DNA of 64,000 nt from positions 928,001-992,000 of the forward strand of contig CAVYTA010000006.1 in NCBI GenBank assembly GCA_963771355.1, read 5' to 3'. A program made the translations under genes and the position numbers. The DNA comes from an uncultured Candidatus Rokubacteria bacterium. Lineage in GTDB: Bacteria > Methylomirabilota > Methylomirabilia > Rokubacteriales > CSP1-6. Of this stretch, positions 1-64,000 are shown one piece after another. Below the pieces are notes generated by a model. The model was not told where the DNA came from and did no database searches. It worked only from the letters and a program-made list of their open reading frames with translations. Within the stretch, counting starts at the first letter, position 1; each line of letters opens with the position of its first letter.

Positions 1-1589
1 CCGAAGGCGCCATCGATGCCTCCAACATGCTGAAGCCCGCGCTCTCGCGCGGCGAGATCCAGACCATCGGCGCCACCACCCTGGACGAGTATCGAAAGTA
101 CATCGAGAAGGACGGCGCGCTGGAGCGGCGCTTCCAGCCGGTGATCGTGCGCGCCCCTTCCGTGCCGGAGTCGGTGGAGATCATCAAGGGCCTGCGCCAC
201 AAGTACGAGGCGCATCACCGCGTGAAGATCACCGATCAGGCCATCGACGCCGCGGTGAAGCTCGCCGACCGCTACATCACGGACCGTCAGCTCCCCGACA
301 AGGCCATCGACGTCATCGACGAGGCCTCCTCGCGCACCCGCCTCATGGCCCTCATGCCGCCGCCGGAGATCAAGGAGCTCGGCAAGGAGGTCGAGCGGGT
401 CGTCCGCGAGAAGGACATGTACCTGGAGGCGCAGGAGTTCGAGAAGGCGGCGTCGCTCCGGGAGAAGGAAAAGCTGCTGCGGGGGCGCGACGAGGAGCTC
501 AAGCGCGAGTGGGACAAGCGGAAGGGCAAGGGCCCCCAGACCGTCAGCGAGGAGGACATCGAGTACATCGTGTCCCGCTGGACGGGCATCCCGCTGTCGA
601 AGCTCGAAGAGAAGGAATCGGCCAAGCTCGCCCGCATGGAGGACGCCCTGCACGGCCGCATCGTGGGCCAGCGTGACGCGGTGGCCGCGGTGTCGCGGGC
701 GATCCGGCGCTCCCGGGCCGGGCTCAAGGACAGCAAGCGTCCGGTGGGGTCCTTCATCTTCCTCGGGCCCACCGGGGTGGGGAAGACCGAGCTCGCGCGG
801 GCGCTCGCCGAGTACCTCTTCGGCGACGAAAATGCGCTGATCCGGGTCGACATGTCCGAGTACATGGAGAAGTTCTCCGTCTCCCGGCTCCTCGGCGCCC
901 CTCCCGGCTACGTGGGCTACGAAGAGGGGGGCTTCCTCACCGAGAAAGTCCGCCGCCGGCCCTACTCGGTGGTGCTGTTCGACGAGATCGAGAAGGCCCA
1001 TCCGGACGTGTTCAACATGCTCCTCCAGGTGCTCGACGACGGACGCCTGTCGGACTCCGTGGGGCATGTGGTGGACTTCAAGAACACCATCTTGATCATG
1101 ACGTCGAACCTCGGGACGAGCTTCATCGGCAAGCGCGTATCGCCCGGCTTCATACCCGAGGGCGACGACGCCTCCCACGAGAAGATGAAGGGCCGGGTCA
1201 TGGAGGAGCTCAAGCGCGCCTTCCGGCCGGAGTTCGTCAATCGCATCGACGACACCATCGTGTTCCACGGCCTCTCGCGTGAGGACATCTCCAACATCGT
1301 CCGTCTCATGATGAAGCGGGTGAACGGTCAGCTCGCGGACAAGGGCATCACGGTGGAACCCACCACGGCGGCCCTCGATCTCCTCGTGGAGAAGGGGTAC
1401 GACGCCACCTACGGAGCCCGGCAGCTCCGGCGTACCATCCAGAAACATGTGGAGGACCCGCTCGCCGAGGCCATCGTCCGCGGTCAAATCACGGACGGGG
1501 CGCGCCTCGAGCTCGACGTGGAGGGGGATAATTTCGTCTTCCGGGAAGCGCAGGTCGCGGAGCCGCCTCTCGCGCTGGCCGAGCACTGA
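1..1589 (+). CDS. clpC: ATP-dependent Clp protease ATP-binding subunit ClpC (5'-truncated by window edge)
   Basis: End of NBD1 ([17 protein letters not shown]), UVR-like coiled coil, NBD2 Walker [35 protein letters not shown]. Confidence 0.93.
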
Positions 1590-1632
1590 TCGACCGAACG
1601 CTGGGCCGAGATACGACGGGCCGCTCGCTCTC

Positions 1633-3906
1633 ATGACCGCCCTGGGGAGAATCCTTCTCTCCATTTTTTTTGCCTTCCTCCTCCTGCCGGCCCCTCCGGC
1701 AGGGGCGCAGACACCTCCCGAGCTCAGCCGTCAGATCACCGTCAAGGACCTCGTGGTCCAGGGGAACCGCCGGATCCAGGAGGCGGTGATCGTGGGACGC
1801 GTGAGCACCAAGGTGGGCACCCCTTTCTCGCCCAATCGACTCGCCGAGGACATCCGTGCCATCTTCGCCCTGGGCTATTTCGACGACGTCCAGCTCAAGG
1901 TGGAGGACTTCGAGGGCGGCGTGAAGGTCACCTTCATCGTGGTGGAGCGGCCGTTCGTCCGTGACGTGCAGTTCGCCGGCAACAAGAAACTCGATACCGT
2001 CACCCTCGCCGAGAAGATCGACGTCAAGCTGGGAGCGGTCTACAACCCGGTGGAGGTCACCCGGGCGGCGGAGAAGCTCAAGGACTTCTACGAAGAGGAA
2101 GGGTACTTCGAGGTGCAGGTCACGCCCGACGCCACCAAGCTGCCGGATGGCGACGTGGCCGTCACCTTCCGCATCGCGGAAGGCCGCAAGATCACCATCG
2201 AGGAGATCGTCATCGAAGGCGCCAAGGGCGTCACCCCCAAGCAGATCAAGGCGGTGATGGCCACCCAGGAGCGCCAGTACTACATCCTGCGCGGCACGGT
2301 GGAGCGTCAGAAGCTCGACGACGACCGCGACCGCATCGCATCGCTCTACAACGACCACGGCTACATCCAGGCCCGCGTGGAATCGGCCGACGCCATCGTG
2401 GACAAGGAGCGCGCCCGCGTCACCATCCGGATCGGGGTGGTGGAGGGGCCGCAGTTCATCGTGGGTGGCATCGACATCACGGGGAACAAAGTGGTGCCGG
2501 TGGAGGAGATCCGCCGCCGCATCCCTTTCAAGACCGGAGACGTCTTCTCGCGCGGTAAGGTGCGCGACAGCATCGCCGCCATCCAGGCCCTGTACGGCAC
2601 CATCGGCCGTGCCTCCGCCGACGTGAATCCCCAGTCCTCCCAGGACACCCCGAACCGACGAATCAACCTGACCTACGAGATCAACGAGGGCCCCGAGGTC
2701 TTCGTGGAGCGGATCAACATCACCGGCAACACGCGAAGCCAGGAGAAGATCCTCCGCCGCGAGATCCCAATGCACGAGGGGGACTTCTACACCAGCGCCA
2801 AGCTCGAGCGCGCGAGACAGCGGCTCAACAACCTCGGCTACTTCGAGCAGGTGAAGGCCACCACCTCGCCCGGCTCCGCCAAGGACAAGATCATCGTCAA
2901 CATCGAGGTCACCGAGCGGCCCACCGGGCTCTTCTCGATCGGCGGCGGCTACAGCTCCGCGGACAGCTTCATCGCCACCCTCGATCTCTCGCAGCGGAAC
3001 TTCCTCGGGCGCGGCTGGGAGCTGTTCCTTCGCGTCCGCGCGGGCGCGGAGACCCAGCAGGGCACCATTGGCTTCACCGAGCCCTGGCTCTTCGACCGGC
3101 CGCTATCCGCCGGCTTCGATCTGTTCAACAACCGCCGGATCTTCGACGACTACACTGTCAATTCCCTGGGCGGCGACGTGCGCTTCGGGCATCCGCTCGG
3201 CGACTACTCCCGCTGGAATCTCATCTACCGGCTCACCCAGGACGACATCAGCGACGTCGACGACAACGCCAGCTCCAGCCTCAAGAGCGAGGAAGGGACG
3301 CGCATCACCTCCCTCGTGGGCGGCGCCGTCACCCGGGACACCCGGGACAGCGCCTTCGAGCCCACGCGGGGCTCCATCGTTTCCGTCGGGGCGGACTTCG
3401 CGGGGTTGGGCGGGGACAGCAAGTTCGTGCGCGGGCTCGCCAACATCGCCACCTTCTACAACATCTGGCTGGATCACGTGATCAGCGGGCGCGCGCAGGG
3501 CGCCTACATGGTAGGCTGGTCCAACGATCCGGTGCCCCTGTTCGAGCGGTTTTATTTGGGCGGCGCCAATTCCCTCCGCGGGTTCAAGGCGCGTCAGGTC
3601 TCGCCGGTCGACGAGTCGGGAACCCGGGTGGGGGGCACCATCCAGCTCCTGGGGAACGTGGAATACACGGTGCCGCTGTTCTTCGGGGTCCGGGCAGCGG
3701 TCTTCTATGATGTGGGGCAGGTATACGGACCGGACACGTCGTTCGGCACCACGTTCGACCTCAGCGAGCTCCGGCACAATGCCGGGCTCAGCCTGCGGTG
3801 GGCCTCGCCGTTCGGGCCGCTGCGGATCGACTACGGCTTCAAGCTCGACCGTCGCAAGAACGAAAGCATGGGGGAGTTCCAGTTCTCGGTGGGCGCCCCG
3901 TTCTAA
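1633..3906 (+). CDS. bamA: Outer membrane protein assembly factor BamA
   Basis: Signal peptide after ATG 1633, POTRA repeats, ERFYLGGANSLRGF loop, C-terminal FQFSVGAPF. Confidence 0.95.
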   Translation: MTALGRILLSIFFAFLLLPAPPAGAQTPPELSRQITVKDLVVQGNRRIQEAVIVGRVSTKVGTPFSPNRLAEDIRAIFALGYFDDVQLKVEDFEGGVKVTFIVVERPFVRDVQFAGNKKLDTVTLAEKIDVKLGAVYNPVEVTRAAEKLKDFYEEEGYFEVQVTPDATKLPDGDVAVTFRIAEGRKITIEEIVIEGAKGVTPKQIKAVMATQERQYYILRGTVERQKLDDDRDRIASLYNDHGYIQARVESADAIVDKERARVTIRIGVVEGPQFIVGGIDITGNKVVPVEEIRRRIPFKTGDVFSRGKVRDSIAAIQALYGTIGRASADVNPQSSQDTPNRRINLTYEINEGPEVFVERINITGNTRSQEKILRREIPMHEGDFYTSAKLERARQRLNNLGYFEQVKATTSPGSAKDKIIVNIEVTERPTGLFSIGGGYSSADSFIATLDLSQRNFLGRGWELFLRVRAGAETQQGTIGFTEPWLFDRPLSAGFDLFNNRRIFDDYTVNSLGGDVRFGHPLGDYSRWNLIYRLTQDDISDVDDNASSSLKSEEGTRITSLVGGAVTRDTRDSAFEPTRGSIVSVGADFAGLGGDSKFVRGLANIATFYNIWLDHVISGRAQGAYMVGWSNDPVPLFERFYLGGANSLRGFKARQVSPVDESGTRVGGTIQLLGNVEYTVPLFFGVRAAVFYDVGQVYGPDTSFGTTFDLSELRHNAGLSLRWASPFGPLRIDYGFKLDRRKNESMGEFQFSVGAPF

Positions 3907-3938
3907 GACATCGGCATAGAAACGAAGGAGGTACAAAG

Positions 3939-4547
3939 ATGCGTGTGGTCCTCAAGGGATTGCTCCCCGTCCTCGCCCTGGTCGCTGCCTGGTCCCTGGG
4001 CGCCTGGTGGTCGCCGCTCCCCGCGGGGGCGCAGGCGCCGGCCCCCGCGCAGGCCCCGGCCCCGGCTCCGGCTCCCGCCACCGGCGCCACCCGCATTGCC
4101 TTCATCGACTCGCAGCGGGTGGTCGCCCGCTCCGCCGCCGGGGTAGCCGCCCGCGACGCCCTCGAGCGCGAGAAGGCCGCCATGCAGAAGAAGCTGGATG
4201 GTGAGCAGGTGGAGCTGACAAAGCTCAAGGAAGACCTCGAGAAGAAGGGGCAGCTCCTGTCGGCGGAGGTCCGCAAGGAGAAGCAAGAGACCCTCGAGCG
4301 CCGGGTGCGTGACCTGCGGCGGCTCGTGGACGACTTCGAGAAGGACTACACGAAGAAGGACCGTGATCTGATGGGCAAGTTCCTCCGTGAGCTGAGCGGC
4401 GTCGTCCAGAAGGTGGGCAAGGAAAAGGGCTTCACCCTGATCGTCGACGCGCGGGGCGCGGGCGTGATCTACGGAGCGCCCGAGGCGGACTTGACCGAGG
4501 AGATCATCCGGGCCTTCGACGACGAAACCAAGAAGGCCAAGAAGTAG
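3939..4547 (+). CDS. skp: OmpH/Skp periplasmic chaperone
   Basis: GGAGG RBS before ATG 3939, signal peptide, RIAFID motif, coiled coil, DLTEEII end; sits between bamA and lpxD. Confidence 0.92.
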   Translation: MRVVLKGLLPVLALVAAWSLGAWWSPLPAGAQAPAPAQAPAPAPAPATGATRIAFIDSQRVVARSAAGVAARDALEREKAAMQKKLDGEQVELTKLKEDLEKKGQLLSAEVRKEKQETLERRVRDLRRLVDDFEKDYTKKDRDLMGKFLRELSGVVQKVGKEKGFTLIVDARGAGVIYGAPEADLTEEIIRAFDDETKKAKK

Positions 4548-5591
4548 GTGGCGGCCGCCGGGCCCTACACGCTCGGGGAGCTGGCGGCGACGCTGGGCGC
4601 CCGGCTCGAGGGCGATCCGGGAGTCCGGGTGCGGGGCGTGGCGCCGCTGGAAACCGCGGGACCCGAGGACGTCTCCTTCGCTCTGGGGGCGCGGCACGGA
4701 CGCGCGGCGGCGGCGAGCCGCGCCGGGGCCATCCTGACCGGCGAGGACGTGACCGGGCTCGCCTGCCCGGTGCTGAGGGTCCCGGCCCCTCAGACCGCCC
4801 TCATCGCCCTGCTCCGCCTTTTCCACCCCGAGCCTCCATTGGACCCCGGCATTCATCGCCTGGCCTGGGTGGCGGAGGGCGCCGAGGTGGATCCAGGCGC
4901 GGCGGTGGGGCCCTTCGCGGTCGTGGAGCAGCGCGCGCACATCGGCCGGGGCAGCCGGGTGGGCGCGCTCTGCTTCGTGGGGGAGGGTGCCCGGCTCGGC
5001 GAAGACGTTCACCTCTACCCCCGGGTGGTCGTGCGCGACGGGGTGCAGATCGGCAACCGCGTCGTCGTCCACTCGGGCGCGGTGCTGGGCGCCGACGGCT
5101 TCGGCTATGCTTTCGATGGGCGCGCCCACCGCAAGATCCCCCAGGTGGGCGGGGTGCGCATCGAGGACGATGTGGAGATCGGCGCGAACACCACCGTGGA
5201 CCGCGCCACCCTCGGCGTAACCGTGATCGGGCGCGGGAGCAAGCTCGACAATCTGGTGCAGGTGGCGCATAACTGCGAGATCGGCGAGGATGTCCTCCTG
5301 GTGTCGCAGGTGGGGGTGGCCGGATCATGCCGCATCGGGAGCCGCGCCGTGCTCGCCGGTCAAGTAGGAGTAGCGGACCACACGATCATCGGGGCGGGAG
5401 CCATCATCACCGCCAAGTCCGGCCTGACAGGCGAGATCCCCGCCGGCACGGTGTGGAGCGGAATCCCCGCACGGCCCAGCGGCGAGACCAAGCGGATCTG
5501 GGCGGCGCAGGGACGGCTGCCGGACCTGCTGCGGCGAGTTCGGGAGCTCGAGGTGCGACTCGGCGAACTGGAGAAGCGAACGACGCCATGA
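4548..5591 (+). CDS. lpxD: UDP-3-O-acylglucosamine N-acyltransferase
   Basis: Hexapeptide repeats, GADGFGY, KIPQVG, KLDNLVQVAHN. Confidence 0.95.
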   Translation: MAAAGPYTLGELAATLGARLEGDPGVRVRGVAPLETAGPEDVSFALGARHGRAAAASRAGAILTGEDVTGLACPVLRVPAPQTALIALLRLFHPEPPLDPGIHRLAWVAEGAEVDPGAAVGPFAVVEQRAHIGRGSRVGALCFVGEGARLGEDVHLYPRVVVRDGVQIGNRVVVHSGAVLGADGFGYAFDGRAHRKIPQVGGVRIEDDVEIGANTTVDRATLGVTVIGRGSKLDNLVQVAHNCEIGEDVLLVSQVGVAGSCRIGSRAVLAGQVGVADHTIIGAGAIITAKSGLTGEIPAGTVWSGIPARPSGETKRIWAAQGRLPDLLRRVRELEVRLGELEKRTTP

Positions 5592-6415
5592 CCGACATTC
5601 ATCCCGCGGCCTTCGTGGATCCCCGGGCACGGCTGGGCGCGGACGTGCGCGTGGGCCCCGGTACCCTCATCGGGCCCGAGGTGGAGGTGGGCGACGGCGT
5701 GATGATCGGCGCCCACGCCGTGCTCGAGGGGCGCGTCCGGCTCGGCGCCCGCTGCCGCGTGGGCCACGGCGCCATCATCGGCGCGGAGCCCCAGGACCTC
5801 AAGTATCGCGAAGACACCGCGACCGGCGTCCGCATCGGAGAGGGCACCGTGATCCGCGAGTACGCGACCATCCACCGCGCCACCCACGAGGGCCACGACA
5901 CGGTGGTGGGGGCAAATTGCCTCCTCATGGCCACCTGCCACGTGGCCCACGACTGCGTGGTGGGGGATCACGTGATCATGATCAACGGCGCGGCGCTCAC
6001 CGGGCACGTCACGGTGGAGGACCATGCCACCGTGGGCGGTCTCAGCGGCGTCCATCCCTTCACTCGCGTGGGCACCTTCGCCTATATCGGCGGCTGCACC
6101 AAGGTCACGCAGGACGTGCCGCCCTACGTGATGGTGGACGGCGTGCCCGCGGTCGCGCGCGCGGTCAACGTCGTCGGCATGAGGCGGGGCGGCATCGACG
6201 TGGCCGGGCGCCGTCAGGCGCAGGAGGCCTTCCGCATCCTCTACCGGTCGGGGCTCGCCACCGCCGCCGGCGTAGCGCGCCTGCGTGAGGAGCTGGGGGA
6301 CGGCGCGGTGGCGCGCCGCATCGTCACGTTCATCGAGGGCTCCAAGCGCGGCATCGTGGGCGCGGGGGCGGGGGTGGAGCGCGACGGCGCCGAGCTCTCG
6401 GAGCGGGTCCAGTGA
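5588..6415 (+). CDS. lpxA: Acyl-ACP:UDP-GlcNAc acyltransferase
   Basis: IHPAAFVDP start, PQDLKY, IREYATIHRAT, HVAHDC, QDVPPY; ATGA overlap with lpxD. Confidence 0.95.
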   Translation: MTDIHPAAFVDPRARLGADVRVGPGTLIGPEVEVGDGVMIGAHAVLEGRVRLGARCRVGHGAIIGAEPQDLKYREDTATGVRIGEGTVIREYATIHRATHEGHDTVVGANCLLMATCHVAHDCVVGDHVIMINGAALTGHVTVEDHATVGGLSGVHPFTRVGTFAYIGGCTKVTQDVPPYVMVDGVPAVARAVNVVGMRRGGIDVAGRRQAQEAFRILYRSGLATAAGVARLREELGDGAVARRIVTFIEGSKRGIVGAGAGVERDGAELSERVQ

Positions 6416-7443
6416 GCCCCCTGGCGGAGCCTCGGATTCGCGCGGGGGTGGTGGGCGCCGGCCACATGGGCCAGTACCACATCATCGCCCTCATGGAGCT
6501 GTGGGACGTCGACCTCATCGGGATCGTCGATCAGGATTTCGCACGGGCGGAGGCGCTCGCTGCCACCTACGGTACCAAGGCCTTCCGCGATCACCACGAG
6601 CTGGCGGGGCTGGTGGACGTGGCCACGGTGGCGGTGCCCACCGAGCAGCACTTCGACGTCTCCCGGGATCTCCTCGAGGCCGGCGTCCACGTGCTCGTGG
6701 AAAAGCCCATGACGCCCACCCTGGAGGAGGCGAAAGAGCTCTTCCGCGTGGCGCGCGCCCGCAACCGCGTGCTCCATGTCGGCCACGTGGAGCGCTTCAA
6801 CGGGGCGGTGCAGGAGCTGCGAAAGATCGTCGAGCGCCCCATCCTCATCGAGTCCCGGCGCCTGGGCCCCTTCTCGCCGCGGGTCGCCAAGGATTCCGTG
6901 GTCATCGACCTCATGATCCACGATCTCGACATCGTCCTGGGGCTGGTGGACGGCGAGCCGCGCAAGGTCACCGCCATGGGGGCCTCCGTGCGCTCGGGGC
7001 TGGCCGACGTCGCCAACGTGCAGATCGTCTTCGATGGCGGAACCATGGCCACCATCACCGCCAGTCGCGCCACCGAGGAGAAGATCCGCACTCTCGCCAT
7101 CACCCAGCCCGAGGCTTACATCGTGCTGGACTACCAGAACCAGGACATCCAGATCCATCGGCGGGCGGCGCAGGACTACACCGTGAACCGCGAAGCCATC
7201 CGCTATCGGCAGGCTTCGTTCGTGGAGCACCTGTTCGTCCACAAGGACAACCCCCTCAAGCTCGAGCTTCGCCACCTCATGGCCGCCGCCCGGGCGGCCC
7301 AGTCCACCGGACGCGTGGAGCTGCCGGAGGGGGAAGACCTCCGCTCCCTGGCCGTCGCGCTGGAGGTCGAGCGGATGATCCGCGAGGGCCGGGGGGAAAT
7401 CGCCTGGCCGGAGGATCTTCCGTGGAGCGTTGCCTCGGCCTGA
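6412..7443 (+). CDS. Gfo/Idh/MocA oxidoreductase, GnnA-like (UDP-GlcNAc 3-dehydrogenase candidate)
   Basis: GAGHMG Rossmann motif, EKP, GHVERFN, DLMIHDLD; lies between lpxA and lpxI/lpxB. Confidence 0.8.
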   Translation: MSPLAEPRIRAGVVGAGHMGQYHIIALMELWDVDLIGIVDQDFARAEALAATYGTKAFRDHHELAGLVDVATVAVPTEQHFDVSRDLLEAGVHVLVEKPMTPTLEEAKELFRVARARNRVLHVGHVERFNGAVQELRKIVERPILIESRRLGPFSPRVAKDSVVIDLMIHDLDIVLGLVDGEPRKVTAMGASVRSGLADVANVQIVFDGGTMATITASRATEEKIRTLAITQPEAYIVLDYQNQDIQIHRRAAQDYTVNREAIRYRQASFVEHLFVHKDNPLKLELRHLMAAARAAQSTGRVELPEGEDLRSLAVALEVERMIREGRGEIAWPEDLPWSVASA

Positions 7444-8228
7444 TGGCCGGGGCCGGGATCATACCCGGCCGCGCCGCCGCTGAAGCACGGCGGCAAGGAT
7501 GGAAGGTCGTGGCGTTTGCCTTCGAAGAGGCGCCCGGCCTCGCCGACGCCGCCGAGCGCGTCCTGCCCTCGTCCATCACCGAGATCCAGACCGTGCTCAC
7601 CGCGCTCGCCGCCGAGCGCGTGACCGCGGTCGCCTTCGTGGGCAAGTTCTGGAAGCAGAGCGTGTTCTCCGCCGCCGGGCGCGGTGATGTCGCGGGCCAG
7701 CGGCTCGGCCGGGAGGGCCTCTCCGACGACGCGCTCGCGCGCATGGCCGTGGTCACGCTGGAAGCCATGGGGGTCGAGGTGCTCGACCAGCGGCGCTTCC
7801 TCGGGCCGTGGCTGCTCAGCGCGGAGCAGCTGACCTCTCGCGCGCCCACGGATGCTGAGTGGGAGGAGATCCGAGCCGGCTGGCGCCTGGCGCGCGAGCT
7901 CGCCAACCGCGGGGTCGGCCAGACGCTGGTGCGCGCCCGCGGCGTCACCGTGGCGGTGGAGGCGTCCGAGGGTACCGACGAGACCATACGGAGAGGCGTC
8001 CGTTTATCGGGCCCGGGCGCGGTGGTGATCAAGGCGGTGGCGGACGATCACGACTTCCGCTTCGATGTGCCCGCGGTGGGGCTGGCCACGCTCGACGCCA
8101 TGGCCGCGGGAGGCGCCACCGCGCTGGCGGTGGCGCGGGGTCGAACCCTCCTGGTGGACGGCGAGGCGGTCATGCGTCGGGCGGAGGAGGCCGGCATCGC
8201 GGTGGTGACGCTCGAGGACGGGGCATGA
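7422..8228 (+). CDS. lpxI: UDP-2,3-diacylglucosamine diphosphatase LpxI
   Basis: LGLMAGAGIIP N-terminus, GVGQT, AVEASEGTD, DFRFDVPAVG; GTG start after GGAGGA. Confidence 0.88.
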   Translation: MERCLGLMAGAGIIPGRAAAEARRQGWKVVAFAFEEAPGLADAAERVLPSSITEIQTVLTALAAERVTAVAFVGKFWKQSVFSAAGRGDVAGQRLGREGLSDDALARMAVVTLEAMGVEVLDQRRFLGPWLLSAEQLTSRAPTDAEWEEIRAGWRLARELANRGVGQTLVRARGVTVAVEASEGTDETIRRGVRLSGPGAVVIKAVADDHDFRFDVPAVGLATLDAMAAGGATALAVARGRTLLVDGEAVMRRAEEAGIAVVTLEDGA

Positions 8229-9391
8229 GGCCGCCTTCGACGGGCACCATCATGCTCTCGGCGGGGGAAACCTCCGGCGATCTGCATGGGGGCACGCTCT
8301 GCCGGGCGCTCCGCGAGCTGGATCCCGCGCTGCGGCTGATCGGCATGGGCGGCGCCCGCATGGCGGCGGCCGGCATGGAGGTGGTGGCCGATCCCACCGC
8401 CCACGCGGTGGTGGGCACGAGTGAGGCGGTGGGCCGCGTGCCCGCGCTCTACCGCGCCTATCGCGCCCTGGTCCACCGGCTCCGCGAGGACCGGCCCCGG
8501 GTCCTGGTGGTCATCGACTTCCCGGAGTTCAACATGCGCCTGGCCCGCCAGGCGCGCCGGGCGGGCGTGCCGGTGGTGTTCTTCATCCCCCCCCAGGTGT
8601 GGGCCTGGCGCCGGCGGCGGGTGCGGCTCATCGCCCGGCTGGCGACCCGTGTGCTCGCGGTGTTTCCCTTCGAGCCGCCCATGTACGAGGCCGCGGGCGT
8701 CGCCGTCGAGTTCGTGGGCCATCCGCTTCTCGACGTGCTCCCGCCGGGCCTCGACCGCGCGCGGGCCCGCCTGGGGCTCGGCATCGAGCCCGATCTGTCG
8801 GTGGTGGGTCTCTTCCCGGGCAGCCGGCGCGAGGAGATCATACGCCTCCTGCCGGCGATGCTGGACGCCGCCCGCCGGCTGGTCACGCTCGGCGCACCTA
8901 CCCCGCGCTTCGCGCTGGGGCTCGCGCCTTCGGTGGATCGACGGCTGGTGGAATCGCACCTGGCCACCGCCGAGCGAGCCGGCGGTCCGCCGGTGGAGAT
9001 TCTCGAGCATCGCACGTACGAGCTCATGGCCGCCGCCGACGCCATCCTCATCGCCTCGGGCACGGCCACGCTCGAAGCCGCCCTGCTCGGCACGCCGATG
9101 GTGGTGTGCTATCGCGTGTCCCGCTTCACCGAGCTGATCTCCCGCCTGCTCATCCGCATCCCGAGGATCAGCCTGCCCAATATCGTGGCTGGCCGCGACG
9201 TGGTCCCGGAGCTCCTGCAGAGCGAGGTCACGGGCACACGCCTGGCGCAGGAGGTCCGGCGGCTGCTCGTCGAGCCTGGCGCCGCCGCCGCCCAGCGCGC
9301 GACCTTCGCCGAGCTGCGCGGCCGGCTCGGCGAGCCCGGGGTGGGGCGACGGGCCGCGCGCGCCGTCCTCGCCTCCGCGCGCGCGGCATGA
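8225..9391 (+). CDS. lpxB: Lipid A disaccharide synthase
   Basis: AGETSGDLHG, IDFPEFN, PPQVWAWR, PGSRREE, SGTATLE, PELLQ. Confidence 0.95.
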   Translation: MRPPSTGTIMLSAGETSGDLHGGTLCRALRELDPALRLIGMGGARMAAAGMEVVADPTAHAVVGTSEAVGRVPALYRAYRALVHRLREDRPRVLVVIDFPEFNMRLARQARRAGVPVVFFIPPQVWAWRRRRVRLIARLATRVLAVFPFEPPMYEAAGVAVEFVGHPLLDVLPPGLDRARARLGLGIEPDLSVVGLFPGSRREEIIRLLPAMLDAARRLVTLGAPTPRFALGLAPSVDRRLVESHLATAERAGGPPVEILEHRTYELMAAADAILIASGTATLEAALLGTPMVVCYRVSRFTELISRLLIRIPRISLPNIVAGRDVVPELLQSEVTGTRLAQEVRRLLVEPGAAAAQRATFAELRGRLGEPGVGRRAARAVLASARAA

Positions 9392-10041
9392 CGGCGTCGC
9401 CCCCACTGGCGCTGCGGCTCGGGCTCCCGCTCGGGGCGGCCGCGCTCCGCCTCCTCGCCAGCACCTGCGCGGTGCGCTTCGCGGAGGGGGACGCGGGCGC
9501 GCGCTGGCGGGCGGGCACGCCGTTCGTGTTCGCCACCTGGCACTCGCGCGTGCTCCTGCTGCCCTACCTCTATCGCGGCCGGCGGCTCCGCGTGCTCACC
9601 AGCCGATCGCGGGACGGCGAGCTGGTGGCGCGCCTCTGCGCCCGCATGGGCCTGGAGGTCGTGCGCGGGTCTTCAAGCCGGGGGGGCGCGAGCGCGCTTC
9701 GCGCCCTCACGCGGTCGCTGGCCGAGGGCGTCAGCGTGATGGTGGTGCCGGATGGCCCCCGTGGGCCCCGGGAGATCGTCAAGCCGGGGCTGGTCACGCT
9801 GGCCGCGCTGACCGGGGCGGCGATCGTGCCGGTGGCGCTGGGCGCCTCCGCCGAGTGGCGGCTGCGCTCCTGGGACGGCTTCCGCATCCCGCGCCCCTTC
9901 GCCCGCTGCGTGATGCGCTTCGCCGCACCCATCGCGGTGGCGCGCGACGCCGATCGCGACGTGCGTGAGGCGGCTCGCAAGGAGATCGAGGCGGCGCTGC
10001 ACGCGGTGAGTGGACACGCGGACGCGGAGGCAGCCGCGTGA
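9388..10041 (+). CDS. DUF374 / lysophospholipid acyltransferase-like protein
   Basis: WH, SRSRDGE, RGSSSRGG, PDGPRGP, SWDGF.IP.PF motifs; usual position before waaA. Confidence 0.85.
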   Translation: MTASPPLALRLGLPLGAAALRLLASTCAVRFAEGDAGARWRAGTPFVFATWHSRVLLLPYLYRGRRLRVLTSRSRDGELVARLCARMGLEVVRGSSSRGGASALRALTRSLAEGVSVMVVPDGPRGPREIVKPGLVTLAALTGAAIVPVALGASAEWRLRSWDGFRIPRPFARCVMRFAAPIAVARDADRDVREAARKEIEAALHAVSGHADAEAAA

Positions 10042-11339
10042 TGCGCGCGCTCTACTCACTGGTCCTGGTCCTGGCGCTCGTCGTCTACGCACCCTTCGCC
10101 GTGCTGAAGCGGCTCCTGCGCCGCGGGCACCCGCTCAACCTCCGCCAGCGCCTGGGGCATATCGCAAGGGGCCTGCCCCCCGAGCCTCGCTGCTGGGTGC
10201 ACGCAGTCTCGGTGGGCGAAGCGATCACCGCGATCCCGCTGGTCGAAGCAATCCGCCGCCGCTGGCCCGAGCTCGCGGTGGTGTTGACCACGGTCACCCC
10301 CACCGGCGCGCGCATCGTGGTGGACCGGCTCTCGCCGGTGGCCACCCACCGTTATTTCCCGCTCGACCTGCCGGGCCCCGTGCAGCGCGCGCTCGGCGCC
10401 ATCAAGCCGCGCTTCTTCATCGGCATGGAGACCGAGCTCTGGCCGAACTTCCTGGGCGCCCTGGCGGGCCGTGGCATTCCGAGCATGATTGCCAACGGGC
10501 GCATCTCCGACCGGTCGTTCCGGCGTTACCGCTGGGTGCCCTTCCTCACCCGCCGCATGCTCGCCTCCGTCACCGTGTTCGGCATGCAGTCGCAGGAGGA
10601 CGCGCGCCGCATCATTGCCCTGGGCGCCTCGCCGGAACGCGTGGTGGTGACGGGCAGCCTCAAGACGGACGCCGAGCCGGAAAGCGCGGGAAACCGCGAG
10701 CTGTGGGAGAAGCTGCTCCGCCTCGCTCCCGTCGAGCGGGTGTGGGTGGCGGGGAGCACCCATCGGGGGGAGGAAGAGATCGTGGCCGAGGTCTTCGGTC
10801 GCCTCCGGCCGGACCATCCCGACCTCGTGCTCGTGCTGGCTCCCCGTCACCCCGAGCGCGTGACCGAGGTGGAGCGCCTCCTGGCCGGCCGGGGCCTGGC
10901 CGCGGTGCGCCGGAGCCAGCTGCCCACCGCGCGAAGGGGTCAGCCCGTGATCATCCTCGATACGGTGGGCGAGCTGGCGCGCCTGTATCGGCTGGCCGAG
11001 GTGGTCTTCGTGGGGGGCAGCCTGGTGCCCACGGGGGGGCATAATATGCTGGAGCCGGCGCTGCGGGCGAAGCCCGTGCTCTTCGGCCCCTATACGAGCA
11101 ACTTCCGCGACAGCGCCGAGCTGATGCTGGAGGCAGGCGCCGCGCGGCGGGTGGCCGACGCGGCGGGGCTCGAGACGGAGCTTCGGGTGCTACTGGAGAA
11201 GCCGGACCTCGCCCGGGCCATGGGCGAGGCGGGCTTCCAGGCGGTGATCCGGCGGCAGGGCGGGGTGCGGGCCACGCTCGAGCTGGTGGAGCGATATCTG
11301 GCGGCGGAGGAGAGCGGCGAGCGACATGGCGAGCGGTGA
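10038..11339 (+). CDS. waaA: Kdo transferase
   Basis: WVHAVSVGE, ETELWPN, NGRIS, GSTH.GEE, APRHPER, GGHNMLEP. Confidence 0.95.
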   Translation: MMRALYSLVLVLALVVYAPFAVLKRLLRRGHPLNLRQRLGHIARGLPPEPRCWVHAVSVGEAITAIPLVEAIRRRWPELAVVLTTVTPTGARIVVDRLSPVATHRYFPLDLPGPVQRALGAIKPRFFIGMETELWPNFLGALAGRGIPSMIANGRISDRSFRRYRWVPFLTRRMLASVTVFGMQSQEDARRIIALGASPERVVVTGSLKTDAEPESAGNRELWEKLLRLAPVERVWVAGSTHRGEEEIVAEVFGRLRPDHPDLVLVLAPRHPERVTEVERLLAGRGLAAVRRSQLPTARRGQPVIILDTVGELARLYRLAEVVFVGGSLVPTGGHNMLEPALRAKPVLFGPYTSNFRDSAELMLEAGAARRVADAAGLETELRVLLEKPDLARAMGEAGFQAVIRRQGGVRATLELVERYLAAEESGERHGER

Positions 11340-12504
11340 AATCGCGAGGAACGAGACGGGAAGGGGACGCGCGAGCAGCGAGTCCGTGGTGCGTCTACGC
11401 CGGGACCCCGAGGGCTGGCTACGGAGCGCGTGGGAAGAGGGAACCCACCCCGTGCTGGCGGCAGGCCTCAGCACGCTCTCCTTTGGTTATCGCGCGGCCT
11501 TGCTGGTCCGCGGGCTGTCCTACGACTGGCGCCTGCTCTCCACTCGGCGTCTGCCCTGTCCGGTAGTCTCGCTCGGCAACTTGACCGTGGGCGGCAGCGG
11601 CAAGACCCCGCTGGTCGAGCTGGCGGCGCTCACGCTGGTCGCCCTCGGTGCCGCCCCCGCCGTGGTGAGCCGCGGTTATGGCCGCTCGACGCGCGGCGTC
11701 TACGTGGTGGCCGACCGTCAGAGCGTGCGGCTCGGGGCACGGGGGGCAGGGGACGAGCCCCTGCTCCTGGCCGAGCGGCTGCCCGGGATCCCCGTGGTGG
11801 TGGGCGAGAACCGTTTCGAGGCCGGGCGCCACGCGGTGGAAACCCTCGGTGCCTCCGTCATCGTGCTCGACGATGGCTTCCAGAATCGCACCATCGCCAA
11901 GTCCCTCGAGATCCTGGTGGTGAGCGCCCGCTCGCCGTGGGGCAATGGCCGTCTCTTTCCAAGCGGTCGCTTGCGCGAGCCCCTCTCCGCACTCCAACGG
12001 GCCCAGCTGGTGGTCGTCACCAATCCGCGCGGGGACGAGGACGTGGAGGCAGTGACGCGCGCGCTGCGGCTGCACGATTCGCCCGCGCCCGTGGCCTCCG
12101 CGCGGTACGAGCCCGTCGAGGCACGCCGCGCCGAGGACGGCGCACGCCTGCCCCTCGCGGACCTGGCGCGGCGGCGGCTGCTCGCCTTCGGCGGGCTCGC
12201 CGCCCCGCGCTCCTTCATGGAAACCGCGCAGGCCCTGGGCATCCCGCTGGCGGGCTTCATCGAGTTCGGCGACCATCACTGGTATACCGACGGCGATCTC
12301 GCGGAGGTGGCGCGGCGGGCGGCGCTCGCGGGCGCCGAGGGCCTCATCACGACCGAGAAGGACGCGATGCGCCTCCGCGATCTCGCGCTGCCGCGCCTCC
12401 CGCTCTGGATCCTCTCGGTGCGCATGGTGCTCGCGACCGGCCAGGCCGCGTGGGTGAACGCGCTCCGCCAGGTCGCCGCACCCGCGCGAACCGGGGGGCA
12501 ATGA
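11326..12504 (+). CDS. lpxK: Tetraacyldisaccharide 4'-kinase (start may be slightly downstream)
   Basis: GNLTVGGSGKTP, SRGYG, GDEP, LDDGFQ, DHH.Y, TTEKD. Confidence 0.94.
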   Translation: MASGEIARNETGRGRASSESVVRLRRDPEGWLRSAWEEGTHPVLAAGLSTLSFGYRAALLVRGLSYDWRLLSTRRLPCPVVSLGNLTVGGSGKTPLVELAALTLVALGAAPAVVSRGYGRSTRGVYVVADRQSVRLGARGAGDEPLLLAERLPGIPVVVGENRFEAGRHAVETLGASVIVLDDGFQNRTIAKSLEILVVSARSPWGNGRLFPSGRLREPLSALQRAQLVVVTNPRGDEDVEAVTRALRLHDSPAPVASARYEPVEARRAEDGARLPLADLARRRLLAFGGLAAPRSFMETAQALGIPLAGFIEFGDHHWYTDGDLAEVARRAALAGAEGLITTEKDAMRLRDLALPRLPLWILSVRMVLATGQAAWVNALRQVAAPARTGGQ

Positions 12505-13502
12505 GCGCGGGCGCGGCGCCCGCCGTCGTCGTGCGCGCGCCCAACTGGCTGGGCGACACCGTGATGGCGCAACCGGCCCTGGCCGCCCTTCGCGCGGGCG
12601 CGCCGGACGCCACCATCACCGTGGTGGGCCGCTGGGCCTCCGTGCTGCGCGGGCAGGGCATGGCCGACGCGCTCCTGGACTATCCCGGCGACGGCGGGCG
12701 GGGCCGTTTCGCCCGGGCGCTGGCCGGGGCGCGGCCCGATGTCGCGCTCATCCTGCCGAATTCCTTCGAGGCCGCGCGCGCGGCCCGCCGCTGGCGTGCG
12801 CGCCGCCGCGTGGGCTTCGACACGGACGCGCGCGGCGCGCTGCTCACCGACCGGGTCCCGCTGCCCGAGCCGCGCCGCCATCAGGTGGACGAGTACCGGC
12901 TGCTCGTGGAGGCGCTCGGCATGTCCGCACCCGCGGTGGAACCCCGGCTGTGCCCGCCCTGCGAGCCCGCGCTCGAGGCCGAGGCAGAGGCGCTGCTCGC
13001 CGGTGCCGTATCCGCGGGGGTCCCGCGAGTCGGACTGCATCTCGGCGCCGCCGGAGGCCCCGCCAAGCGTTGGGCAGTGGCGGCCTGGGCAGAGCTGGCG
13101 GAACGTCTCATTCACGATCGGCTCGCCCCGGTGCTGCTCGGCGGTCCCGGGGATGTTGCCGCCGCCGCCGCCGTCCTCCGGCTCGCCGGGCGGGCGCCCG
13201 CGTCGCTGGTGGGCCGCGACCGGCCGGCGCTGCTGCCGCATCTCCTGACGCGGCTTCAGTGCCTCGTGAGCGCGGACACCGGCGTCGCGCACCTGGCCGC
13301 CGCGCTCGGCACCGCCACCGTCACGCTCTTCGGCTCCACCGACCCGAGGCTGAGCGCGCCGCGATCTTCCCGTGCTCTCGTGGTGGCTCCGGGGGCCCCG
13401 TGCGCGCCGTGCTTTCTCGCGGAGTGTCCCATCGAGCATCCCTGCATGCGCGCCATCACCGCCGAGGCCGTCGTGGTCCGCGTGCGGGCCGCCGTCGCGT
13501 GA
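12501..13502 (+). CDS. waaF: LPS heptosyltransferase II (GT9)
   Basis: PNWLGDTVM, LPNSF, AKRW, DTG.AHLAAA, C-terminal CAPC..C..HPCM. Confidence 0.85.
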   Translation: MSAGAAPAVVVRAPNWLGDTVMAQPALAALRAGAPDATITVVGRWASVLRGQGMADALLDYPGDGGRGRFARALAGARPDVALILPNSFEAARAARRWRARRRVGFDTDARGALLTDRVPLPEPRRHQVDEYRLLVEALGMSAPAVEPRLCPPCEPALEAEAEALLAGAVSAGVPRVGLHLGAAGGPAKRWAVAAWAELAERLIHDRLAPVLLGGPGDVAAAAAVLRLAGRAPASLVGRDRPALLPHLLTRLQCLVSADTGVAHLAAALGTATVTLFGSTDPRLSAPRSSRALVVAPGAPCAPCFLAECPIEHPCMRAITAEAVVVRVRAAVA

Positions 13503-14665
13503 AGACGGTCCTGCATACCGAGTCCTCTCCCGGACTGGGAGGGCAGGAGATCAGGACGCTCACCGAGGCGGGCTGGATCGCCGAGCGGGGGTGGCGCGTG
13601 CTCATCGCGGCCCAGCCCCACGGCCGGCTGCTGCCCCGCGCGCGGGAGCTCGGGCTCGCGGTGGTGGCGCAGCGGATGCGCGGGGCCTGGGACCCCGGCG
13701 CCCTCCTCGGCCTCGTCCAGCTGATCCGTCGGGAGCAGATCGACGTCGTGCACACGCACAGCTCCATCGACGGCTGGCTGGGGGGCATGGCGGCGCGGTT
13801 GACCGGCCGGCCCGTGCTGCGCACCCGGCACGTGTCCATTCCCATCCGCCGCGGCCTCAATCCGGTGTATCGGTGGCTGGCCGACCGCGTGATCACGAGC
13901 GGGGAGGCCATCCGCCAGCTCGTGATCGCCGCCGGCGTACCGCCCGCGCGCGTGGTGGCCATTCCCGCCGGCGTCAAGCTCGACGACTTCGCGGACGGGG
14001 AAGGGGGCGAGGTGGTGCTCCGCTCGCTCGGGCTCGCGGGAGGGCCCCCGCCCGGCGGCCCGACGCCCGGCCCCGACGTTGATCCCATCCGGGGTCCCAT
14101 CCGGAGCAGCCGGGGTCCCATCATCGGGTCGGTGGCCATGTTCCGCGGCTCCAAGGGGCATGACCATCTCCTGGATGCCTTCTCGCGCGTGCACGCCCGG
14201 CGGCCCGACGCCCGACTCCTGCTCGTCGGCGACGGCGGCCGGCGCGAGTGGGCGGAGCGCTTGGCGCGCGAGCGTGGCCTGAGCGAGGCGGTGGTCTTCA
14301 CGGGTTTTCGCACCGACGTGCCCGCGTTGCTCGCGGCCATGGACTGCTTCGTGCTGGCCTCCACGCGCACGGAGGGCGTGCCCCAGTCGCTGCTCCAGGC
14401 CGCCGCGGCCGGCATCCCCCTGGTGGCGAGCCGCATCGGCGGCATCCCCGAGGTGGTGGAGGACGGCGTCACCGGTCTCCTCGTCTCGCCCGAGGACCCC
14501 GCCGCCCTCGCGGCGGCGATCGAGCAGACGCTCGCGGATCCCGCCGCCGCCGCGGCGCGCGCCCGTGCCGGCCGCAAGCGCGCCGAGGAGCGCTTCTCGC
14601 ATTCAGTGGCCATGACCCGGCTGCTCGCGCTCTACGACGAGCTGCTCGCCGCGCGGGGGCGCTGA
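13499..14665 (+). CDS. Glycosyltransferase family 4
   Basis: GGQE, HTHSS.D, KGH, EGVPQSLLQA, GGIPE; carries a Pro/Gly-rich insertion. Confidence 0.88.
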   Translation: MKTVLHTESSPGLGGQEIRTLTEAGWIAERGWRVLIAAQPHGRLLPRARELGLAVVAQRMRGAWDPGALLGLVQLIRREQIDVVHTHSSIDGWLGGMAARLTGRPVLRTRHVSIPIRRGLNPVYRWLADRVITSGEAIRQLVIAAGVPPARVVAIPAGVKLDDFADGEGGEVVLRSLGLAGGPPPGGPTPGPDVDPIRGPIRSSRGPIIGSVAMFRGSKGHDHLLDAFSRVHARRPDARLLLVGDGGRREWAERLARERGLSEAVVFTGFRTDVPALLAAMDCFVLASTRTEGVPQSLLQAAAAGIPLVASRIGGIPEVVEDGVTGLLVSPEDPAALAAAIEQTLADPAAAAARARAGRKRAEERFSHSVAMTRLLALYDELLAARGR

Positions 14666-15814
14666 GTGGCGGCACCGGCGCACCGGCGCCTCCGCGTGCT
14701 CCACCTCGTCGCCAATCGCTGGTGGACGGGGAGCGCGGACCCCGTGATCCGGCTGGTGCGAGGGCTCGAAGCGCGCGGCCACCAGGTCCGGCTGGCGCTG
14801 GTGCCCGGGGATCGCTTCGAGGCCAAGGCGCGGGAGGCCGGCATCGAGCCGGTGGCGGGGCTGTCGCTCGACGTGAAGAGCGCGCCGTGGTCCTGGGCCC
14901 GCGATCTGGCGCGGCTGCGCGCTCTCGTGCGGCACGACGCCGTCGACGTGATCCACACCCACCACTCGCACGATCACTGGCTGGGCGCCCTGTCCCGCGG
15001 CGGGGCCGCGCTGGCGCGCACATTCCACAACCACCGCGCGGTGAAGCGGGGGCTCCTGCGGCGCGCGCTCTACCGGCACACCGACGCCGTGCTCGTGGTG
15101 AGCCGCCAGATCGAGGACCGGTGCCGGCTGGCCGGCATCCGTCCCGAGCGCATCTTCCGCGTCAGCGGAGTCATCGATCTGCTCCGCTTCACCGAGAACG
15201 CTGACCCGGCCGGGGTCCGCGGCGAGCTCGGCCTCGACGGCGGCGCGCCAGCGGGCCCCGTCATCGGGACCGTCGCGCGGCTCGCCCACAATCGCGGCCA
15301 CGAGGTGCTCATCCGGGGCTTCCGCCGGCTGCTGCCGCGCTATCCGCGCGCCCGGCTCCTGCTGGTCGGTAAGGGCGAGGCCCGGCCTCGCCTCGAGGCG
15401 CTGGTGCGCGAGCTCGCGCTCGAGCGGGAAATTCTCTTCACCGGCTATCGGGACGCGGATCTCCCCGCCGTGCTCAACGCGCTCGACGCCTTCGTGCTCA
15501 TGGGCGCGGGCTCGGACGAGTCGTGCCGGGCGGCCTTGGAGGCCATGGCCGCCGGGCGCCCGGTGGTGGCCCGAAGGGTCGGCGCGCTGCCGGAGGTGGT
15601 AGAACAGGGGGTGACCGGTCTCCTGGTGGACGACGAGCGGCCCGAATCGGTGGAGGCCGCGCTGGCGACCCTGGCCGGCGATCCGGAGCGGGCGCGGCGC
15701 ATGGGCGAAGCCGGACGCCGGCGCGCGGTGGAAGCGTTCAGCCCGGAGCATCACGCGGAAGAGGTGGAGACCATCTATCTCGAGATCCTGAGGCGTCGGG
15801 GCCGCGCGTCGTGA
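14666..15814 (+). CDS. Glycosyltransferase family 4
   Basis: GT-B fold motifs HTHHSHD, DESCRAALEAMAAGRPVVA. Confidence 0.87.
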   Translation: MAAPAHRRLRVLHLVANRWWTGSADPVIRLVRGLEARGHQVRLALVPGDRFEAKAREAGIEPVAGLSLDVKSAPWSWARDLARLRALVRHDAVDVIHTHHSHDHWLGALSRGGAALARTFHNHRAVKRGLLRRALYRHTDAVLVVSRQIEDRCRLAGIRPERIFRVSGVIDLLRFTENADPAGVRGELGLDGGAPAGPVIGTVARLAHNRGHEVLIRGFRRLLPRYPRARLLLVGKGEARPRLEALVRELALEREILFTGYRDADLPAVLNALDAFVLMGAGSDESCRAALEAMAAGRPVVARRVGALPEVVEQGVTGLLVDDERPESVEAALATLAGDPERARRMGEAGRRRAVEAFSPEHHAEEVETIYLEILRRRGRAS

Positions 15815-16944
15815 GGATCCTCCATCTCATGTCGTGCCGGGGCTGGTCCTCGGATGCCTACTGGGCGGCCCGGGTGAGCGTGGAGCTCGAGCGCGCTGGG
15901 CATCAGGTCATCCTCGCCTGCCGCCTCGGTACCGAGGATCAGGTGATCGACCGGGCGCGCGCGGCGGGGGTCCGGCATATCGAGACCCTGAGCTTCCAGG
16001 GCGGCCTGAAGCCCCCATCCGACGCCGCCGACCTGCGGCGGCTGCGCCGGTGGCTGTCCGACGTCGACGTGATCCACGTGCACCGGGGCAAGGAGCACTG
16101 GCTGGCCGCCATCGCCAATCGCCTCGCGAAGAAGCCGCGGCCCCTGGTGCGCACGCGTCACATCGTCCAGGCCGTACGGCCGCACGCGCTGAACCGATGG
16201 CTGTACCGAAAGGCCACCGGCCTCACCGTCACGGTGACCGAGGCGATCCGCCGGCAGTACCTGGCCGCGGAGCTCGCCCCGCCCGAGCGCGTGCTCGCGC
16301 TCCCGGGCGGCGTGGACGCGGAGACCTTTCGTCCCGGCCGCGACGCGCGGCCCTTTCGCCGAGCCATTGGACTGGCTGGTGACGGACCGCTGATCGGGCT
16401 ACTGGGCGGGTTCCGGGTCATGAAGGGCCAGCTCTTCGCGCTGGAGGCGGTGGAGCGGCTGGCGCGTACGGGCCGGTCGTTTCACATGGCGCTGGTGGGG
16501 AGCGGTGCGTTCGACCTGACTATCCGTACCGCGCGAGCGCGAGCGGGGCTCAGCGAGCGCGTGGCCATCGTGGACGACGAGACGGATCCGGTGGAGGCGG
16601 TGGCCGCCTTCGACGTGGCACTCTACGTGCCGCTCGAGTCGGACGGGATGTCGCGTGTGCTCCTGGAGTATCTGGCGGCCGGCCGCGCGGTGGTCGCGAG
16701 CCGCGTGGGGGTGGTGCCCGAGGTGCTGACCGATGGCGAGAACGCCCTGCTGGTGCCGGCGGGGGAGCCGGGACCACTCGCCGAGGCCATCGGGCGGCTC
16801 CTGGGCGACGCCGCTCTCCGCGCGCGGCTGGGAGGGGCGGCCCGCGCGCTGGTCGAGCGACGTCTGTCGGGCGCGCGGGTCGCCCAGACGCTCGCTGCTC
16901 GCTACGCGACACTCGCCTCGGCCCGTCCGGGTCGCCGCGCGTGA
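15811..16944 (+). CDS. Glycosyltransferase family 4
   Basis: VRTRH, KGQ, DGMSRVLLEYLAAGRAVVAS. Confidence 0.87.
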   Translation: MRILHLMSCRGWSSDAYWAARVSVELERAGHQVILACRLGTEDQVIDRARAAGVRHIETLSFQGGLKPPSDAADLRRLRRWLSDVDVIHVHRGKEHWLAAIANRLAKKPRPLVRTRHIVQAVRPHALNRWLYRKATGLTVTVTEAIRRQYLAAELAPPERVLALPGGVDAETFRPGRDARPFRRAIGLAGDGPLIGLLGGFRVMKGQLFALEAVERLARTGRSFHMALVGSGAFDLTIRTARARAGLSERVAIVDDETDPVEAVAAFDVALYVPLESDGMSRVLLEYLAAGRAVVASRVGVVPEVLTDGENALLVPAGEPGPLAEAIGRLLGDAALRARLGGAARALVERRLSGARVAQTLAARYATLASARPGRRA

Positions 16945-18080
16945 AGGTCTCCGTCCTCTGCTTCGACCTCTCCGACAATGCGGTGGGGCGGGCGCACCTT
17001 CTCGCGCAGCTGCTGGCGCCCATCGCGGAGGTCGAGGTGGTCGGCCCCCGTGACGGCCCGGGCGTCTGGGCGCCGGTGGCCGCCGACGGGGTGCGCTACG
17101 TCGCGCGGCCGGGCGGCCGGCTGCCACGCTTCGTGGGGACGATTCCCGCGCTGCTCCGCGCCGCCGACGGCGATCTCCTGTACGCGTCCAAGCCGCGCCT
17201 CGGCTCCGCGGGCATCGGTCATCTCAAGCGACTGCTCGGCCGGCGGCCGCTGCTGCTCGACATCGACGACTGGGAAGTGGGCTTCTTCCTCCGGGGGGGC
17301 ACCTGGGGCACCGTCGGCCGCGCGCTGAACCTGGGCAGCCCCAAGGGGCTGCCGTGGACGTGGCTGATGGAGCGTGCGGCGCGCGCCGCCGACGGCATCA
17401 CCGTGGCCTCACGATTTCTCCAGGACCGCTTCGGCGGCGTCCTCATCCCGCACGTGCGAGACACCGACGCGTGGCGCCCCGGGCTCGACGATCCAGCGGC
17501 CCTCCGAGCGCGCCTGGCGCCGCGAGGCGCGTGCCTCGTCATGTTCCTCGGCACCGCGCGCGAGTACAAGGGCGTGGACGATCTCATCGCGGCGATGGAA
17601 GGCCTCCGCCGCCGGGACCTCGCGCTGGCGCTCGTGGGGACGGATCCCGCGAGCCTCGGCGGACGGCGGCTCCTCGCGCGCTATCCGGGCCTGCGGCTCG
17701 TCCCGCCGATCCCGTTCGCCGAGGTACCGCGCTATGTGGAGGCGGCGGACGTGATCGCGATACCCCAGCGGGACAGCCCGGACACCCGCGGTCAGGTGCC
17801 GGCCAAGCTCTTCGACGCCATGGCGATGGCACGGCCCATCGTCTCCACCCGCGTCTCCATGATCCCCGAGATCCTCGAGGGCTGCGGGCTGGTGGTGCCG
17901 CCGAGCGACCCCGCCGCGCTCGGCGCCGCCATCGCGCGCCTCGCCGACGACCGCGCGCTGGCGGTGGAGCTGGGGGCACGGGCTCGGGCGCGCTGCGTCG
18001 CGCGCTATAGCTTCACGGCCGCCCGACGCGACCTGTTTCCCCTGGTGACGGGGCTGGTCGAGCGCCCGACTCCCCGGTGA
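16941..18080 (+). CDS. Glycosyltransferase family 4
   Basis: DIDDWE, YKGVDDL, PAKLFDAMAMARPIV. Confidence 0.85.
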   Translation: MKVSVLCFDLSDNAVGRAHLLAQLLAPIAEVEVVGPRDGPGVWAPVAADGVRYVARPGGRLPRFVGTIPALLRAADGDLLYASKPRLGSAGIGHLKRLLGRRPLLLDIDDWEVGFFLRGGTWGTVGRALNLGSPKGLPWTWLMERAARAADGITVASRFLQDRFGGVLIPHVRDTDAWRPGLDDPAALRARLAPRGACLVMFLGTAREYKGVDDLIAAMEGLRRRDLALALVGTDPASLGGRRLLARYPGLRLVPPIPFAEVPRYVEAADVIAIPQRDSPDTRGQVPAKLFDAMAMARPIVSTRVSMIPEILEGCGLVVPPSDPAALGAAIARLADDRALAVELGARARARCVARYSFTAARRDLFPLVTGLVERPTPR

Positions 18081-19180
18081 ATCTCGCCCTCATCTGCCGC
18101 CCGTTCGTTTTTCATGGGGGGGTCGAGACCGCCACCGCGGGGCTGGTGGGCGAGTTGGCGAGGCGCGGCCACGCCGTGGACCTCCTGACCACGCGCGCCC
18201 AGCGGCCCCTTCCCGGCGTCACCGTACGCCTGCTGCCGATGCTCCCCGTGCCGCGCCTCGCGCGAGTGCTCATCTTCGGCCTCGCTGCCCGCGCGGCCAC
18301 GCGCGGGCGCGGCTATGACGTCGTGCAGAGCCATGAGCGCACGCTCGCCGCCGATATCTACCGCGCCGGTGAAGGAACCCACCGGGGCTATCTCGAAGCC
18401 ATGGGGCGTGCCCATCGACAGAGTTCTTACCATCGGCTCCTTATCTATCTAGAAAGACGCTTGTTTCAGCTTCGATCGGCTCAGGCCATCGTGGCCATCT
18501 CCGCCGGGGGGAAAGCCGAGATCGAGCGGCTGTACGGGACGCCGCCTGACCGCGTGACCCTGATCTACAACGGCGTGGATCTCGTGCGCTTCACGCCGGA
18601 CAATCGGGCCCTCCATCGGGCCGCGATGCGCGCCGAGCTCGGCGTGGACGCAGCCGACTGGTGCGTGCTCTTCGTCGGCTCCGGCTTCGAGCGCAAGGGC
18701 CTGGGACCGCTCGTGGAGGCGCTCGCGTCCATCGGCGACCGTCGCGCGCGCCTGATCGTGGCGGGCAAGGGGAACCACGCCCCGTATGCGGCCCAGGCGG
18801 AGAGGCTCGGCCTGCGCGACCGCGTCGTCTGGACCGGGCCGCGCCCCGACGTGGACCGGCTCTACGCCGCCGCCGACCTTGTCGCGCTCCCGGCGCGTTA
18901 CGAGCCCTTCGGCAACGTACACCTCGAGGCCCTCGCCTCGGGTGTTCCCATGCTGTCGAGCGTGCACGCGGGCGGCGCCGAGCTCATCCGGAACGGCGTC
19001 AACGGCTGGGTGGCCGAGGAGGTGAGCGGCCCGCGTATCGCCGAGGGCCTCGAGCGGCTGCGCTCGGCGGACGCAAAAACCCTCGCCGCCCAGGCCCGCG
19101 CCTCGGCGGAACCGTACCCCTATGCCGCCCAGGCCGAGCGGTTCGAGGCCCTGTATCGCCGAAACCCCGCTTTTCATTGA
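18077..19180 (+). CDS. Glycosyltransferase family 4, WaaG/RfaG-like
   Basis: HGGVE, QSHER, GSGFERKG, YEPFGNVHLEALASG. Confidence 0.87.
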   Translation: MNLALICRPFVFHGGVETATAGLVGELARRGHAVDLLTTRAQRPLPGVTVRLLPMLPVPRLARVLIFGLAARAATRGRGYDVVQSHERTLAADIYRAGEGTHRGYLEAMGRAHRQSSYHRLLIYLERRLFQLRSAQAIVAISAGGKAEIERLYGTPPDRVTLIYNGVDLVRFTPDNRALHRAAMRAELGVDAADWCVLFVGSGFERKGLGPLVEALASIGDRRARLIVAGKGNHAPYAAQAERLGLRDRVVWTGPRPDVDRLYAAADLVALPARYEPFGNVHLEALASGVPMLSSVHAGGAELIRNGVNGWVAEEVSGPRIAEGLERLRSADAKTLAAQARASAEPYPYAAQAERFEALYRRNPAFH

Positions 19181-19205
19181 ACCTTCGCCGGGGGAGCATT
19201 ACACT
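19177..19205 (+). promoter_or_regulatory. Putative sigma70 promoter for gmhB
   Basis: TTGAAC (19177-82), 17-bp spacer, TACACT (19200-05); ATG lies 8 nt downstream. Confidence 0.55.
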
Positions 19206-19213
19206 TTCCCTCG

Positions 19214-19795
19214 ATGCCGCACCGCGCCGCCGTCTTCATCGACCGCGACGGCTGCCTCACCGAGGAGGTGGGGTATGTCAATCACGTCAGCCGTATCCGC
19301 CTCCTGCCCCGCACCGCGGAGGCCGTCCGGCGGCTGAATGGGGCCGGCGTGCCGGCGGTCATGGTCACCAATCAGGCCGGTATCGCCCGGGGCTACTTCA
19401 CGGAAGCGCTGCTGCATGCGGCAAACGCCGAGATGGTCCGGCAGCTCGCCGAGGCCGGCGCCCGGCTGGACGGGCTCTACGTGTGTCCCCATCACCCGGA
19501 CGAGGGCGAGCCGCCCTATCGCCTGGTCTGTGACTGCCGCAAGCCGCGCCCCGGTCTCCTCCAGCGCGCCGCGCGCGAGCTGCGCCTCGACCTCGCGGGC
19601 TCGGTGATGGTGGGTGACAAGATCTCCGACGTGGCGGTGGGCCAGTCCGTGGGCGCGGCGGGCGTGCTGGTCCTCACCGGATACGGACGCGGGGAGTGGG
19701 AGCATCAGCGGGCGCAGTGGACGAGCAAGCCCGATCATGTCGCCGAGGACCTGCTCGACGCGGTCGATTGGGCGCTGGCGCGCCGGCACGCCTGA
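19214..19795 (+). CDS. gmhB: D,D-heptose 1,7-bisphosphate phosphatase
   Basis: FIDRDG, TNQAGI, CPHHP, CDCRKP.PG, VGDKISD. Confidence 0.93.
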   Translation: MPHRAAVFIDRDGCLTEEVGYVNHVSRIRLLPRTAEAVRRLNGAGVPAVMVTNQAGIARGYFTEALLHAANAEMVRQLAEAGARLDGLYVCPHHPDEGEPPYRLVCDCRKPRPGLLQRAARELRLDLAGSVMVGDKISDVAVGQSVGAAGVLVLTGYGRGEWEHQRAQWTSKPDHVAEDLLDAVDWALARRHA

Positions 19796-20823
19796 TGTTC
19801 TCACCGCGCGCGATCCTGGACGTGGTGGCGCGGCTGCGGGGTCGGCGCATCATCGTCGTTGGCGACCTCATCGCCGATGAGTACCTCTACGGCAAGCCCG
19901 CCCGCATCTCGCGCGAGGCCCCGGTCCTCATCCTGCGCTTCACGGACCGCGAGGTGCGGCTGGGGGGCGGCGCCAATGCCGCCCACAATGTCCGCGCGCT
20001 GGGAGCGCACGCGGTGCCCGTCGGCGTGGTGGGCGACGATGCGGCGGGCGCGGAGATCGCGGGACTCTTCGACCGCGCCGGCATCTCCACCGAGGGGCTG
20101 GTGCGGGCGGCGGGGCGGCGCACGCCGATGAAGACCCGCATCATGGCCGGCGGCTACGAATCGACCCGGCAGCAAGTGGTGCGGCTCGACCGCGAGCCCG
20201 ACCCGATCCTCACCCCCGACGTGGAGGAGCGCCTGCTCGAACGCCTGGCCGGACTCGCGCGGGAGGCCGACGGCTTCGTGCTGTCCGACTATGGCTACGG
20301 CGTGCTGTCCCCCCGCGTGTTCGAGGTGGTGCGCGAGCTGGCGCGGCCGCGCGGCGCCCCGGTGTCGGTGGACAGCCGGTACGATCTCCTCCGCTTCCGC
20401 GGCGCCACCGCGGCGACCCCCAACGAGCCGGAGGTGGAGGCGCTCACCGGGGCCGAGCTCGGCGACGAGCGGACCATCGAGAAAGCGGGGCGACAGGTGC
20501 TGGAGCGGCTCGAGGCCCGCCTGCTCCTCGTCACGCGCGGCAGCCGGGGCATGGCGCTGTTCGAGCGCGACGGGCCGGTCACCTTCATGCCGATCTTCGG
20601 CAGCGATCAGATCGCCGACGTCACCGGGGCGGGCGATACCGTCATCAGCGCCTTCACCACCGCGCTGGCCGCGGGCGCGCTGCCGGCCGAGGCCGCCTGG
20701 CTGGCCAATATCGCGGGGGGCCTGGTGGTCATGAAGCGGGGCACCGCCGCGGTCACGCCCGCGGACTTCGCCCAGGCCCTCGCCACCGAGCCCAGGTCCG
20801 ATGGCCCCGGTCCTCGGAATTGA
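19795..20823 (+). CDS. hldA: Heptose-7-phosphate kinase (stand-alone RfaE domain I, PfkB family)
   Basis: [37 protein letters not shown]. Confidence 0.88.
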
Positions 20824-21286
20824 GGAGGCTGCCCGCTGGGCGGACGCCCAGCGGCAGGCGGGCCGGCGGATCGTCCTCGCCAACGGCGTCTTCGACCTCC
20901 TGCACGTGGGGCATGTGCGCTACCTGGGGGCGGCCCGCGCGCTCGGCGACGTCCTCGTGGTGGCGCTGAACTCCGATGCCTCCGTGCGCCGGCTCAAGGG
21001 CCAGGGCCGGCCGATCATGAGCGCGGCGGAGCGCGCGGAGCTGGTCGGCGCGCTCAGACCGGTGGACGCAGTGGTCGTCTTCGAGGAGGACACCGTCGAC
21101 CGAGTGGTCGGCGCCCTGCGACCCGACGTGCAGGCCAAGGGCACGGACTATACGGAGGCCACCGTGCCCGAGCGCGCGGCGGTGCTGGCGGCGGGGGGCC
21201 GCGTCGCCATCGCGGGCGATCCCAAGGATCACTCTACGCGAGATCTCATTCGGGCCATTGTCGAGCGCTTCGGAGCCGGCCGGTGA
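20801..21286 (+). CDS. hldC: Heptose-1-phosphate adenylyltransferase (stand-alone RfaE domain II)
   Basis: [30 protein letters not shown]. Confidence 0.9.
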
Positions 21287-22317
21287 GGATCGCTCTCGTC
21301 AAGCTCTCCGCGCTGGGCGACGTGATCCACACGCTGCCGGTGGCACGCGCGCTGCGGCGCGCCTATCCCGATGCCGAGCTCAGCTGGCTGGTGGAGGCGC
21401 GCGAGGCGGCCGTGCTGCGCGAGCACCCCGATCTCGACCACGTCATCCCCGTGGACACCCGCGGCTGGCGCCGCCGGCATGGTGCGGCGGGGGCGGGGAG
21501 CTTCTGGTCCGGCCTGCGTGCGCTGCGCGGGCAGCTGCGGATTCGCCGCTTCGACGTCGCGGTGGACGCGCAGGGCCTCCTCAAGAGCGGCCTCATCACG
21601 CGACTCACCGGCGCGCCGGTTCGCGTCGGCTTTGGCGCCGCGCGATGCAAAGAGCGGCTCAGCGCGCTCTTCACCAACCGGCACGTGATCCCGCCCCCCG
21701 GCGCCACCCACGTGGTGGATCAGAACCTCGCGCTCCTGGGCGCGCTCGGCGTCGCCGCCGGCGCGCCCGAGTTCCTGATCCCGCCGCGCCCGGACGCCCA
21801 GCGCCGCATGGACGAGTTCCTGGTCGAGGCGGGCTGGAAGCCGGGCGACCGCCTGGTGGCCCTCAATCCCGGCGCGGGACAGCCCGGAAAACAGTGGGCG
21901 CCGGAGCGCTTCGCCGCCGTGGGCGAGCGGCTCGGCGCGGAGGCGGCCGCCCGCGTGCTGCTGCTCTGGGGACCGGCCGAATCGCATCTGGCGCGGCAGA
22001 TCGCGCTCGGCATGCGCGGCGCGGGCAGCGCGGCCGCGCGCCCGCTGCTGGCGCCCCCCACCGATCTCGACGAGCTGACCGCGCTCCTCCGTCGCACGCA
22101 CCTGATGGTCGCCGGGGACACCGGGCCGCTGCATCTGGCCGCCGCGCTCGGCACGCCCGCGCTGGGTCTCTTCGGCCCCACCAGCGCCGCGCGCAATGGC
22201 CCCTATGGCCCGCGGTGCCGCGGGCTGCAGAGCCCCGACGGGACCATGGGCGGGCTCACGCCGGAAGTGGTTCTCGCCGCCGCCGTCACGCTCCTGGAGG
22301 GAGGCGGCACGCGGTGA
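21283..22317 (+). CDS. waaC: LPS heptosyltransferase I (GT9)
   Basis: [36 protein letters not shown]. Confidence 0.9.
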
Positions 22318-23090
22318 GCCGGCTGAGCGTCACCATCGTGGCCTGGAACGAGGAAGAGCGCCTGCGTGCCTGCCTCGAGAGCGTGGCCTGGGCCGACGAG
22401 ATCATCGTGGTGGACGGGGAGTCCACCGACAAGACGGTGGCGCTGGCGCGTGAGTTCACCGACCGCGTATGGGTGCGCCCCTGGCCGGGCTTCGCGGCTC
22501 AGAAGAACTTCGGGCTGGAGCAGGCCACCGGCGACTGGGTGCTCTCGCTCGACGCGGACGAGCGGGTCACTCCCGAGCTCCGGCAGCGCATCGCGCGGGT
22601 CCTCGCCGAGGACGGAGCCGGCACGCCGGGGGCCGACGGCTACTCGATCCCTCGGCGTAACATGTTCTGGGGCGCCTGGGTCCGGCACGGCGGCCTCTAT
22701 CCGGACTATCAGCTCCGGCTCTTCCGCCGGCGCGCCGGCCGCTTCGTGGATGATGTCGTGCACGAGTCGGTGCGCGTGCAAGGACGGGTGGAGACGCTCG
22801 CCGAGGCGCTGCTCCACCACTCCTACCGGAGCCTGGAGGACTTCGTCCAGCGCTCCAACCGCTACTCGACCCTCGCCGCGGGGGCCTGGCTGGAGCGGGG
22901 GAAGCATGTCGGGCTCGCCGATCTCATCTTCAGGCCGCTGGGACGGTTCCTCTCGATGTACATTATTCGCCTGGGCTTCCTCGACGGCTGGCGCGGGTTC
23001 GTGCTGGCCGTCCTGTACGCCGACTACGTCTTCTTGCGGATGGCCAAGGCCTGGGAGGCCCGCCTCCCTCCGCAGGACAACCCCCACTGA
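22314..23090 (+). CDS. Glycosyltransferase family 2 (WaaE/KdtX-like)
   Basis: LSVTIVAWNEE, STDKT, WVLSLDADE, PDYQLRLF, VHE, GFLDG. Confidence 0.88.
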   Translation: MSRLSVTIVAWNEEERLRACLESVAWADEIIVVDGESTDKTVALAREFTDRVWVRPWPGFAAQKNFGLEQATGDWVLSLDADERVTPELRQRIARVLAEDGAGTPGADGYSIPRRNMFWGAWVRHGGLYPDYQLRLFRRRAGRFVDDVVHESVRVQGRVETLAEALLHHSYRSLEDFVQRSNRYSTLAAGAWLERGKHVGLADLIFRPLGRFLSMYIIRLGFLDGWRGFVLAVLYADYVFLRMAKAWEARLPPQDNPH

Positions 23091-23098
23091 GGAGCGGC

Positions 23099-24091
23099 AT
23101 GGCAGCGAGCAGGCAGCGGGTCCTGTCCGGGATGCGCCCCACGGGGAAGCTCCACCTCGGCAATTTCCTCGGGGCCCTCGAGAACTGGGTGCGCCTGCAG
23201 GCCGAGTACGAGTGCTTCTACTTCGTGGCCAACTGGCATGTCCTCACCACCGACGCCGAGCACAGCGCGGAGGCGGGCGCCAGTACCCTCGAGATGATGG
23301 CGGACTGGCTGGGCGCCGGGCTCGACCCCGAGCAGTCCACGCTGTTCATCCAGTCGCGGGTGCCCGAGCACGCCGAGCTCCACCTCCTCTTCTCCATGGT
23401 GGTCCCGGTGGGCTGGCTGGAGCGCGTGCCCACCTACAAGGAGATGGTGGAACAGCTCGGCATCGCCGCGCCCTCCTACGGGCTGCTCGGCTATCCGCTG
23501 CTGCAGTCCGCGGACATCCTCATGTACAAGGCGCACTGGGTGCCGGTGGGAGCGGACCAGGTGCCCCATATCGAGCTGACGCGCGAGGTCGCGCGGCGCT
23601 TCAACAGCACGTGGAAGCCGGTGTTCCCGGAGCCCCAGGCCAAGCTCACCCAGATCCCCAAGGTGCCGGGCACCGACGGCCGGAAGATGTCCAAGTCCTA
23701 CGGGAATGCCATCGAGCTGTCGGATAGCTCCGAGGAGATCGCCCGGAAGATCAAGCCCATGGTCACGGATCCGGCGCGGAAGCGCCGCACCGATCCCGGC
23801 AATCCCGACATCTGCCCGGTGTTCGACCTCCACCGCATCTTCACGCCTGAAGGGCCACGCGAAAGCTGCGCGCAGGGCTGCCGCACCGCCGCCATCGGCT
23901 GCCTCGACTGCAAGGCCGTCCTGCTCGAGCACATGCTGCCCCCGCTGGCCGCCATTCGCGAACGGCGCCAGCGCTGGGCGGAGCGGCCGAAGGAGATGCT
24001 CGAGATCCTGCACGAGGGCTCGCGGCGCGCGCAGGCCATCGCGCGGCTGACCATGGACGAGGTGCGGGACGCGATCAGGCTGGAGCCATGA
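23099..24091 (+). CDS. trpS: Tryptophan--tRNA ligase
   Basis: SGMRPTGKLHLGN (HIGH-like), YPLLQSADI, KMSKS. Confidence 0.96.
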   Translation: MAASRQRVLSGMRPTGKLHLGNFLGALENWVRLQAEYECFYFVANWHVLTTDAEHSAEAGASTLEMMADWLGAGLDPEQSTLFIQSRVPEHAELHLLFSMVVPVGWLERVPTYKEMVEQLGIAAPSYGLLGYPLLQSADILMYKAHWVPVGADQVPHIELTREVARRFNSTWKPVFPEPQAKLTQIPKVPGTDGRKMSKSYGNAIELSDSSEEIARKIKPMVTDPARKRRTDPGNPDICPVFDLHRIFTPEGPRESCAQGCRTAAIGCLDCKAVLLEHMLPPLAAIRERRQRWAERPKEMLEILHEGSRRAQAIARLTMDEVRDAIRLEP

Positions 24092-24879
24092 CGGAGGTCG
24101 CGGCCCCCGGCCTCACCGTGCGCGTCGAGTCCTTCGAGGGCCCGCTGGACCTGCTGCTCCACCTCTGCCGTACCAGCGAGGTGGACCTGGCGCGGCTGCC
24201 CATCCGCACCGTCACCGACCAGTACCTCGCCCATCTCGAATCCGTCCGCTTCCAGGACCTCGAGACCGCCGGGTCCTTCATGGTGATGGCGGCGACCTTG
24301 ATCTACCTCAAGTCCAAGCTCCTCTTGCCGCCTACCGGCGAGCCGGGCGAGGACGAGATGGATCCCGAGGGCGAGCTTCTGCGCCAGGAGCTCGCCGCGC
24401 GACTGGCCGAATACGCGCGCGTCAAGACGCTGGGAGGGTGGCTGGCCGCGCGCGAGGCCGAGCAGGCGCTCCTCTTCGGGCGCACCACCGCCGAGCTGCC
24501 GCCGCCGGAGGAAATCCCGCTCCAGGACCTTTCCGTGCACCTCCTCACGCGCGCCATCAACCGGCTCATCGAGGAGCAGAAGCGCGAGCGGCCCCGCGAG
24601 GTAGAGCCCAACCCCATCTCGGTGCTGGACCGCATGAGCGAGATCCTGTCGCTCCTGCGCTCGACGTGGTCGCTCCTCTTCTCGTCGGTGGCGGGCGGCG
24701 AGCGCGTCCGCGCCGAGTGGGTGGTGACGCTTCTCGCGCTGCTCGAGATGGTGCGGCTGGGCCAGGCACGCGCTCGGCAGTCCGAGCTCTTCGGCGACAT
24801 CGTGATCGAGCGTGGCGGCGGCGTCCCGGTGGACGTGACCGACGAGACGGACCCGGCGCCCCAGGGAGAGCCCGCATGA
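24088..24879 (+). CDS. scpA: Segregation and condensation protein A
   Basis: FEGPLDLLL, MAATLIYLKSKLLLP, LALLEM. Confidence 0.93.
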   Translation: MTEVAAPGLTVRVESFEGPLDLLLHLCRTSEVDLARLPIRTVTDQYLAHLESVRFQDLETAGSFMVMAATLIYLKSKLLLPPTGEPGEDEMDPEGELLRQELAARLAEYARVKTLGGWLAAREAEQALLFGRTTAELPPPEEIPLQDLSVHLLTRAINRLIEEQKRERPREVEPNPISVLDRMSEILSLLRSTWSLLFSSVAGGERVRAEWVVTLLALLEMVRLGQARARQSELFGDIVIERGGGVPVDVTDETDPAPQGEPA

Positions 24880-25514
24880 CCGAGCCCATCGACGTTCTCG
24901 AAGCCCTGCTCTTCGCCTCCGAGTCGCCGGTGGAGACGGCTACCATCCGCGAGGTGCTCGAGCTGCCGTCGGCAGACGCGGCGCGCACCCTGGTGGAGGC
25001 GCTCACCGCGCGCCTGCGCGACGAGGGCCGCGCGCTGCAGATCCTCGAGGTCGGCGGCGGCTTCCGGCTGGTGACCCGCCCGGAGGTGGCACCGTGGCTG
25101 GTGAAGCTCGCGCGCGCGCGCACGCGCCAGCGCCTCTCGCGTCCGTCGCTGGAGACGCTCGCCATCATCGCCTACCGCCAGCCCGTGTCGCGGCCGGAGG
25201 TGGACGCGGTGCGCGGGGTGAACTCGGACGCGGTGCTGGACAATCTCCTCGAGCGCCGGCTCATCCGCATCGCCGGCCGCAAGGACTCGCCCGGCCGGCC
25301 CTTCCTCTACGAGACCACCCGCGAGTTCCTGGTCGCCTTCGGGCTCCGCGACGTCGCCGACCTCCCCAAGCCCGACGGCGAGCTGATCATTCCCGAGACG
25401 CCCCCGCCCGATCCTTCGGGGCAGGGCGAGCTCGCCACGGAGCTGGCCGGTGCCGTCGATCCGTCTCAGCAAGATCCTGGCCCAGGCGGGGCTGAGCTCG
25501 CGTCGCGGGGCTGA
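24876..25514 (+). CDS. scpB: Segregation and condensation protein B
   Basis: LEALLF, SLETLAIIAYRQP, VRGVNS, PGRP.LY.TT. Confidence 0.94.
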   Translation: MTEPIDVLEALLFASESPVETATIREVLELPSADAARTLVEALTARLRDEGRALQILEVGGGFRLVTRPEVAPWLVKLARARTRQRLSRPSLETLAIIAYRQPVSRPEVDAVRGVNSDAVLDNLLERRLIRIAGRKDSPGRPFLYETTREFLVAFGLRDVADLPKPDGELIIPETPPPDPSGQGELATELAGAVDPSQQDPGPGGAELASRG

Positions 25515-26208
25515 GACCCTCCTCGGGGAGGGGCGCGTCACCGTCAACGGCACGGTGCGCCTCGAGCCGGGGGCGCAGGCGGACCCCGAGCGCGACGTGA
25601 TCGTGGTGGACGGTCGGCGCCTCGAGCCGGCCGCCGCCCGCACCTATCTCCTCCTTCACAAGCCGCGGGGCTACGTGACCAGCCGCGCCGATCCGGGCGG
25701 CCGCGCGGTGGTGCTGGACCTGCTCCCTTCCGGGCGCGCGCGCGTCTTTCCCGTGGGCCGGCTCGACGCCGACACGGAGGGGCTCCTGCTCCTCACCGAT
25801 GACGGTCCGCTCGCCAACTACCTCCTGCACCCGCGCTACGAGATTCCCCGCGTCTATGACGCGCAGGTGGAAGGGCGGGTGCGCGCGGCCGATCTCGTCC
25901 GCTGGCGCCGCGGCGCCGTGCTCGAAGACGGCCCGGCGGTGCCCAAGGATGTGCGCCTGCTGCGCGCGGACGGGACCACCACCTGGGTGCGCCTCACCTT
26001 CGCGGAGGGACGGAAACGCGAGGTGCGCCGCTACGCTCAGGCGCTCGGCCATCCCGTGCGCCGCCTCATTCGTGTGCAGTTCGGTCCCCTCCAGCTGGGC
26101 ACCCTCCGGGTGGGGGCCAGCCGCCCCCTGACCGACGATGAGCTTGCCGCGCTCAACCGCTTGCGTGGGGGGAACCCATCGCCTATACTGCGTAGGCTCG
26201 ATAGATAG
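25450..26208 (+). CDS. rluB: RsuA-family pseudouridine synthase (RluB-like)
   Basis: S4 domain RLSKILA..G..SRR, VGRLDADTEGLLLLT; follows scpB. Confidence 0.85.
   Translation: MPSIRLSKILAQAGLSSRRGAETLLGEGRVTVNGTVRLEPGAQADPERDVIVVDGRRLEPAAARTYLLLHKPRGYVTSRADPGGRAVVLDLLPSGRARVFPVGRLDADTEGLLLLTDDGPLANYLLHPRYEIPRVYDAQVEGRVRAADLVRWRRGAVLEDGPAVPKDVRLLRADGTTTWVRLTFAEGRKREVRRYAQALGHPVRRLIRVQFGPLQLGTLRVGASRPLTDDELAALNRLRGGNPSPILRRLDR
26161..26189 (+). promoter_or_regulatory. Putative sigma70 promoter for the pheA-hisC-tyrA-aroA-cmk run, embedded in the rluB 3' end
   Basis: TTGCGT, 17-bp spacer, TATACT, 38 nt before the pheA ATG. Confidence 0.55.
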
Positions 26209-26227
26209 ATCGGCTTCAGGAGCCTTT

Positions 26228-27289
26228 ATGAACCTGGACGATTGGCGTTCCAGGATCAACAACCTCGACCACGAGATCCTAGACCTCCTCAATCAGCGCG
26301 CAGACGCCGCCCTCCACATCGGCGAGCTCAAGAGGCAGCAGGATCTTCCCTACTTCGTTCCGGAGCGCGAGGCCCAGGTCCTCGACCGCCTCGTCACGCT
26401 GAATGGTGGTCCGTTGCCCGCCGACGCGCTCCGCGCGATCTGGCGGGAGATCCTCTCCGCCTCGCTCGCGCTCGAGAATCCGCTCCCCGTGGTATACCTG
26501 GGCCCGCCCGCCACGTATACGCACCAGGCGGCGCGCGCGCGCTTCGGCTCCTCGGCCGCCTTCCGGCCCATGCGAAACATCGCGGAGGTGTTCGACGAGG
26601 TCGAGCGCGGCCGCGCGGAGTATGGGGTGGTACCGGTGGAGAATTCCACCGAAGGGCCGGTCAACATCACGCTGGACCGCCTGATCGACTCCGACGCCCT
26701 CATCACGGGCGAGATGACGCTGGAGATCACGCATCACCTGCTGTCGCGGGCCGGCGAGCTCGGCGAGGTCAAGAAGGTCTGCTCCCACCCGCAGGGCCTG
26801 GCCCAGTGCCGGCAGTGGCTGGCCGCGCACCTGCCCGACGTGGCCACCGAGGAGACGTCCTCCACCGCCGCCGCCGCGGAGCGCGCCAAGGACGATCCTA
26901 CCGTGGCCGCCATCGCCTCCGAGATGGCGGGCCGGATCTACGAGGTCCCCGCGCTCCGCCGGCGCATCGAGGACAATCCCTTCAACTCCACGCGGTTCCT
27001 GGTGCTGGGCCGCCGTCCCATGCCGGTCACCGGACGCGACAAGACCTCCATCCTCTTCTCCATGAAGAACGAGCCCGGCGTGCTCTTCAGCATCCTCCAG
27101 CCGTTCGCGGAGCGCGGGCTCAACCTGACCAAGATCGAATCACGGCCGACCAAGCGGCGGCCCTGGGAATACGTCAACTTCGTCGATTTCGAGGGCCATC
27201 GGGACACCGAGGGCGTGGATGGCGCGCTCGCCGCGGTGCGGGAGCGGTGCCAGTTCCTCAAGATCCTCGGATCCTACCCGGCCGCCTAA
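26228..27289 (+). CDS. pheA: Chorismate mutase/prephenate dehydratase
   Basis: N-terminal CM domain, LGP..TY, PVENSTEG, SHPQ, TRFLV, ESRP in ACT domain. Confidence 0.95.
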   Translation: MNLDDWRSRINNLDHEILDLLNQRADAALHIGELKRQQDLPYFVPEREAQVLDRLVTLNGGPLPADALRAIWREILSASLALENPLPVVYLGPPATYTHQAARARFGSSAAFRPMRNIAEVFDEVERGRAEYGVVPVENSTEGPVNITLDRLIDSDALITGEMTLEITHHLLSRAGELGEVKKVCSHPQGLAQCRQWLAAHLPDVATEETSSTAAAAERAKDDPTVAAIASEMAGRIYEVPALRRRIEDNPFNSTRFLVLGRRPMPVTGRDKTSILFSMKNEPGVLFSILQPFAERGLNLTKIESRPTKRRPWEYVNFVDFEGHRDTEGVDGALAAVRERCQFLKILGSYPAA

Positions 27290-27300
27290 GGAGCCCCCGC

Positions 27301-28416
27301 ATGTCCGTACCCTGGGAATCGCTCGCCAACGAACACATCCTCGGGATTGCCCCGTACGAGCCGGGCAAGCCCATCGAGGAGCTCGAGCGCGAGCTGGGGA
27401 TCCACGACGCGATCAAGCTCGCGTCCAACGAGAATCCCTTGCCCCCGTCCGAGAAGGTCCAGCAGGCGGTGGCCGCCGCGCTGAGCCAGCTCAACCGCTA
27501 TCCGGACGGCACCGGCTTCTACCTCCGCCAGGCCCTGGCCCGTCGCCACGGCGTCACCCCCGACCACATCGTCCTGGGCGCGGGCTCCAACGAGCTGATC
27601 GAGCTCGTCGCGCGGGCCTTCATGCGGCCCGGCGACGAGGCGGTGATCCCCCATCCCTCCTTCGTCGTCTACCCCATGATCGTGCAGGCGGTGGGGGGGA
27701 TCCGGGTGGTGGTGACCCTCAAGGACTACCGGCTCGACCTCAAGGCGATGGCGCGCGCCATCACGCCCATGACCAAGATGGTCTTCATCGCCAACCCGAA
27801 CAATCCCACCGCCACCATCGTCACCGCCGCCGAGGTGGAGGACTTCATGGCGCGCGTGCCCGATCGCGCCATCGTGGTGTTCGACGAGGCGTACTACGAA
27901 TTCGCCCAGGGTCCCGACTTTCCCGACTCGCTCGCCTATCTGCGGGAGGAGCGCAAGGTGGTGGTCCTGCGCACCTTCTCCAAGGCGGCCAGCCTGGCGG
28001 GGCTGCGCGTGGGCTATGCGGTGGGCGATCCCGATTGCGTCTCGCTCCTCAATCGCATCCGGGCCCCCTTCAACGTGAACTCGCTGGCGCAGGTGGCTGC
28101 CCTCGCCGCCCTCGAGGACGATGCCCACATCATCGAGTGCCGGCGCATGATCGAGGCCGGACGCGCGTTCCTCTCCGACGAGTTCGCGTCCCTGGGGCTC
28201 AAGTTCCCGCCCTCGCGCGCCAACTTCATCCTGGTCGACGTGGGCCGGAACGCGCTGGATGTCTACCAGCGGCTCCTCCGCGAGGGAGTCATCGTCCGCC
28301 CCATGCTCTCGTTCGGGATGGAGAGCACGCTGCGCGTGACCATCGGCACCCCCGAGGAGAACCGCCGCCTGATGAAAGCGCTTCGAAAGGTCCTGCAGGA
28401 GGCCAAGCGCGCGTGA
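27301..28416 (+). CDS. hisC: Histidinol-phosphate/aromatic aminotransferase
   Basis: KLASNENP, NPNNPT, DEAY, RTFSK..LAGLRVGY. Confidence 0.93.
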   Translation: MSVPWESLANEHILGIAPYEPGKPIEELERELGIHDAIKLASNENPLPPSEKVQQAVAAALSQLNRYPDGTGFYLRQALARRHGVTPDHIVLGAGSNELIELVARAFMRPGDEAVIPHPSFVVYPMIVQAVGGIRVVVTLKDYRLDLKAMARAITPMTKMVFIANPNNPTATIVTAAEVEDFMARVPDRAIVVFDEAYYEFAQGPDFPDSLAYLREERKVVVLRTFSKAASLAGLRVGYAVGDPDCVSLLNRIRAPFNVNSLAQVAALAALEDDAHIIECRRMIEAGRAFLSDEFASLGLKFPPSRANFILVDVGRNALDVYQRLLREGVIVRPMLSFGMESTLRVTIGTPEENRRLMKALRKVLQEAKRA

Positions 28417-29261
28417 TCCCCCGGCTCTGCGTCGTCGGTCTCGGTCTCCTGGGCGGCTCGGTGGCGAAAGCCGCCCGCGAGCGCGGGCTGGCGCGGGAGA
28501 TCGTGGCGGTGGGGCGGCGCGCCTCGAGCCTGGAGCCGGCGCTTCGCGCGGGCGTGGTGGACCAGGCGACGACGGATCTTGCCTCCGGCGTGAAGGAGGC
28601 GGACTTCTGCCTCCTCGCCACCCCGGTGGCCTCGCTCGAGCGCCAGCTCGCCGCGGTGTGGGCCGCCCTCCCCGCGCGCGCCCTGGTCACCGACGTGGGC
28701 AGCACCAAGGGGCGCATCGTGGCGACTGCCGAGGGCCTCGCCGCCGGGCGGCCGCTCGCCTTCGTGGGCGGCCACCCCATGGCCGGGTCCGAGCGCGCGG
28801 GCTTCGCGGAGGCGCGCGCCGACCTCTTCGAGGGGGCCACCGTCATCCTCACGCCCACCGAGCGCACACCGCCCGACGCGGTGACGCGCGTGCGCGGCTT
28901 CTGGGAAGCGGTGGGCGGACGCGTCACCGTGCTCGATCCCACCACGCATGACCGCGCGGTGGCGGCGGTGAGCCATCTTCCGCATCTGGTGGCGGACGCC
29001 CTGATGGACGCCGTGCTCCGCATGGATCCCGCCTTCCTCGACGTGGCCGCGCGGGGCTTCCGCGACACCACCCGCATCGCCGCCGCCAGCCCCGAGATCT
29101 GGCGCGAGATCTTCCTGGACAATCGCGCGGCGCTCGCCGAGGCGGTGGCCGCCTTTCGCAAGTCGCTGGACCACCTCGAGGGCATGCTCGCCGCCGGGGA
29201 CGCCGCCGCAGTGGAGGCGGAGCTCGAGCGGATCAAGCAGGCCCGGGAGTCGCTGGGATGA
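28413..29261 (+). CDS. tyrA: Prephenate/arogenate dehydrogenase
   Basis: GLGLLGGS, DVGSTK, HPMAGSE, SHLPH, FRDTTRIA. Confidence 0.93.
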   Translation: MIPRLCVVGLGLLGGSVAKAARERGLAREIVAVGRRASSLEPALRAGVVDQATTDLASGVKEADFCLLATPVASLERQLAAVWAALPARALVTDVGSTKGRIVATAEGLAAGRPLAFVGGHPMAGSERAGFAEARADLFEGATVILTPTERTPPDAVTRVRGFWEAVGGRVTVLDPTTHDRAVAAVSHLPHLVADALMDAVLRMDPAFLDVAARGFRDTTRIAAASPEIWREIFLDNRAALAEAVAAFRKSLDHLEGMLAAGDAAAVEAELERIKQARESLG

Positions 29262-30586
29262 GGATACGGGTGCGGCGGGCGGGCCGATTGACGGGCCGGG
29301 TGGCGGTGCCGGGGGACAAGTCCATCTCCCACCGCGCCGCGCTCTTCGGCGCGCTGGCCAGCGGCCGCACCGAGATCACCGGCTTCCTCGAGGGCGAGGA
29401 CTGCCTGGCCACTCTCAAGGCCGTGCGTGCGCTGGGTGCCGAAGTGACGCGGAAGGGGCCCGGCCACTATCTGGTGGACGGCACCGGGGTCAACGGCCTC
29501 ACCGAGCCGGACAACGTGATCGACTGCGGTAACTCCGGCACCAGCGCCCGCCTGCTCGTGGGCGTGCTGGCCGGCCAGCCCTTCTGGACCGTGCTCACCG
29601 GGGACGACTCCCTGCGGAGCCGGCCCATGGACCGCGTGGCCGAGCCGCTCCGCCGCATGGGCGCCACCGTGGTGGGGCGGCGCGAGGGCAGTCGGCTGCC
29701 GCTCGCGGTGCGCGGCGCGCGGCCCCTCAAGGCGCTCACCTACGCCTCGCCGGTGGCCTCCGCCCAGGTCAAGACCGCGTTGCTCCTCGCCGGGCTCTGG
29801 GCCGACGGGCCGGTGACGGTGCGCGAGCCCACGCCCTCGCGCGACCACACCGAGCGCATGCTGGGCGGATTCGGCGCGCGCCTGACGGTCGGCCCCGAGG
29901 GGATCACCCTGACGCCCGGCGCCCCGCTCTCCGGCCAGCCGGTCGCGGTGCCCGGAGACATCTCCTCCGCCGCCTTCTTCCTGGTGGCGGCGGCGGCGGC
30001 GCCGGAGGCCGAGGTCACGGTGTCGCAGGTGGGCACCAATCCCACGCGCACCGGCGTGCTCGAGGTGCTGCGCGCCATGGGCGCGTCGATCGAATCCGTG
30101 ACGGGCGACTCCGCGGCGGGCAGCCACGCCGTCGCCGAGCCCTTCGCCGACCTGGTAGTCCGCGGCGGGGCGCTGCGGGGCACCGAGATCGGCGGCGCCC
30201 TCGTCCCGCGCCTCATCGACGAGGTGCCCATCCTCGCGGTGGCCGCCTGCCTCGCCGACGGGCCCACCGAGATCCGCGACGCCGCCGAGCTCCGCGTGAA
30301 GGAGTCGGACCGCATCCGCGCCGTCGCCACCGAGCTGGGCCGCCTGGGCGCGCGCGTCACCGAGCGCCCGGATGGCTTGCGCATCGAGGGCGGCACGCGA
30401 CTGCGCGGGGCGGTGGTGCAGAGCGGGGGCGATCACCGGATCGCCATGGCCCTGGTGGTGGCGGGCCTGCTTGCGGACGGGGAGACGGTGGTGGAGGATA
30501 CGGAGTGCATCGCCACCTCCTTCCCTGGATTCCTCTCCGCGGTGAACGATCTGGCGGGCGCCCAGGCGGCACGGGCCGAATCATGA
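29258..30586 (+). CDS. aroA: EPSP synthase
   Basis: PGDKSISHR, SAQVK, RDHTE, LRVKESDRI, DHRIAM. Confidence 0.96.
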   Translation: MRIRVRRAGRLTGRVAVPGDKSISHRAALFGALASGRTEITGFLEGEDCLATLKAVRALGAEVTRKGPGHYLVDGTGVNGLTEPDNVIDCGNSGTSARLLVGVLAGQPFWTVLTGDDSLRSRPMDRVAEPLRRMGATVVGRREGSRLPLAVRGARPLKALTYASPVASAQVKTALLLAGLWADGPVTVREPTPSRDHTERMLGGFGARLTVGPEGITLTPGAPLSGQPVAVPGDISSAAFFLVAAAAAPEAEVTVSQVGTNPTRTGVLEVLRAMGASIESVTGDSAAGSHAVAEPFADLVVRGGALRGTEIGGALVPRLIDEVPILAVAACLADGPTEIRDAAELRVKESDRIRAVATELGRLGARVTERPDGLRIEGGTRLRGAVVQSGGDHRIAMALVVAGLLADGETVVEDTECIATSFPGFLSAVNDLAGAQAARAES

Positions 30587-31269
30587 GTGCAGGAGGCCGA
30601 CGCGAGCCCGTGATCACCATCGACGGACCGGCGGGAGCGGGAAAGTCCACCGCGGCGCGCGAGCTCGCGCGGCGCCTGGGCTACCGGCTCCTCGACACTG
30701 GCGCGATGTACCGCGCGCTCGCGTGGGCGGTGCGCGAGGCGGGCATTCCCGCCGAGGACGGCCCCGCCCTGCGCGCCCTGCTCGAGCAAACCACGGTGGA
30801 ATTGCTCGAGGACCGGGTGCTGGTGAACGGCAAGGACGTGACGGGCGAGATCCGCACCCCCGAGGTCGGCGAGCTCACCTCGCTGCTCACCATGCTGCGC
30901 CCCGTGCGCGACAAGCTCACCCCCGTGCAGCGGGCGCTGGCCGCCCGGGGCGGGGTGGTGCTGGAGGGGCGCGACACCGGCAGCGTGGTCTGCCCTGACG
31001 CCGAGGTGAAGTTCTACCTCGACGCCGACCTGGACGCCCGGGCGCGGCGCCGCCAGGAGGAGCTGGCGGAGCGCGGCGTCCGGCTGGACCTCTCCGCGGT
31101 GCGCGCGGAAGTGGCGCGGCGCGACCGGCAGGACCGGGGGCGGGCGATCGCGCCGCTGGTTTGCCCGGCTGATGCGGTGGTGGTGGACACGACGGGACTC
31201 GGTGAGGACGTGGTGGTGGAGCGGCTCGTCGAAGCCGTGGAGCGGGCCCGATGCTCTACGAGATCTTGA
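30583..31269 (+). CDS. cmk: Cytidylate kinase
   Basis: IDGPAGAGKST, DTGAMYR, EGRDTG. Confidence 0.95.
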   Translation: MSAGGRREPVITIDGPAGAGKSTAARELARRLGYRLLDTGAMYRALAWAVREAGIPAEDGPALRALLEQTTVELLEDRVLVNGKDVTGEIRTPEVGELTSLLTMLRPVRDKLTPVQRALAARGGVVLEGRDTGSVVCPDAEVKFYLDADLDARARRRQEELAERGVRLDLSAVRAEVARRDRQDRGRAIAPLVCPADAVVVDTTGLGEDVVVERLVEAVERARCSTRS

Positions 31270-31862
31270 AGCCGATCGTGAGGCTGATCACGCTGATCAT
31301 GTGGCGGCTGGAGGTGCGCGGCGCGGAGCAGATGCCCCGGAAGGGGCCGCTTCTCCTGGTGTCGAACCACATCAGCGTGCTCGATCCCCCGCTGATCGGC
31401 GTCGTCACGCCGCGCCAGCTGACGTTCCTCGCCAAGGCGGAGCTCTTCGACATCCCGCTGCTGGGCCGATTCATCCGCGCCGTCAATGCCCGCCCCGTCC
31501 GGCGGGAGGGCAGCGACGCGCGTGCCCTCAAGGACGCGCTGCGGGTGCTCGAAGAAGGCCGCGCGCTGCTGGTATTTCCGGAGGGCACCCGGGGGACCGA
31601 GGGCGTCCTGCGCGAGGCCAAGCCCGGCGCGGGCATGCTCGCGGTGCTGAGCGGGGCGGCGGTGGTGCCCGTGTACATCACCGGGAGCGGCCGGGTCATG
31701 CCGCGCGGCGCCGCGCTCCCGCGGCCGGGCAAGGTGAGCGTCCGCTTCGGGGCGCCGTTACACTTCAAGCCCGGGATCGGGTCGGAGCGGAAGGAGACGT
31801 ATCGCGCGGCGGCGGACGAGATGATGCGGGCCATCGCGCAGCTCAAGGCGCAGGCCGCCTGA
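31251..31862 (+). CDS. plsC: 1-acyl-sn-glycerol-3-phosphate acyltransferase
   Basis: NH.S.LDP, FLAK.EL, FPEGTR. Confidence 0.88.
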   Translation: MLYEILKPIVRLITLIMWRLEVRGAEQMPRKGPLLLVSNHISVLDPPLIGVVTPRQLTFLAKAELFDIPLLGRFIRAVNARPVRREGSDARALKDALRVLEEGRALLVFPEGTRGTEGVLREAKPGAGMLAVLSGAAVVPVYITGSGRVMPRGAALPRPGKVSVRFGAPLHFKPGIGSERKETYRAAADEMMRAIAQLKAQAA

Positions 31863-31927
31863 GTCGACTGACACAGGATCCACGTAGCACTATATATAGA
31901 TAGGGATAAAGGAGGCAGTAAGGACTT

Positions 31928-33646
31928 ATGGCGAGTGACGAGCGGCAGGCGAAGGGCTTCGCGGGCGGGCAGCAGGAGGACGAGTCGCCCCCCGAGGAGA
32001 CGATGGAGTACTGGCTCTCACGCAGCGTGGGAGACATCGAGGAAGGCGAGGTCGTCCGCGGAACTGTCGTCGAGGTCCGCACCGGCGACGTGATCGTCGA
32101 CATCGGCTACAAGAGCGAGGGGGCCATCCCCATCGACGAGTTCCGGCATACCGGCGCCCCCAAGGTGGGCGACGAGATCGAGGTCTTCCTGGAGGCGAAG
32201 GAGGACTCGGAAGGCCTCATCGTCCTCTCCAAGGACAAGGCCGACAAGATCAAGGTCTGGGACCAGATCTCCAAGGCCTTCGACGCGGGCAGTCCCGTGG
32301 AGGGCCGCGTGGTGGAGGTGGTCAAGGGCGGCCTGGCGGTGGACGTGGGCGTGCGCGCCTTCCTCCCCGGCTCCCAGGTCGACCTCCGCCCGGTCAAGAA
32401 CCTCGGGTCCATGATGGGCCAGACCATCCGCGCCAAGGTGATCAAGCTCAATCGCCGCCGCGGCAACGTGGTGCTCTCGCGGCGGGCAGTGCTCGAGACC
32501 GAGCGCGAGGAGAAGAAGAAGCAGACGCTGGCCGTGCTGGGCGAGGGCATGGTCCTCACCGGGACGGTGAAGAACATCACCGACTACGGCGCCTTCATCG
32601 ACCTGGGCGGCATCGACGGGCTGCTGCACGTCACCGACATGTCCTGGGGCCGCATCGGACATCCCTCCGAGATCTTCCAGGTCGGCGACCAGGTCGAGGT
32701 GGTGGTGCTCCACTTCGACCGGGAAACCGGCCGTGTCTCCCTCGGCTACAAGCAGAAGTCCTCGGACCCGTGGGCGGTGGTGGATCAGCGGTATCCCTCG
32801 GGCGCCCGCGTGCAGGGGCGGGTGGTGAGCCTCACCAACTACGGCGCCTTCGTGGAGCTGGAGCCCGGGGTGGAGGGCCTCGTCCACGTGTCCGAGATGT
32901 CGTGGACGCGGCGGGTGCGGCACCCGTCGAAGATCGTCAACGTGGGCGACATGGTCGAGGTGCAGGTGCTGGAGGTCAACAAGGCCACCAAGCGGATCTC
33001 GCTGGGCATGAAGCAGGTCGAGGCCGATCCGTGGGAGACCATCGACGACCGCTACAAGGCGGGGATGCGCGTGCAGGGCAAGGTGCGCAACCTCACCGAC
33101 TTCGGCGCCTTCGTGGAGCTGGAGCCCGGCGTGGATGGTCTGCTCCACATCTCCGACATGTCCTGGACCCGCAATATCGGGCATCCCTCGGAGCTGCTCA
33201 AGAAGGGCCAGCCGGTGGAGACCCAGATCCTCAACGTGGACCGCGACAACAAGCGGATCTCGCTGGGGCTCAAGCAGATACAGCCCGATCCGTGGGAGTC
33301 CGTCACCCAGCGTTATCCGATGGGCTCGCGCGTCACCGGCAAAGTGGTCCGCCTCACCGACTTCGGCGCCTTCGTGGAGCTGGAGCCGGGCGTGGACGGC
33401 CTGCTGCACATCTCGCAGATGTCCAACCGGCCTATCGCCACGCCGGCCGACCTGGTCAACGTCGGCGACGAGCTCACCCTGCTGGTGATCCGGGTGGATC
33501 CCAACGAGCGGCGGATCGGACTCTCGCTCAAGGAGCTCGCGGCGGCGGTGATGCTGGACGAGCCCGCGCAGACGGATGCCGGGCGCGGCCGGGGTGCCAA
33601 GGGACGGAAGCGGCGTCAGGACGACGATTTCGAAGACGAGGAGTAG
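31928..33646 (+). CDS. rpsA: 30S ribosomal protein S1
   Basis: Six S1 repeats (YGAFVEL.PGV.GL.H.S.MS), DIGYKSEG. Confidence 0.97.
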   Translation: MASDERQAKGFAGGQQEDESPPEETMEYWLSRSVGDIEEGEVVRGTVVEVRTGDVIVDIGYKSEGAIPIDEFRHTGAPKVGDEIEVFLEAKEDSEGLIVLSKDKADKIKVWDQISKAFDAGSPVEGRVVEVVKGGLAVDVGVRAFLPGSQVDLRPVKNLGSMMGQTIRAKVIKLNRRRGNVVLSRRAVLETEREEKKKQTLAVLGEGMVLTGTVKNITDYGAFIDLGGIDGLLHVTDMSWGRIGHPSEIFQVGDQVEVVVLHFDRETGRVSLGYKQKSSDPWAVVDQRYPSGARVQGRVVSLTNYGAFVELEPGVEGLVHVSEMSWTRRVRHPSKIVNVGDMVEVQVLEVNKATKRISLGMKQVEADPWETIDDRYKAGMRVQGKVRNLTDFGAFVELEPGVDGLLHISDMSWTRNIGHPSELLKKGQPVETQILNVDRDNKRISLGLKQIQPDPWESVTQRYPMGSRVTGKVVRLTDFGAFVELEPGVDGLLHISQMSNRPIATPADLVNVGDELTLLVIRVDPNERRIGLSLKELAAAVMLDEPAQTDAGRGRGAKGRKRRQDDDFEDEE

Positions 33647-33659
33647 GAGGAGGTAGCGA

Positions 33660-34550
33660 GTGGCGTCACGCGCGCGCAGCCTGCTGCTGGGCACGGGCCT
33701 GGCGGTGGGGCTGCTCCTGGCTTTTCTCGTCACCGTCTGGGTGCTCATGGCGGTGCTCGAGGATGGGTCGCTGCCCGGCGGGGCACGGATCGCGGTGGTG
33801 GAGATCGAGGGCATCATCCTCGACGGCGATCAGGCGGTGCGCGAGCTGCGGGAGCATGCCGACAACCCCGCCATCAAGGCGGTGGTCGTCCGGGTCAATA
33901 GCCCGGGCGGGGTGGTGGGACCCACCCAGGAGATCGTGTCGGGCATGGAGCGGGTGCGGAAGGCGGGCAAGCCGGTGGTCGCCTCCTTCGGCGCGGTGGC
34001 GGCATCGGGCGGGTACTACATCGGCACCGCCGCCGACCGCATCTTTGCCAATCCCGGTACGCTCACCGGCTCCATCGGCGTCATCATGCAGATGGCCAAC
34101 GTCGAGGGCCTGCTCAAGAAGGCGGGCGTCGACTACGTCGTGATCAAGGCGGGGGCCTACAAGGACGTGGGGAACTTCTCCCGCGCCATGACCCCCGAGG
34201 AGCGTCGCATCCTGCAGGCGCTGCTCGACGACGTCTACGGGCAGTTCGTGGCCGCGGTGGTCAAGGGCCGCGGACTCGACGAGGGCACCGTGCGCACCTT
34301 CGCCGACGGGCGCATCTACTCCGGCCAGCAGGCGCATGCGCTCAAGATGGTGGACGAGCTGGGCGGCTTCGAGGACGCGGTGGAAGCCGCCGCCAAGCTC
34401 GCCGGCATCCCGGGCAAGCCCAAGGTCATCTTCCCGCGGCGAAAGTTCTCGTTCTCGGATCTGCTGCGCGGACAGCTCGGTCTAGGCGCTCCCGCGGGGC
34501 TCCTGCCGGCGCTCCCGTCCCTCCGGACACCGCTCTACCTGATGTACTAG
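33660..34550 (+). CDS. sppA: Signal peptide peptidase SppA (short form)
   Basis: N-terminal TM, NSPGG, AASGGYY, TGSIGV, YKD. Confidence 0.93.
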   Translation: MASRARSLLLGTGLAVGLLLAFLVTVWVLMAVLEDGSLPGGARIAVVEIEGIILDGDQAVRELREHADNPAIKAVVVRVNSPGGVVGPTQEIVSGMERVRKAGKPVVASFGAVAASGGYYIGTAADRIFANPGTLTGSIGVIMQMANVEGLLKKAGVDYVVIKAGAYKDVGNFSRAMTPEERRILQALLDDVYGQFVAAVVKGRGLDEGTVRTFADGRIYSGQQAHALKMVDELGGFEDAVEAAAKLAGIPGKPKVIFPRRKFSFSDLLRGQLGLGAPAGLLPALPSLRTPLYLMY

Positions 34551-34593
34551 CCGGAAGGGTCCCGGAGGGGTGACCCCTAACCCCTCAACCTTC

Positions 34594-34623
34594 TTGACAA
34601 TCTTTCGACCAGCATGCTAGCGT
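34594..34623 (+). promoter_or_regulatory. Putative promoter for ihfB
   Basis: TTGACA at 34594-99 and extended -10 TGcTAGCGT. Confidence 0.45.
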
Positions 34624-34705
34624 GACGCCAGAATCCTAGCCATCCTGATCGGCGTGTGCCTGTCGGGCTGGCGAGACGGTCGCCGAGACGGGGGGGTGTC
34701 AGGTC

Positions 34706-34981
34706 ATGACCAAAGCGGATCTCATCGACGAAGTCTCGAGGGTATCCAGCCTCACCAAGAAGGAGACGGAGACCATCGTCAATACCGTCTTCGACAACAT
34801 CACCGATGCCCTCGCCAAGGGGGACAAGGTGGAGCTGCGCGGGTTCGGCAGCTTCAGGATCCGACACCGGAATTCCCGCAAGGGACGCAATCCAAAAACC
34901 GGTGACGCGGTGAGCGTGCCCGAGAAGCGCGTGCCTTTCTTCAAGGTCGGCAAGCGGCTCCGCGAGCTCGTCAACACCTAG
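34706..34981 (+). CDS. ihfB: IHF beta / HU family DNA-binding protein
   Basis: MTKADLI, VELRGFGSF, GRNPKTG; follows rpsA-sppA. Confidence 0.88.
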   Translation: MTKADLIDEVSRVSSLTKKETETIVNTVFDNITDALAKGDKVELRGFGSFRIRHRNSRKGRNPKTGDAVSVPEKRVPFFKVGKRLRELVNT

Positions 34982-34990
34982 CCCTGTCGC

Positions 34991-35476
34991 GTGGACCGTC
35001 TGTGGGCACCATGGCGGATGGGTTACGTGACTTCCGCCGGGGCGCCCGACGCCCCCTGTGTCTTCTGCTCCGCTCTCGCCGCCGGTGACGATCGGCGGGC
35101 CCTGATTCTCCGCCGCGGTCAGCGCGCCTTCCTCATCCTCAACGCATTCCCCTACGCCACCGGCCACCTCATGGCCATGCCCATCCGGCATGTGGCCACG
35201 GTGGAGGACGCCACCGCCGACGAGCTGACCGAGACCATGACCCTCGTCCAGGAGAGCGTTCGCGCGCTCAACGTCGGCTACAAGCCGGACGGCTTCAATA
35301 TCGGGTTGAACCAGGGGCGGATCGCGGGAGCGGGGGTGCTCGGGCACGTGCACACTCACGTGGTCCCGCGCTGGAACGGCGACACGAATTTCATGCCCGT
35401 CATCGCCGACACCAAGGTCCTGTCCGAGTCCCTCGAGACCACCTACGACCGCCTGACGGCCCTGCTCCGCGCGTGA
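34991..35476 (+). CDS. HIT-family hydrolase (Ap4A phosphorylase/hydrolase-like)
   Basis: LWAPWR, CVFC, N.FPY..GH, HVHTHVVPRW.GD. Confidence 0.9.
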   Translation: MDRLWAPWRMGYVTSAGAPDAPCVFCSALAAGDDRRALILRRGQRAFLILNAFPYATGHLMAMPIRHVATVEDATADELTETMTLVQESVRALNVGYKPDGFNIGLNQGRIAGAGVLGHVHTHVVPRWNGDTNFMPVIADTKVLSESLETTYDRLTALLRA

Positions 35477-38094
35477 CGGACGCTCGCCCCACCGAGCTCA
35501 CGCCCATGATGCAGCAGTACCGCGAGCTGAAGCGCCGCTACCCGGACTATCTCCTGCTGTTCCGGCTGGGCGACTTCTACGAGATGTTCGCCGAGGATGC
35601 CCACCTGGGGGCCCGGCTCCTGCAGATCACGCTCACCGCGCGGCAGGCGACGCCCATGGCCGGCATCCCGCATCACGCGGCCGACACCTATATCGCCCGG
35701 CTCATTCGCCAGGGCCAGAAGGTGGCGGTGTGCGAGCAGATGGAGGCGGCGGGCCCCGGCAAGAAGCTCGTGCGGCGTGAGGTGGTGCGCGTCATCACGC
35801 CCGGCACGCTCACCGACACGCAGATGCTGGACGGCGCCGCCAGCAATTTTCTCCTGGCCGTCCATCGTGACCGCGGGCACGGGGGCGGCACGCTCGGCAT
35901 CGCCCTCGCGGAGGTGTCGACCGGCGAGTTCTGGGCCGGGGAGGACACGGGGCCGGGGGACGGGCTCCTGGAGGCCGCGCTGCTGCGCCGGCCCGCGGAG
36001 ATTCTCGTCAGCGGCGAGGGTGACGAGGCGCTGCGCCGCGCGCTGGCCGCGCGGGGCGTCCCGCTCACGCTGGGCGACCCCGCCTGGTTCCGGCGCGAGC
36101 CGGCCCGAGAGCGCCTGCGGGCCCACTTCAGCGGCGAGAGCCTGGATGGATTCGGCGTGGGCGGGCTGGGGGTCGGGTTGCAGGCCGCGGGCGCGGCGCT
36201 GGCGTATCTGCGCGAGACGCAGGGCGATCGGCTCGGCCATCTCACGCGTCTCCTGCGCTTCCGTGCGGATGACGCGCTGGGGCTGGACCAGACCGCGGTG
36301 ACCACCCTCGAGCTCTTCGAGACCGCCCAGGAGCGCGCGGTACAGGGCTCCCTGATCGGGCTCCTCGACGCCACGCGCACGCCCATGGGCGCGCGCGCCC
36401 TGCGCCAGTGGCTGCTGCGGCCCCTGCGCGACGTGACCGCCATCACGCGGCGCCAGGAGGCGGTGGGAGCGCTCGTCGACGCGCCGGAGGCGCGCGCGGC
36501 CCTACGCGCGAGCCTCGAGGGGATCGGCGACATCGAGCGCCTGGCCAGTCGCGCCGCGCTGGGCGTCGCGCACGCCCGCGACCTGGTCGGGCTGCGCGCG
36601 TCACTACGCGGGCTCCCCGCGCTGCGCGAGACGCTCGGCCCGCTGGCGTCGCCCCTCTGCACCGAGCTCGCCTTGGAGGTGGCCGCGCTGCCCGACCTGG
36701 CGCGGCTCCTCGAGGAAGCGCTCGAGGACGAGCCGCCGCGGGAGCTCCGGGAGGGTGGGCTCATCCGGGCGGCCTGGAGCGCCGACCTCGCCGAGCTGCG
36801 CCGCGCCGCCCGGGATGCGAAGGCGTGGATCGCCTCGCTGGAAGGCCGCGAGCGGGCGCGAACCGGCATCCCTTCGCTGCGCGTGCGCTTCAATCGCGTC
36901 TTCGGCTACTCCATCGAGGTGAGCAACACGCACGCGGCCAAGGTCCCCCCCGACTACGTGCGGCGGCAAACCCTCGTGGGCGCGGAGCGCTACGTCACCA
37001 CCGAGCTCAAGGAGTACGAGAGCCGCGCGCTGGGCGCGGAGGAGCGCATGGCGGCGCTCGAGTTCGAGCTCTTCGTCGAGATCCGCGCCCGCGTGGCCGC
37101 GCAGGCGGAGACGCTCCTGCGCACCGCACGCGCGGTGGCCGCGCTGGACGCGCTCACCGCGCTGGGTGAAGTGGCGCATCTCCGCGCCTGGGTGCGCCCC
37201 GTGGTGGACGAGAGCCGCCGGCTCGAGATCACCGGAGGCCGGCATCCCGTCATCGAGGCGGCGGGCACGGGCGCCTTCACGCCCAATGACGTGAGCCTCG
37301 ATCCCGACGGCACCCAGATCGTCATCCTCACCGGGCCGAACATGAGCGGGAAGAGCGTCTTCATGCGGCAGACCGCGCTCCTCGTGATCCTGGCCCAGCT
37401 CGGGAGCTTCGTCCCCGCCGCCTCCGCGCGCATCGGGCTGGTGGACCGAATTCTCACGCGCGTGGGCGCCCAGGACAATGTCACCCGCGGGCAGAGCACC
37501 TTTCTCGTGGAGATGGTCGAGACCGCCAGCATCCTCCACAACGCCACCGCCCGAAGCCTGGTGCTCCTGGATGAAGTGGGGCGAGGGACCTCCACCCTCG
37601 ATGGGCTCGCCATCGCCTGGGCGGTGACGGAGGCGCTGCACGAGGGCGCGCACGGGGCGAAGGTGCTCTTCGCCACCCACTACCACGAGCTCACCGCGCT
37701 GGCGGACCGGCTGCCGCGGGTCCGGAACTTCCACGTGGCGGTCCGGGAGTGGAACGAGGAGATCATCTTTCTCCACACCGTGCGGCCCGGCGGCACCGAT
37801 CGCTCCTATGGCATCCAGGTGGCGCGGCTGGCCGGGCTGCCCGCGGCCGTGGTGGCCCGGGCCAAGGCCATCCTGGGCGAGCTGGAGAGCGAGCGGGCGG
37901 CGCTGACCGCGGCCGGCGCGCTGACTGCCTCCGCGACCGGGGGGTTCGAGCCCGTGCAGCTCGGCCTGTTTCCACCCGGCGGCGATCCCATCCTCAAGGA
38001 TATCGCCGCGCTCGACATCGGGACCCTGACGCCGCTCGCGGCGCTCAACCTCCTGGCGGAGTGGCAGCGCACGCTCCGGGAGCGCCCCGCGTGA
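35473..38094 (+). CDS. mutS: DNA mismatch repair protein MutS
   Basis: TPMMQQY, GDFYEMF, TGPNMSGKS, STFLVEM, DEVGRGTS, ATHYHEL. Confidence 0.97.
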   Translation: MTDARPTELTPMMQQYRELKRRYPDYLLLFRLGDFYEMFAEDAHLGARLLQITLTARQATPMAGIPHHAADTYIARLIRQGQKVAVCEQMEAAGPGKKLVRREVVRVITPGTLTDTQMLDGAASNFLLAVHRDRGHGGGTLGIALAEVSTGEFWAGEDTGPGDGLLEAALLRRPAEILVSGEGDEALRRALAARGVPLTLGDPAWFRREPARERLRAHFSGESLDGFGVGGLGVGLQAAGAALAYLRETQGDRLGHLTRLLRFRADDALGLDQTAVTTLELFETAQERAVQGSLIGLLDATRTPMGARALRQWLLRPLRDVTAITRRQEAVGALVDAPEARAALRASLEGIGDIERLASRAALGVAHARDLVGLRASLRGLPALRETLGPLASPLCTELALEVAALPDLARLLEEALEDEPPRELREGGLIRAAWSADLAELRRAARDAKAWIASLEGRERARTGIPSLRVRFNRVFGYSIEVSNTHAAKVPPDYVRRQTLVGAERYVTTELKEYESRALGAEERMAALEFELFVEIRARVAAQAETLLRTARAVAALDALTALGEVAHLRAWVRPVVDESRRLEITGGRHPVIEAAGTGAFTPNDVSLDPDGTQIVILTGPNMSGKSVFMRQTALLVILAQLGSFVPAASARIGLVDRILTRVGAQDNVTRGQSTFLVEMVETASILHNATARSLVLLDEVGRGTSTLDGLAIAWAVTEALHEGAHGAKVLFATHYHELTALADRLPRVRNFHVAVREWNEEIIFLHTVRPGGTDRSYGIQVARLAGLPAAVVARAKAILGELESERAALTAAGALTASATGGFEPVQLGLFPPGGDPILKDIAALDIGTLTPLAALNLLAEWQRTLRERPA

Positions 38095-39809
38095 GCCGGA
38101 TCAAGCTACTGTCCGAGCACCTGGTGAACAAGATCGCCGCCGGCGAGGTGGTCGAGCGCCCGGCCTCCGTGGTCAAGGAGCTGGTGGAGAACGCGCTCGA
38201 CGCGGAAGCCACTCATATCACGGTGGATCTCCGTGATGCCGGCCGCCAGCTCATCCGCGTGCGCGACGACGGCGTGGGAATGACCGCGGAGGAGCTCGGC
38301 TGGGCGCTCACGCGACACGCGACCTCCAAGATCGCCACCGAGGCGGACCTCGACGCCATCCAGACGCTCGGCTTCCGCGGCGAGGCCTTGCCCGCGATCT
38401 GCGCGGTGAGCCGCTTCTCGCTGCTCTCCTGCGCCAAGGGCGCCGTCGAGGGGGCGCTGCTGCGCGGCGAGGGCGGGGCGGCCGAGGTGCCCCTGGCGGT
38501 CGCCGCGCCCACCGGCACCACGGTGGAAGTGGGCGACCTCTTCTTCAATACGCCCGCGCGGCTCAAGTTCCTCAAGGCGGCGCGCACCGAGCTGGCGCTG
38601 GCTCTGCGCCTGCTCCAGGGCATCGCCCTGGCCCATCCCGATCTCCACCTGGCGGTGACGCACGACGGGCGCCCCGCGCTGACTGCGCCCCGGGCCAAGA
38701 GCCTGCGCGACCGCGTGGGCGCCATCTACGGCTGGGAGGTCGCGGGCAAGATGCTCGAGCTTCGCCACGCCGCCGGCGGCCTGGCCCTGGTGGGTCTCGT
38801 CGCGCCGCCGCAGGCCGCGCGCGCCAGCCGCGAGGAGATGACGTGGGTGGTGAACGGGCGGCCCGTGCGCGACACCCTTCTCACCCAAACTCTGCTCGAC
38901 GCCTATCGACCGCTGCTCGCCCGTGACCAGTACCCCGTGTCCGTGATCTGGATCGACCTGCCGCCGCAGGAGCTGGACGTCAATGTCCACCCCACCAAGG
39001 CCTGGGTGCGCTTCCGCTCGCCCCGATCCGTCCAGGAGGCGCTCTACGTCGCGGCGCACGCGGCGCTTCGCGCCGCCGAGGTGGTCCAGCGCCAGGGAGG
39101 CGTCGGGCCGGTGGGCGTCCCGGATCCCGCGGCCCCCGTGGGGGCGGGGAGCACGGTGGTCACCGCAGACGGTGCGCCCGCCGCCAGTCAGCCCGGCCTC
39201 TTCCACGAGGCGGCCGCACCCTTCGGCCGCGAGCTCTTCGGCACCGTGGTGGGCCAGCTCCAGGACACCTTCGTCGTGGCGGCCACCGACGAGGAGGTGT
39301 TCTTCGTGGACCAGCACGTGGCCCACGAGCGCGTGCTCTTCGAGCGGCTGGAGGCCGATCTGGCGGCGGCGCCGCTGGCCTCCCAGGACCTGCTCTTCCC
39401 GGAGACGCTCGAGCTGCCGCCCGGCCAGCGGGAGCTACTCGCCGAGTGGGCCCCCACGCTCGAGCGGCTGGGCTTCGCGCTGGAGGGCTGGAGCGGCGCC
39501 ACCTGTCTCGTCCGCGCGGTGCCCGCGCTCCTCGCCCGGCGGGAGCCCCGGCGCCTCATCACGCGCATGCTCGAGGAGCTGGCCAGCCCCGGCAAGGAGG
39601 GCGCGGCCCCGCAGCTCGACCGCGCGCTGGCCTTCATCGCCTGCCGCGCCGCCATCAAGGCACCGGCGCCGCTCGAGCGCGAGGAGATGCGCCGGCTCTT
39701 GAGCGACCTCTCCGCCACGCGCACGCCGTATTTCTGCCCCCACGGGCGGCCCATCGTCTCGCGTTTGTCGCTCCGCGAAATCCGGAAAGAGCTTCGCCGA
39801 ACATGGTAG
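38091..39809 (+). CDS. mutL: DNA mismatch repair endonuclease MutL
   Basis: KIAAGEVVERP, GFRGEAL, DVNVHPTK, DQHVAHER, ACR, CPHGRP. Confidence 0.96.
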   Translation: MSRIKLLSEHLVNKIAAGEVVERPASVVKELVENALDAEATHITVDLRDAGRQLIRVRDDGVGMTAEELGWALTRHATSKIATEADLDAIQTLGFRGEALPAICAVSRFSLLSCAKGAVEGALLRGEGGAAEVPLAVAAPTGTTVEVGDLFFNTPARLKFLKAARTELALALRLLQGIALAHPDLHLAVTHDGRPALTAPRAKSLRDRVGAIYGWEVAGKMLELRHAAGGLALVGLVAPPQAARASREEMTWVVNGRPVRDTLLTQTLLDAYRPLLARDQYPVSVIWIDLPPQELDVNVHPTKAWVRFRSPRSVQEALYVAAHAALRAAEVVQRQGGVGPVGVPDPAAPVGAGSTVVTADGAPAASQPGLFHEAAAPFGRELFGTVVGQLQDTFVVAATDEEVFFVDQHVAHERVLFERLEADLAAAPLASQDLLFPETLELPPGQRELLAEWAPTLERLGFALEGWSGATCLVRAVPALLARREPRRLITRMLEELASPGKEGAAPQLDRALAFIACRAAIKAPAPLEREEMRRLLSDLSATRTPYFCPHGRPIVSRLSLREIRKELRRTW

Positions 39810-39919
39810 TGCGAGCCGCAGCCGAAGGCGAGGCGAGCGAAATTGAAGAGTGCAGTTCGCCGAGCGGAGCGAGGCGTGCGAGCCGCAGCCGAAGGCGAGG
39901 CGAGCAATATTGAAGAATG
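39809..39919. repeat. Two-copy direct repeat, 44 bp, period 67 (REP-like)
   Basis: GTGCGAGCCGCAGCCGAAGGCGAGGCGAGC identical at 39809-38 and 39876-905; 41/44 identity including the downstream ATTGAAGA. Confidence 0.85.
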
Positions 39920-40866
39920 AGGAAGGTGCGCCGCACCCTCCGCTCCTCGTCCTCGTCGGGCCCACCGCGGTGGGAAAGACCGACGTGGCCGTGCGTCTGG
40001 CCGCCCGTCTGCGTCTCGAGGCCGTGAACGCGGATTCCCGCCAGGTCTATCGCGGCATGGACATCGGCACCGGCAAGCCCACCGCGGGCGAGCGCGCGGC
40101 GCTGCCCCATCACGTGATCGACGTGGTGGATCCCGCCGAGCGCTACCACGCCGCCCGCTTCCGCCGGGACGCGCTCGAGGCCATCGCCGGCATCCGGGCT
40201 CGGGGACGGCTGCCGGTGGTGGTGGGCGGCACCGGACTCTACGTCCGCGCCCTCCTCAAGGGTCTGCACCCGGCGCCGCCCGCGGATCCCGCGGTCAGGG
40301 GCGAGCTCGAAGCGTTCGCCGCCGCCCAGGGATCCGAGGCCCTCCATCAGCGCCTGGCCGAGCGCGATCCGGCAGCGGCAGCACGCCTGCATCCGCGAGA
40401 TCGGGTCCGGCTCGTCCGGGCGCTGGAGGTCCTCACCCTGGGCGGACCGGGTTCCGAGCCGGCCGACTGGGGCTCGGCGGTGCCCCCGTTTCGACTGCTC
40501 ATGGTAGGCCTCCGCCAGTCGCGCGAGGCGCTGGGCCGGCGGATCGCGGATCGGGTGCGCGCCATGGTGGCCCGTGGGATGATGAGCGAGGTGAAGGGGC
40601 TCCTCGAAGCAGGGTATGATGAAGCGCTTCCCGCCATGGGGGGCATTGGCTACCGGCAGTTCTGCGCGGTACTCCGGGGCGACATGACGGAGGCCGAGGC
40701 GACTCGGCTGATGATCCGGGACACCACCCGCTACGCCAAGCGCCAGATGACCTGGTTCGCGCGCGATCCCGAGGTGCGCTGGCTGGACGTGGACGCGGTG
40801 GGTGGGCTCGACGGGGCGGCTCGGGCGGTGCAGACGCTGGCAACGGAGGAGGGAGTGACGGAGTGA
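39910..40866 (+). CDS. miaA: tRNA dimethylallyltransferase (start uncertain: TTG 39910 or GTG 39850)
   Basis: GPTAVGKT, DSRQVYRGMDIGTGK, GGTGLY, IGY, YAKRQ.TWF. Confidence 0.94.
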   Translation: MKNEEGAPHPPLLVLVGPTAVGKTDVAVRLAARLRLEAVNADSRQVYRGMDIGTGKPTAGERAALPHHVIDVVDPAERYHAARFRRDALEAIAGIRARGRLPVVVGGTGLYVRALLKGLHPAPPADPAVRGELEAFAAAQGSEALHQRLAERDPAAAARLHPRDRVRLVRALEVLTLGGPGSEPADWGSAVPPFRLLMVGLRQSREALGRRIADRVRAMVARGMMSEVKGLLEAGYDEALPAMGGIGYRQFCAVLRGDMTEAEATRLMIRDTTRYAKRQMTWFARDPEVRWLDVDAVGGLDGAARAVQTLATEEGVTE

Positions 40867-42116
40867 GCACGCGGGAAAAGGCCGTATTGACCGCGCTGCG
40901 GCTGCCCAAGCAGCCGCGCTTCGAGGTCGATGAGTCCCTGGACGAGCTGGGCCGCCTGGCGGAGTCCGCCGGGGCCGAGGTGATCGGGCGCATGACCCAG
41001 GACCGGCGCGCGCCCTCCCCCGCGCTCTATTTCGGGAAGGGCAAGGTCGAGGAGATGCGCGACTGGTCGAAGCAGCAGGGCGCCAACCTCATGATCTCCG
41101 ACGACGCGCTCTCGCCCATCCAGGAGCGCAATCTCGGCGGGACCCTCGGGTTCAAGGTCATCGACCGCACCGCGCTCATCCTCGACATCTTCGCCCAGCG
41201 GGCGCGCACCATGGAGGGCAAGCTCCAGGTGGAGCTGGCCCAGCTCTCCTACCTGCTGCCGCGCCTGGTGCGCCAGTGGAAGCATCTCGAGCGGCTGGGC
41301 GGCGGCATCGGAACGCGCGGACCGGGCGAGACCCAGCTCGAATCCGACCGCCGGATGATCCGCCACCGCATCGAGAAGATCCGCGGGGAGCTCAAGCGCG
41401 TGCGCGTGCACCGCCGGCTTGTGCGCGACCGGCGCTCGGCCACCGGCTATCCCGTGGCCGCGCTCGTCGGGTACACCAACGCGGGGAAGACCACGCTGCT
41501 CAACCAGCTCACCGGCGCGGGCCGGGTGGCCGCGGACCAGCTCTTCGTCACCCTCGACCCCGCGGCGCGGCTGGTATCGGGGCCGAGCCACGCGCCCTTC
41601 ATCCTGACCGACACCGTGGGGTTCATCCGCAAGCTGCCGCATCAGCTGGTGGCCGCCTTCAAGGCCACGCTGGAAGAGCTGGCGGAGGCGGACCTCCTCG
41701 TCCACGTGGTCGACGCGAGCCATCCCGGGGTGGACGAGCAGATGGCGGCGGTGGAGGGCCTCCTCGACGAGCTGGGCCTGGCCGATCGGCCCACCATCGT
41801 GGCATTGAACAAGGTGGACCGCCTGGAGGCGGACGCCGCGCTGGGACATCTCGTGGCGCGCTTCAACGGGGTGGCCCTCTCGGCGCGCACGGGGCAGGGG
41901 GTGGAGACACTGCTCGAGCGCATCGACCAGATGTTCCGCCCGCGCGTGGAGCGGATGCGCCTGCTCATCCCGTACCGCGACGGGCCCGCGCTCGCCCTCT
42001 GCTACGACCGCGGGCGCGTGATCGAGCGCGCGGATCTGCCCGAGGGCATCCGGGTCGAGGTCGAGGTGCCCCGACGCCTCGCCACCCAGCTGGCACCCTA
42101 TCGGCTCGAGGCCTGA
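40863..42116 (+). CDS. hflX: GTPase HflX
   Basis: ILDIFAQRA, RGPGETQLE, GYTNAGKT, DTVGFI, NKVD. Confidence 0.96.
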   Translation: MSTREKAVLTALRLPKQPRFEVDESLDELGRLAESAGAEVIGRMTQDRRAPSPALYFGKGKVEEMRDWSKQQGANLMISDDALSPIQERNLGGTLGFKVIDRTALILDIFAQRARTMEGKLQVELAQLSYLLPRLVRQWKHLERLGGGIGTRGPGETQLESDRRMIRHRIEKIRGELKRVRVHRRLVRDRRSATGYPVAALVGYTNAGKTTLLNQLTGAGRVAADQLFVTLDPAARLVSGPSHAPFILTDTVGFIRKLPHQLVAAFKATLEELAEADLLVHVVDASHPGVDEQMAAVEGLLDELGLADRPTIVALNKVDRLEADAALGHLVARFNGVALSARTGQGVETLLERIDQMFRPRVERMRLLIPYRDGPALALCYDRGRVIERADLPEGIRVEVEVPRRLATQLAPYRLEA

Positions 42117-42130
42117 GCCGCCGCCCCGCC

Positions 42131-42682
42131 ATGGGACTCGCCAACTGGCTCACCACGCTGCGCATACTCCTGATCCCGGTCTTCGTCACCCTGCTCGTGT
42201 ACCGCCGGGTGGGGGAGGCCTTCGTGGTGTTCTGCCTGGCGAGCTTCACCGACCTCCTCGACGGCTACATCGCGCGGACCCACGGCAGCCAGTCCCGGCT
42301 GGGCGCCTTCCTCGATCCCGTGGCCGACAAGCTGCTCCTCACGTCTGCCTTCGTCACCCTCACCTACCTCAAGGTCATCCCCTTCTGGATCACCGCGGTG
42401 GTGGTGAGCCGTGATCTCATTCTGTCCGTGGGGGTGCTCGTCATCCACGTGGCGGGCGGCACCGTGCACCCCGCGCCCACCTGGATCGGGAAGATGTCCA
42501 CCGTGCTCCAGATGGGCACCGTGGTGTCGGCCATGCTCTTCTACTACTACATGCCCGGCCAGCTGATCCCCCGGCTCTTCGCCTGGCTCGCGGCGGCGTT
42601 CACCGTCGTTTCCGGGCTCCAGTACATCGTGCAGGGGCTCAAGCAGCTCAACCCGCCCGCCAGCGTGGCCGGCCGGAGCTGA
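42131..42682 (+). CDS. pgsA: CDP-alcohol phosphatidyltransferase (PgsA-like)
   Basis: ANWLT..R, DLLDGYIAR...G.FLDPVADK. Confidence 0.85.
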   Translation: MGLANWLTTLRILLIPVFVTLLVYRRVGEAFVVFCLASFTDLLDGYIARTHGSQSRLGAFLDPVADKLLLTSAFVTLTYLKVIPFWITAVVVSRDLILSVGVLVIHVAGGTVHPAPTWIGKMSTVLQMGTVVSAMLFYYYMPGQLIPRLFAWLAAAFTVVSGLQYIVQGLKQLNPPASVAGRS

Positions 42683-42683
42683 C

Positions 42684-44018
42684 ATGGCGCCGCGGCGAAC
42701 GGGGGAGGACAACGGCGTGGTGGTGGGCGCGGTGGCGCGGGACGGCGCGGCGGGACGGGCGGGCCTGCGCCCGGGCGATCGCATCACCGCCATCAACGGC
42801 GAGCGCGTGCGCGACGTCATCGACTTCCACTTCAATGCGGGCGACGCGCGACTGACCTGCGCGGTGGAGCGCGGCGGCGAGACCACCGGCCTCACCCTGG
42901 TACGGCGGGGCGCCGATCTCGGCCTCGAGCTGCTCGGCCCCACCCCGGGCGAGATCTCCACCTGCGCCAACAAGTGCGTGTTCTGCTTCATCCACCAGCT
43001 GCCGCGCGGCATGCGCAAGAGCCTCTACGTCAAGGACGACGACTTCCGGCTCTCCTTCCTCCACGGCAACTACATCACCCTCACCGATCTCGAGGAAGCC
43101 GAGCTCATCCGGATCGAGACGCAGCGGCTATCACCGCTCTATATCTCGGTGCACGCCACCGATCCCGAGCTCCGCCACCGGCTGCTTGGCGAGCCGCGGG
43201 TGAAACGCGACCTCATGCCGCTCATGGCACGGCTGGCGCGCGCCGGGATCCGGATGCACGCGCAGATCGTGCTCTGCCCGGGCTGGAACGACGGTGTCCA
43301 GCTCGAGCGGTCCATTCGCGAGCTCGCCGCGCTCCACCCGGCGGTCGCGACGACGGCGGTGGTGCCGGTGGGACTCACCGCGCATCGTGAGCGCCTCCCG
43401 CGCCTCCGTACCCTCACCGCGGACGAGGCCCGCGACCTCGTGCGCACGCTCGCCGGCTGGCAAGCCGAGCTGCGCGCGCGGCTGGGCAGCCGCTTCGTCT
43501 GGGGTGGGGACGAGCTGTACCTCCAGGCGGGGCTGCCGCTGCCGGCGGCCTCCGCGTATGAGCGCTTCCCGGTGGTGGAGGACGGGATCGGGCTCGTGCG
43601 CCGTTTCGAGGACGGCTGGGCTCACGTGCGCCCCCGCGCGCCCGCCCGCGTGCCGCGGCCCCGCGCGGTCACGGTGGTCACCGGCGAGATGTACGCCCCG
43701 CGCCTGCGGCATCTCCTCGAATCCCTCGAGGTCGACGGGCTGCGCGCCCGCGTGGTCCCCGTCGTCAATCGGTGGTTCGGCGGCACCATCGGCGTGGCGG
43801 GTCTCCTCACCGGCGCGGACATCCAGACCGCGCTGGCCGGCACGGCGCTCGGGGCGGAGGTGCTCGTGCCCGCGGTGGCGCTCCGCGACGGCGCCGGCGT
43901 CTTCCTCGATGACCTGACCCCGGCCGATCTCACCACCGCGCTCGGGGTGCCGGTCACGCCCGTGGAGCCCACCGCGCGCGCCCTCCTCGCGGGCCTGCTC
44001 GGCGGCGCCCCCGCATGA
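42684..44018 (+). CDS. DUF512 radical-SAM-like FeS protein with N-terminal PDZ-like domain
   Basis: CANKCVFC, SLYVKDDDFRLSFLHGNYITLT, SVHATDP, VPVGLT, VAGLLTG. Confidence 0.87.
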   Translation: MAPRRTGEDNGVVVGAVARDGAAGRAGLRPGDRITAINGERVRDVIDFHFNAGDARLTCAVERGGETTGLTLVRRGADLGLELLGPTPGEISTCANKCVFCFIHQLPRGMRKSLYVKDDDFRLSFLHGNYITLTDLEEAELIRIETQRLSPLYISVHATDPELRHRLLGEPRVKRDLMPLMARLARAGIRMHAQIVLCPGWNDGVQLERSIRELAALHPAVATTAVVPVGLTAHRERLPRLRTLTADEARDLVRTLAGWQAELRARLGSRFVWGGDELYLQAGLPLPAASAYERFPVVEDGIGLVRRFEDGWAHVRPRAPARVPRPRAVTVVTGEMYAPRLRHLLESLEVDGLRARVVPVVNRWFGGTIGVAGLLTGADIQTALAGTALGAEVLVPAVALRDGAGVFLDDLTPADLTTALGVPVTPVEPTARALLAGLLGGAPA

Positions 44019-45373
44019 TCCGCCCCGTCATCGCCATCGTGGGCCGCCCCAACGTGGGCAAGTCCACGCTCTTCAACCGCCTCGTGGGGCGCCGCCAGTC
44101 GCTCGTCCGCGACGTCCCCGGCGTCACGCGCGATCGGCTCTACGGCACCGTCACCTTCGAGCGCTGGCAAGCCACCGTGGTCGACACCGGCGGCTTCGAG
44201 CCGAAGACCACGGACGATCTGCTCGCCGCCATGCGCGATCAGATCATGCATGCCATCGAGGAGGCCGATCTCATCGTCTTCACGGTGGATGGGCGCGAGG
44301 GGCTGACGCCGGTGGACAGCGAGATCGCGAACATCCTGCGCCGGAGCGGGCGCCCGGTGGTGGTGGCGGCCAACAAGGTGGACGGCGCCGCCCAGGAGGC
44401 GGTGCTGGGCGACGTCTATCGGCTCGGCTTCAAGACCGTGATGCCGGTGTCCGCGGAGCATGGGCGCGGGGTGGCCGAGATGCTCGAGGCGGTCCGGGAC
44501 GCCGCGCCGGTGCCGGTGGCGGAGCCCGGCGTCGACGGCGTGCGGGTGGCCATCGTGGGACGGCCCAATGTCGGCAAGTCGTCCCTCGTCAACGCGGTGC
44601 TCGGCCAGCCCCGAGTGCTCGTCCACTCCGCTCCCGGCACCACACGCGACAGCGTGGACACGCCGCTGACTTTCCGCGGCCACCCGTATGTTCTCATCGA
44701 CACCGCCGGCATCCGCCGCAAGGGCAAGGTGTCGGAGGCCCTCGAGAAGCTCTCGGTGGTGATGGCGCTCAAGAGCCTGGAGCGCTGTCAGGTGGCGGTG
44801 CTCGTGCTGGACGCCTCGGAGGGCGTCACCGCGCAGGACGCGCACATCGCGGGCTACGCGCACGACGCCGGCCGCGCGCTGGTGATCGCGGTGAACAAGT
44901 GGGACCTGGTGCCGCCGGGCCTGGTGAGCCGCGCCGACGTGACCGGTCAGCTCCACGACCGGCTGCCCTTCCTCGACTACGCGCCCATCTGCTTCATCTC
45001 CGCGCTCCGCTCCGCCGGTCTCCCCGAGCTCTTCGACACCGTGAAGCGCGTGGCGGCGGAGGCTCAGCGGCGCGTCGCGCCCGGCGATCTGCTCACGCTG
45101 TTCCGCAACGCGCTCGAGCGCCGGCCCATGTCCGCGCGCGGTCTGCCGCTACGTATCCAGGGCGCGCTGCAGGTCGCGGTCTCGCCGCCGACCTTCGCGC
45201 TACGGGTGAACCTGCCCGACGACATCCACTTTTCCTACGAGCGCTACCTCGTCAATTCCCTGCGGCACGCTCATCCCTTCACGGGCTCGCCCATCCGGCT
45301 GCTGTTCCGGAAGAGCGGCAAGAGCAACGCCAGGCCCGGGCCCCGGCGCTCCCTGGGGGGCAGCCGCCGCTGA
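44015..45373 (+). CDS. der: Ribosome biogenesis GTPase Der
   Basis: Two GRPNVGKS G-domains, DTGG/DTAG, NKVD/NKWD. Confidence 0.96.
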   Translation: MIRPVIAIVGRPNVGKSTLFNRLVGRRQSLVRDVPGVTRDRLYGTVTFERWQATVVDTGGFEPKTTDDLLAAMRDQIMHAIEEADLIVFTVDGREGLTPVDSEIANILRRSGRPVVVAANKVDGAAQEAVLGDVYRLGFKTVMPVSAEHGRGVAEMLEAVRDAAPVPVAEPGVDGVRVAIVGRPNVGKSSLVNAVLGQPRVLVHSAPGTTRDSVDTPLTFRGHPYVLIDTAGIRRKGKVSEALEKLSVVMALKSLERCQVAVLVLDASEGVTAQDAHIAGYAHDAGRALVIAVNKWDLVPPGLVSRADVTGQLHDRLPFLDYAPICFISALRSAGLPELFDTVKRVAAEAQRRVAPGDLLTLFRNALERRPMSARGLPLRIQGALQVAVSPPTFALRVNLPDDIHFSYERYLVNSLRHAHPFTGSPIRLLFRKSGKSNARPGPRRSLGGSRR

Positions 45374-45473
45374 TGGGGGAGCCGTACCGTAGCGGTTTAA
45401 TCGCTTGGTGGGGAAACCCGCTATGCTAAGATGGCGCAGCAGTTGACAAATTCTCGTTGAGGACGCAGGCGCC

Positions 45474-46511
45474 ATGACCCCCGAAGACGACGACTATCTC
45501 GCGGATGACCGGGAGACTCAGTCGGCATCCCGGCGTCTCCTGGCCGCGGGCTGGCTGCGGGCGCTACTCGTGCTCGCCGTGCTCGCGATCGTCATCGTCA
45601 TCACAGTCCCCTACATCCTGCAGTGGCTCGAGAGCAGCCCACCCGAGCGAGCGGCGATGACGGATGCGCAGGTGACGCGCTCGGTGCCCGCATCGGCCAC
45701 GCCGATCGAGAGCGCGCCGGCGACACCCGCGGCACCCGCACCCGCGGCACCGGCGCCCGCCGTCGCCGTGGCGCCGGCACCGGCCGCGAAGGAACCGCCG
45801 GTCGCCAAGGACGCGGGCCTGGCAAAAGACGCTCCCGCCGCGAAGGAGCTGCCCGCGGCGAAGGAACCCGTCAAGGCGGGCGCGTCGGTCCCCCGGAGCG
45901 AGCCCTCCGAGAAAGCCGCCACCGCCGCGGCGCCTGCGCCCGTCGCGAAGGACTCGCCCACGTCCAAGCCGCCCGCGAAGGCGCCGCCGGTCATCGCGCG
46001 GGCGGCGGCCCCTGCACCCGTCGCGCCGGCCAAGCCGCTGAACGGCGGGGGCAGCTACTGGGTGCAGGTGGGGCTGTTCCAGAACGCGGCCAATGCCGAG
46101 CGGCTCGCCCAGGACCTCCGCACCGATCGCTACTCGGTGGAGGTAGCCCAGGTCACGCGCGACGGCGCCGCACCCGCGGTGGGCCGTCACGAGGTGCTCG
46201 TGACCGGCTCGAGCGTGGACGCGGTGACGGCAGCGCTGAAGGGGAGCGGGACCGCGCAGGCGGTGACGGGCGGCGTGGTGGTGCGGCCGGCCCTGGATCT
46301 CAAGGACGCGGTGACGCTGTCGCGGCGGCTCGCCTCGGAAGGGCTGGAGGTGCGCATCCGTCGCGCGGCCGCCGCGTCCACGAGCGGCGGGGCCACCGTC
46401 CACCTGGTCCGCGTGGGCGGCTACGCCACGCCCGCCGAGGCGCAGGCGGGCAAGAAGCAGCTCGCCGCCAAAGGCGTGAGCGGCTTCGTCATCCAGGGCG
46501 CCGCGAAGTGA
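45474..46511 (+). CDS. Bitopic SPOR-domain protein
   Basis: N-terminal TM, Pro/Ala-rich linker, YWVQVGLF...NAE and VRVGGY SPOR elements. Confidence 0.8.
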   Translation: MTPEDDDYLADDRETQSASRRLLAAGWLRALLVLAVLAIVIVITVPYILQWLESSPPERAAMTDAQVTRSVPASATPIESAPATPAAPAPAAPAPAVAVAPAPAAKEPPVAKDAGLAKDAPAAKELPAAKEPVKAGASVPRSEPSEKAATAAAPAPVAKDSPTSKPPAKAPPVIARAAAPAPVAPAKPLNGGGSYWVQVGLFQNAANAERLAQDLRTDRYSVEVAQVTRDGAAPAVGRHEVLVTGSSVDAVTAALKGSGTAQAVTGGVVVRPALDLKDAVTLSRRLASEGLEVRIRRAAAASTSGGATVHLVRVGGYATPAEAQAGKKQLAAKGVSGFVIQGAAK

Positions 46512-46837
46512 CCGGCCCCCACGTGGTGCTCGTCACCGCGCCCTCCCGGGAAGACGCGCTCATGCTGGGCCGCGCGCTCGTGGACGAACGCCTCGCCGCC
46601 TGCGTGAACGTGCTTCCCGGCCTCACGTCGATCTATCGCTGGGAAGGCCGACGCGAGGAGGCGGCGGAGTGCCTGCTCGTGATCAAGACCGACGGCGAGC
46701 GGTATCCGGCGCTCGAGCGCCGGGTACACGAGCTGCACTCCTACACGGTTCCTGAAGTGCTGGCGCTCCCGGTGGACGCGGGGGCGCCCGCCTACGTGCA
46801 ATGGCTCAAAGAATCCGTGACGGTCGAGGGGAGGTGA
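46508..46837 (+). CDS. cutA: Divalent-cation tolerance protein CutA
   Basis: LAACVN, SIYRWEG, IKT, HSYTVPE. Confidence 0.93.
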   Translation: MTGPHVVLVTAPSREDALMLGRALVDERLAACVNVLPGLTSIYRWEGRREEAAECLLVIKTDGERYPALERRVHELHSYTVPEVLALPVDAGAPAYVQWLKESVTVEGR

Positions 46838-47115
46838 CAGCGCTGACCAAGAACGACCTGATCAACGCGGTGGCGGCGCACGGCCTGTCCAAGCGCCAGT
46901 CGGCGTCAGTGGTCGAGACGCTGTTCGACATCATCTTCAACTGCTTCGAGCGGGGCGAGGACGTCAAGATCGTCGGCTTCGGGCACTTCCGGATCCGCCG
47001 GAAGGCGTCTCGTCGTGGGCGCAACCCGCAGACGGGCGACAGCATCGAGATCACCGCGCGCAAGGTGCTCACGTTCAAGCCGAGCAAGGGGCTCAAGCTA
47101 CGGCTCAACCACTAG
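46834..47115 (+). CDS. ihfA: Integration host factor alpha
   Basis: ALTKNDL, VKIVGFG.F, GRNPQTG, TARKVLTFKPS; followed by merR and tRNA-Pro. Confidence 0.88.
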   Translation: MTALTKNDLINAVAAHGLSKRQSASVVETLFDIIFNCFERGEDVKIVGFGHFRIRRKASRRGRNPQTGDSIEITARKVLTFKPSKGLKLRLNH

Positions 47116-47129
47116 CCCCCGGGGGACGC

Positions 47130-47492
47130 GTGACCCAGACGATCCCAGACAAGCTTTACTACCGGATTGGCGAGGTGGAGTCGATCACGGAGGTTCCGGC
47201 CTACGTGCTCCGGTACTGGGAGTCGGAGTTCAAGCTCCTGCGGCCGAAGAAGAACCCGGCGGGACAGCGGCTGTACCGCAAGCCGGACCTCGACCTCGTG
47301 CTCCGCATCAAGTACCTGCTCTACACCGAGCGCCTCACCCTGGAGGGCGCGCGCAAGCGGTTGCTGGCCGAGGCACGCGGCACGCACCAGATGGACCTCG
47401 GCCTCAAGGGCATGACCCTCGAGGAAACCCTCCGGCGCACCCGGGAGCGTCTCCGTGCGCTGCGCGACCGCCTGAGTCCCCAGCGAAAGTGA
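47130..47492 (+). CDS. MerR-family transcriptional regulator
   Basis: IPDKLYYRIGEV, LRYWE.EF, GQRLY. Confidence 0.9.
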   Translation: MTQTIPDKLYYRIGEVESITEVPAYVLRYWESEFKLLRPKKNPAGQRLYRKPDLDLVLRIKYLLYTERLTLEGARKRLLAEARGTHQMDLGLKGMTLEETLRRTRERLRALRDRLSPQRK

Positions 47493-47501
47493 GCGTCCGC
47501 C

Positions 47502-47530
47502 TTGAGTTTTCTGCCGCCTATCCGTACAAT
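47502..47530 (+). promoter_or_regulatory. Sigma70 promoter of tRNA-Pro(GGG)
   Basis: TTGAGT, 17-bp spacer, TACAAT, 11 nt upstream of the tRNA. Confidence 0.7.
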
Positions 47531-47541
47531 GCACCGTGGGT

Positions 47542-47618
<77 letters not shown>

Positions 47619-47634
47619 TTTACAAAGGAACCCG

Positions 47635-47661
47635 AGGGCAGATTCTCGGATCTGCCCTTTT
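47635..47661 (+). terminator. Intrinsic terminator after tRNA-Pro
   Basis: AGGGCAGAT-tctcgg-ATCTGCCCT hairpin followed by a short T run. Confidence 0.65.
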
Positions 47662-47678
47662 GTGATTGAGGAGGCGCG

Positions 47679-48452
47679 ATGGCGGGCGTGATCCTCGTCA
47701 CCAACGACGACGGGGTGCACGCACCGGGCCTGGCCGCGCTGGCGGCGGCTCTCGAGCCTCTCGGCGAGGTGTACGTGATCGCGCCCGACCGCGAGCAAAG
47801 CGCGGTGGGGCACGCGCTCACCTTGCACCGGCCGCTGCGCGTTGAGACGCTCGCTGAGCGGCGCTTCGCGGTGAACGGGACACCGTCGGACTGCGTGAAC
47901 CTGGGTGTGCTCGGACTCTTGCCGGAGACGCCGGTGCTGGTGGTGTCGGGCATCAACCACGGCGCGAACCTGGGCGACGACGTCACCTATTCAGGGACGG
48001 TGTCGGCGGCGATGGAGGGCACCCTCCTGGGCGTGCGCTCCATGGCGGTGTCCCAGGCCGAGCCCGACCCAGGAGTGGGCTTCGACGCGGCGGGGGAAGT
48101 GGCGCGGGCGGTGGCCACGCGGCTCCTGGTGGAGGGCCTGCCGGCGCAGACGCTCCTCAACGTGAACGTGCCGCCGGCGCGGCCGCAGGGTATCCGGATG
48201 ACGCGGCTGGGCCAGCGCGTGTACAGCGCGAAGGCGATCCGCGAGGTAGATCCGCGCGGGCGACCGTACTACTGGATCGGCGCGGGCCCGCCGGTGTGGG
48301 CGGAGGACGAGGGCACGGACATCGCGGCGGTGCAAGCGGGTTGGGCCTCGGTGACGCCGCTACACCTGGACCTCACGCATCATGGCGCCCTGCGCGCGAT
48401 GGGGAGCTGGGAGTCGAGCCTCAACGCGCAGTTCCGCAGGCGGAGCCGGTGA
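47679..48452 (+). CDS. surE: 5'/3'-nucleotidase SurE
   Basis: ILVTNDDG, GTPSDCV, SGIN.G.NLG.D..YSGTVSAA.EG. Confidence 0.96.
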   Translation: MAGVILVTNDDGVHAPGLAALAAALEPLGEVYVIAPDREQSAVGHALTLHRPLRVETLAERRFAVNGTPSDCVNLGVLGLLPETPVLVVSGINHGANLGDDVTYSGTVSAAMEGTLLGVRSMAVSQAEPDPGVGFDAAGEVARAVATRLLVEGLPAQTLLNVNVPPARPQGIRMTRLGQRVYSAKAIREVDPRGRPYYWIGAGPPVWAEDEGTDIAAVQAGWASVTPLHLDLTHHGALRAMGSWESSLNAQFRRRSR

Positions 48453-49120
48453 TCGCGCGGGGATCGGAGCCGGCCGCCCACGACCGCACCGCGGCCGCGC
48501 GCGATCGGATGGTGGAGGAGGTGGCCGGGCGCGGCGTCACGGACGCGCGCGTGCTGGTGGCGATGCGGAAGGTGCCGCGGCACCGCTTCGTGGAGGAAGC
48601 GCTCCGCGACCGAGCCTATGGCGACTATCCGTTGCCCATCGGTGAAGGGCAGACGATCTCGCAGCCCTACATCGTCGCGCGGATGACGGAGTTGTTGCGG
48701 CTGAGCGGTCTCGAGAAGGTGCTGGAGGTGGGCACCGGCTCGGGCTATCAGGCGGCGGTGCTCGGGCAGTGCGCGGCGCGGGTGTGTACGGTGGAGCGGC
48801 TTCCGCGCCTGGCCGCACGCGCCCGCCAGACGCTGGAAGAGCTGGGATACTCGAACGTGTGGGGGCGCACGGCCAACGGGACGTTCGGATGGCCCGACCA
48901 GGCGCCGTTCGACCGGATCCTGGTGGCGGCGGGCGGTCCTGCGGTGCCGCCGCCCTTGTTCGAGCAGCTCGCCGAAGGTGGACTGATGGTGATGCCCGTG
49001 GGGGGACCGGACACGCAGCGGCTGCAGCTCATCGAGAAGGTGCGGGGCGAGATGCGCGTCACCGAGGACTCCGGATGCGTGTTCGTGCCGCTCATCGGGA
49101 AATACGCGTGGCAGGGATGA
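48449..49120 (+). CDS. pcm: Protein-L-isoaspartate O-methyltransferase
   Basis: VPRHRFV, PIGEGQTISQP, LEVGTGSGYQAA, FVPLIG. Confidence 0.95.
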   Translation: MIARGSEPAAHDRTAAARDRMVEEVAGRGVTDARVLVAMRKVPRHRFVEEALRDRAYGDYPLPIGEGQTISQPYIVARMTELLRLSGLEKVLEVGTGSGYQAAVLGQCAARVCTVERLPRLAARARQTLEELGYSNVWGRTANGTFGWPDQAPFDRILVAAGGPAVPPPLFEQLAEGGLMVMPVGGPDTQRLQLIEKVRGEMRVTEDSGCVFVPLIGKYAWQG

Positions 49121-49148
49121 TGCCGACGTCGGGCGAGCCATGCGAGGA

Positions 49149-49225
49149 CGGGGCGTAGCGCAGCTTGGTAGCGCGCCTGCTTCGGGAGCAGGAGGTCGCT
49201 GGTTCAAATCCAGTCGCCCCGACCA
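49149..49225 (+). tRNA. tRNA-Pro (anticodon CGG)
   Basis: Cloverleaf with anticodon arm CCTGC-TTCGGGA-GCAGG, T-arm, encoded CCA. Confidence 0.96.
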
Positions 49226-49315
49226 TTTCTCCCCTTCACGAGACCTCCCGGGTCTCCGCACCGCGGTGCGGCCGCCGACACCATGCGCATCGCCAACATT
49301 CCGACTGATCGCGCG

Positions 49316-49618
49316 ATGAGCAGCGAGCCCCGCACCGCGGCCGAGATCTTCGTCGACGGCATCGTCCAGGGCGTCGGCTACCGCAACTTCGTCGAGCGCA
49401 AGGCGAGCCAGCTCGGCCTGGCCGGCTTCGTCATGAACCTCAAGGACGGGCGCGTACGCGTGCGCGTCGAGGGCAAGCGGGGCCTGATCGAGGAACTGGC
49501 GCGCGACCTCGAGAAGGGTCCGCCGCTTTCGCGCGTCCAGACCGTGGCGGTCATGTGGCGGCCGGTCACCGGGCGGTTCCGCTCGTTCGGGATCCGCTAC
49601 GCGGAGTTCGATCCATGA
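49316..49618 (+). CDS. acyP: Acylphosphatase
   Basis: G.VQGVGYR, GFV.NL.DGRV, GPP. Confidence 0.9.
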   Translation: MSSEPRTAAEIFVDGIVQGVGYRNFVERKASQLGLAGFVMNLKDGRVRVRVEGKRGLIEELARDLEKGPPLSRVQTVAVMWRPVTGRFRSFGIRYAEFDP

Positions 49619-50517
49619 GCCTCGGACGCCGGCGTGCCCGGCGGGCGATCGGGGTGGGTCTCCTCGTGCCGGGGCTCGTCCTCGCCTCACCACCGGACGC
49701 CGGCGCCGCGGAGGTGCCGGCGAAGCCTCCGGAGAAGCAGCCGAGCGCCAAGGCCACCACGCCCGCCCGCCGCGCCGGGGCGCCCGCTGCGTCACCGGGC
49801 GAGCCCTGCGTGCACGTGGTGCGCCCCGGAGAGTCGGTGAGCCGCATCGCGCTGCTCTACCGCGTGCCGCGCCAACGCCTGATCGACACCAATCGCCTGG
49901 CCCGGCCCGAGACCCTTCGCGTCGGCCAGCGGCTGATCGTGCGCGGCTGTGATCGGAGCCGCCCGGGCGGCAGCGCGACCGCGGAGGCAGTGACCCAGCC
50001 CGATGGCTCCCTGCTGGCCCTGGTGGGCCCACGTCGTGTCCCCACGCGGCTATACCTCGACGTCCCCGAGTTCGGCCGCGGCGCGATTGACTTCATCTGG
50101 CCCGTGATCGGGCCGGTGGTGTCGAGCGTGGGCCGGCGGCGCAGCGGCTGGCACGCGGGGATCGACATTCGCGCGGAGGCGGGGACGCCGGTCTATGCCG
50201 CCGCTCCCGGCACCGTACAGTTCAGCGGCTGGGCGCGGGCCTACGGTCACGTGGTGATGCTCGAGCATTCAAACGATTTCGTGACCATTTACGCCCATAA
50301 TCTTGAGAATCTGGTCAAGGTCGGTGACGCCATTGATGCGGGTACCGTCATCGCCTCCGTTGGACGGAGCGGTCGCGCCACCGCCCATCACCTCCACTTC
50401 GAGATCCGCCAGGGGGGCATGGTCTATAACCCGCTCTTTCTCCTGCCGCGCCGCGACCTGGTCATGGCGGGCGCCGGCGAGATGCCGGAGCCGGACGAGG
50501 ACGATGAAGACGAGTGA
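49615..50517 (+). CDS. LysM + M23 peptidase (NlpD-like)
   Basis: Signal peptide, LysM (HVVRPGES...LRVGQRL), HAGID and HLHFEIR M23 motifs. Confidence 0.88.
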
Positions 50518-51463
50518 GGCCGAGGAGCCGGAGGAAGGGCTCCAGGACGTGGAGGCATCCCTCGAGGGCCTGCTCGCCGCCGGCGGCGCCACGCTCACCG
50601 GCGGCCGTGAGTCGCGCGAGGCGGTGGAAAAGCACCGCGCCATCCTCGGCCTGTACCTGGACGAGATTCGCCGCATCAAGCTCCTCGATGCCGCCGGTGA
50701 GCAGGCGCTCGCCAGGAAGGTCCGTGCGGGCGACGCCGATGCCGAGCGACAGCTGGTCGAGGCCAACCTCCGGCTCGTCATCAGCCTCGCCCGCCGCTAC
50801 GTGCACCGCGGGCTCTCGCTACTCGACCTGATCGAGGAAGGCAATGTGGGCCTCCTCCATGCGGTGCGCAAGTTCGATCCTGACCGCGGCACGCGCTTCT
50901 CGACCTACGCCACCTGGTGGATCCGCCAGGCCATCACGCGCGCCCTCGCCAACCAGGCGCGCATCGTCCGGCTCCCGGTCCACGTGGAGCTCCTGCTCTC
51001 GCAGTACGTGAAGGCGCGCACCGCGCTCACGCAGGAGCTGGGGCGCGAGCCCACGCTGGTGGAGGTCGCCGCGCGGCTCGGCCGGACGCCCGAGCAGATC
51101 GAGGACCTCGAGCCCCTGCGCCAGCAGCGGACCCTGTCCCTCGATGCCCCCGTGGGCCGCGACGGCACGGGGAGCCTGCAGGACGTCATCCGCGATCCGG
51201 AGGAGCGACCAGGAGGCGGGCTTGCCGCGGCCCTGCGTGCACGCGCCGACTTGGCCGGCGTCCTCGCCGATCTGCCCGATCAAGAGCGCCGTGTCGTCAC
51301 TCAGCGCTTCGGGCTCGGCGGGGTCGAGCCGCAAACTCTGGAAGCTATCGGCAAGCAGTTGGGAGTCACCCGCGAGCGCGTCCGCCAGATCGAGGCGGCC
51401 GCGCTCAAGCGCCTGGGCGCGCTGCTCGCAGCGCGTGGCGTCGATCCGTCGGACCTTCTCTGA
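50504..51463 (+). CDS. Group 2 sigma70 factor, RpoS-like
   Basis: Region 1.2 [40 protein letters not shown]; no region 1.1; follows surE-pcm-nlpD-like genes. Confidence 0.88.
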
Positions 51464-51472
51464 GAGGAGACC

Positions 51473-51829
51473 ATGGTCAAGAAGAAGCTGCCGCCTGCGC
51501 CACCGCCGTCGAAGCCCGCGCCACCACCCTCGAAGCTGCGCCGATCCGGGACCGCCCGCATCGTCAAGAAGGGCGGGCCCGCGCCGCACGTGCTCTTCAT
51601 CGTCGCCACCGACCAGCTGCGTGTCTATCAGCACCTGGAGCAGGAGATCGCCAAGCTCAAGAACGTCGAGCTCATCACCGACCGCCGCCGGAAGCCGCGC
51701 CGCCATCGCGAGGTAACCATCGCCGTGGAGCGCCGGCGCGACGACCGCCGCAAGCGGCCGGACGTGGAAAAGCAGCTCCGCCAGCTCGGCTGGTCGCTGG
51801 TGCGCACGGTGAAGATTCCCCCCAGCTGA
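51473..51829 (+). CDS. Hypothetical protein with DRR/ERR arginine-rich domain
   Basis: GAGGAG RBS, GC-biased codons, homologous to the N-terminus of the 63517 ORF. Confidence 0.75.
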   Translation: MVKKKLPPAPPPSKPAPPPSKLRRSGTARIVKKGGPAPHVLFIVATDQLRVYQHLEQEIAKLKNVELITDRRRKPRRHREVTIAVERRRDDRRKRPDVEKQLRQLGWSLVRTVKIPPS

Positions 51830-51845
51830 GGGGCAGGGAGGTGCC

Positions 51846-52340
51846 ATGTCCGAGCCCACGATGGAGGGCCTCGCGCGGCGGGTGGAACAGCTGGAGCGGG
51901 ACAACCGACGCTGGCGGCGCGGGGCGACCCTGGGCCTCCTGCTGCTCGTGAGCGGGGGCCTGCTCGGCCAGGCGCCCATCGTCCCCGGGGCCGCGAAGGC
52001 GCTCGAGGCCGAGCAGTTCAACCTGCGTGACGGGCGCGGCAATCTCCGCGGCTCACTGGGCGCCGCCACGGACGGCACCGCCAGCCTCGTCCTCTACAAT
52101 ACGGCCGGCATGCGCCAGGCCGGGCTCGGCGTCCTGCCCGACGGCACCGCCAGCCTGTTCCTCGGCAGTCCCGCCGGCCACACCGCGACCGAGCTCACGC
52201 TGTACCGCGACGGCACCCCCAGCCTGGTGGTGCGCGACCGCGCGGGCAAGACGCGCGTGCTCCTCGGTGCCGCCGCCGACGGCCAGCCTTTTATCTACTT
52301 CCTCGACGCCGCGGGGGCCAATACCTGGAAGGCGCCGTGA
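51846..52340 (+). CDS. Hypothetical membrane-anchored protein with 23-aa beta-repeats
   Basis: GGAGG RBS; coiled coil, TM segment, repeats DGT(A/P)SL at period 23. Confidence 0.75.
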   Translation: MSEPTMEGLARRVEQLERDNRRWRRGATLGLLLLVSGGLLGQAPIVPGAAKALEAEQFNLRDGRGNLRGSLGAATDGTASLVLYNTAGMRQAGLGVLPDGTASLFLGSPAGHTATELTLYRDGTPSLVVRDRAGKTRVLLGAAADGQPFIYFLDAAGANTWKAP

Positions 52341-52365
52341 GGGCGCGCACCAACGGTCGGTCCCC

Positions 52366-52420
52366 GTGATGGAGCGACGCGTCCTCCTGGCGATGGTCCC
52401 AGGTAGCCTTATCGCATTGC
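52366..52420 (+). pseudogene. Isolated 5' fragment (signal region) of the orphan ABC SBP family
   Basis: Encodes MERRVLLAMVPGSLIALPVA; shares CCCGTGATGGAGCGACGC with the copies at 53247 and 61118(-). Confidence 0.7.
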
Positions 52421-52453
52421 CAGTCGCCCCGAGGTGCGAAGGGAGGAGGACCG

Positions 52454-52708
52454 ATGCCATCGAAACGGAATCCGGCCCCACCAAAGAAGGCCCTGCGCAA
52501 GCCGCTGACCGAGGAGCGCGCCCGTGACGCGATCGCGCGCGAAGAGTCGATCCCCGGCGATAAGGTGCGCATGACTTTTCGCGTCGTGCTGGCGCGCCAG
52601 GACGCCGAAGCCCTCGCCGCCCGGGCGATCCGCGAGGAGAAGAACATCGTCACCCTGGTGACAGAGATTCTCGAGGCCGCCGCGGCGATGGGCCAGGGGG
52701 GTCCGTGA
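52454..52708 (+). CDS. Small hypothetical protein, possible ribbon-helix-helix C-terminus
   Basis: Strong GGGAGGAGG RBS; beta-strand RMTFRVVL followed by two helices. Confidence 0.6.
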   Translation: MPSKRNPAPPKKALRKPLTEERARDAIAREESIPGDKVRMTFRVVLARQDAEALAARAIREEKNIVTLVTEILEAAAAMGQGGP

Positions 52709-52871
52709 TCGCGACGACGCCGCTTACCGGGTGCAACATCACGCGCGTGACCTTTTGTCGATTTGTTCTCGAAACAGATGGAGTTGCTCAAGCAGGTAGT
52801 TGCAGGTCTCAAACGTGTGGCGTGAGGTAGTCCGCCTCGAGCAGCTCGGCCTGGAAGGGCAGGGTCGTGGT

Positions 52872-53147
52872 CTACGCTCCGGCTCGGGCGTGCGCCAGGC
52901 GGAGCCCTTCGTTGATCCGCGGTACGGCCCCGGGAGCCCGAACCCTCGCCAGGTCCAGCAGCTCGCGCGCCTCATTTTCCGTGCCGACGAATGAGAGGAA
53001 GGTCCCGCGAAGCGGTTGAGGTCGCTCGAGCCGAATGACGGCCTCGAGACGGGACAACAGACTCGACCCCGGATCCACCCAGGCGAGGAGCTTGACGAGC
53101 TCTTCCTGCGTGAGTTCCACGTCGACGGTCTTACCCGCGGTCGTCAT
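52872..53147 (-). CDS. Small hypothetical protein (paralog of 57004-57276)
   Basis: GGAGGG RBS; V..EL...E..LL and AP.AVP.I...L..A..R pattern shared with paralogs. Confidence 0.65.
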
Positions 53148-53249
53148 GGCCGTCCCTCCGGCGCTGCCTCGTCCGAGGAGTACAACACGCGTGGCCCACG
53201 TATTTAAACCCACGAAAGGTGTCTATGGCTCGGCGCAGAGGGAGGGCCC

Positions 53250-54239
53250 GTGATGGAGCGACGCACCTTCCTGGCGCTAGTCCCGGCGGGTCTCCTCGCC
53301 GCGCCGGTCGCGGGTGGCGCGCAGCTGGCCGCGAAGCTGTGGCGGATCGGGTATTTGGACCAGGGATCCCTAGTCAACAACCGGCTCTACGTGGACGGGC
53401 TCAGGCAAGGGCTGGGCGACCTCGGCTGGGTCGAAGGGCGAACCATCGTCATCGAGAGCCGGTTCGCCGAGGGCAAGACGGATCAGCTTCCCCGGCTCGC
53501 GGCCGAGCTCGTGCGCTCCAAGGTGGATGTGATCGTCACCTCGACCACCCCGGCGGCCCTGGCGGCCAAGCATGCCACCGCGACGGTCCCCATCGTCATC
53601 GGATTCGTGGCCGATCCGGTCGGGAGCGGCATCGTCGTCAGCCTCGCGCGCCCCGGCGGGAACATCACCGGGTGGACACACTCGGGCCGCGAGCTTCGCG
53701 CCAAGTACCTGGAGCTGCTCAAGGCCGCCGTTCCCAGCGCGACGCGCTTCGGTGTCCTCTGGAACCCGGCGAACCAGGTCCATCAACCCTCGATGCAGAA
53801 CATCGAAGCCGCCGCCCGGCAACTCAAGGTGGAGCTGCACCTGGCAGGCGCGCAGGAATCCAAGGAGCTCGAGCGCGCCGTGTCGGGGCTGATGGAGAAG
53901 CGCGTCCAGGCCCTCGTCGTCTTCCCCGACGGCATGTTCCAATCTCACACATCGCAGATCGTCGCGCTTGCGGCGCGACACCGGCTCCCCGCCGTGTACG
54001 GTCTCAGGGAATTCGCGGAGGCCGGAGGTCTGATGGCCTATGGGGCCAATGTGGCCACAATGCACCGGGAGCTCAGCGCGTCTCTGGTGGACAAGATTCT
54101 CAAGGGGGCCAGGCCGGCAAGCCTTCCCGTCGCGCAGCCGACCAAGTTCGATCTGCTGATCAACCTCAAGACGGCCAAGGCGCTCGGCCTGAGGATCCCG
54201 CCGTCGCTTCTGGCCCGGGCAGATCAGGTGATCGAGTGA
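53250..54239 (+). CDS. Orphan ABC transporter substrate-binding protein (ABC_sub_bind / PF04392-like)
   Basis: RRxFL twin-arginine-like signal, [49 protein letters not shown]. Confidence 0.9.
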
Positions 54240-54478
54240 TGGACCGCCGCGCGTTCCTTGCTGGTGCTGCCGGGCTCCTGGCCGCGCCGCTCGCCGCCGT
54301 GGCGCAGCCGGCGGGGAAGGTCTGGCGGATCGGACTCCTCGTCCCCGGCCTGCCGCCCGGCTGCGGCAGCGAACAGCCGACCAAGTTCGAGCTGGTGATC
54401 AATCTCAAGACCGCGAAGGCACTCGGCCTCACGATCCCGCCGTTTGTGCTTGCGCGGGCGGATCAGGTGATCGAGTGA
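54236..54478 (+). pseudogene. Internally deleted SBP copy (head fused in frame to tail)
   Basis: [34 protein letters not shown] joined via [10 protein letters not shown] to [35 protein letters not shown]. Confidence 0.8.
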
Positions 54479-54506
54479 CTGTGGCAGAACCGGACGCATC
54501 CGAACC

Positions 54507-55034
54507 GTGACCGATCAGGGTGTGGTCGTCCTCGGCATCCCAATCCCGTCGTCCTCTCCGTTATTCCTAAGCATCGTGGCGGTACATGTGGTCGCGGGCC
54601 TTATCTGTACCGTCGCGGGAATCGTGGCCATGCTGAGTCCAAAAGGTCCCGGCCGGCATCCGTCTGCAGGGACGCTCTACTACTGGAGTCTGGTGGTGGT
54701 CTTCCTGACCATGGCCGCCCTGTCCATCCTCCGCTGGCCAGCGAACACGCACCTCTTTATCCTAGGCGTCCTGTCATTTGTCGCCGGCGTAATCGGCCGG
54801 ATAGCAAGACGGTCCCGCTGGCCGAGCTGGCTTCCGGTGCACGTCACGGCCATGGCCGTGTCGTACATCGTGCTTCTCACCGCGTTCTACGTGGACAACG
54901 GGCCGCATCTGCCGCTGTGGCGTTCGCTGCCACCGCTGGCGCACTGGCTCCTGCCGAGCCTTGTTGGTCTTCCCATTCTGGTCTGGGTGCTGCGACGCCA
55001 CCCACTAATTCGGCGCGCTCGCAGCGTTCCGTAG
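54507..55034 (+). CDS. Multi-pass membrane protein (DUF2306-like)
   Basis: About five hydrophobic segments; HV.AG, KG...H, H...M..SY, TAF.VDN. Confidence 0.7.
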   Translation: MTDQGVVVLGIPIPSSSPLFLSIVAVHVVAGLICTVAGIVAMLSPKGPGRHPSAGTLYYWSLVVVFLTMAALSILRWPANTHLFILGVLSFVAGVIGRIARRSRWPSWLPVHVTAMAVSYIVLLTAFYVDNGPHLPLWRSLPPLAHWLLPSLVGLPILVWVLRRHPLIRRARSVP

Positions 55035-55171
55035 CCCTCCGTGAACCCTGAGGAGAAAAGGGCGGCTGCTGCTGACGGGCCAGACCGAATGTCGGTAGCG
55101 AACGTAGGCCTTGCGTGACTTGTCGTGCACCCGGCGTGGTTTGAAATGGCCTGGAATACCAGCCGTGCCTC

Positions 55172-55202
55172 TTGACACGAAATAGGATATTACTATAGTA
55201 AT
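55172..55202 (+). promoter_or_regulatory. Promoter with overlapping palindromic operator upstream of the XRE gene
   Basis: TTGACA 55172-77, TATAGT 55194-99, perfect palindrome ATTACTATAGTAAT 55189-55202. Confidence 0.65.
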
Positions 55203-55407
55203 GAGCCCACGGAAGAAGATGAGCGCGACGATTCGGAAGCTACGGGAGCGTCACAATATGACCCAGGCGGAGCTCGCTAAGAGGGTGAAGGTGACGCAGG
55301 GCTATATCTCGCAGCTTGAGGCCGGGACCAAGAAAGAACTGGGAGCGAAGGTTGCCCTGCGGCTCGCGGATGCTTTAGGCGTGCCAGTGACGGAGTTGTT
55401 GGGTTGA
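55201..55407 (+). CDS. XRE/Cro-like HTH transcriptional regulator (alternative start 55219)
   Basis: IRKLRE...MTQAELA..V.VTQGYISQLEAG...LADALGV. Confidence 0.9.
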   Translation: MSPRKKMSATIRKLRERHNMTQAELAKRVKVTQGYISQLEAGTKKELGAKVALRLADALGVPVTELLG

Positions 55408-55438
55408 GCAGAATTTGCGCAGAGTCCGCGGGGCCGCG

Positions 55439-55690
55439 ATGAGCCCTGACCTCGACGCCCGCGAGCTTCACCGCGTCATCACCGCTAGCGTGCGCGAGCT
55501 GCTCGAGACCGCCCGGCTCGAGGCGCAGGCCGGCCCGATGGACGTGGCCGAGATCGAGCGCCTCATCTTCCGCGCCGCCGCGCCCATCGTCCACAGCGTG
55601 TCGCCGTTGACCGAGGCGCAGCGCGGCGAGCTGCTCCCGAATATCGTCCGCGTCATGCTGGCGGCCTTCCTCGAGGCGCACGCGCGATGA
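55439..55690 (+). CDS. Small hypothetical protein; 3' part duplicated at 56413
   Basis: GC-biased codons; most differences from the duplicate are synonymous in this frame. Confidence 0.65.
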   Translation: MSPDLDARELHRVITASVRELLETARLEAQAGPMDVAEIERLIFRAAAPIVHSVSPLTEAQRGELLPNIVRVMLAAFLEAHAR

Positions 55691-55695
55691 CGGCC
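55542..55695. repeat. Repeat A, copy 1 (154 bp)
   Basis: Ungapped near-identity to 56413-56566. Confidence 0.9.
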
Positions 55696-55777
55696 ACCGC
55701 CCGACACTCTACGGCTTCAAAGACCCGGCAGGATCTCGCGCGGCAGCTCGAGGGGCCGGGAGAAACAGGAGAAGCAA

Positions 55778-56143
55778 ATGTTTGACGAACGGGAGCGGAA
55801 GTTACTCCGGGCCTTCTCGGACGTGGTGCGGTTCGAGATCGACGCGCTCCATGACCGCTATGAGACCCTGAAACTCAAAGAGCACGCGCTCCATCTAGCG
55901 CTCGTGCGCAAGGGTGTGCTCACCATCGAAGAGTGGAATAGCGCGGTCACCGAAGCGCGCGCCGAGATCGCCATCCAGCTGGCCACAGCTGACATCACGT
56001 CGGGGCGAGTCCAGGAACGACAAGCGGTTGCTGCGGATCTGGACATGTACTGGGCGGCTGCCCAAGAGCCCGACGGAGCATTTCTCCAGCCGGTCCTCCG
56101 TGTGCTCATCAAGATGCTCAACTTGCCGGAGGAGGGGCGATGA
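55778..56143 (+). CDS. Hypothetical protein (121 aa)
   Basis: AGGAG RBS, helical composition, L..KG.LT.EE motif. Confidence 0.65.
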   Translation: MFDERERKLLRAFSDVVRFEIDALHDRYETLKLKEHALHLALVRKGVLTIEEWNSAVTEARAEIAIQLATADITSGRVQERQAVAADLDMYWAAAQEPDGAFLQPVLRVLIKMLNLPEEGR

Positions 56144-56180
56144 TCGCCGCCATCTACGCCCGCAGGCGCACCGACCGAGG
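56140..56180 (+). pseudogene. Possible N-terminal stub of a serine recombinase
   Basis: MIAAIYARRRTD resembles the Y.R.ST catalytic N-terminus; ATGA-coupled to the upstream ORF. Confidence 0.45.
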
Positions 56181-56213
56181 AGTAGGGGAGGGAGCACGAC
56201 GACCCTACTTCTT

Positions 56214-56412
56214 CTCGCGAGCCCGCTTGAGCGCCCGCTCGATCGCGGGCAGCGCCTCCGGGGCGTGGACGAGCGCGAGAGCGCGCAAGCCGAGGGCGTC
56301 TGTCACGAAGCCGGTGAAGGGGTAGGGGCCCACCTTGCATTTGCGTGCGCTCGTCTCGGGCTCGACGACCCGGAGCAGACGGGCCGCTACGCGGGAACTG
56401 TTCCTTGCGTGT
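56214..56412. repeat. Repeat B, copy 1 (199 bp); 5'-truncated paralog of the minus-strand 57004 gene
   Basis: Ungapped similarity to 57010-57208. Confidence 0.9.
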
Positions 56413-56566
56413 ACGTGGCCGAGATCGAGCGCCTCATTTTCCGCGCTGCCGCGCCCATCGTCCACAGCGTGTCGCCGTTGACCGAGGCGCAGCGCGGCGA
56501 GCTGCTCCCGCATATCGTCCGCGTGATGTTGGCGGCCTTCCTGGAGGCGCAAGCGCGATGACAGCC
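56413..56566. repeat. Repeat A, copy 2 (154 bp), abutting repeat B copy 1
   Basis: Matches 55542-55695. Confidence 0.9.
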
Positions 56567-56622
56567 TGGCAAGATCCCACGCGGCTGCACGAGTGGTCGG
56601 GGGAGGAGCCGATCAAATGACG

Positions 56623-56886
56623 CTAGACGGGTTTGGTCCGCTCCAGCTCCCACGCCGCGAAGCACCGGAAGTGCAGGTGGTGCGTTTGCTTTCCGCCGAC
56701 GACTCTACGGAGATCGTCGAAGTGGATCTCCAGTGCCACCTGCTTGCTTGGAATCGTGACCTCGCAAACCGCGCAGAGTTCCCCGCGGCCCGGCCCGCCG
56801 TAGGTGCGATCGGCCGCCCGCCCGGGCAAGCGTCTGTGCGAAATCGCCACGCGCACCTTCTCGCGGAGAAGCAGCTCGTCAGACAT
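56623..56886 (-). CDS. Small CxxC...HxxC putative Zn-binding protein
   Basis: GPGRGELCAVC...LHFRCFAAW; paralog of 61422-61667. Confidence 0.7.
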   Translation of the reverse strand: MSDELLLREKVRVAISHRRLPGRAADRTYGGPGRGELCAVCEVTIPSKQVALEIHFDDLRRVVGGKQTHHLHFRCFAAWELERTKPV

Positions 56887-57003
56887 GTGGCTAGACATGT
56901 TGATAACCATAGTCGCGCTTCTTTTCGCCGAGCGCCAGAGCCAATGACGGACAGTTTTCGAGCTCTGCAAATAGAGAAATGCGGAACACTCTGCGCGTAT
57001 GGG

Positions 57004-57276
57004 CTACGCCTCGCGAGCCCGCTTCAACGCCCGGTCGATCGCGGGCACGGCGTCCGGGGCATGGACGAGCGCGATGCTGCGCAAGGCGAGCCCGTCCGTC
57101 AGAAAGCCGGTGAAGAGATAGGGGCCCCGCTTGCCTTTGCGTGCGCTCGTTTCGGGCTCGACGACCCGGAGCAGACGGGCCGCTACGCGCGAGCTGTTCC
57201 TTGCGTGTTTCAAGAGCACGAGGTATTGCGCCTCGCTCAGCTCGATCTGAACGGGCAGGGGCTTGGTGGTCGCCAC
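57004..57276 (-). CDS. Small hypothetical protein (contains repeat B copy 2)
   Basis: Protein frame conserved with 56205-56412 and similar to 52872-53147. Confidence 0.65.
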   Translation of the reverse strand: MATTKPLPVQIELSEAQYLVLLKHARNSSRVAARLLRVVEPETSARKGKRGPYLFTGFLTDGLALRSIALVHAPDAVPAIDRALKRAREA

Positions 57277-57344
57277 AGTGCCGCCGATAACAGCACGCCG
57301 TCTATAGCTCGTCAACCCATCGACCGAGAGCAGCAGGGGAGGGG

Positions 57345-58427
57345 ATGATGGCCAAAATCGTCACGCGCGTGTGGACCAGCCGCGGGCCCCACCGGCAAGA
57401 GGATCCGCCACGTGAGCTACGGCTATGACGTTCGGATCGACGGCCGGCGTGAACACACGGTATCAACCGAGTGGACGACGCAGGCCGAGGCGCTCGAGGC
57501 GCTCGGCAACCGGCTCAAGGATGCTGAGCACGGCAAGGTGAGCAAGCCCGCGGATGCCACGCTGGGCGCGCTGGTGGAGACCTATCTCCAGTAAAGGCCG
57601 AGAAACACAAGCGCTCGCTCCGAGAGGATCGCTGCATCCTGAAAACGCGCCTGCTGCCCGCCTTCGGCGCCGAGCTGCCAGCGCGTCGGCTCACCGAGCA
57701 GCTCATCGCGCAGTCGAGCGGCGGCGCACGGGGCAGTGAGTGTGTTCACCGTCGCTAACGAGCTCACGGTGCTGCGGCACATGCTGCGCCTCAGCCGTCG
57801 GTGGGGCTATCTCTCACAGGTGCCCGAGATCGACATGCCGAAGAAGCCGGAGGGGCACCGGCGGTTTTTGGACGAAGCCGAGATCGGGCAGCTCCTCACG
57901 GCGTGCCGCGAGTCGCGCAATCCCTACCTTCCCGCGATCACCACGCTCGCGCTGCACACGGGGATGCGCAAGGCCGAGATCCTCGGGCTCGAGTGGGCGC
58001 GCGTGGATCTCTCGACCTCGCGCCTGACGCTCTACAGGACGAAGAGCGGCAAGCCGCGCGGCCATCCCCATCAACCGCGCGGTATACGGCGCGCTGGTGG
58101 CGTTGGAGCCCGACTAGGCCCGCCGTGAGGGCCTCGTGTTCACGCGGCGCGACGGCGCGGCGTGGGGCAGATTCGCTCGGCCTTCGCCAAGGCCCTTGAG
58201 CGGGCCGGCATCAAGGGCTTCCCGTTCCACGATCTTCGGCACACGGCGGCGACCATCTGGTCATGCGGGGGGCGAGTCTCAAGGACGTGCAGGAGCTCCT
58301 CGGGCATTCCGATCTCAAGATGACGCAGCGCTATGCGCACCTCAGCCCGGCCTATCTCCGCGGAGCCGTGGATCGCCTCGACGGGCTCGCGGGTGGGCAC
58401 ATAGATGGGCACAAAGTGCTAAAATGA
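57345..58427 (+). pseudogene. Tyrosine recombinase/integrase, multiply frameshifted
   Basis: Fragments in different frames: TGMRKAEI (R), TKSGK (K), FHDLRHT, ELLGHS..MT.RYAH; premature stops near 57592 and 58115. Confidence 0.9.
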
Positions 58428-58495
58428 CCTCGACGCCGGACGCTGCGTCTCGCACGTCTGCGCAAGTGGTTGAAGTATCAGCCGCTGGTGGGGAC

Positions 58496-58572
58496 GCCCC
58501 CGTAGCTCAGTTGGATAGAGCAACAGTTTCCTAAACTGTGGGTCGCCTGTTCGATTCAGGCCGGGGGCACCA
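58496..58572 (+). tRNA. tRNA-Arg (anticodon CCT)
   Basis: GCCCCCG/CGGGGGC acceptor, ACAGT-TTCCTAA-ACTGT anticodon arm, TTCGATT T-loop, ACCA end. Confidence 0.96.
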
Positions 58573-58677
58573 CTTCCCACCGAATAGGAAGGCGTCTTTG
58601 ACACCTGAGCAGCGCAGTGAGCTTGTCCGGAAAGCAGCCCGGGCTCGCTGGTCGAAGGCGAAGCGGGCGAAGTAACG

Positions 58678-58887
58678 TCACCTCGGCTCAGCCGACCACA
58701 ACCGTTCGCACACCTCGATCTGCTGCGTCCACGTCGCGTGCAGCTCGCGGTGAACGACCGCGATCTCAGGATGGAAGTCCCGGTAGTGCTCCGGATCGTC
58801 ACCGCCGCACGGCAGACTCGGCGGGATCGTCTTCAGGTTCAGGCGTTCGTACCAGCCTCCGCAGCCGAACTCCGACCAGGGGATCAT
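58678..58887 (-). CDS. Small hypothetical protein
   Basis: ATG overlaps the stop of the upstream ORF (ATGA coupling); no recognisable motif. Confidence 0.35.
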   Translation of the reverse strand: MIPWSEFGCGGWYERLNLKTIPPSLPCGGDDPEHYRDFHPEIAVVHRELHATWTQQIEVCERLWSAEPR

Positions 58888-59126
58888 CGGCGACTTGAGC
58901 GAAAGTGCTTCCTGAGATAGGCGGCGAGGCTGGCCTCGTCGTCGCCGCGCGCCTCCGCGTGCGTCTGCCAGGACGTCCCGTCGAATTGATAGTGCGACCA
59001 GCGCCCCCCGAAGACCTGGATGCGGTCGAGGAGATGCTCCCCGTGCGCGAAGAAGCAGGTGCCGCGCGTCGTGGGCACCTGCACCCAGCCGTGCGTTTCG
59101 AGGACTTGGAGGTACGCCGTTAGCAT
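58884..59126 (-). CDS. Small hypothetical protein (80 aa)
   Basis: GGAGGAG RBS upstream of ATG 59126; GC-biased codons. Confidence 0.6.
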   Translation of the reverse strand: MLTAYLQVLETHGWVQVPTTRGTCFFAHGEHLLDRIQVFGGRWSHYQFDGTSWQTHAEARGDDEASLAAYLRKHFRSSRR

Positions 59127-59559
59127 TTGGTCTGGCTCTCCTCCCTCGACTAGGAGTGCAATCGAAGCACCACTCCAAAATCGCCAAAAACGTCGCGGGG
59201 ATGCCAGACTTCTCCTGGCCTCGAAGGCATCACATTTGCGGGGTGGCTCACGTGTTCTGGAGCCCGGCCGGCAGGCTCGCCGCCGACCAAACCGCGAGGC
59301 GGCAGGCGCACTACGCGTGTATCGTGTTCGCCTCAATCTCGACGGGACGCTCCACCATCGCGGCGACGAGCCGCCACTAGAGCCCGAGGCATACGACTCC
59401 CAACACGACGGCCAGCCCCGTCGTACTCCAGGCGACAGCCGCTCCACAGGCGAGGAACGGGGCGAGCGGTAGAGCGGCGAAGCAGAGCGTGCTCCTTACA
59501 GGATCGCCCTGACCGCCTGCTCTGGATGCCGTAGTGCTGGAATCGAACGCAACCAGGAG

Positions 59560-59811
59560 GTGCGGCCCGGGCGCTTAAATGTCATCGCCGGGCTCGTGGC
59601 CTTGGTTCTCGTCGGAGCTGTCCTGTGGATCATGTTCTACGGCCCGCGGGCAACGCGGGGTGTCGCCAGCGTCGCCAGCACCGAAACCTCCACCGCTCCG
59701 GCGACGAGCGAGAGCACCACGAGGAACAGCACGAGGTTGATCCAGTCGGCCATCAACCCGCCTCCCCGAGGATCGGCACCAGCTGCGCCGTCTCGCCATC
59801 CACGGGAATGA
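59560..59811 (+). CDS. Possible small bitopic membrane protein
   Basis: One hydrophobic segment followed by a Ser/Thr/Pro-rich tail. Confidence 0.35.
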   Translation: MRPGRLNVIAGLVALVLVGAVLWIMFYGPRATRGVASVASTETSTAPATSESTTRNSTRLIQSAINPPPRGSAPAAPSRHPRE

Positions 59812-60004
59812 CAACCCACTCGCGCATGTGGCCGCACCACTCGACCCTATGCCTGAACCGTGGAGGCTCCCCCATGTACCCGCGGGAGCCGACGCTTTTC
59901 GATCCCCGCCCGTACCGGAACACCGACCCACGGACGTTCAGCTCTCTGCTCTGCGACTAAGCGGAGTCTGCTGACCCGTTCGACTCCACACGCCGAGGGC
60001 GAGG

Positions 60005-60120
60005 GGTCCACCCGGGATGAGTCCGATCCGGTACATCTGCCCTGCCGGTTGCGCCTCGGCGGCGAGCGGTGTGGTAAGCAGCGCGGCAGCACCGGCAAGG
60101 AACGCGCGGCGATCGGTCAC
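60005..60120 (-). pseudogene. 5' fragment of orphan SBP (head only)
   Basis: [34 protein letters not shown]; closely matches the 54236 head; GTGA overlap with the upstream SBP stop. Confidence 0.8.
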
Positions 60121-61112
60121 TCGATCACCTGATCCGCCTGCAAGAGCAACGACCGCGGGATCGTCAGGCCGAGGACCTTCGCGGTCTTGAGGTTGATGAT
60201 CAGCTCGAACTTTACCGGCGCCTGGACGGGAAGCTCGTTCGGCGTCGCACCCTTGAGGATGCGATCCGCATAAGTCGCCGCGCGCTGGAAACTATCGAGC
60301 AGGTCATTTCCGTAGGACAGCAGCCCGCCCAGTTCAATGAAATCACGAAACGGATAGACGGCAGGAAGACGGTAGCGAGCAGCCAGCGATGTAATCCTTT
60401 CGCGATGGGTGACCAGGAATGAATCCGTCATCACGACGAGTCCACCATTCGGCGTGCGTGCCTGTGCTGCAATGGCGGATTCGAGCTCTGAGGTGTTGCG
60501 AACAGGGGTGGGAATCGCTTCCATGGCGACGGAGGCAGCGGCGGCTTTGAAGGGGCCCAGATAATATTCCGCAAAGGGCGCCGTTGCCGGGTTGAAGATG
60601 AAGGCGACCCGGGCGACACGCGGCGCAACCTCCTTGAGCAGCTCCAGCCACTTGCTGGCCATTGTCGGCTCAATGTTGGTAAACCCGGTGACGTTGCCAC
60701 CAGGCCGCGGAAAGCTCGCAACGAAGCCGCTGCCGATCGGATCCGAAACGACCGCGAAGACGATGGGGATGGTGCGCGTGTGTTGCAGCAAAGTCGCCGT
60801 GGTAGGGGTGTTATGTGAAAGAATGAGGTCGGGCTGTAGCGCGACAAGCTCCTTCGCGAATCGTTGCATCGCTGGCGCGTCGGACGACGTCGCCCAGCGA
60901 ATATCGATGCGGACGTTGCGGCCCTCCGTCCACCCGAGCGTCTGGAGCCCCTTGCGGAACGCCCCGACGCGGGCCTGTGCTGGCGGGTCCCTCTCGGCAA
61001 GCCCCATCAGCACCCCGATCCGCCGCATCTGACTTGTTTGCTGGGCCCCGGCGGCGAGCGGCGCGGTAAGGAAACCTCCTGAGACCAGCGCGAGGAGCGT
61101 GCGTCGCTCCAT
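60117..61112 (-). CDS. Orphan ABC transporter substrate-binding protein (ABC_sub_bind-like)
   Basis: MERRTLL signal, [44 protein letters not shown]. Confidence 0.9.
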   Translation of the reverse strand: MERRTLLALVSGGFLTAPLAAGAQQTSQMRRIGVLMGLAERDPPAQARVGAFRKGLQTLGWTEGRNVRIDIRWATSSDAPAMQRFAKELVALQPDLILSHNTPTTATLLQHTRTIPIVFAVVSDPIGSGFVASFPRPGGNVTGFTNIEPTMASKWLELLKEVAPRVARVAFIFNPATAPFAEYYLGPFKAAAASVAMEAIPTPVRNTSELESAIAAQARTPNGGLVVMTDSFLVTHRERITSLAARYRLPAVYPFRDFIELGGLLSYGNDLLDSFQRAATYADRILKGATPNELPVQAPVKFELIINLKTAKVLGLTIPRSLLLQADQVIE

Positions 61113-61421
61113 CACGGGTCCCTTTTCAGTGCCGCTTTGAGCAGCCCCCGGATCGCCGCGTCGAGCTCCCGCCGGGCCTCCGACTTCCGCTGCCGGCTCC
61201 GAACGGCCCGACACCGGCCCCTGCACACCGCCTGGCCGGCGTGGATCGGCACCTTCTGGCACACGGGTCATAGCCGGGAGGCTAGCACGTCCTCAGGCGG
61301 TACTCCGGATCGTCGTCGACAGGACGATGGTCAAGGGCATGGTCGGTCTCCCGCCCGACAAGGTGCACTGCAGCACATACGTGGCTTGCATTCCGTCGGG
61401 CGCGCCCAGCAGCGGCACCGG

Positions 61422-61667
61422 TTACACATCGCATGTGGGCCACTCCTTCGACCAGACGTCGTAGCATTTGCGATGGAGCCGGATGGTGCCGCCGCCGGGC
61501 AGGTCGCATTCGACTTCGACGTCGCTGGCCGCGATGGGCCTCTCGCATGCCACGCAGATGCCGCCGGTTCCGGGCCCATACCAAGTCATGCGGCAGTGCA
61601 CCTTCGGGAGAACCCCGGCAAGGATCTTCTCCCGGATCGCGTGCCGCAGATCGTCGGATGGGCTCAT
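61422..61667 (-). CDS. Small CxxC...HxxC putative Zn-binding protein
   Basis: GPGTGGICVAC...LHRKCYDVW; paralog of 56623-56886. Confidence 0.7.
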   Translation of the reverse strand: MSPSDDLRHAIREKILAGVLPKVHCRMTWYGPGTGGICVACERPIAASDVEVECDLPGGGTIRLHRKCYDVWSKEWPTCDV

Positions 61668-61704
61668 GGCGAGGAGCATACGCCAGGCCGCTGGCTTCCA
61701 CCTT

Positions 61705-61839
61705 GGAGCCAAGCCCGGCGATCTCCCCATGGAGCAACCCGCGAAGTTCGAGCGGGTCATCCACCTCAAGAGCGCCAAGGCCCTCGGCGTGACCATCCCG
61801 AAGTCCCTCCTACTCCGAGCAGATCAGGTGCTCGACTGG
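61705..61839 (+). pseudogene. 3' fragment of orphan SBP (tail only)
   Basis: GAKPGDLPMEQPAKFERVIHLKSAKALGVTIPKSLLLRADQVLD. Confidence 0.8.
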
Positions 61840-62024
61840 CTCTCCCGGGGCCCCACCCGAGCATCCCCCTCCCACCTCGCCTCAGGTCCGGCACGGGCTG
61901 TATGTCCCCGTTCCGTGTGCACTTTATGTCGGTGTCATCTCCTTGACAGTCGATTCTCCTCGAGGACTATTCGCAAGTGCGCAATCTGTTTAGGGATTCC
62001 CCTTGGCCTGCACCTTGCTAGGAT

Positions 62025-62876
62025 ATGGAGCATGATTCAGGGGGGGTCTCGATCTCTGCCGAAGGCCGGCGCGGGGTGCGCTGGGTGGCGCGCGCGATCG
62101 GCTTTGCCCTACTCGGCATCGCGGCCGTCGCGGGCGCCACCGTCGGGCTCGAGGCGCAGGGGCGTCAGCCGCTCACGGGGCGCGTGGTGCGCGTCATGGA
62201 CGGCGACACCATCGCGGTGCGCGTGGACAAGCGTGTTTTTACCGTGCGCTACATCGGAACCAACACGCGCGACGCGCGCATGCCCGGGGATAGTGTGGAC
62301 GCGGGCCCCACCGAGGCGGCCGAGTTCAACCGTGCCCTCGTACTGGGGCAGACGGTGCGGCTCGAGATGGACGCGCAGGAAAAGGACGCGCAGGGCCGCC
62401 TGCTCGCCTACGTCTACGTCGGGGACCTGATGGTCAATGCCGAGCTCGTTGCCAATGGGTACGCCGAGGTCGCCATCAAGCCGCCGAACGTGATGCACGA
62501 GGAGATGCTCCAGCAACTGCAGCGCCAGGCGCGGCTCCTCAAGGTGGGGCGCTGGCGCGACTCGCCCTACGTCGGGCGCGAGCCCGGCAGCCGCCGCGCC
62601 GGCGCGCCTCCGAAGCAGTCCGCCTCCGCCGGCGATCCCAAGACGGCTCCGGCCGGACGCACCTTCGGCACGGTGGACCGGCCCGGGGCGGCGCCTCACG
62701 ACGCGTGGACCTGCCCCATCTCCCATCCCGTCAAGGGGGCCGTGAACCCCAGCAATACCGGAGAGCGGCTCTACCACCTGCCGGGAGGCGAGGCATACGC
62801 GAAGACCCAGCCCGAACGCTGCTACGCCAACGCCGAAGAGGCGCGCGAGGACGGGACGCGCCGCGCTCAGCGCTGA
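62025..62876 (+). CDS. Secreted thermonuclease (SNase-like) with C-terminal Cys/His domain
   Basis: DGDTI, VRYIG.NT, D..GRLLAYVY, NAELV.NGYA; C-terminal CP...VKG..N...YHLPG...Y....PERCY. Confidence 0.85.
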   Translation: MEHDSGGVSISAEGRRGVRWVARAIGFALLGIAAVAGATVGLEAQGRQPLTGRVVRVMDGDTIAVRVDKRVFTVRYIGTNTRDARMPGDSVDAGPTEAAEFNRALVLGQTVRLEMDAQEKDAQGRLLAYVYVGDLMVNAELVANGYAEVAIKPPNVMHEEMLQQLQRQARLLKVGRWRDSPYVGREPGSRRAGAPPKQSASAGDPKTAPAGRTFGTVDRPGAAPHDAWTCPISHPVKGAVNPSNTGERLYHLPGGEAYAKTQPERCYANAEEAREDGTRRAQR

Positions 62877-62882
62877 GCGGCC

Positions 62883-63209
62883 TCAGCCTCCCGGCGGCCG
62901 GTAGCCCGCGCCCTGGGCGAGCAGCATCGCGTCGAACCCCTCATCGGGGGACAGGAGGTGCGTGGTCTTGATATCCTTCACCGCGCCCCCGGCCGCCACC
63001 GCCATCGAAGCTGCCGCGGCGTTGACGTTGTCGGGAACGTCGAAGAACACCACGACGTCGTAGTCCCCCCAGCAGTAGTACCAGGCGTGAACCTTCCCGC
63101 CGAGCTTCTCGATTACGGGCCGTAGCGCCTCCATCCGATTCTCGGGCCGCTGCACGAGCCGGCTCCACGCCGTGCTCGTGTAGGACGCCTGCACCATGTA
63201 GGTCGGCAT
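62883..63209 (-). CDS. GYD-domain protein
   Basis: AGGAGG RBS; MPTY...SYT, LGG, GDYDVVV, TT.LL. Confidence 0.85.
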   Translation of the reverse strand: MPTYMVQASYTSTAWSRLVQRPENRMEALRPVIEKLGGKVHAWYYCWGDYDVVVFFDVPDNVNAAAASMAVAAGGAVKDIKTTHLLSPDEGFDAMLLAQGAGYRPPGG

Positions 63210-63516
63210 GGTCACCTCCTTGCCCCCGGCGAGTCGGGGGTGAGGCCACCGTAGTCCTCCGCGGCGTGAAGGGCAAGGAGCGCCGCGCCGTGGGGTAGGG
63301 AACCCGCACTCGTCGCGACGCGCCCGGCGCCGCTCCCGCCCGGGGAGCGAGCCCGTCGGCATTCTTTACGGGTCGGGGGCCACGCGGGTGACCCGAGCCT
63401 CATGTGCGCGTTTTTACTTGCCGGCCCAGAAGGGCATCATTCATGCACTATAGGGGTCGGCCACGGTGGAGGTGCGCCGAGGTACGAAAGATTGATAGGT
63501 GAGTGACGGGCATCGT

Positions 63517-64000
63517 ATGGCGGAACTGCTCTTCCTGGTGGCGCGCAATCATGTCGACATCCTGAGCCACCTGAGCCACGAGTTCGCGGGCGGCGACGTG
63601 CACATCCTGATCGACCGACGCTACGGTGAGCGCCGCCGCGCGAATGCGGGCGCGAGGGCCGCGCACGAGCGCCGCGGGCGCGATCGCCGCGCGCGCCGCG
63701 CCACCGATCGTGAGCTGCGCTCGATTGGCTATTCGATCGTCACGCTGGAACCAGCGGAGGGGCAGTTCTACCAGCCCAGCGCCCCCGCCAATCCCATGGC
63801 GGTGCGCGAGGTGACCGGCTACCTCCGCGATCGCTTCCGCTTCCACACGCCGGTCCCCTCCTGGGACGTCCGCCGCGACGGGCAGGGCTTCGTCCTCCTC
63901 AACGAGGAGGGCCGGCCCGCCCACCGGCTGCTCTTCGCCAAGGAGTTCCTGGACTACTACGGCAGTACCGGTGCGGAGCGCATCAGCCGCCTCCTCGACG
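63517..64000 (+). CDS. Hypothetical protein with N-terminal DRR/ERR domain (runs off window; absent from the ORF track)
   Basis: Open frame MAELLFLVARNHVDILSHLSHEFAGGDVHILIDRRYGERRR... continues to the window end; homologous to 51473 ORF. Confidence 0.75.
   Translation, partial: MAELLFLVARNHVDILSHLSHEFAGGDVHILIDRRYGERRRANAGARAAHERRGRDRRARRATDRELRSIGYSIVTLEPAEGQFYQPSAPANPMAVREVTGYLRDRFRFHTPVPSWDVRRDGQGFVLLNEEGRPAHRLLFAKEFLDYYGSTGAERISRLLD

Follow-up and report, generated by a model that had tools for sequence, protein, structure and literature searches.

Conserved gene ends as likely homology arms in an amplified PF04392 binding-protein family of a soil Rokubacteria genome

A variable locus around tRNA-Arg

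The window analysed here is a stretch of 64,000 nucleotides from a soil Rokubacteria genome (G000 in what follows). Towards its right end lie several copies of a nutrient-binding-protein gene of the PF04392 family of periplasmic binding proteins. The first-pass annotation had counted two full genes, one fusion of a head with a tail, two head-only stubs and one tail-only stub, an inventory that is borne out in full. The features are as follows.

51846..52340, +, final gene on the conserved left side, syntenic in six genus relatives (71-89%)
52363..52437, +, head-only stub (MERRVLLAMVPGSL..., ~23 codons) directly 3' of the left-flank gene, with the exact head 18-mer
52454..52708, +, small ORF of 84 aa without a family; also next to this flank in relative G005 (84% nucleotide identity) and partly in G002
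52872..53150, -, small ORF, 92 aa, no family
53253..54239, +, SBP1, full PF04392 gene with predicted Tat-type head MERRTFLA and tail ADQVIE before the stop
54236..54478, +, in-frame head-tail fusion, 80 codons, its start overlapping the SBP1 stop (GTGATGG)
54507..55034, +, membrane protein with a weak match to DUF2306 (Pfam E 1.1e-5, under the cut-off)
55201..55407, +, XRE-type HTH regulator, part of a repeated element (Pfam HTH_3 E 3e-17)
55436..57315, modules of the repeated element with an internal 871-nt duplication (tblastn): ORF99 (55436-55690), ORF121, a Cys-rich 115-aa ORF (56623-56970, -) and ORF103 (57004-57315, -)
57349..58427, +, tyrosine integrase, in several frames in this assembly (PF00589 pieces, E 8.8e-11, 5.1e-4 and 5.6e-8)
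58496..58572, +, tRNA-Arg(CCT), conserved anchor of the variable locus (ARAGORN)
60007..60120, -, head-only stub (...RIGLI, ~35-40 codons), its GTG overlapping the SBP2 stop
60117..61112, -, SBP2, full PF04392 gene, mosaic
61112..61264, -, small Cys-rich ORF, 50 codons, GC3 0.90, its TGA overlapping the SBP2 ATG; a 5' module shared by family copies
61702..61838, +, tail-only stub without its own stop codon
62025..62876, +, SNase-domain gene (Pfam E 1.1e-14), first of the conserved right flank, syntenic in relatives

Pfam PF04392 matches both full genes (53250-54239, E 5.7e-47; 60117-61115 on the minus strand, E 2.7e-47). The pieces were placed with a family HMM built from 34 full copies of this genome. 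In this model SBP1 (53253-54236) and SBP2 (60120-61112, minus) each cover positions 1-327, the fusion joins positions 1-40 (54239-54355) to 293-327 (54371-54475), the stub at 60007-60114 (minus) covers positions 2-38, and the tail stub (61702-61833; Pfam 22.8 bits, below cut-off) covers positions 283-326. The head stub at 52363 is too short for the HMM and so has no placement; its similarity to other heads (75-79% identity over 65-76 nt) runs up to gene nt 70, compared with nt 105 for the stub at 60007, and it has no counterpart in relative G005. The fusion is an internal-deletion derivative of a paralog like C7:711919-712896, with which it shares 87% identity in the head and 94% in the tail.

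Two 18-mers had been singled out as identical between copies, and a mismatch-tolerant motif scan with shuffles verified both. Exact occurrences of the head 18-mer, CCCGTGATGGAGCGACGC, lie at 52363-52380 (+), 53247-53264 (+) and 61101-61118 (-); when up to 3 mismatches are tolerated the expectation is 0.39 matches, and none of 100 shuffles yielded three or more. Exact copies of the tail 18-mer, GATCAGGTGATCGAGTGA, lie at 54222 (+), 54461 (+) and 60117-60134 (-), and at 61822 it is, as described, degenerate (3 mismatches); another 3-mismatch site, at 15937, is unrelated (expected count 0.12; five or more matches in 0 of 100 shuffles). The GTG first taken as the start codon is present, but it lies one codon 5' of the likely ATG starts (53253, 61112 on the minus strand, and 52369). 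At 61118 (-), the CCC and GTG before the ATG are the end (CCG TGA) of the 50-codon upstream ORF, whose stop overlaps the ATG. That ORF has nine matching stretches in the genome (tblastn), five of them directly 5' of a family gene, with 79-88% nucleotide identity between loci over ~170-260 nt; Pfam and NCBIfam searches gave no match to it.

The window copies sit in a variable, mobile-element-rich island around tRNA-Arg(CCT), the integrase element included. The window flanks are syntenic across the genus, and the same tRNA-Arg is found at the syntenic site in G001, G002, G004, G006 and G007. In G007 the left flank, 1.2 kb, the tRNA-Arg and the right flank follow one another with no family gene, and in G002 the site holds six family units, five of them frame-broken, together with the same integrase modules. 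A unit of SBP tail, HTH, ORF99 and ORF103 is repeated at four loci, with the integrase included at two. ORF99 and ORF103 have 10-11 matching stretches each in the genome (tblastn), at four loci linked to SBP tails; further copies of the HTH regulator lie at C5:1001608 and C6:695290, and the modules at 55436..57315 match no family in Pfam or NCBIfam. Eight of the 39 family loci have a tRNA within 5 kb, compared with 3.1 +/- 1.7 at random (P ~0.011). The fragments in the window are thus more plausibly debris within an island of mobile elements linked to a tRNA.

An orphan family with conserved ends

The genome carries 35 full family copies and about 15 fragment loci. A PF04392 profile search gave 49 matches, and the purpose-built family HMM gave 35 full-length and 27 partial domain matches. 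All 31 genomes searched (this one and 30 relatives) contain the family, with 1-54 matches each. In tandem arrays, stop and start overlap (..GAG TGA TGG..). The middles of the two full genes had been called very divergent, and the SBP1 and SBP2 proteins are indeed 43% identical.

PDB relatives of SBP1 are 3lkv, 3lft and 6hni, and the known ligands of PF04392 proteins, in the available portion of PMC10443332, are L-Trp, L-Tyr and L-Phe. Likeness to a TrpX-type tryptophan ABC binding protein, and to these structures, extends as one domain across the whole mature protein; the difference is that the window genes have no cognate permease or ATPase nearby. Specifically, the window contains no PF02653 permease (71 matches genome-wide) and no PF00005 ATPase (145 matches genome-wide at E<=1e-10, the nearest ~54 kb from the SBP genes), in agreement with the first description of the locus. 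The NCBIfam TrpX model (NF041285) was also tried as an identification and rejected: the scores of 144.6 bits (SBP1) and 123 bits fall far below the cut-off of 390, so SBP1 and SBP2 are not TrpX equivalogs.

Expansions of orphan solute-binding proteins have been described for the Bug/TctC (TTT) family in Bordetella and Cupriavidus, with 434 copies in Rhodoplanes sp. Z2-YC6860 (PMC5994714, PMC5812351, both as far as the available portions go). Those expansions likewise comprise tens of paralogs without adjacent membrane components and, according to the same portions, array neighbours less than 50% identical as protein and tandem arrays (up to nine genes in Rhodoplanes; at least seven in a relative here). 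They differ in phylum and in fold family (PF03401 there, PF04392 here). In the available text of the Rhodoplanes paper (PMC5994714), 'recombination' and 'gene conversion' each occur 0 times, and that text describes none of the DNA-level conserved ends, stop/start-overlapped junctions, stubs or core swaps described for the family here.

The head is predicted to be a Tat export signal because of its motif M-[DE]-R-R-x-F-L, an Ala/Leu-rich stretch and A-x-A-Q. The last tail codons (C AGG TGA TC) may double as the Shine-Dalgarno site of the next gene: given the 3' end of the 16S rRNA (..GGATCACCTCCTTTCT), AGGTGATC in the tail is an 8-nt complement located 5 nt 5' of the next ATG. Of the 10 copies that have a family head behind them, 8 contain it, as do 9 of the remaining 24, three rows having been reassigned by eye to the latter group.

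For the question of recombination, it is crucial whether the ends resemble one another in DNA beyond what their protein sequence requires. Codon identity was compared in columns where at least 20 of the 34 copies share a degenerate amino acid. In the core, observed identity is about at chance (0.435 versus 0.413 expected, 116 columns); it is raised in the head/signal region (0.602 versus 0.416, 10 columns) and in the tail (0.601 versus 0.473, 35 columns). The same pattern of ends over core was repeated in 278 pairs whose cores are <40% identical. The preferred codon depends on position, alanine, for instance, being mostly GCG at one column (18 of 22 copies) and mostly GCC at another (17 of 22), and 14 of 15 tails encoding DQVIE do so with the same 15 nt, a match for which codon usage predicts 0.078. 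The likeness of the ends thus exceeds amino-acid constraint and codon bias, and ends and core are not equal in codon identity; equality had been named as the result that would count against a recombination reading. In the last codons, selection on the ribosome-binding site and on the overlap of stop and start, and not recombination, could account for some of the synonymous excess.

Most ends follow their orthologs (the head in 38 of 49 pairs, the tail in 42 of 49). A same-genome paralog is closer than the ortholog for the head in 11 of 49 genes and for the tail in 7 of 49; for G000 the proportion is 3 of 5 in either case. Concerted evolution is restricted to one subfamily, and most orthologs elsewhere in the genus have inherited their ends vertically.

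Disagreement between ends and cores

Incongruence between the trees of ends and cores, suggested at the outset as a check, was found: the ends reject the core tree (delta lnL 161, AU p 6.6e-8) and the core rejects the ends tree (delta lnL 389, AU p 6e-5), in a test that by construction favours each alignment's own maximum-likelihood tree and with an ends alignment of only 219 sites.

One core (~850 nt, 96% identical) is carried with different heads, tails and loci in four genomes, all of those compared being metagenome assemblies. For the G000 gene C8:1114-2100, identity to a G002 gene is 96.1% over nt 110-956 and 50-57% in the flanks; a G006 gene matches it at 95.9% over nt 40-956, and a G007 gene at 89.7% over nt 51-983. 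Where cores are 96% identical, heads are only 56-79% identical, and the loci differ. In G002 the copy stands second in a tandem pair, in a locus syntenic with G000 C3 (flanks 88-91% identical), and the C3 locus has no such second gene. From its tRNA-Leu onward, the C8 locus itself shows synteny with five relatives. At that locus the upstream ORF, the head and the junctions recur in G004 (78-85% identity), yet the G004 cores give no match above 0.62; one syntenic frame thus holds unrelated cores in two genomes. Loss of different members from ancestral arrays that were longer could yield such a result without transfer between loci. SBP2 is also a mosaic, its body from nt 48 matching a G001 gene (~80-87% in 60-nt windows between about nt 75 and the stop), and its first 48-75 nt and upstream ORF having no match to that gene. 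Short-read contigs of four runs do not bridge the C8 breakpoints (they end at ~1992-1994, where the assembly graph seems to branch), so the C8 mosaic rests on the assemblies themselves.

Clustering of breakpoints was another proposed check. The 5' mosaic breakpoints vary (gene nt 40, 48, 51, 110 and 113). The ends of head stubs cluster, four at codons 6-11 and three at codons 35-47, the remaining ones lying at 23 and 64. Such clustering is not expected from random deletion, and the recombination model favoured below accounts for it at most in part.

Competing explanations and a recombination model

Four other explanations were weighed. The first is that the stubs are attachment-site duplications, left when an integrative element targets the conserved 3' end of these genes and brings its own copy of the tail. 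The family tail is followed by the same element modules within 0.6-1.5 kb at four loci, and by an ORF99-like piece alone at a fifth (C7:779137); ~20 nt past the stop are common to three loci, and direct tail repeats (54344-54478 and 61705-61838) flank the integrase. Against this, the tail pieces are of unequal length (from HMM positions 166, 240, 271 and 293), the integrase end of the element adjoins a tRNA, the usual target, at two loci, and no tRNA-end or other clean direct repeat was found bounding the 3' insertion. Head stubs and mosaics are left unexplained, and we regard this origin as unlikely.

The second, closer to the first-pass annotation, is a dedicated site-specific system, integron- or shufflon-like, in which a recombinase acting at the tail-head junction moves cores and captures cargo. 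Integron gene cassettes form one-way arrays of similar-sized units with a repeated junction. The arrays here resemble them in running to at least seven genes in a single orientation, ~980 nt spacing, identical junctions and different cores in the same frame between genomes; recurrent head-stub ends and the integrase elements adjoining several family tails also fit. Capture of cargo draws weak support from C6:33442, where an unrelated ORF and then a 7-codon tail remnant come after 8 codons of head, and from C6:693413, where the upstream ORF is separated from a tail by foreign DNA. However, the 5' breakpoints are unequal, and three tail-side junctions (two tail-head, one tail-flank) fold like their shuffles (z +0.65 to +0.97); of two heads, one gave z -2.4 and the other z +0.86. 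No attC-like hairpin, IntI-type integrase or attI was seen beside the arrays, nor any recombinase tied to them. The sole recombinase nearby is a phage-type tyrosine integrase by a tRNA, typical of ordinary islands, and most arrays lack any integrase close by. The 'junction', moreover, is coding sequence for two functional protein ends. Silent-cassette gene conversion for surface variation, as in pilE/pilS, vlsE and msp2, uses silent copies that hold the variable segment; truncated copies with conserved flanks near full genes are found here too, but the stubs contain only conserved ends and no core, and thus cannot donate diversity. With ends that mostly follow orthologs as well, a dedicated system is very unlikely.

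According to the third, there was no recombination: amino-acid constraint, high-GC codon bias and the stop/start overlap account for the ends, and the fragments are random decay. Head and tail protein (export signal and C-terminus) are strongly conserved family-wide, the exact junction 19-mer occurs at 74 loci in genomes of many species and so is not peculiar to one genome, the 0.078 chance of the exact tail nucleotides given DQVIE is not negligible, and most orthologs keep their own ends. This explanation is largely refuted by the codon columns, where conserved core positions lack the position-specific excess of the ends, by the near-uniform DQVIE tails and the AU tests, and by near-identical cores under dissimilar heads at different loci; we consider it highly improbable.

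Least credible of the four is an assembly artefact, with reads of strains or paralogs mis-joined at repeated ends: three contig ends of this assembly lie within family or element repeats, short-read contigs break at the conserved ends and single-base errors occur (an extra G after 58163 in independent contigs of two studies makes at least one integrase break probably an assembly error), but contigs from other studies reproduce the stub/SBP2 junction (one contig spanning 59577-60266, 1 difference) and the junction of fusion tail and 54507 gene (54452-55482 and 54452-55470), the repeats are merely 75-94% identical with short exact runs, and the same core stands in different contexts across four separately assembled genomes.

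The codon excess, the tree conflict and the sharing of cores together indicate that the ends behave as recombination arms. This part of the earlier interpretation is supported, and the dedicated cassette or diversification system is not. Bacterial multigene families undergo concerted evolution and gene conversion, and type I hsdS target-recognition domains swap at conserved repeats. There, as is likely here, conserved stretches around a variable specificity segment serve as crossover sites, leaving mosaics and segment trees that disagree. The present family differs in that neither a switch by inversion or phase variation nor a dedicated recombinase was seen, and in that exchange would have occurred between genomes on an evolutionary time scale, not within a clone.

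In the model that we favour, the ends would act as homology arms for ordinary RecA-type recombination, which would swap cores by homologous recombination or gene conversion with no site-specific mechanism involved. Recombination between ends would also remove array members, leaving head-only and tail-only stubs, and integrative elements carrying family genes may help to move these genes. The ends are thus likely crossover points at which ordinary homologous recombination exchanges variable middles, rather than parts of a purpose-built cassette machine. The six copies in the window, in the explanation that we hold to be probable, are members and debris of an amplified PF04392 family in a tRNA-Arg island, with ends that likely serve as RecA-type homology arms.

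The binding-protein family and its pieces

Both full-length genes in the window match Pfam PF04392 (ABC_sub_bind) with E ~1e-47; over profile positions 13/16-293 they score 160.8 and 161.8 bits, above the cut-off of 25.9, and so belong to that family. Against the NCBIfam equivalog TrpX (NF041285) they score 144.6 and 123 bits, below its curated cut-off of 390. With a family HMM built from the 34 full copies found by phmmer in the source genome (G000), together with DNA similarity, we recover every full gene, fusion and stub claimed in the first-pass annotation. We call the conserved gene start the head, the variable middle the core and the conserved C-terminal end the tail.

Family pieces in the window
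52363, +, head stub, found by DNA similarity alone, outside HMM detection
53253-54236, +, SBP1, full gene (family HMM)
54239-54475, +, fusion, head (HMM positions 1-40) in frame with tail (293-327) (family HMM)
60007-60114, -, head stub, HMM positions 2-38 (family HMM)
60120-61112, -, SBP2, full gene (family HMM)
61702-61833, +, tail stub, HMM positions 283-326 (family HMM)

The repeated 18-mers are also real, and both are far above chance: exact copies of the head 18-mer stand at 52363, 53247 and 61101-61118(-), and those of the tail 18-mer at 54222, 54461 and 60117-60134(-), besides one with three mismatches at 61822. The head 18-mer does include the three nucleotides upstream of the GTG, but at 61118(-) those bases are part of CCG TGA, the end of another ORF. 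Protein identity between SBP1 and SBP2 is 43%.

G000 (5.5 Mb in eight contigs, ~70% G+C) contains 49 PF04392 matches in a Pfam search, and our own HMM gives 35 full-length and 27 partial domain matches in 39 loci. The family is present in all 30 relatives searched, with 1 to 54 matches each; arrays hold 2-4 genes in G000 and at least seven in a relative. Neither a permease (PF02653) nor an ATPase (PF00005) is found in the 64-kb window, which thus lacks an ABC importer operon with the two adjacent. Eight of the 39 loci are ≤5 kb from a tRNA, against 3.1 +/- 1.7 at random placement (P ~0.011; 7 of 62 ARAGORN calls, those >94 nt, were left out), and a PF02653 match lies ≤4 kb from just one of the 34 full copies, the others being at least 20 kb off (coordinates read by eye). 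With its many paralogs, tandem arrays and far fewer membrane partners nearby, the family is a lineage-specific expansion of orphan binding proteins.

About half of the 34 copies start with M-[DE]-R-R-x-F-L, after which come an Ala/Leu-rich stretch and A-x-A-Q; one of the two head sequences examined for a Tat motif is MERRTLLALVSGGFLTAPLAAGAQ. The Tat consensus is S/T-R-R-x-F-L-K, then a hydrophobic stretch and an A-x-A cleavage site. From this likeness we read the head as a putative Tat signal; Pfam and NCBIfam searches reported no Tat-signal model for the window genes.

SBP2 is preceded by a 50-codon Cys-rich ORF (61112-61264(-), GC3 0.90) whose stop overlaps the SBP2 ATG. Members of this family of small ORFs have the motif ..CPVCQKVPIHAGQEVCSGRCRAARSRQRK.., and their stop overlaps the ATG of the following gene.

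Further copies of the Cys-rich ORF, by G000 contig
C5: 1005445-1005603
C6: 681339-681482
C6: 693270-693413
C7: 687486-687626
C7: 706809-706916
C7: 712914-713057
C7: 717473-717616
C8: 2103-2261

Five copies precede family binding-protein genes, and the ORF looks like a portable leader or 5' module. Two other copies precede ORFs that by eye resemble GAF-type sensor genes. Pfam and NCBIfam return nothing for this ORF, nor for ORF99, ORF103, ORF121, the 82-aa Cys-rich ORF, sm84 and sm92; the sole family signal of a 115-aa Cys-rich ORF is a weak, sub-threshold RING-H2-like match. Two small island proteins (56623-56970(-) and 61422-61668(-)), one of them with the RING-H2 match, have CxxC...HxxC spacing and are similar to each other by eye.

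Conserved ends and exchanged cores

The ends had been proposed to act as recombination handles, a proposal that would lapse if amino-acid constraint and codon bias accounted for their conservation. Codon identity was scored in columns where a degenerate amino acid is common to at least 20 of the 34 copies, with family codon usage as the expectation.

Codon identity by gene segment
Head/signal, 10 columns, 0.602 observed, 0.416 expected
Core, 116 columns, 0.435 observed, 0.413 expected
Tail, 35 columns, 0.601 observed, 0.473 expected

The ends show an excess of codon identity and the core does not, a pattern repeated in 278 pairs with cores <40% identical. The preferred codon for one residue varies from column to column; such position-specific preference means that general codon bias is not its source. 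The same 15 nt occur in 14 of 15 DQVIE tails, where codon usage predicts 0.078. Nucleotide identity to the best partner is 49-79% in cores and, within the Tat/DQVIE subfamily, up to 75-86% in heads and 80-92% in tails, and the best partner is not constant between segments of a gene. End and core trees are incongruent, as the handle idea anticipates: AU tests, with their usual lean toward an alignment's own maximum-likelihood tree, reject both swaps, the core tree for the ends alignment (delta lnL 161, p 6.6e-8) and the ends tree for the core alignment (delta lnL 389, p 6e-5). Because of the codon excess, the DQVIE tails and the AU tests, amino-acid constraint and codon bias alone are insufficient to explain the ends.

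For the last six codons, selection on a Shine-Dalgarno sequence, rather than recombination, could produce part of the synonymous excess. The last ~40 residues are the best-conserved part of the protein across the 34 copies, and many tandem copies read ..ATC GAG TGA TGG A.., with the stop overlapping the next start. Since the 16S rRNA of G000 ends in ..GGATCACCTCCTTTCT, the tail codons C AGG TGA TC are complementary to it over 8 nt, as a Shine-Dalgarno sequence placed 5 nt ahead of the next ATG; with three rows reassigned by eye, the motif is found in 8 of the 10 copies that have a family head behind them and in 9 of the remaining 24.

Most records with the exact tail-head junction carry the label Candidatus Rokubacteria or Methylomirabilota. 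Metagenome-assembled genomes labelled Gemmatimonadales, Verrucomicrobiia, Acidobacteriota, Limnocylindria and Nitrosocosmicus, an archaeon, also contain the exact 19-nt junction (loci outside Rokubacteria labels include L146, L160, L168, L171, L173, L177, L187 and L207, among others); these are either mis-binned Rokubacteria contigs or the result of transfer between phyla.

Exchange between copies can be followed in 158 intact full-length genes, the 34 of G000 and 124 from five genus relatives (from loci returned by the genome search). One core is common to four genomes with nucleotide identity of 0.89-0.96, and the corresponding heads have 0.56-0.79.

High-identity tracts of the common core (gene nucleotides)
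G000 vs G002, 110-956, 96.1%
G000 vs G006, 40-956, 95.9%
G000 vs G007, 51-983, 89.7%
G002 vs G006, 113-1043, 96.2%

The 60-nt flanks of these tracts are 29-57% identical. In G002, the closest relative, the common core is the second gene of a tandem pair in a locus syntenic with one on contig C3 of G000 (flanks 88-91% identical), where the first gene of the pair stands alone. In G000 the core instead lies on contig C8, behind the small Cys-rich ORF beside tRNA-Leu and with another family gene next. From the tRNA on, five relatives are syntenic with the C8 locus; G004 has matching upstream ORF, head and junctions there (78-85% identity), and its two cores have no sampled match >0.62. SBP2 itself matches a G001 gene from nt 48, with 60-nt windows ~80-87% identical between about nt 75 and the stop, and its first 48-75 nt, upstream ORF and downstream stub are foreign to that gene. 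SBP1 and its closest core (C7:777162, 79%) are evenly similar along the gene, with no clear breakpoint.

For 49 of the 158 genes the nearest core in another genome has an identity of at least 0.80. A same-genome paralog is closer in the head in 11 of these 49 and in the tail in seven; within G000 the count is three of five for each. From these counts, exchange belongs to the Tat/DQVIE subfamily, and there only in some genomes, rather than to the family as a whole. Among the public short-read contigs listed, none spans a C8 mosaic breakpoint with 31 nt to each side. Across four soil metagenome runs, the summed contig depth of the common core (L038, the C8 locus, 1285-2033) is several-fold above its flanks and contigs stop at the 5' breakpoint, as expected if the core sits in several contexts in those soils.

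The tRNA-Arg(CCT) island and its fragments

The flanks of the window's family locus are syntenic across the genus, up to 52340 on the left and from ~62025 on the right. Between them lies:

58496-58572, +, tRNA-Arg(CCT) (ARAGORN), with PF00589 pieces just upstream

Content between the flanks amounts to 1.5 kb in G007 and ~10 kb in both G000 and G002; G006 has ~19 kb there, of different DNA. Together with the tRNA and integrase, this variability identifies a tRNA-linked genomic island. The G007 order is left flank, 1.2 kb, tRNA, 135 nt and right flank, without a family gene. Relative to it, G000 has ~6.1 kb inserted 5' of the tRNA (head stub, two small ORFs, SBP1, fusion, membrane protein, XRE regulator, repeat modules without a family match and a tyrosine integrase) and ~3.45 kb inserted 3' (unknown ORFs, head stub, SBP2 with its small upstream ORF, another Cys-rich ORF and tail stub). 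A direct repeat of the tRNA 3' end around the 58573-62025 insertion was sought and rejected, only chance-size repeats of 12-22 nt being present. G005 has different sequence at the site of the 52363 head stub. At the equivalent site G002 has a tandem row of six family units, with broken frames in five, and then matching modules, integrase and tRNA; the breaks are either real decay or long-read indel errors. In that locus (L002, G002:C18:233000-247500) positions 6354-11434 hold one intact frame, the rest being in 3-4 frame pieces.

The integrase (57349-58427) is assembled here in several frames. An additional G follows 58163 in contigs of two independent studies, and in one of these runs bases are also inserted after 57714 and 57735; the frame breaks are thus probably in part assembly error, and the gene may be intact in nature. 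A unit of family tail, HTH gene, ORF99 and ORF103 recurs in the window and at C6:9-3793, C6:694246-697084 and C5:1000590-1007190, with an integrase in two of the loci. The ORF99 and ORF103 modules form an uncharacterised small integrative element. By tblastn each has 10-11 matching stretches in G000, with sites at 55436-57353 in the window, C6:1642-6975, C6:678311-697084 and C5:1002194-1007193; the window element contains an internal 871-nt duplication (55539-55695 vs 56410-56566, 94% identical). A 99-nt tRNA-Asp(atc) called by ARAGORN over ORF103 (57230-57328(-)) is probably false. The left-flank gene has, at 52070-52252, three repeats at 69-nt spacing that encode a DGT(A/P)SL-type motif.

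The fusion has a parent like C7:711919-712896 (head 87% and tail 94% identical) whose core was deleted in frame. Nine head stubs in G000 end at codons ~6-11 (four), 23 (one), 35-47 (three) and 64 (one). In six of the nine, the stub begins right after a full gene's stop, so that nearly every array or single copy of the subfamily ends with the start of another head. Tail stubs start at HMM positions 178, 240, 271, 283 and 293. The core is absent from all stubs, those in the window being confined to HMM positions 1-40, 2-38, 293-327 and 283-326.

Capture of cargo between the ends had also been suggested. Eight head codons, an unrelated ORF and the last seven tail codons do follow one another at C6:33442, and at C6:693413 foreign DNA lies between upstream ORF and tail; these two loci support capture weakly. 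By eye, the ORF at C6:33442 resembles a small monooxygenase. Independent contigs reproduce the stub/SBP2 and fusion-tail/next-gene junctions; among the contigs listed, none bridges the fusion interval 54186-54452. In one metatranscriptome run, short contigs cover parts of the stretch, the SBP2 core among them (60510-60671 and 60862-61024), in a small share for which DNA carry-over is possible. Head-only and tail-only 'genes' in these genomes are better read as debris of recombination and of the island than as novel small proteins.

Probable exchange through shared ends

On the likeliest reading, the ends are kept by the everyday demands of export, fold and coupled translation. Such conservation would leave blocks of 100-250 nt with 80-94% identity beside cores in which change has reached saturation, and homologous recombination or gene conversion probably acts through those blocks, replacing cores, removing array members, homogenising ends and leaving stubs. 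Integrative elements with family genes would seed new loci near tRNAs. Random deletion would not predict that head stubs end at recurring positions.

The handle claim is supported as exchange between copies, by tracts, trees and codons; as a dedicated cassette system it is not. The 5' breakpoints of core swaps scatter over nt 40-113, and head stubs recurrently end at codons ~6-11 and 35-47. Variable breakpoints and unstructured junctions speak against a site-specific, integron-like system. An integron array has an attC hairpin at each junction, IntI and attI alongside and a fixed crossover, none of which is seen here (integrase judged by PF00589): none of the 11 PF00589 matches in G000 lies beside the C7 or C8 arrays, and breakpoints spread over nt 40-113 are not a fixed crossover. 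Of five junction and head stretches folded as DNA, four give z +0.65 to +0.97 and one head z -2.4, not shared by its paralog. An attC hairpin was rejected at three tail-side junctions (two tail-head, one tail-flank; z +0.65 to +0.97 vs 200 shuffles). A silent-cassette gene-conversion system, whose promoterless partial copies hold the variable segment, is opposed by the window stubs, which are ends without cores.

Of described phenomena, the closest is the orphan TTT/Bug binding-protein expansion, likewise with many paralogs and arrays but in a different protein family; the paper on it does not mention recombination or gene conversion (PMC5994714). L-Trp, L-Tyr and L-Phe are bound in PF04392 structures (PMC10443332). 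A literature search found nothing on PF04392 expansion or end-mediated exchange in Rokubacteria. Orphan binding-protein expansions are already known; the mode of repertoire turnover is not.

A bolder and rather doubtful extension is a pan-genomic pool of ~850-nt ligand-binding-core cassettes that enter fixed frames (upstream ORF, Tat head and RBS-bearing tail), with ends of ~100-250 nt mediating, tRNA-targeting elements spreading them between loci and strains, and end conservation partly maintained by exchange. If true, this would be a natural plug-and-play receptor repertoire.

As judged from sequence comparison, one subfamily's conserved head, a putative export signal, and its C-terminus likely double as recombination arms, by which whole ligand-binding cores pass from one fixed frame or locus to another in a soil phylum that is abundant and uncultured. 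If general, this would warn annotators that orthology is not readable from the ends or neighbours of these genes, and would explain how sensing and scavenging are retuned with expression and export signals unchanged.
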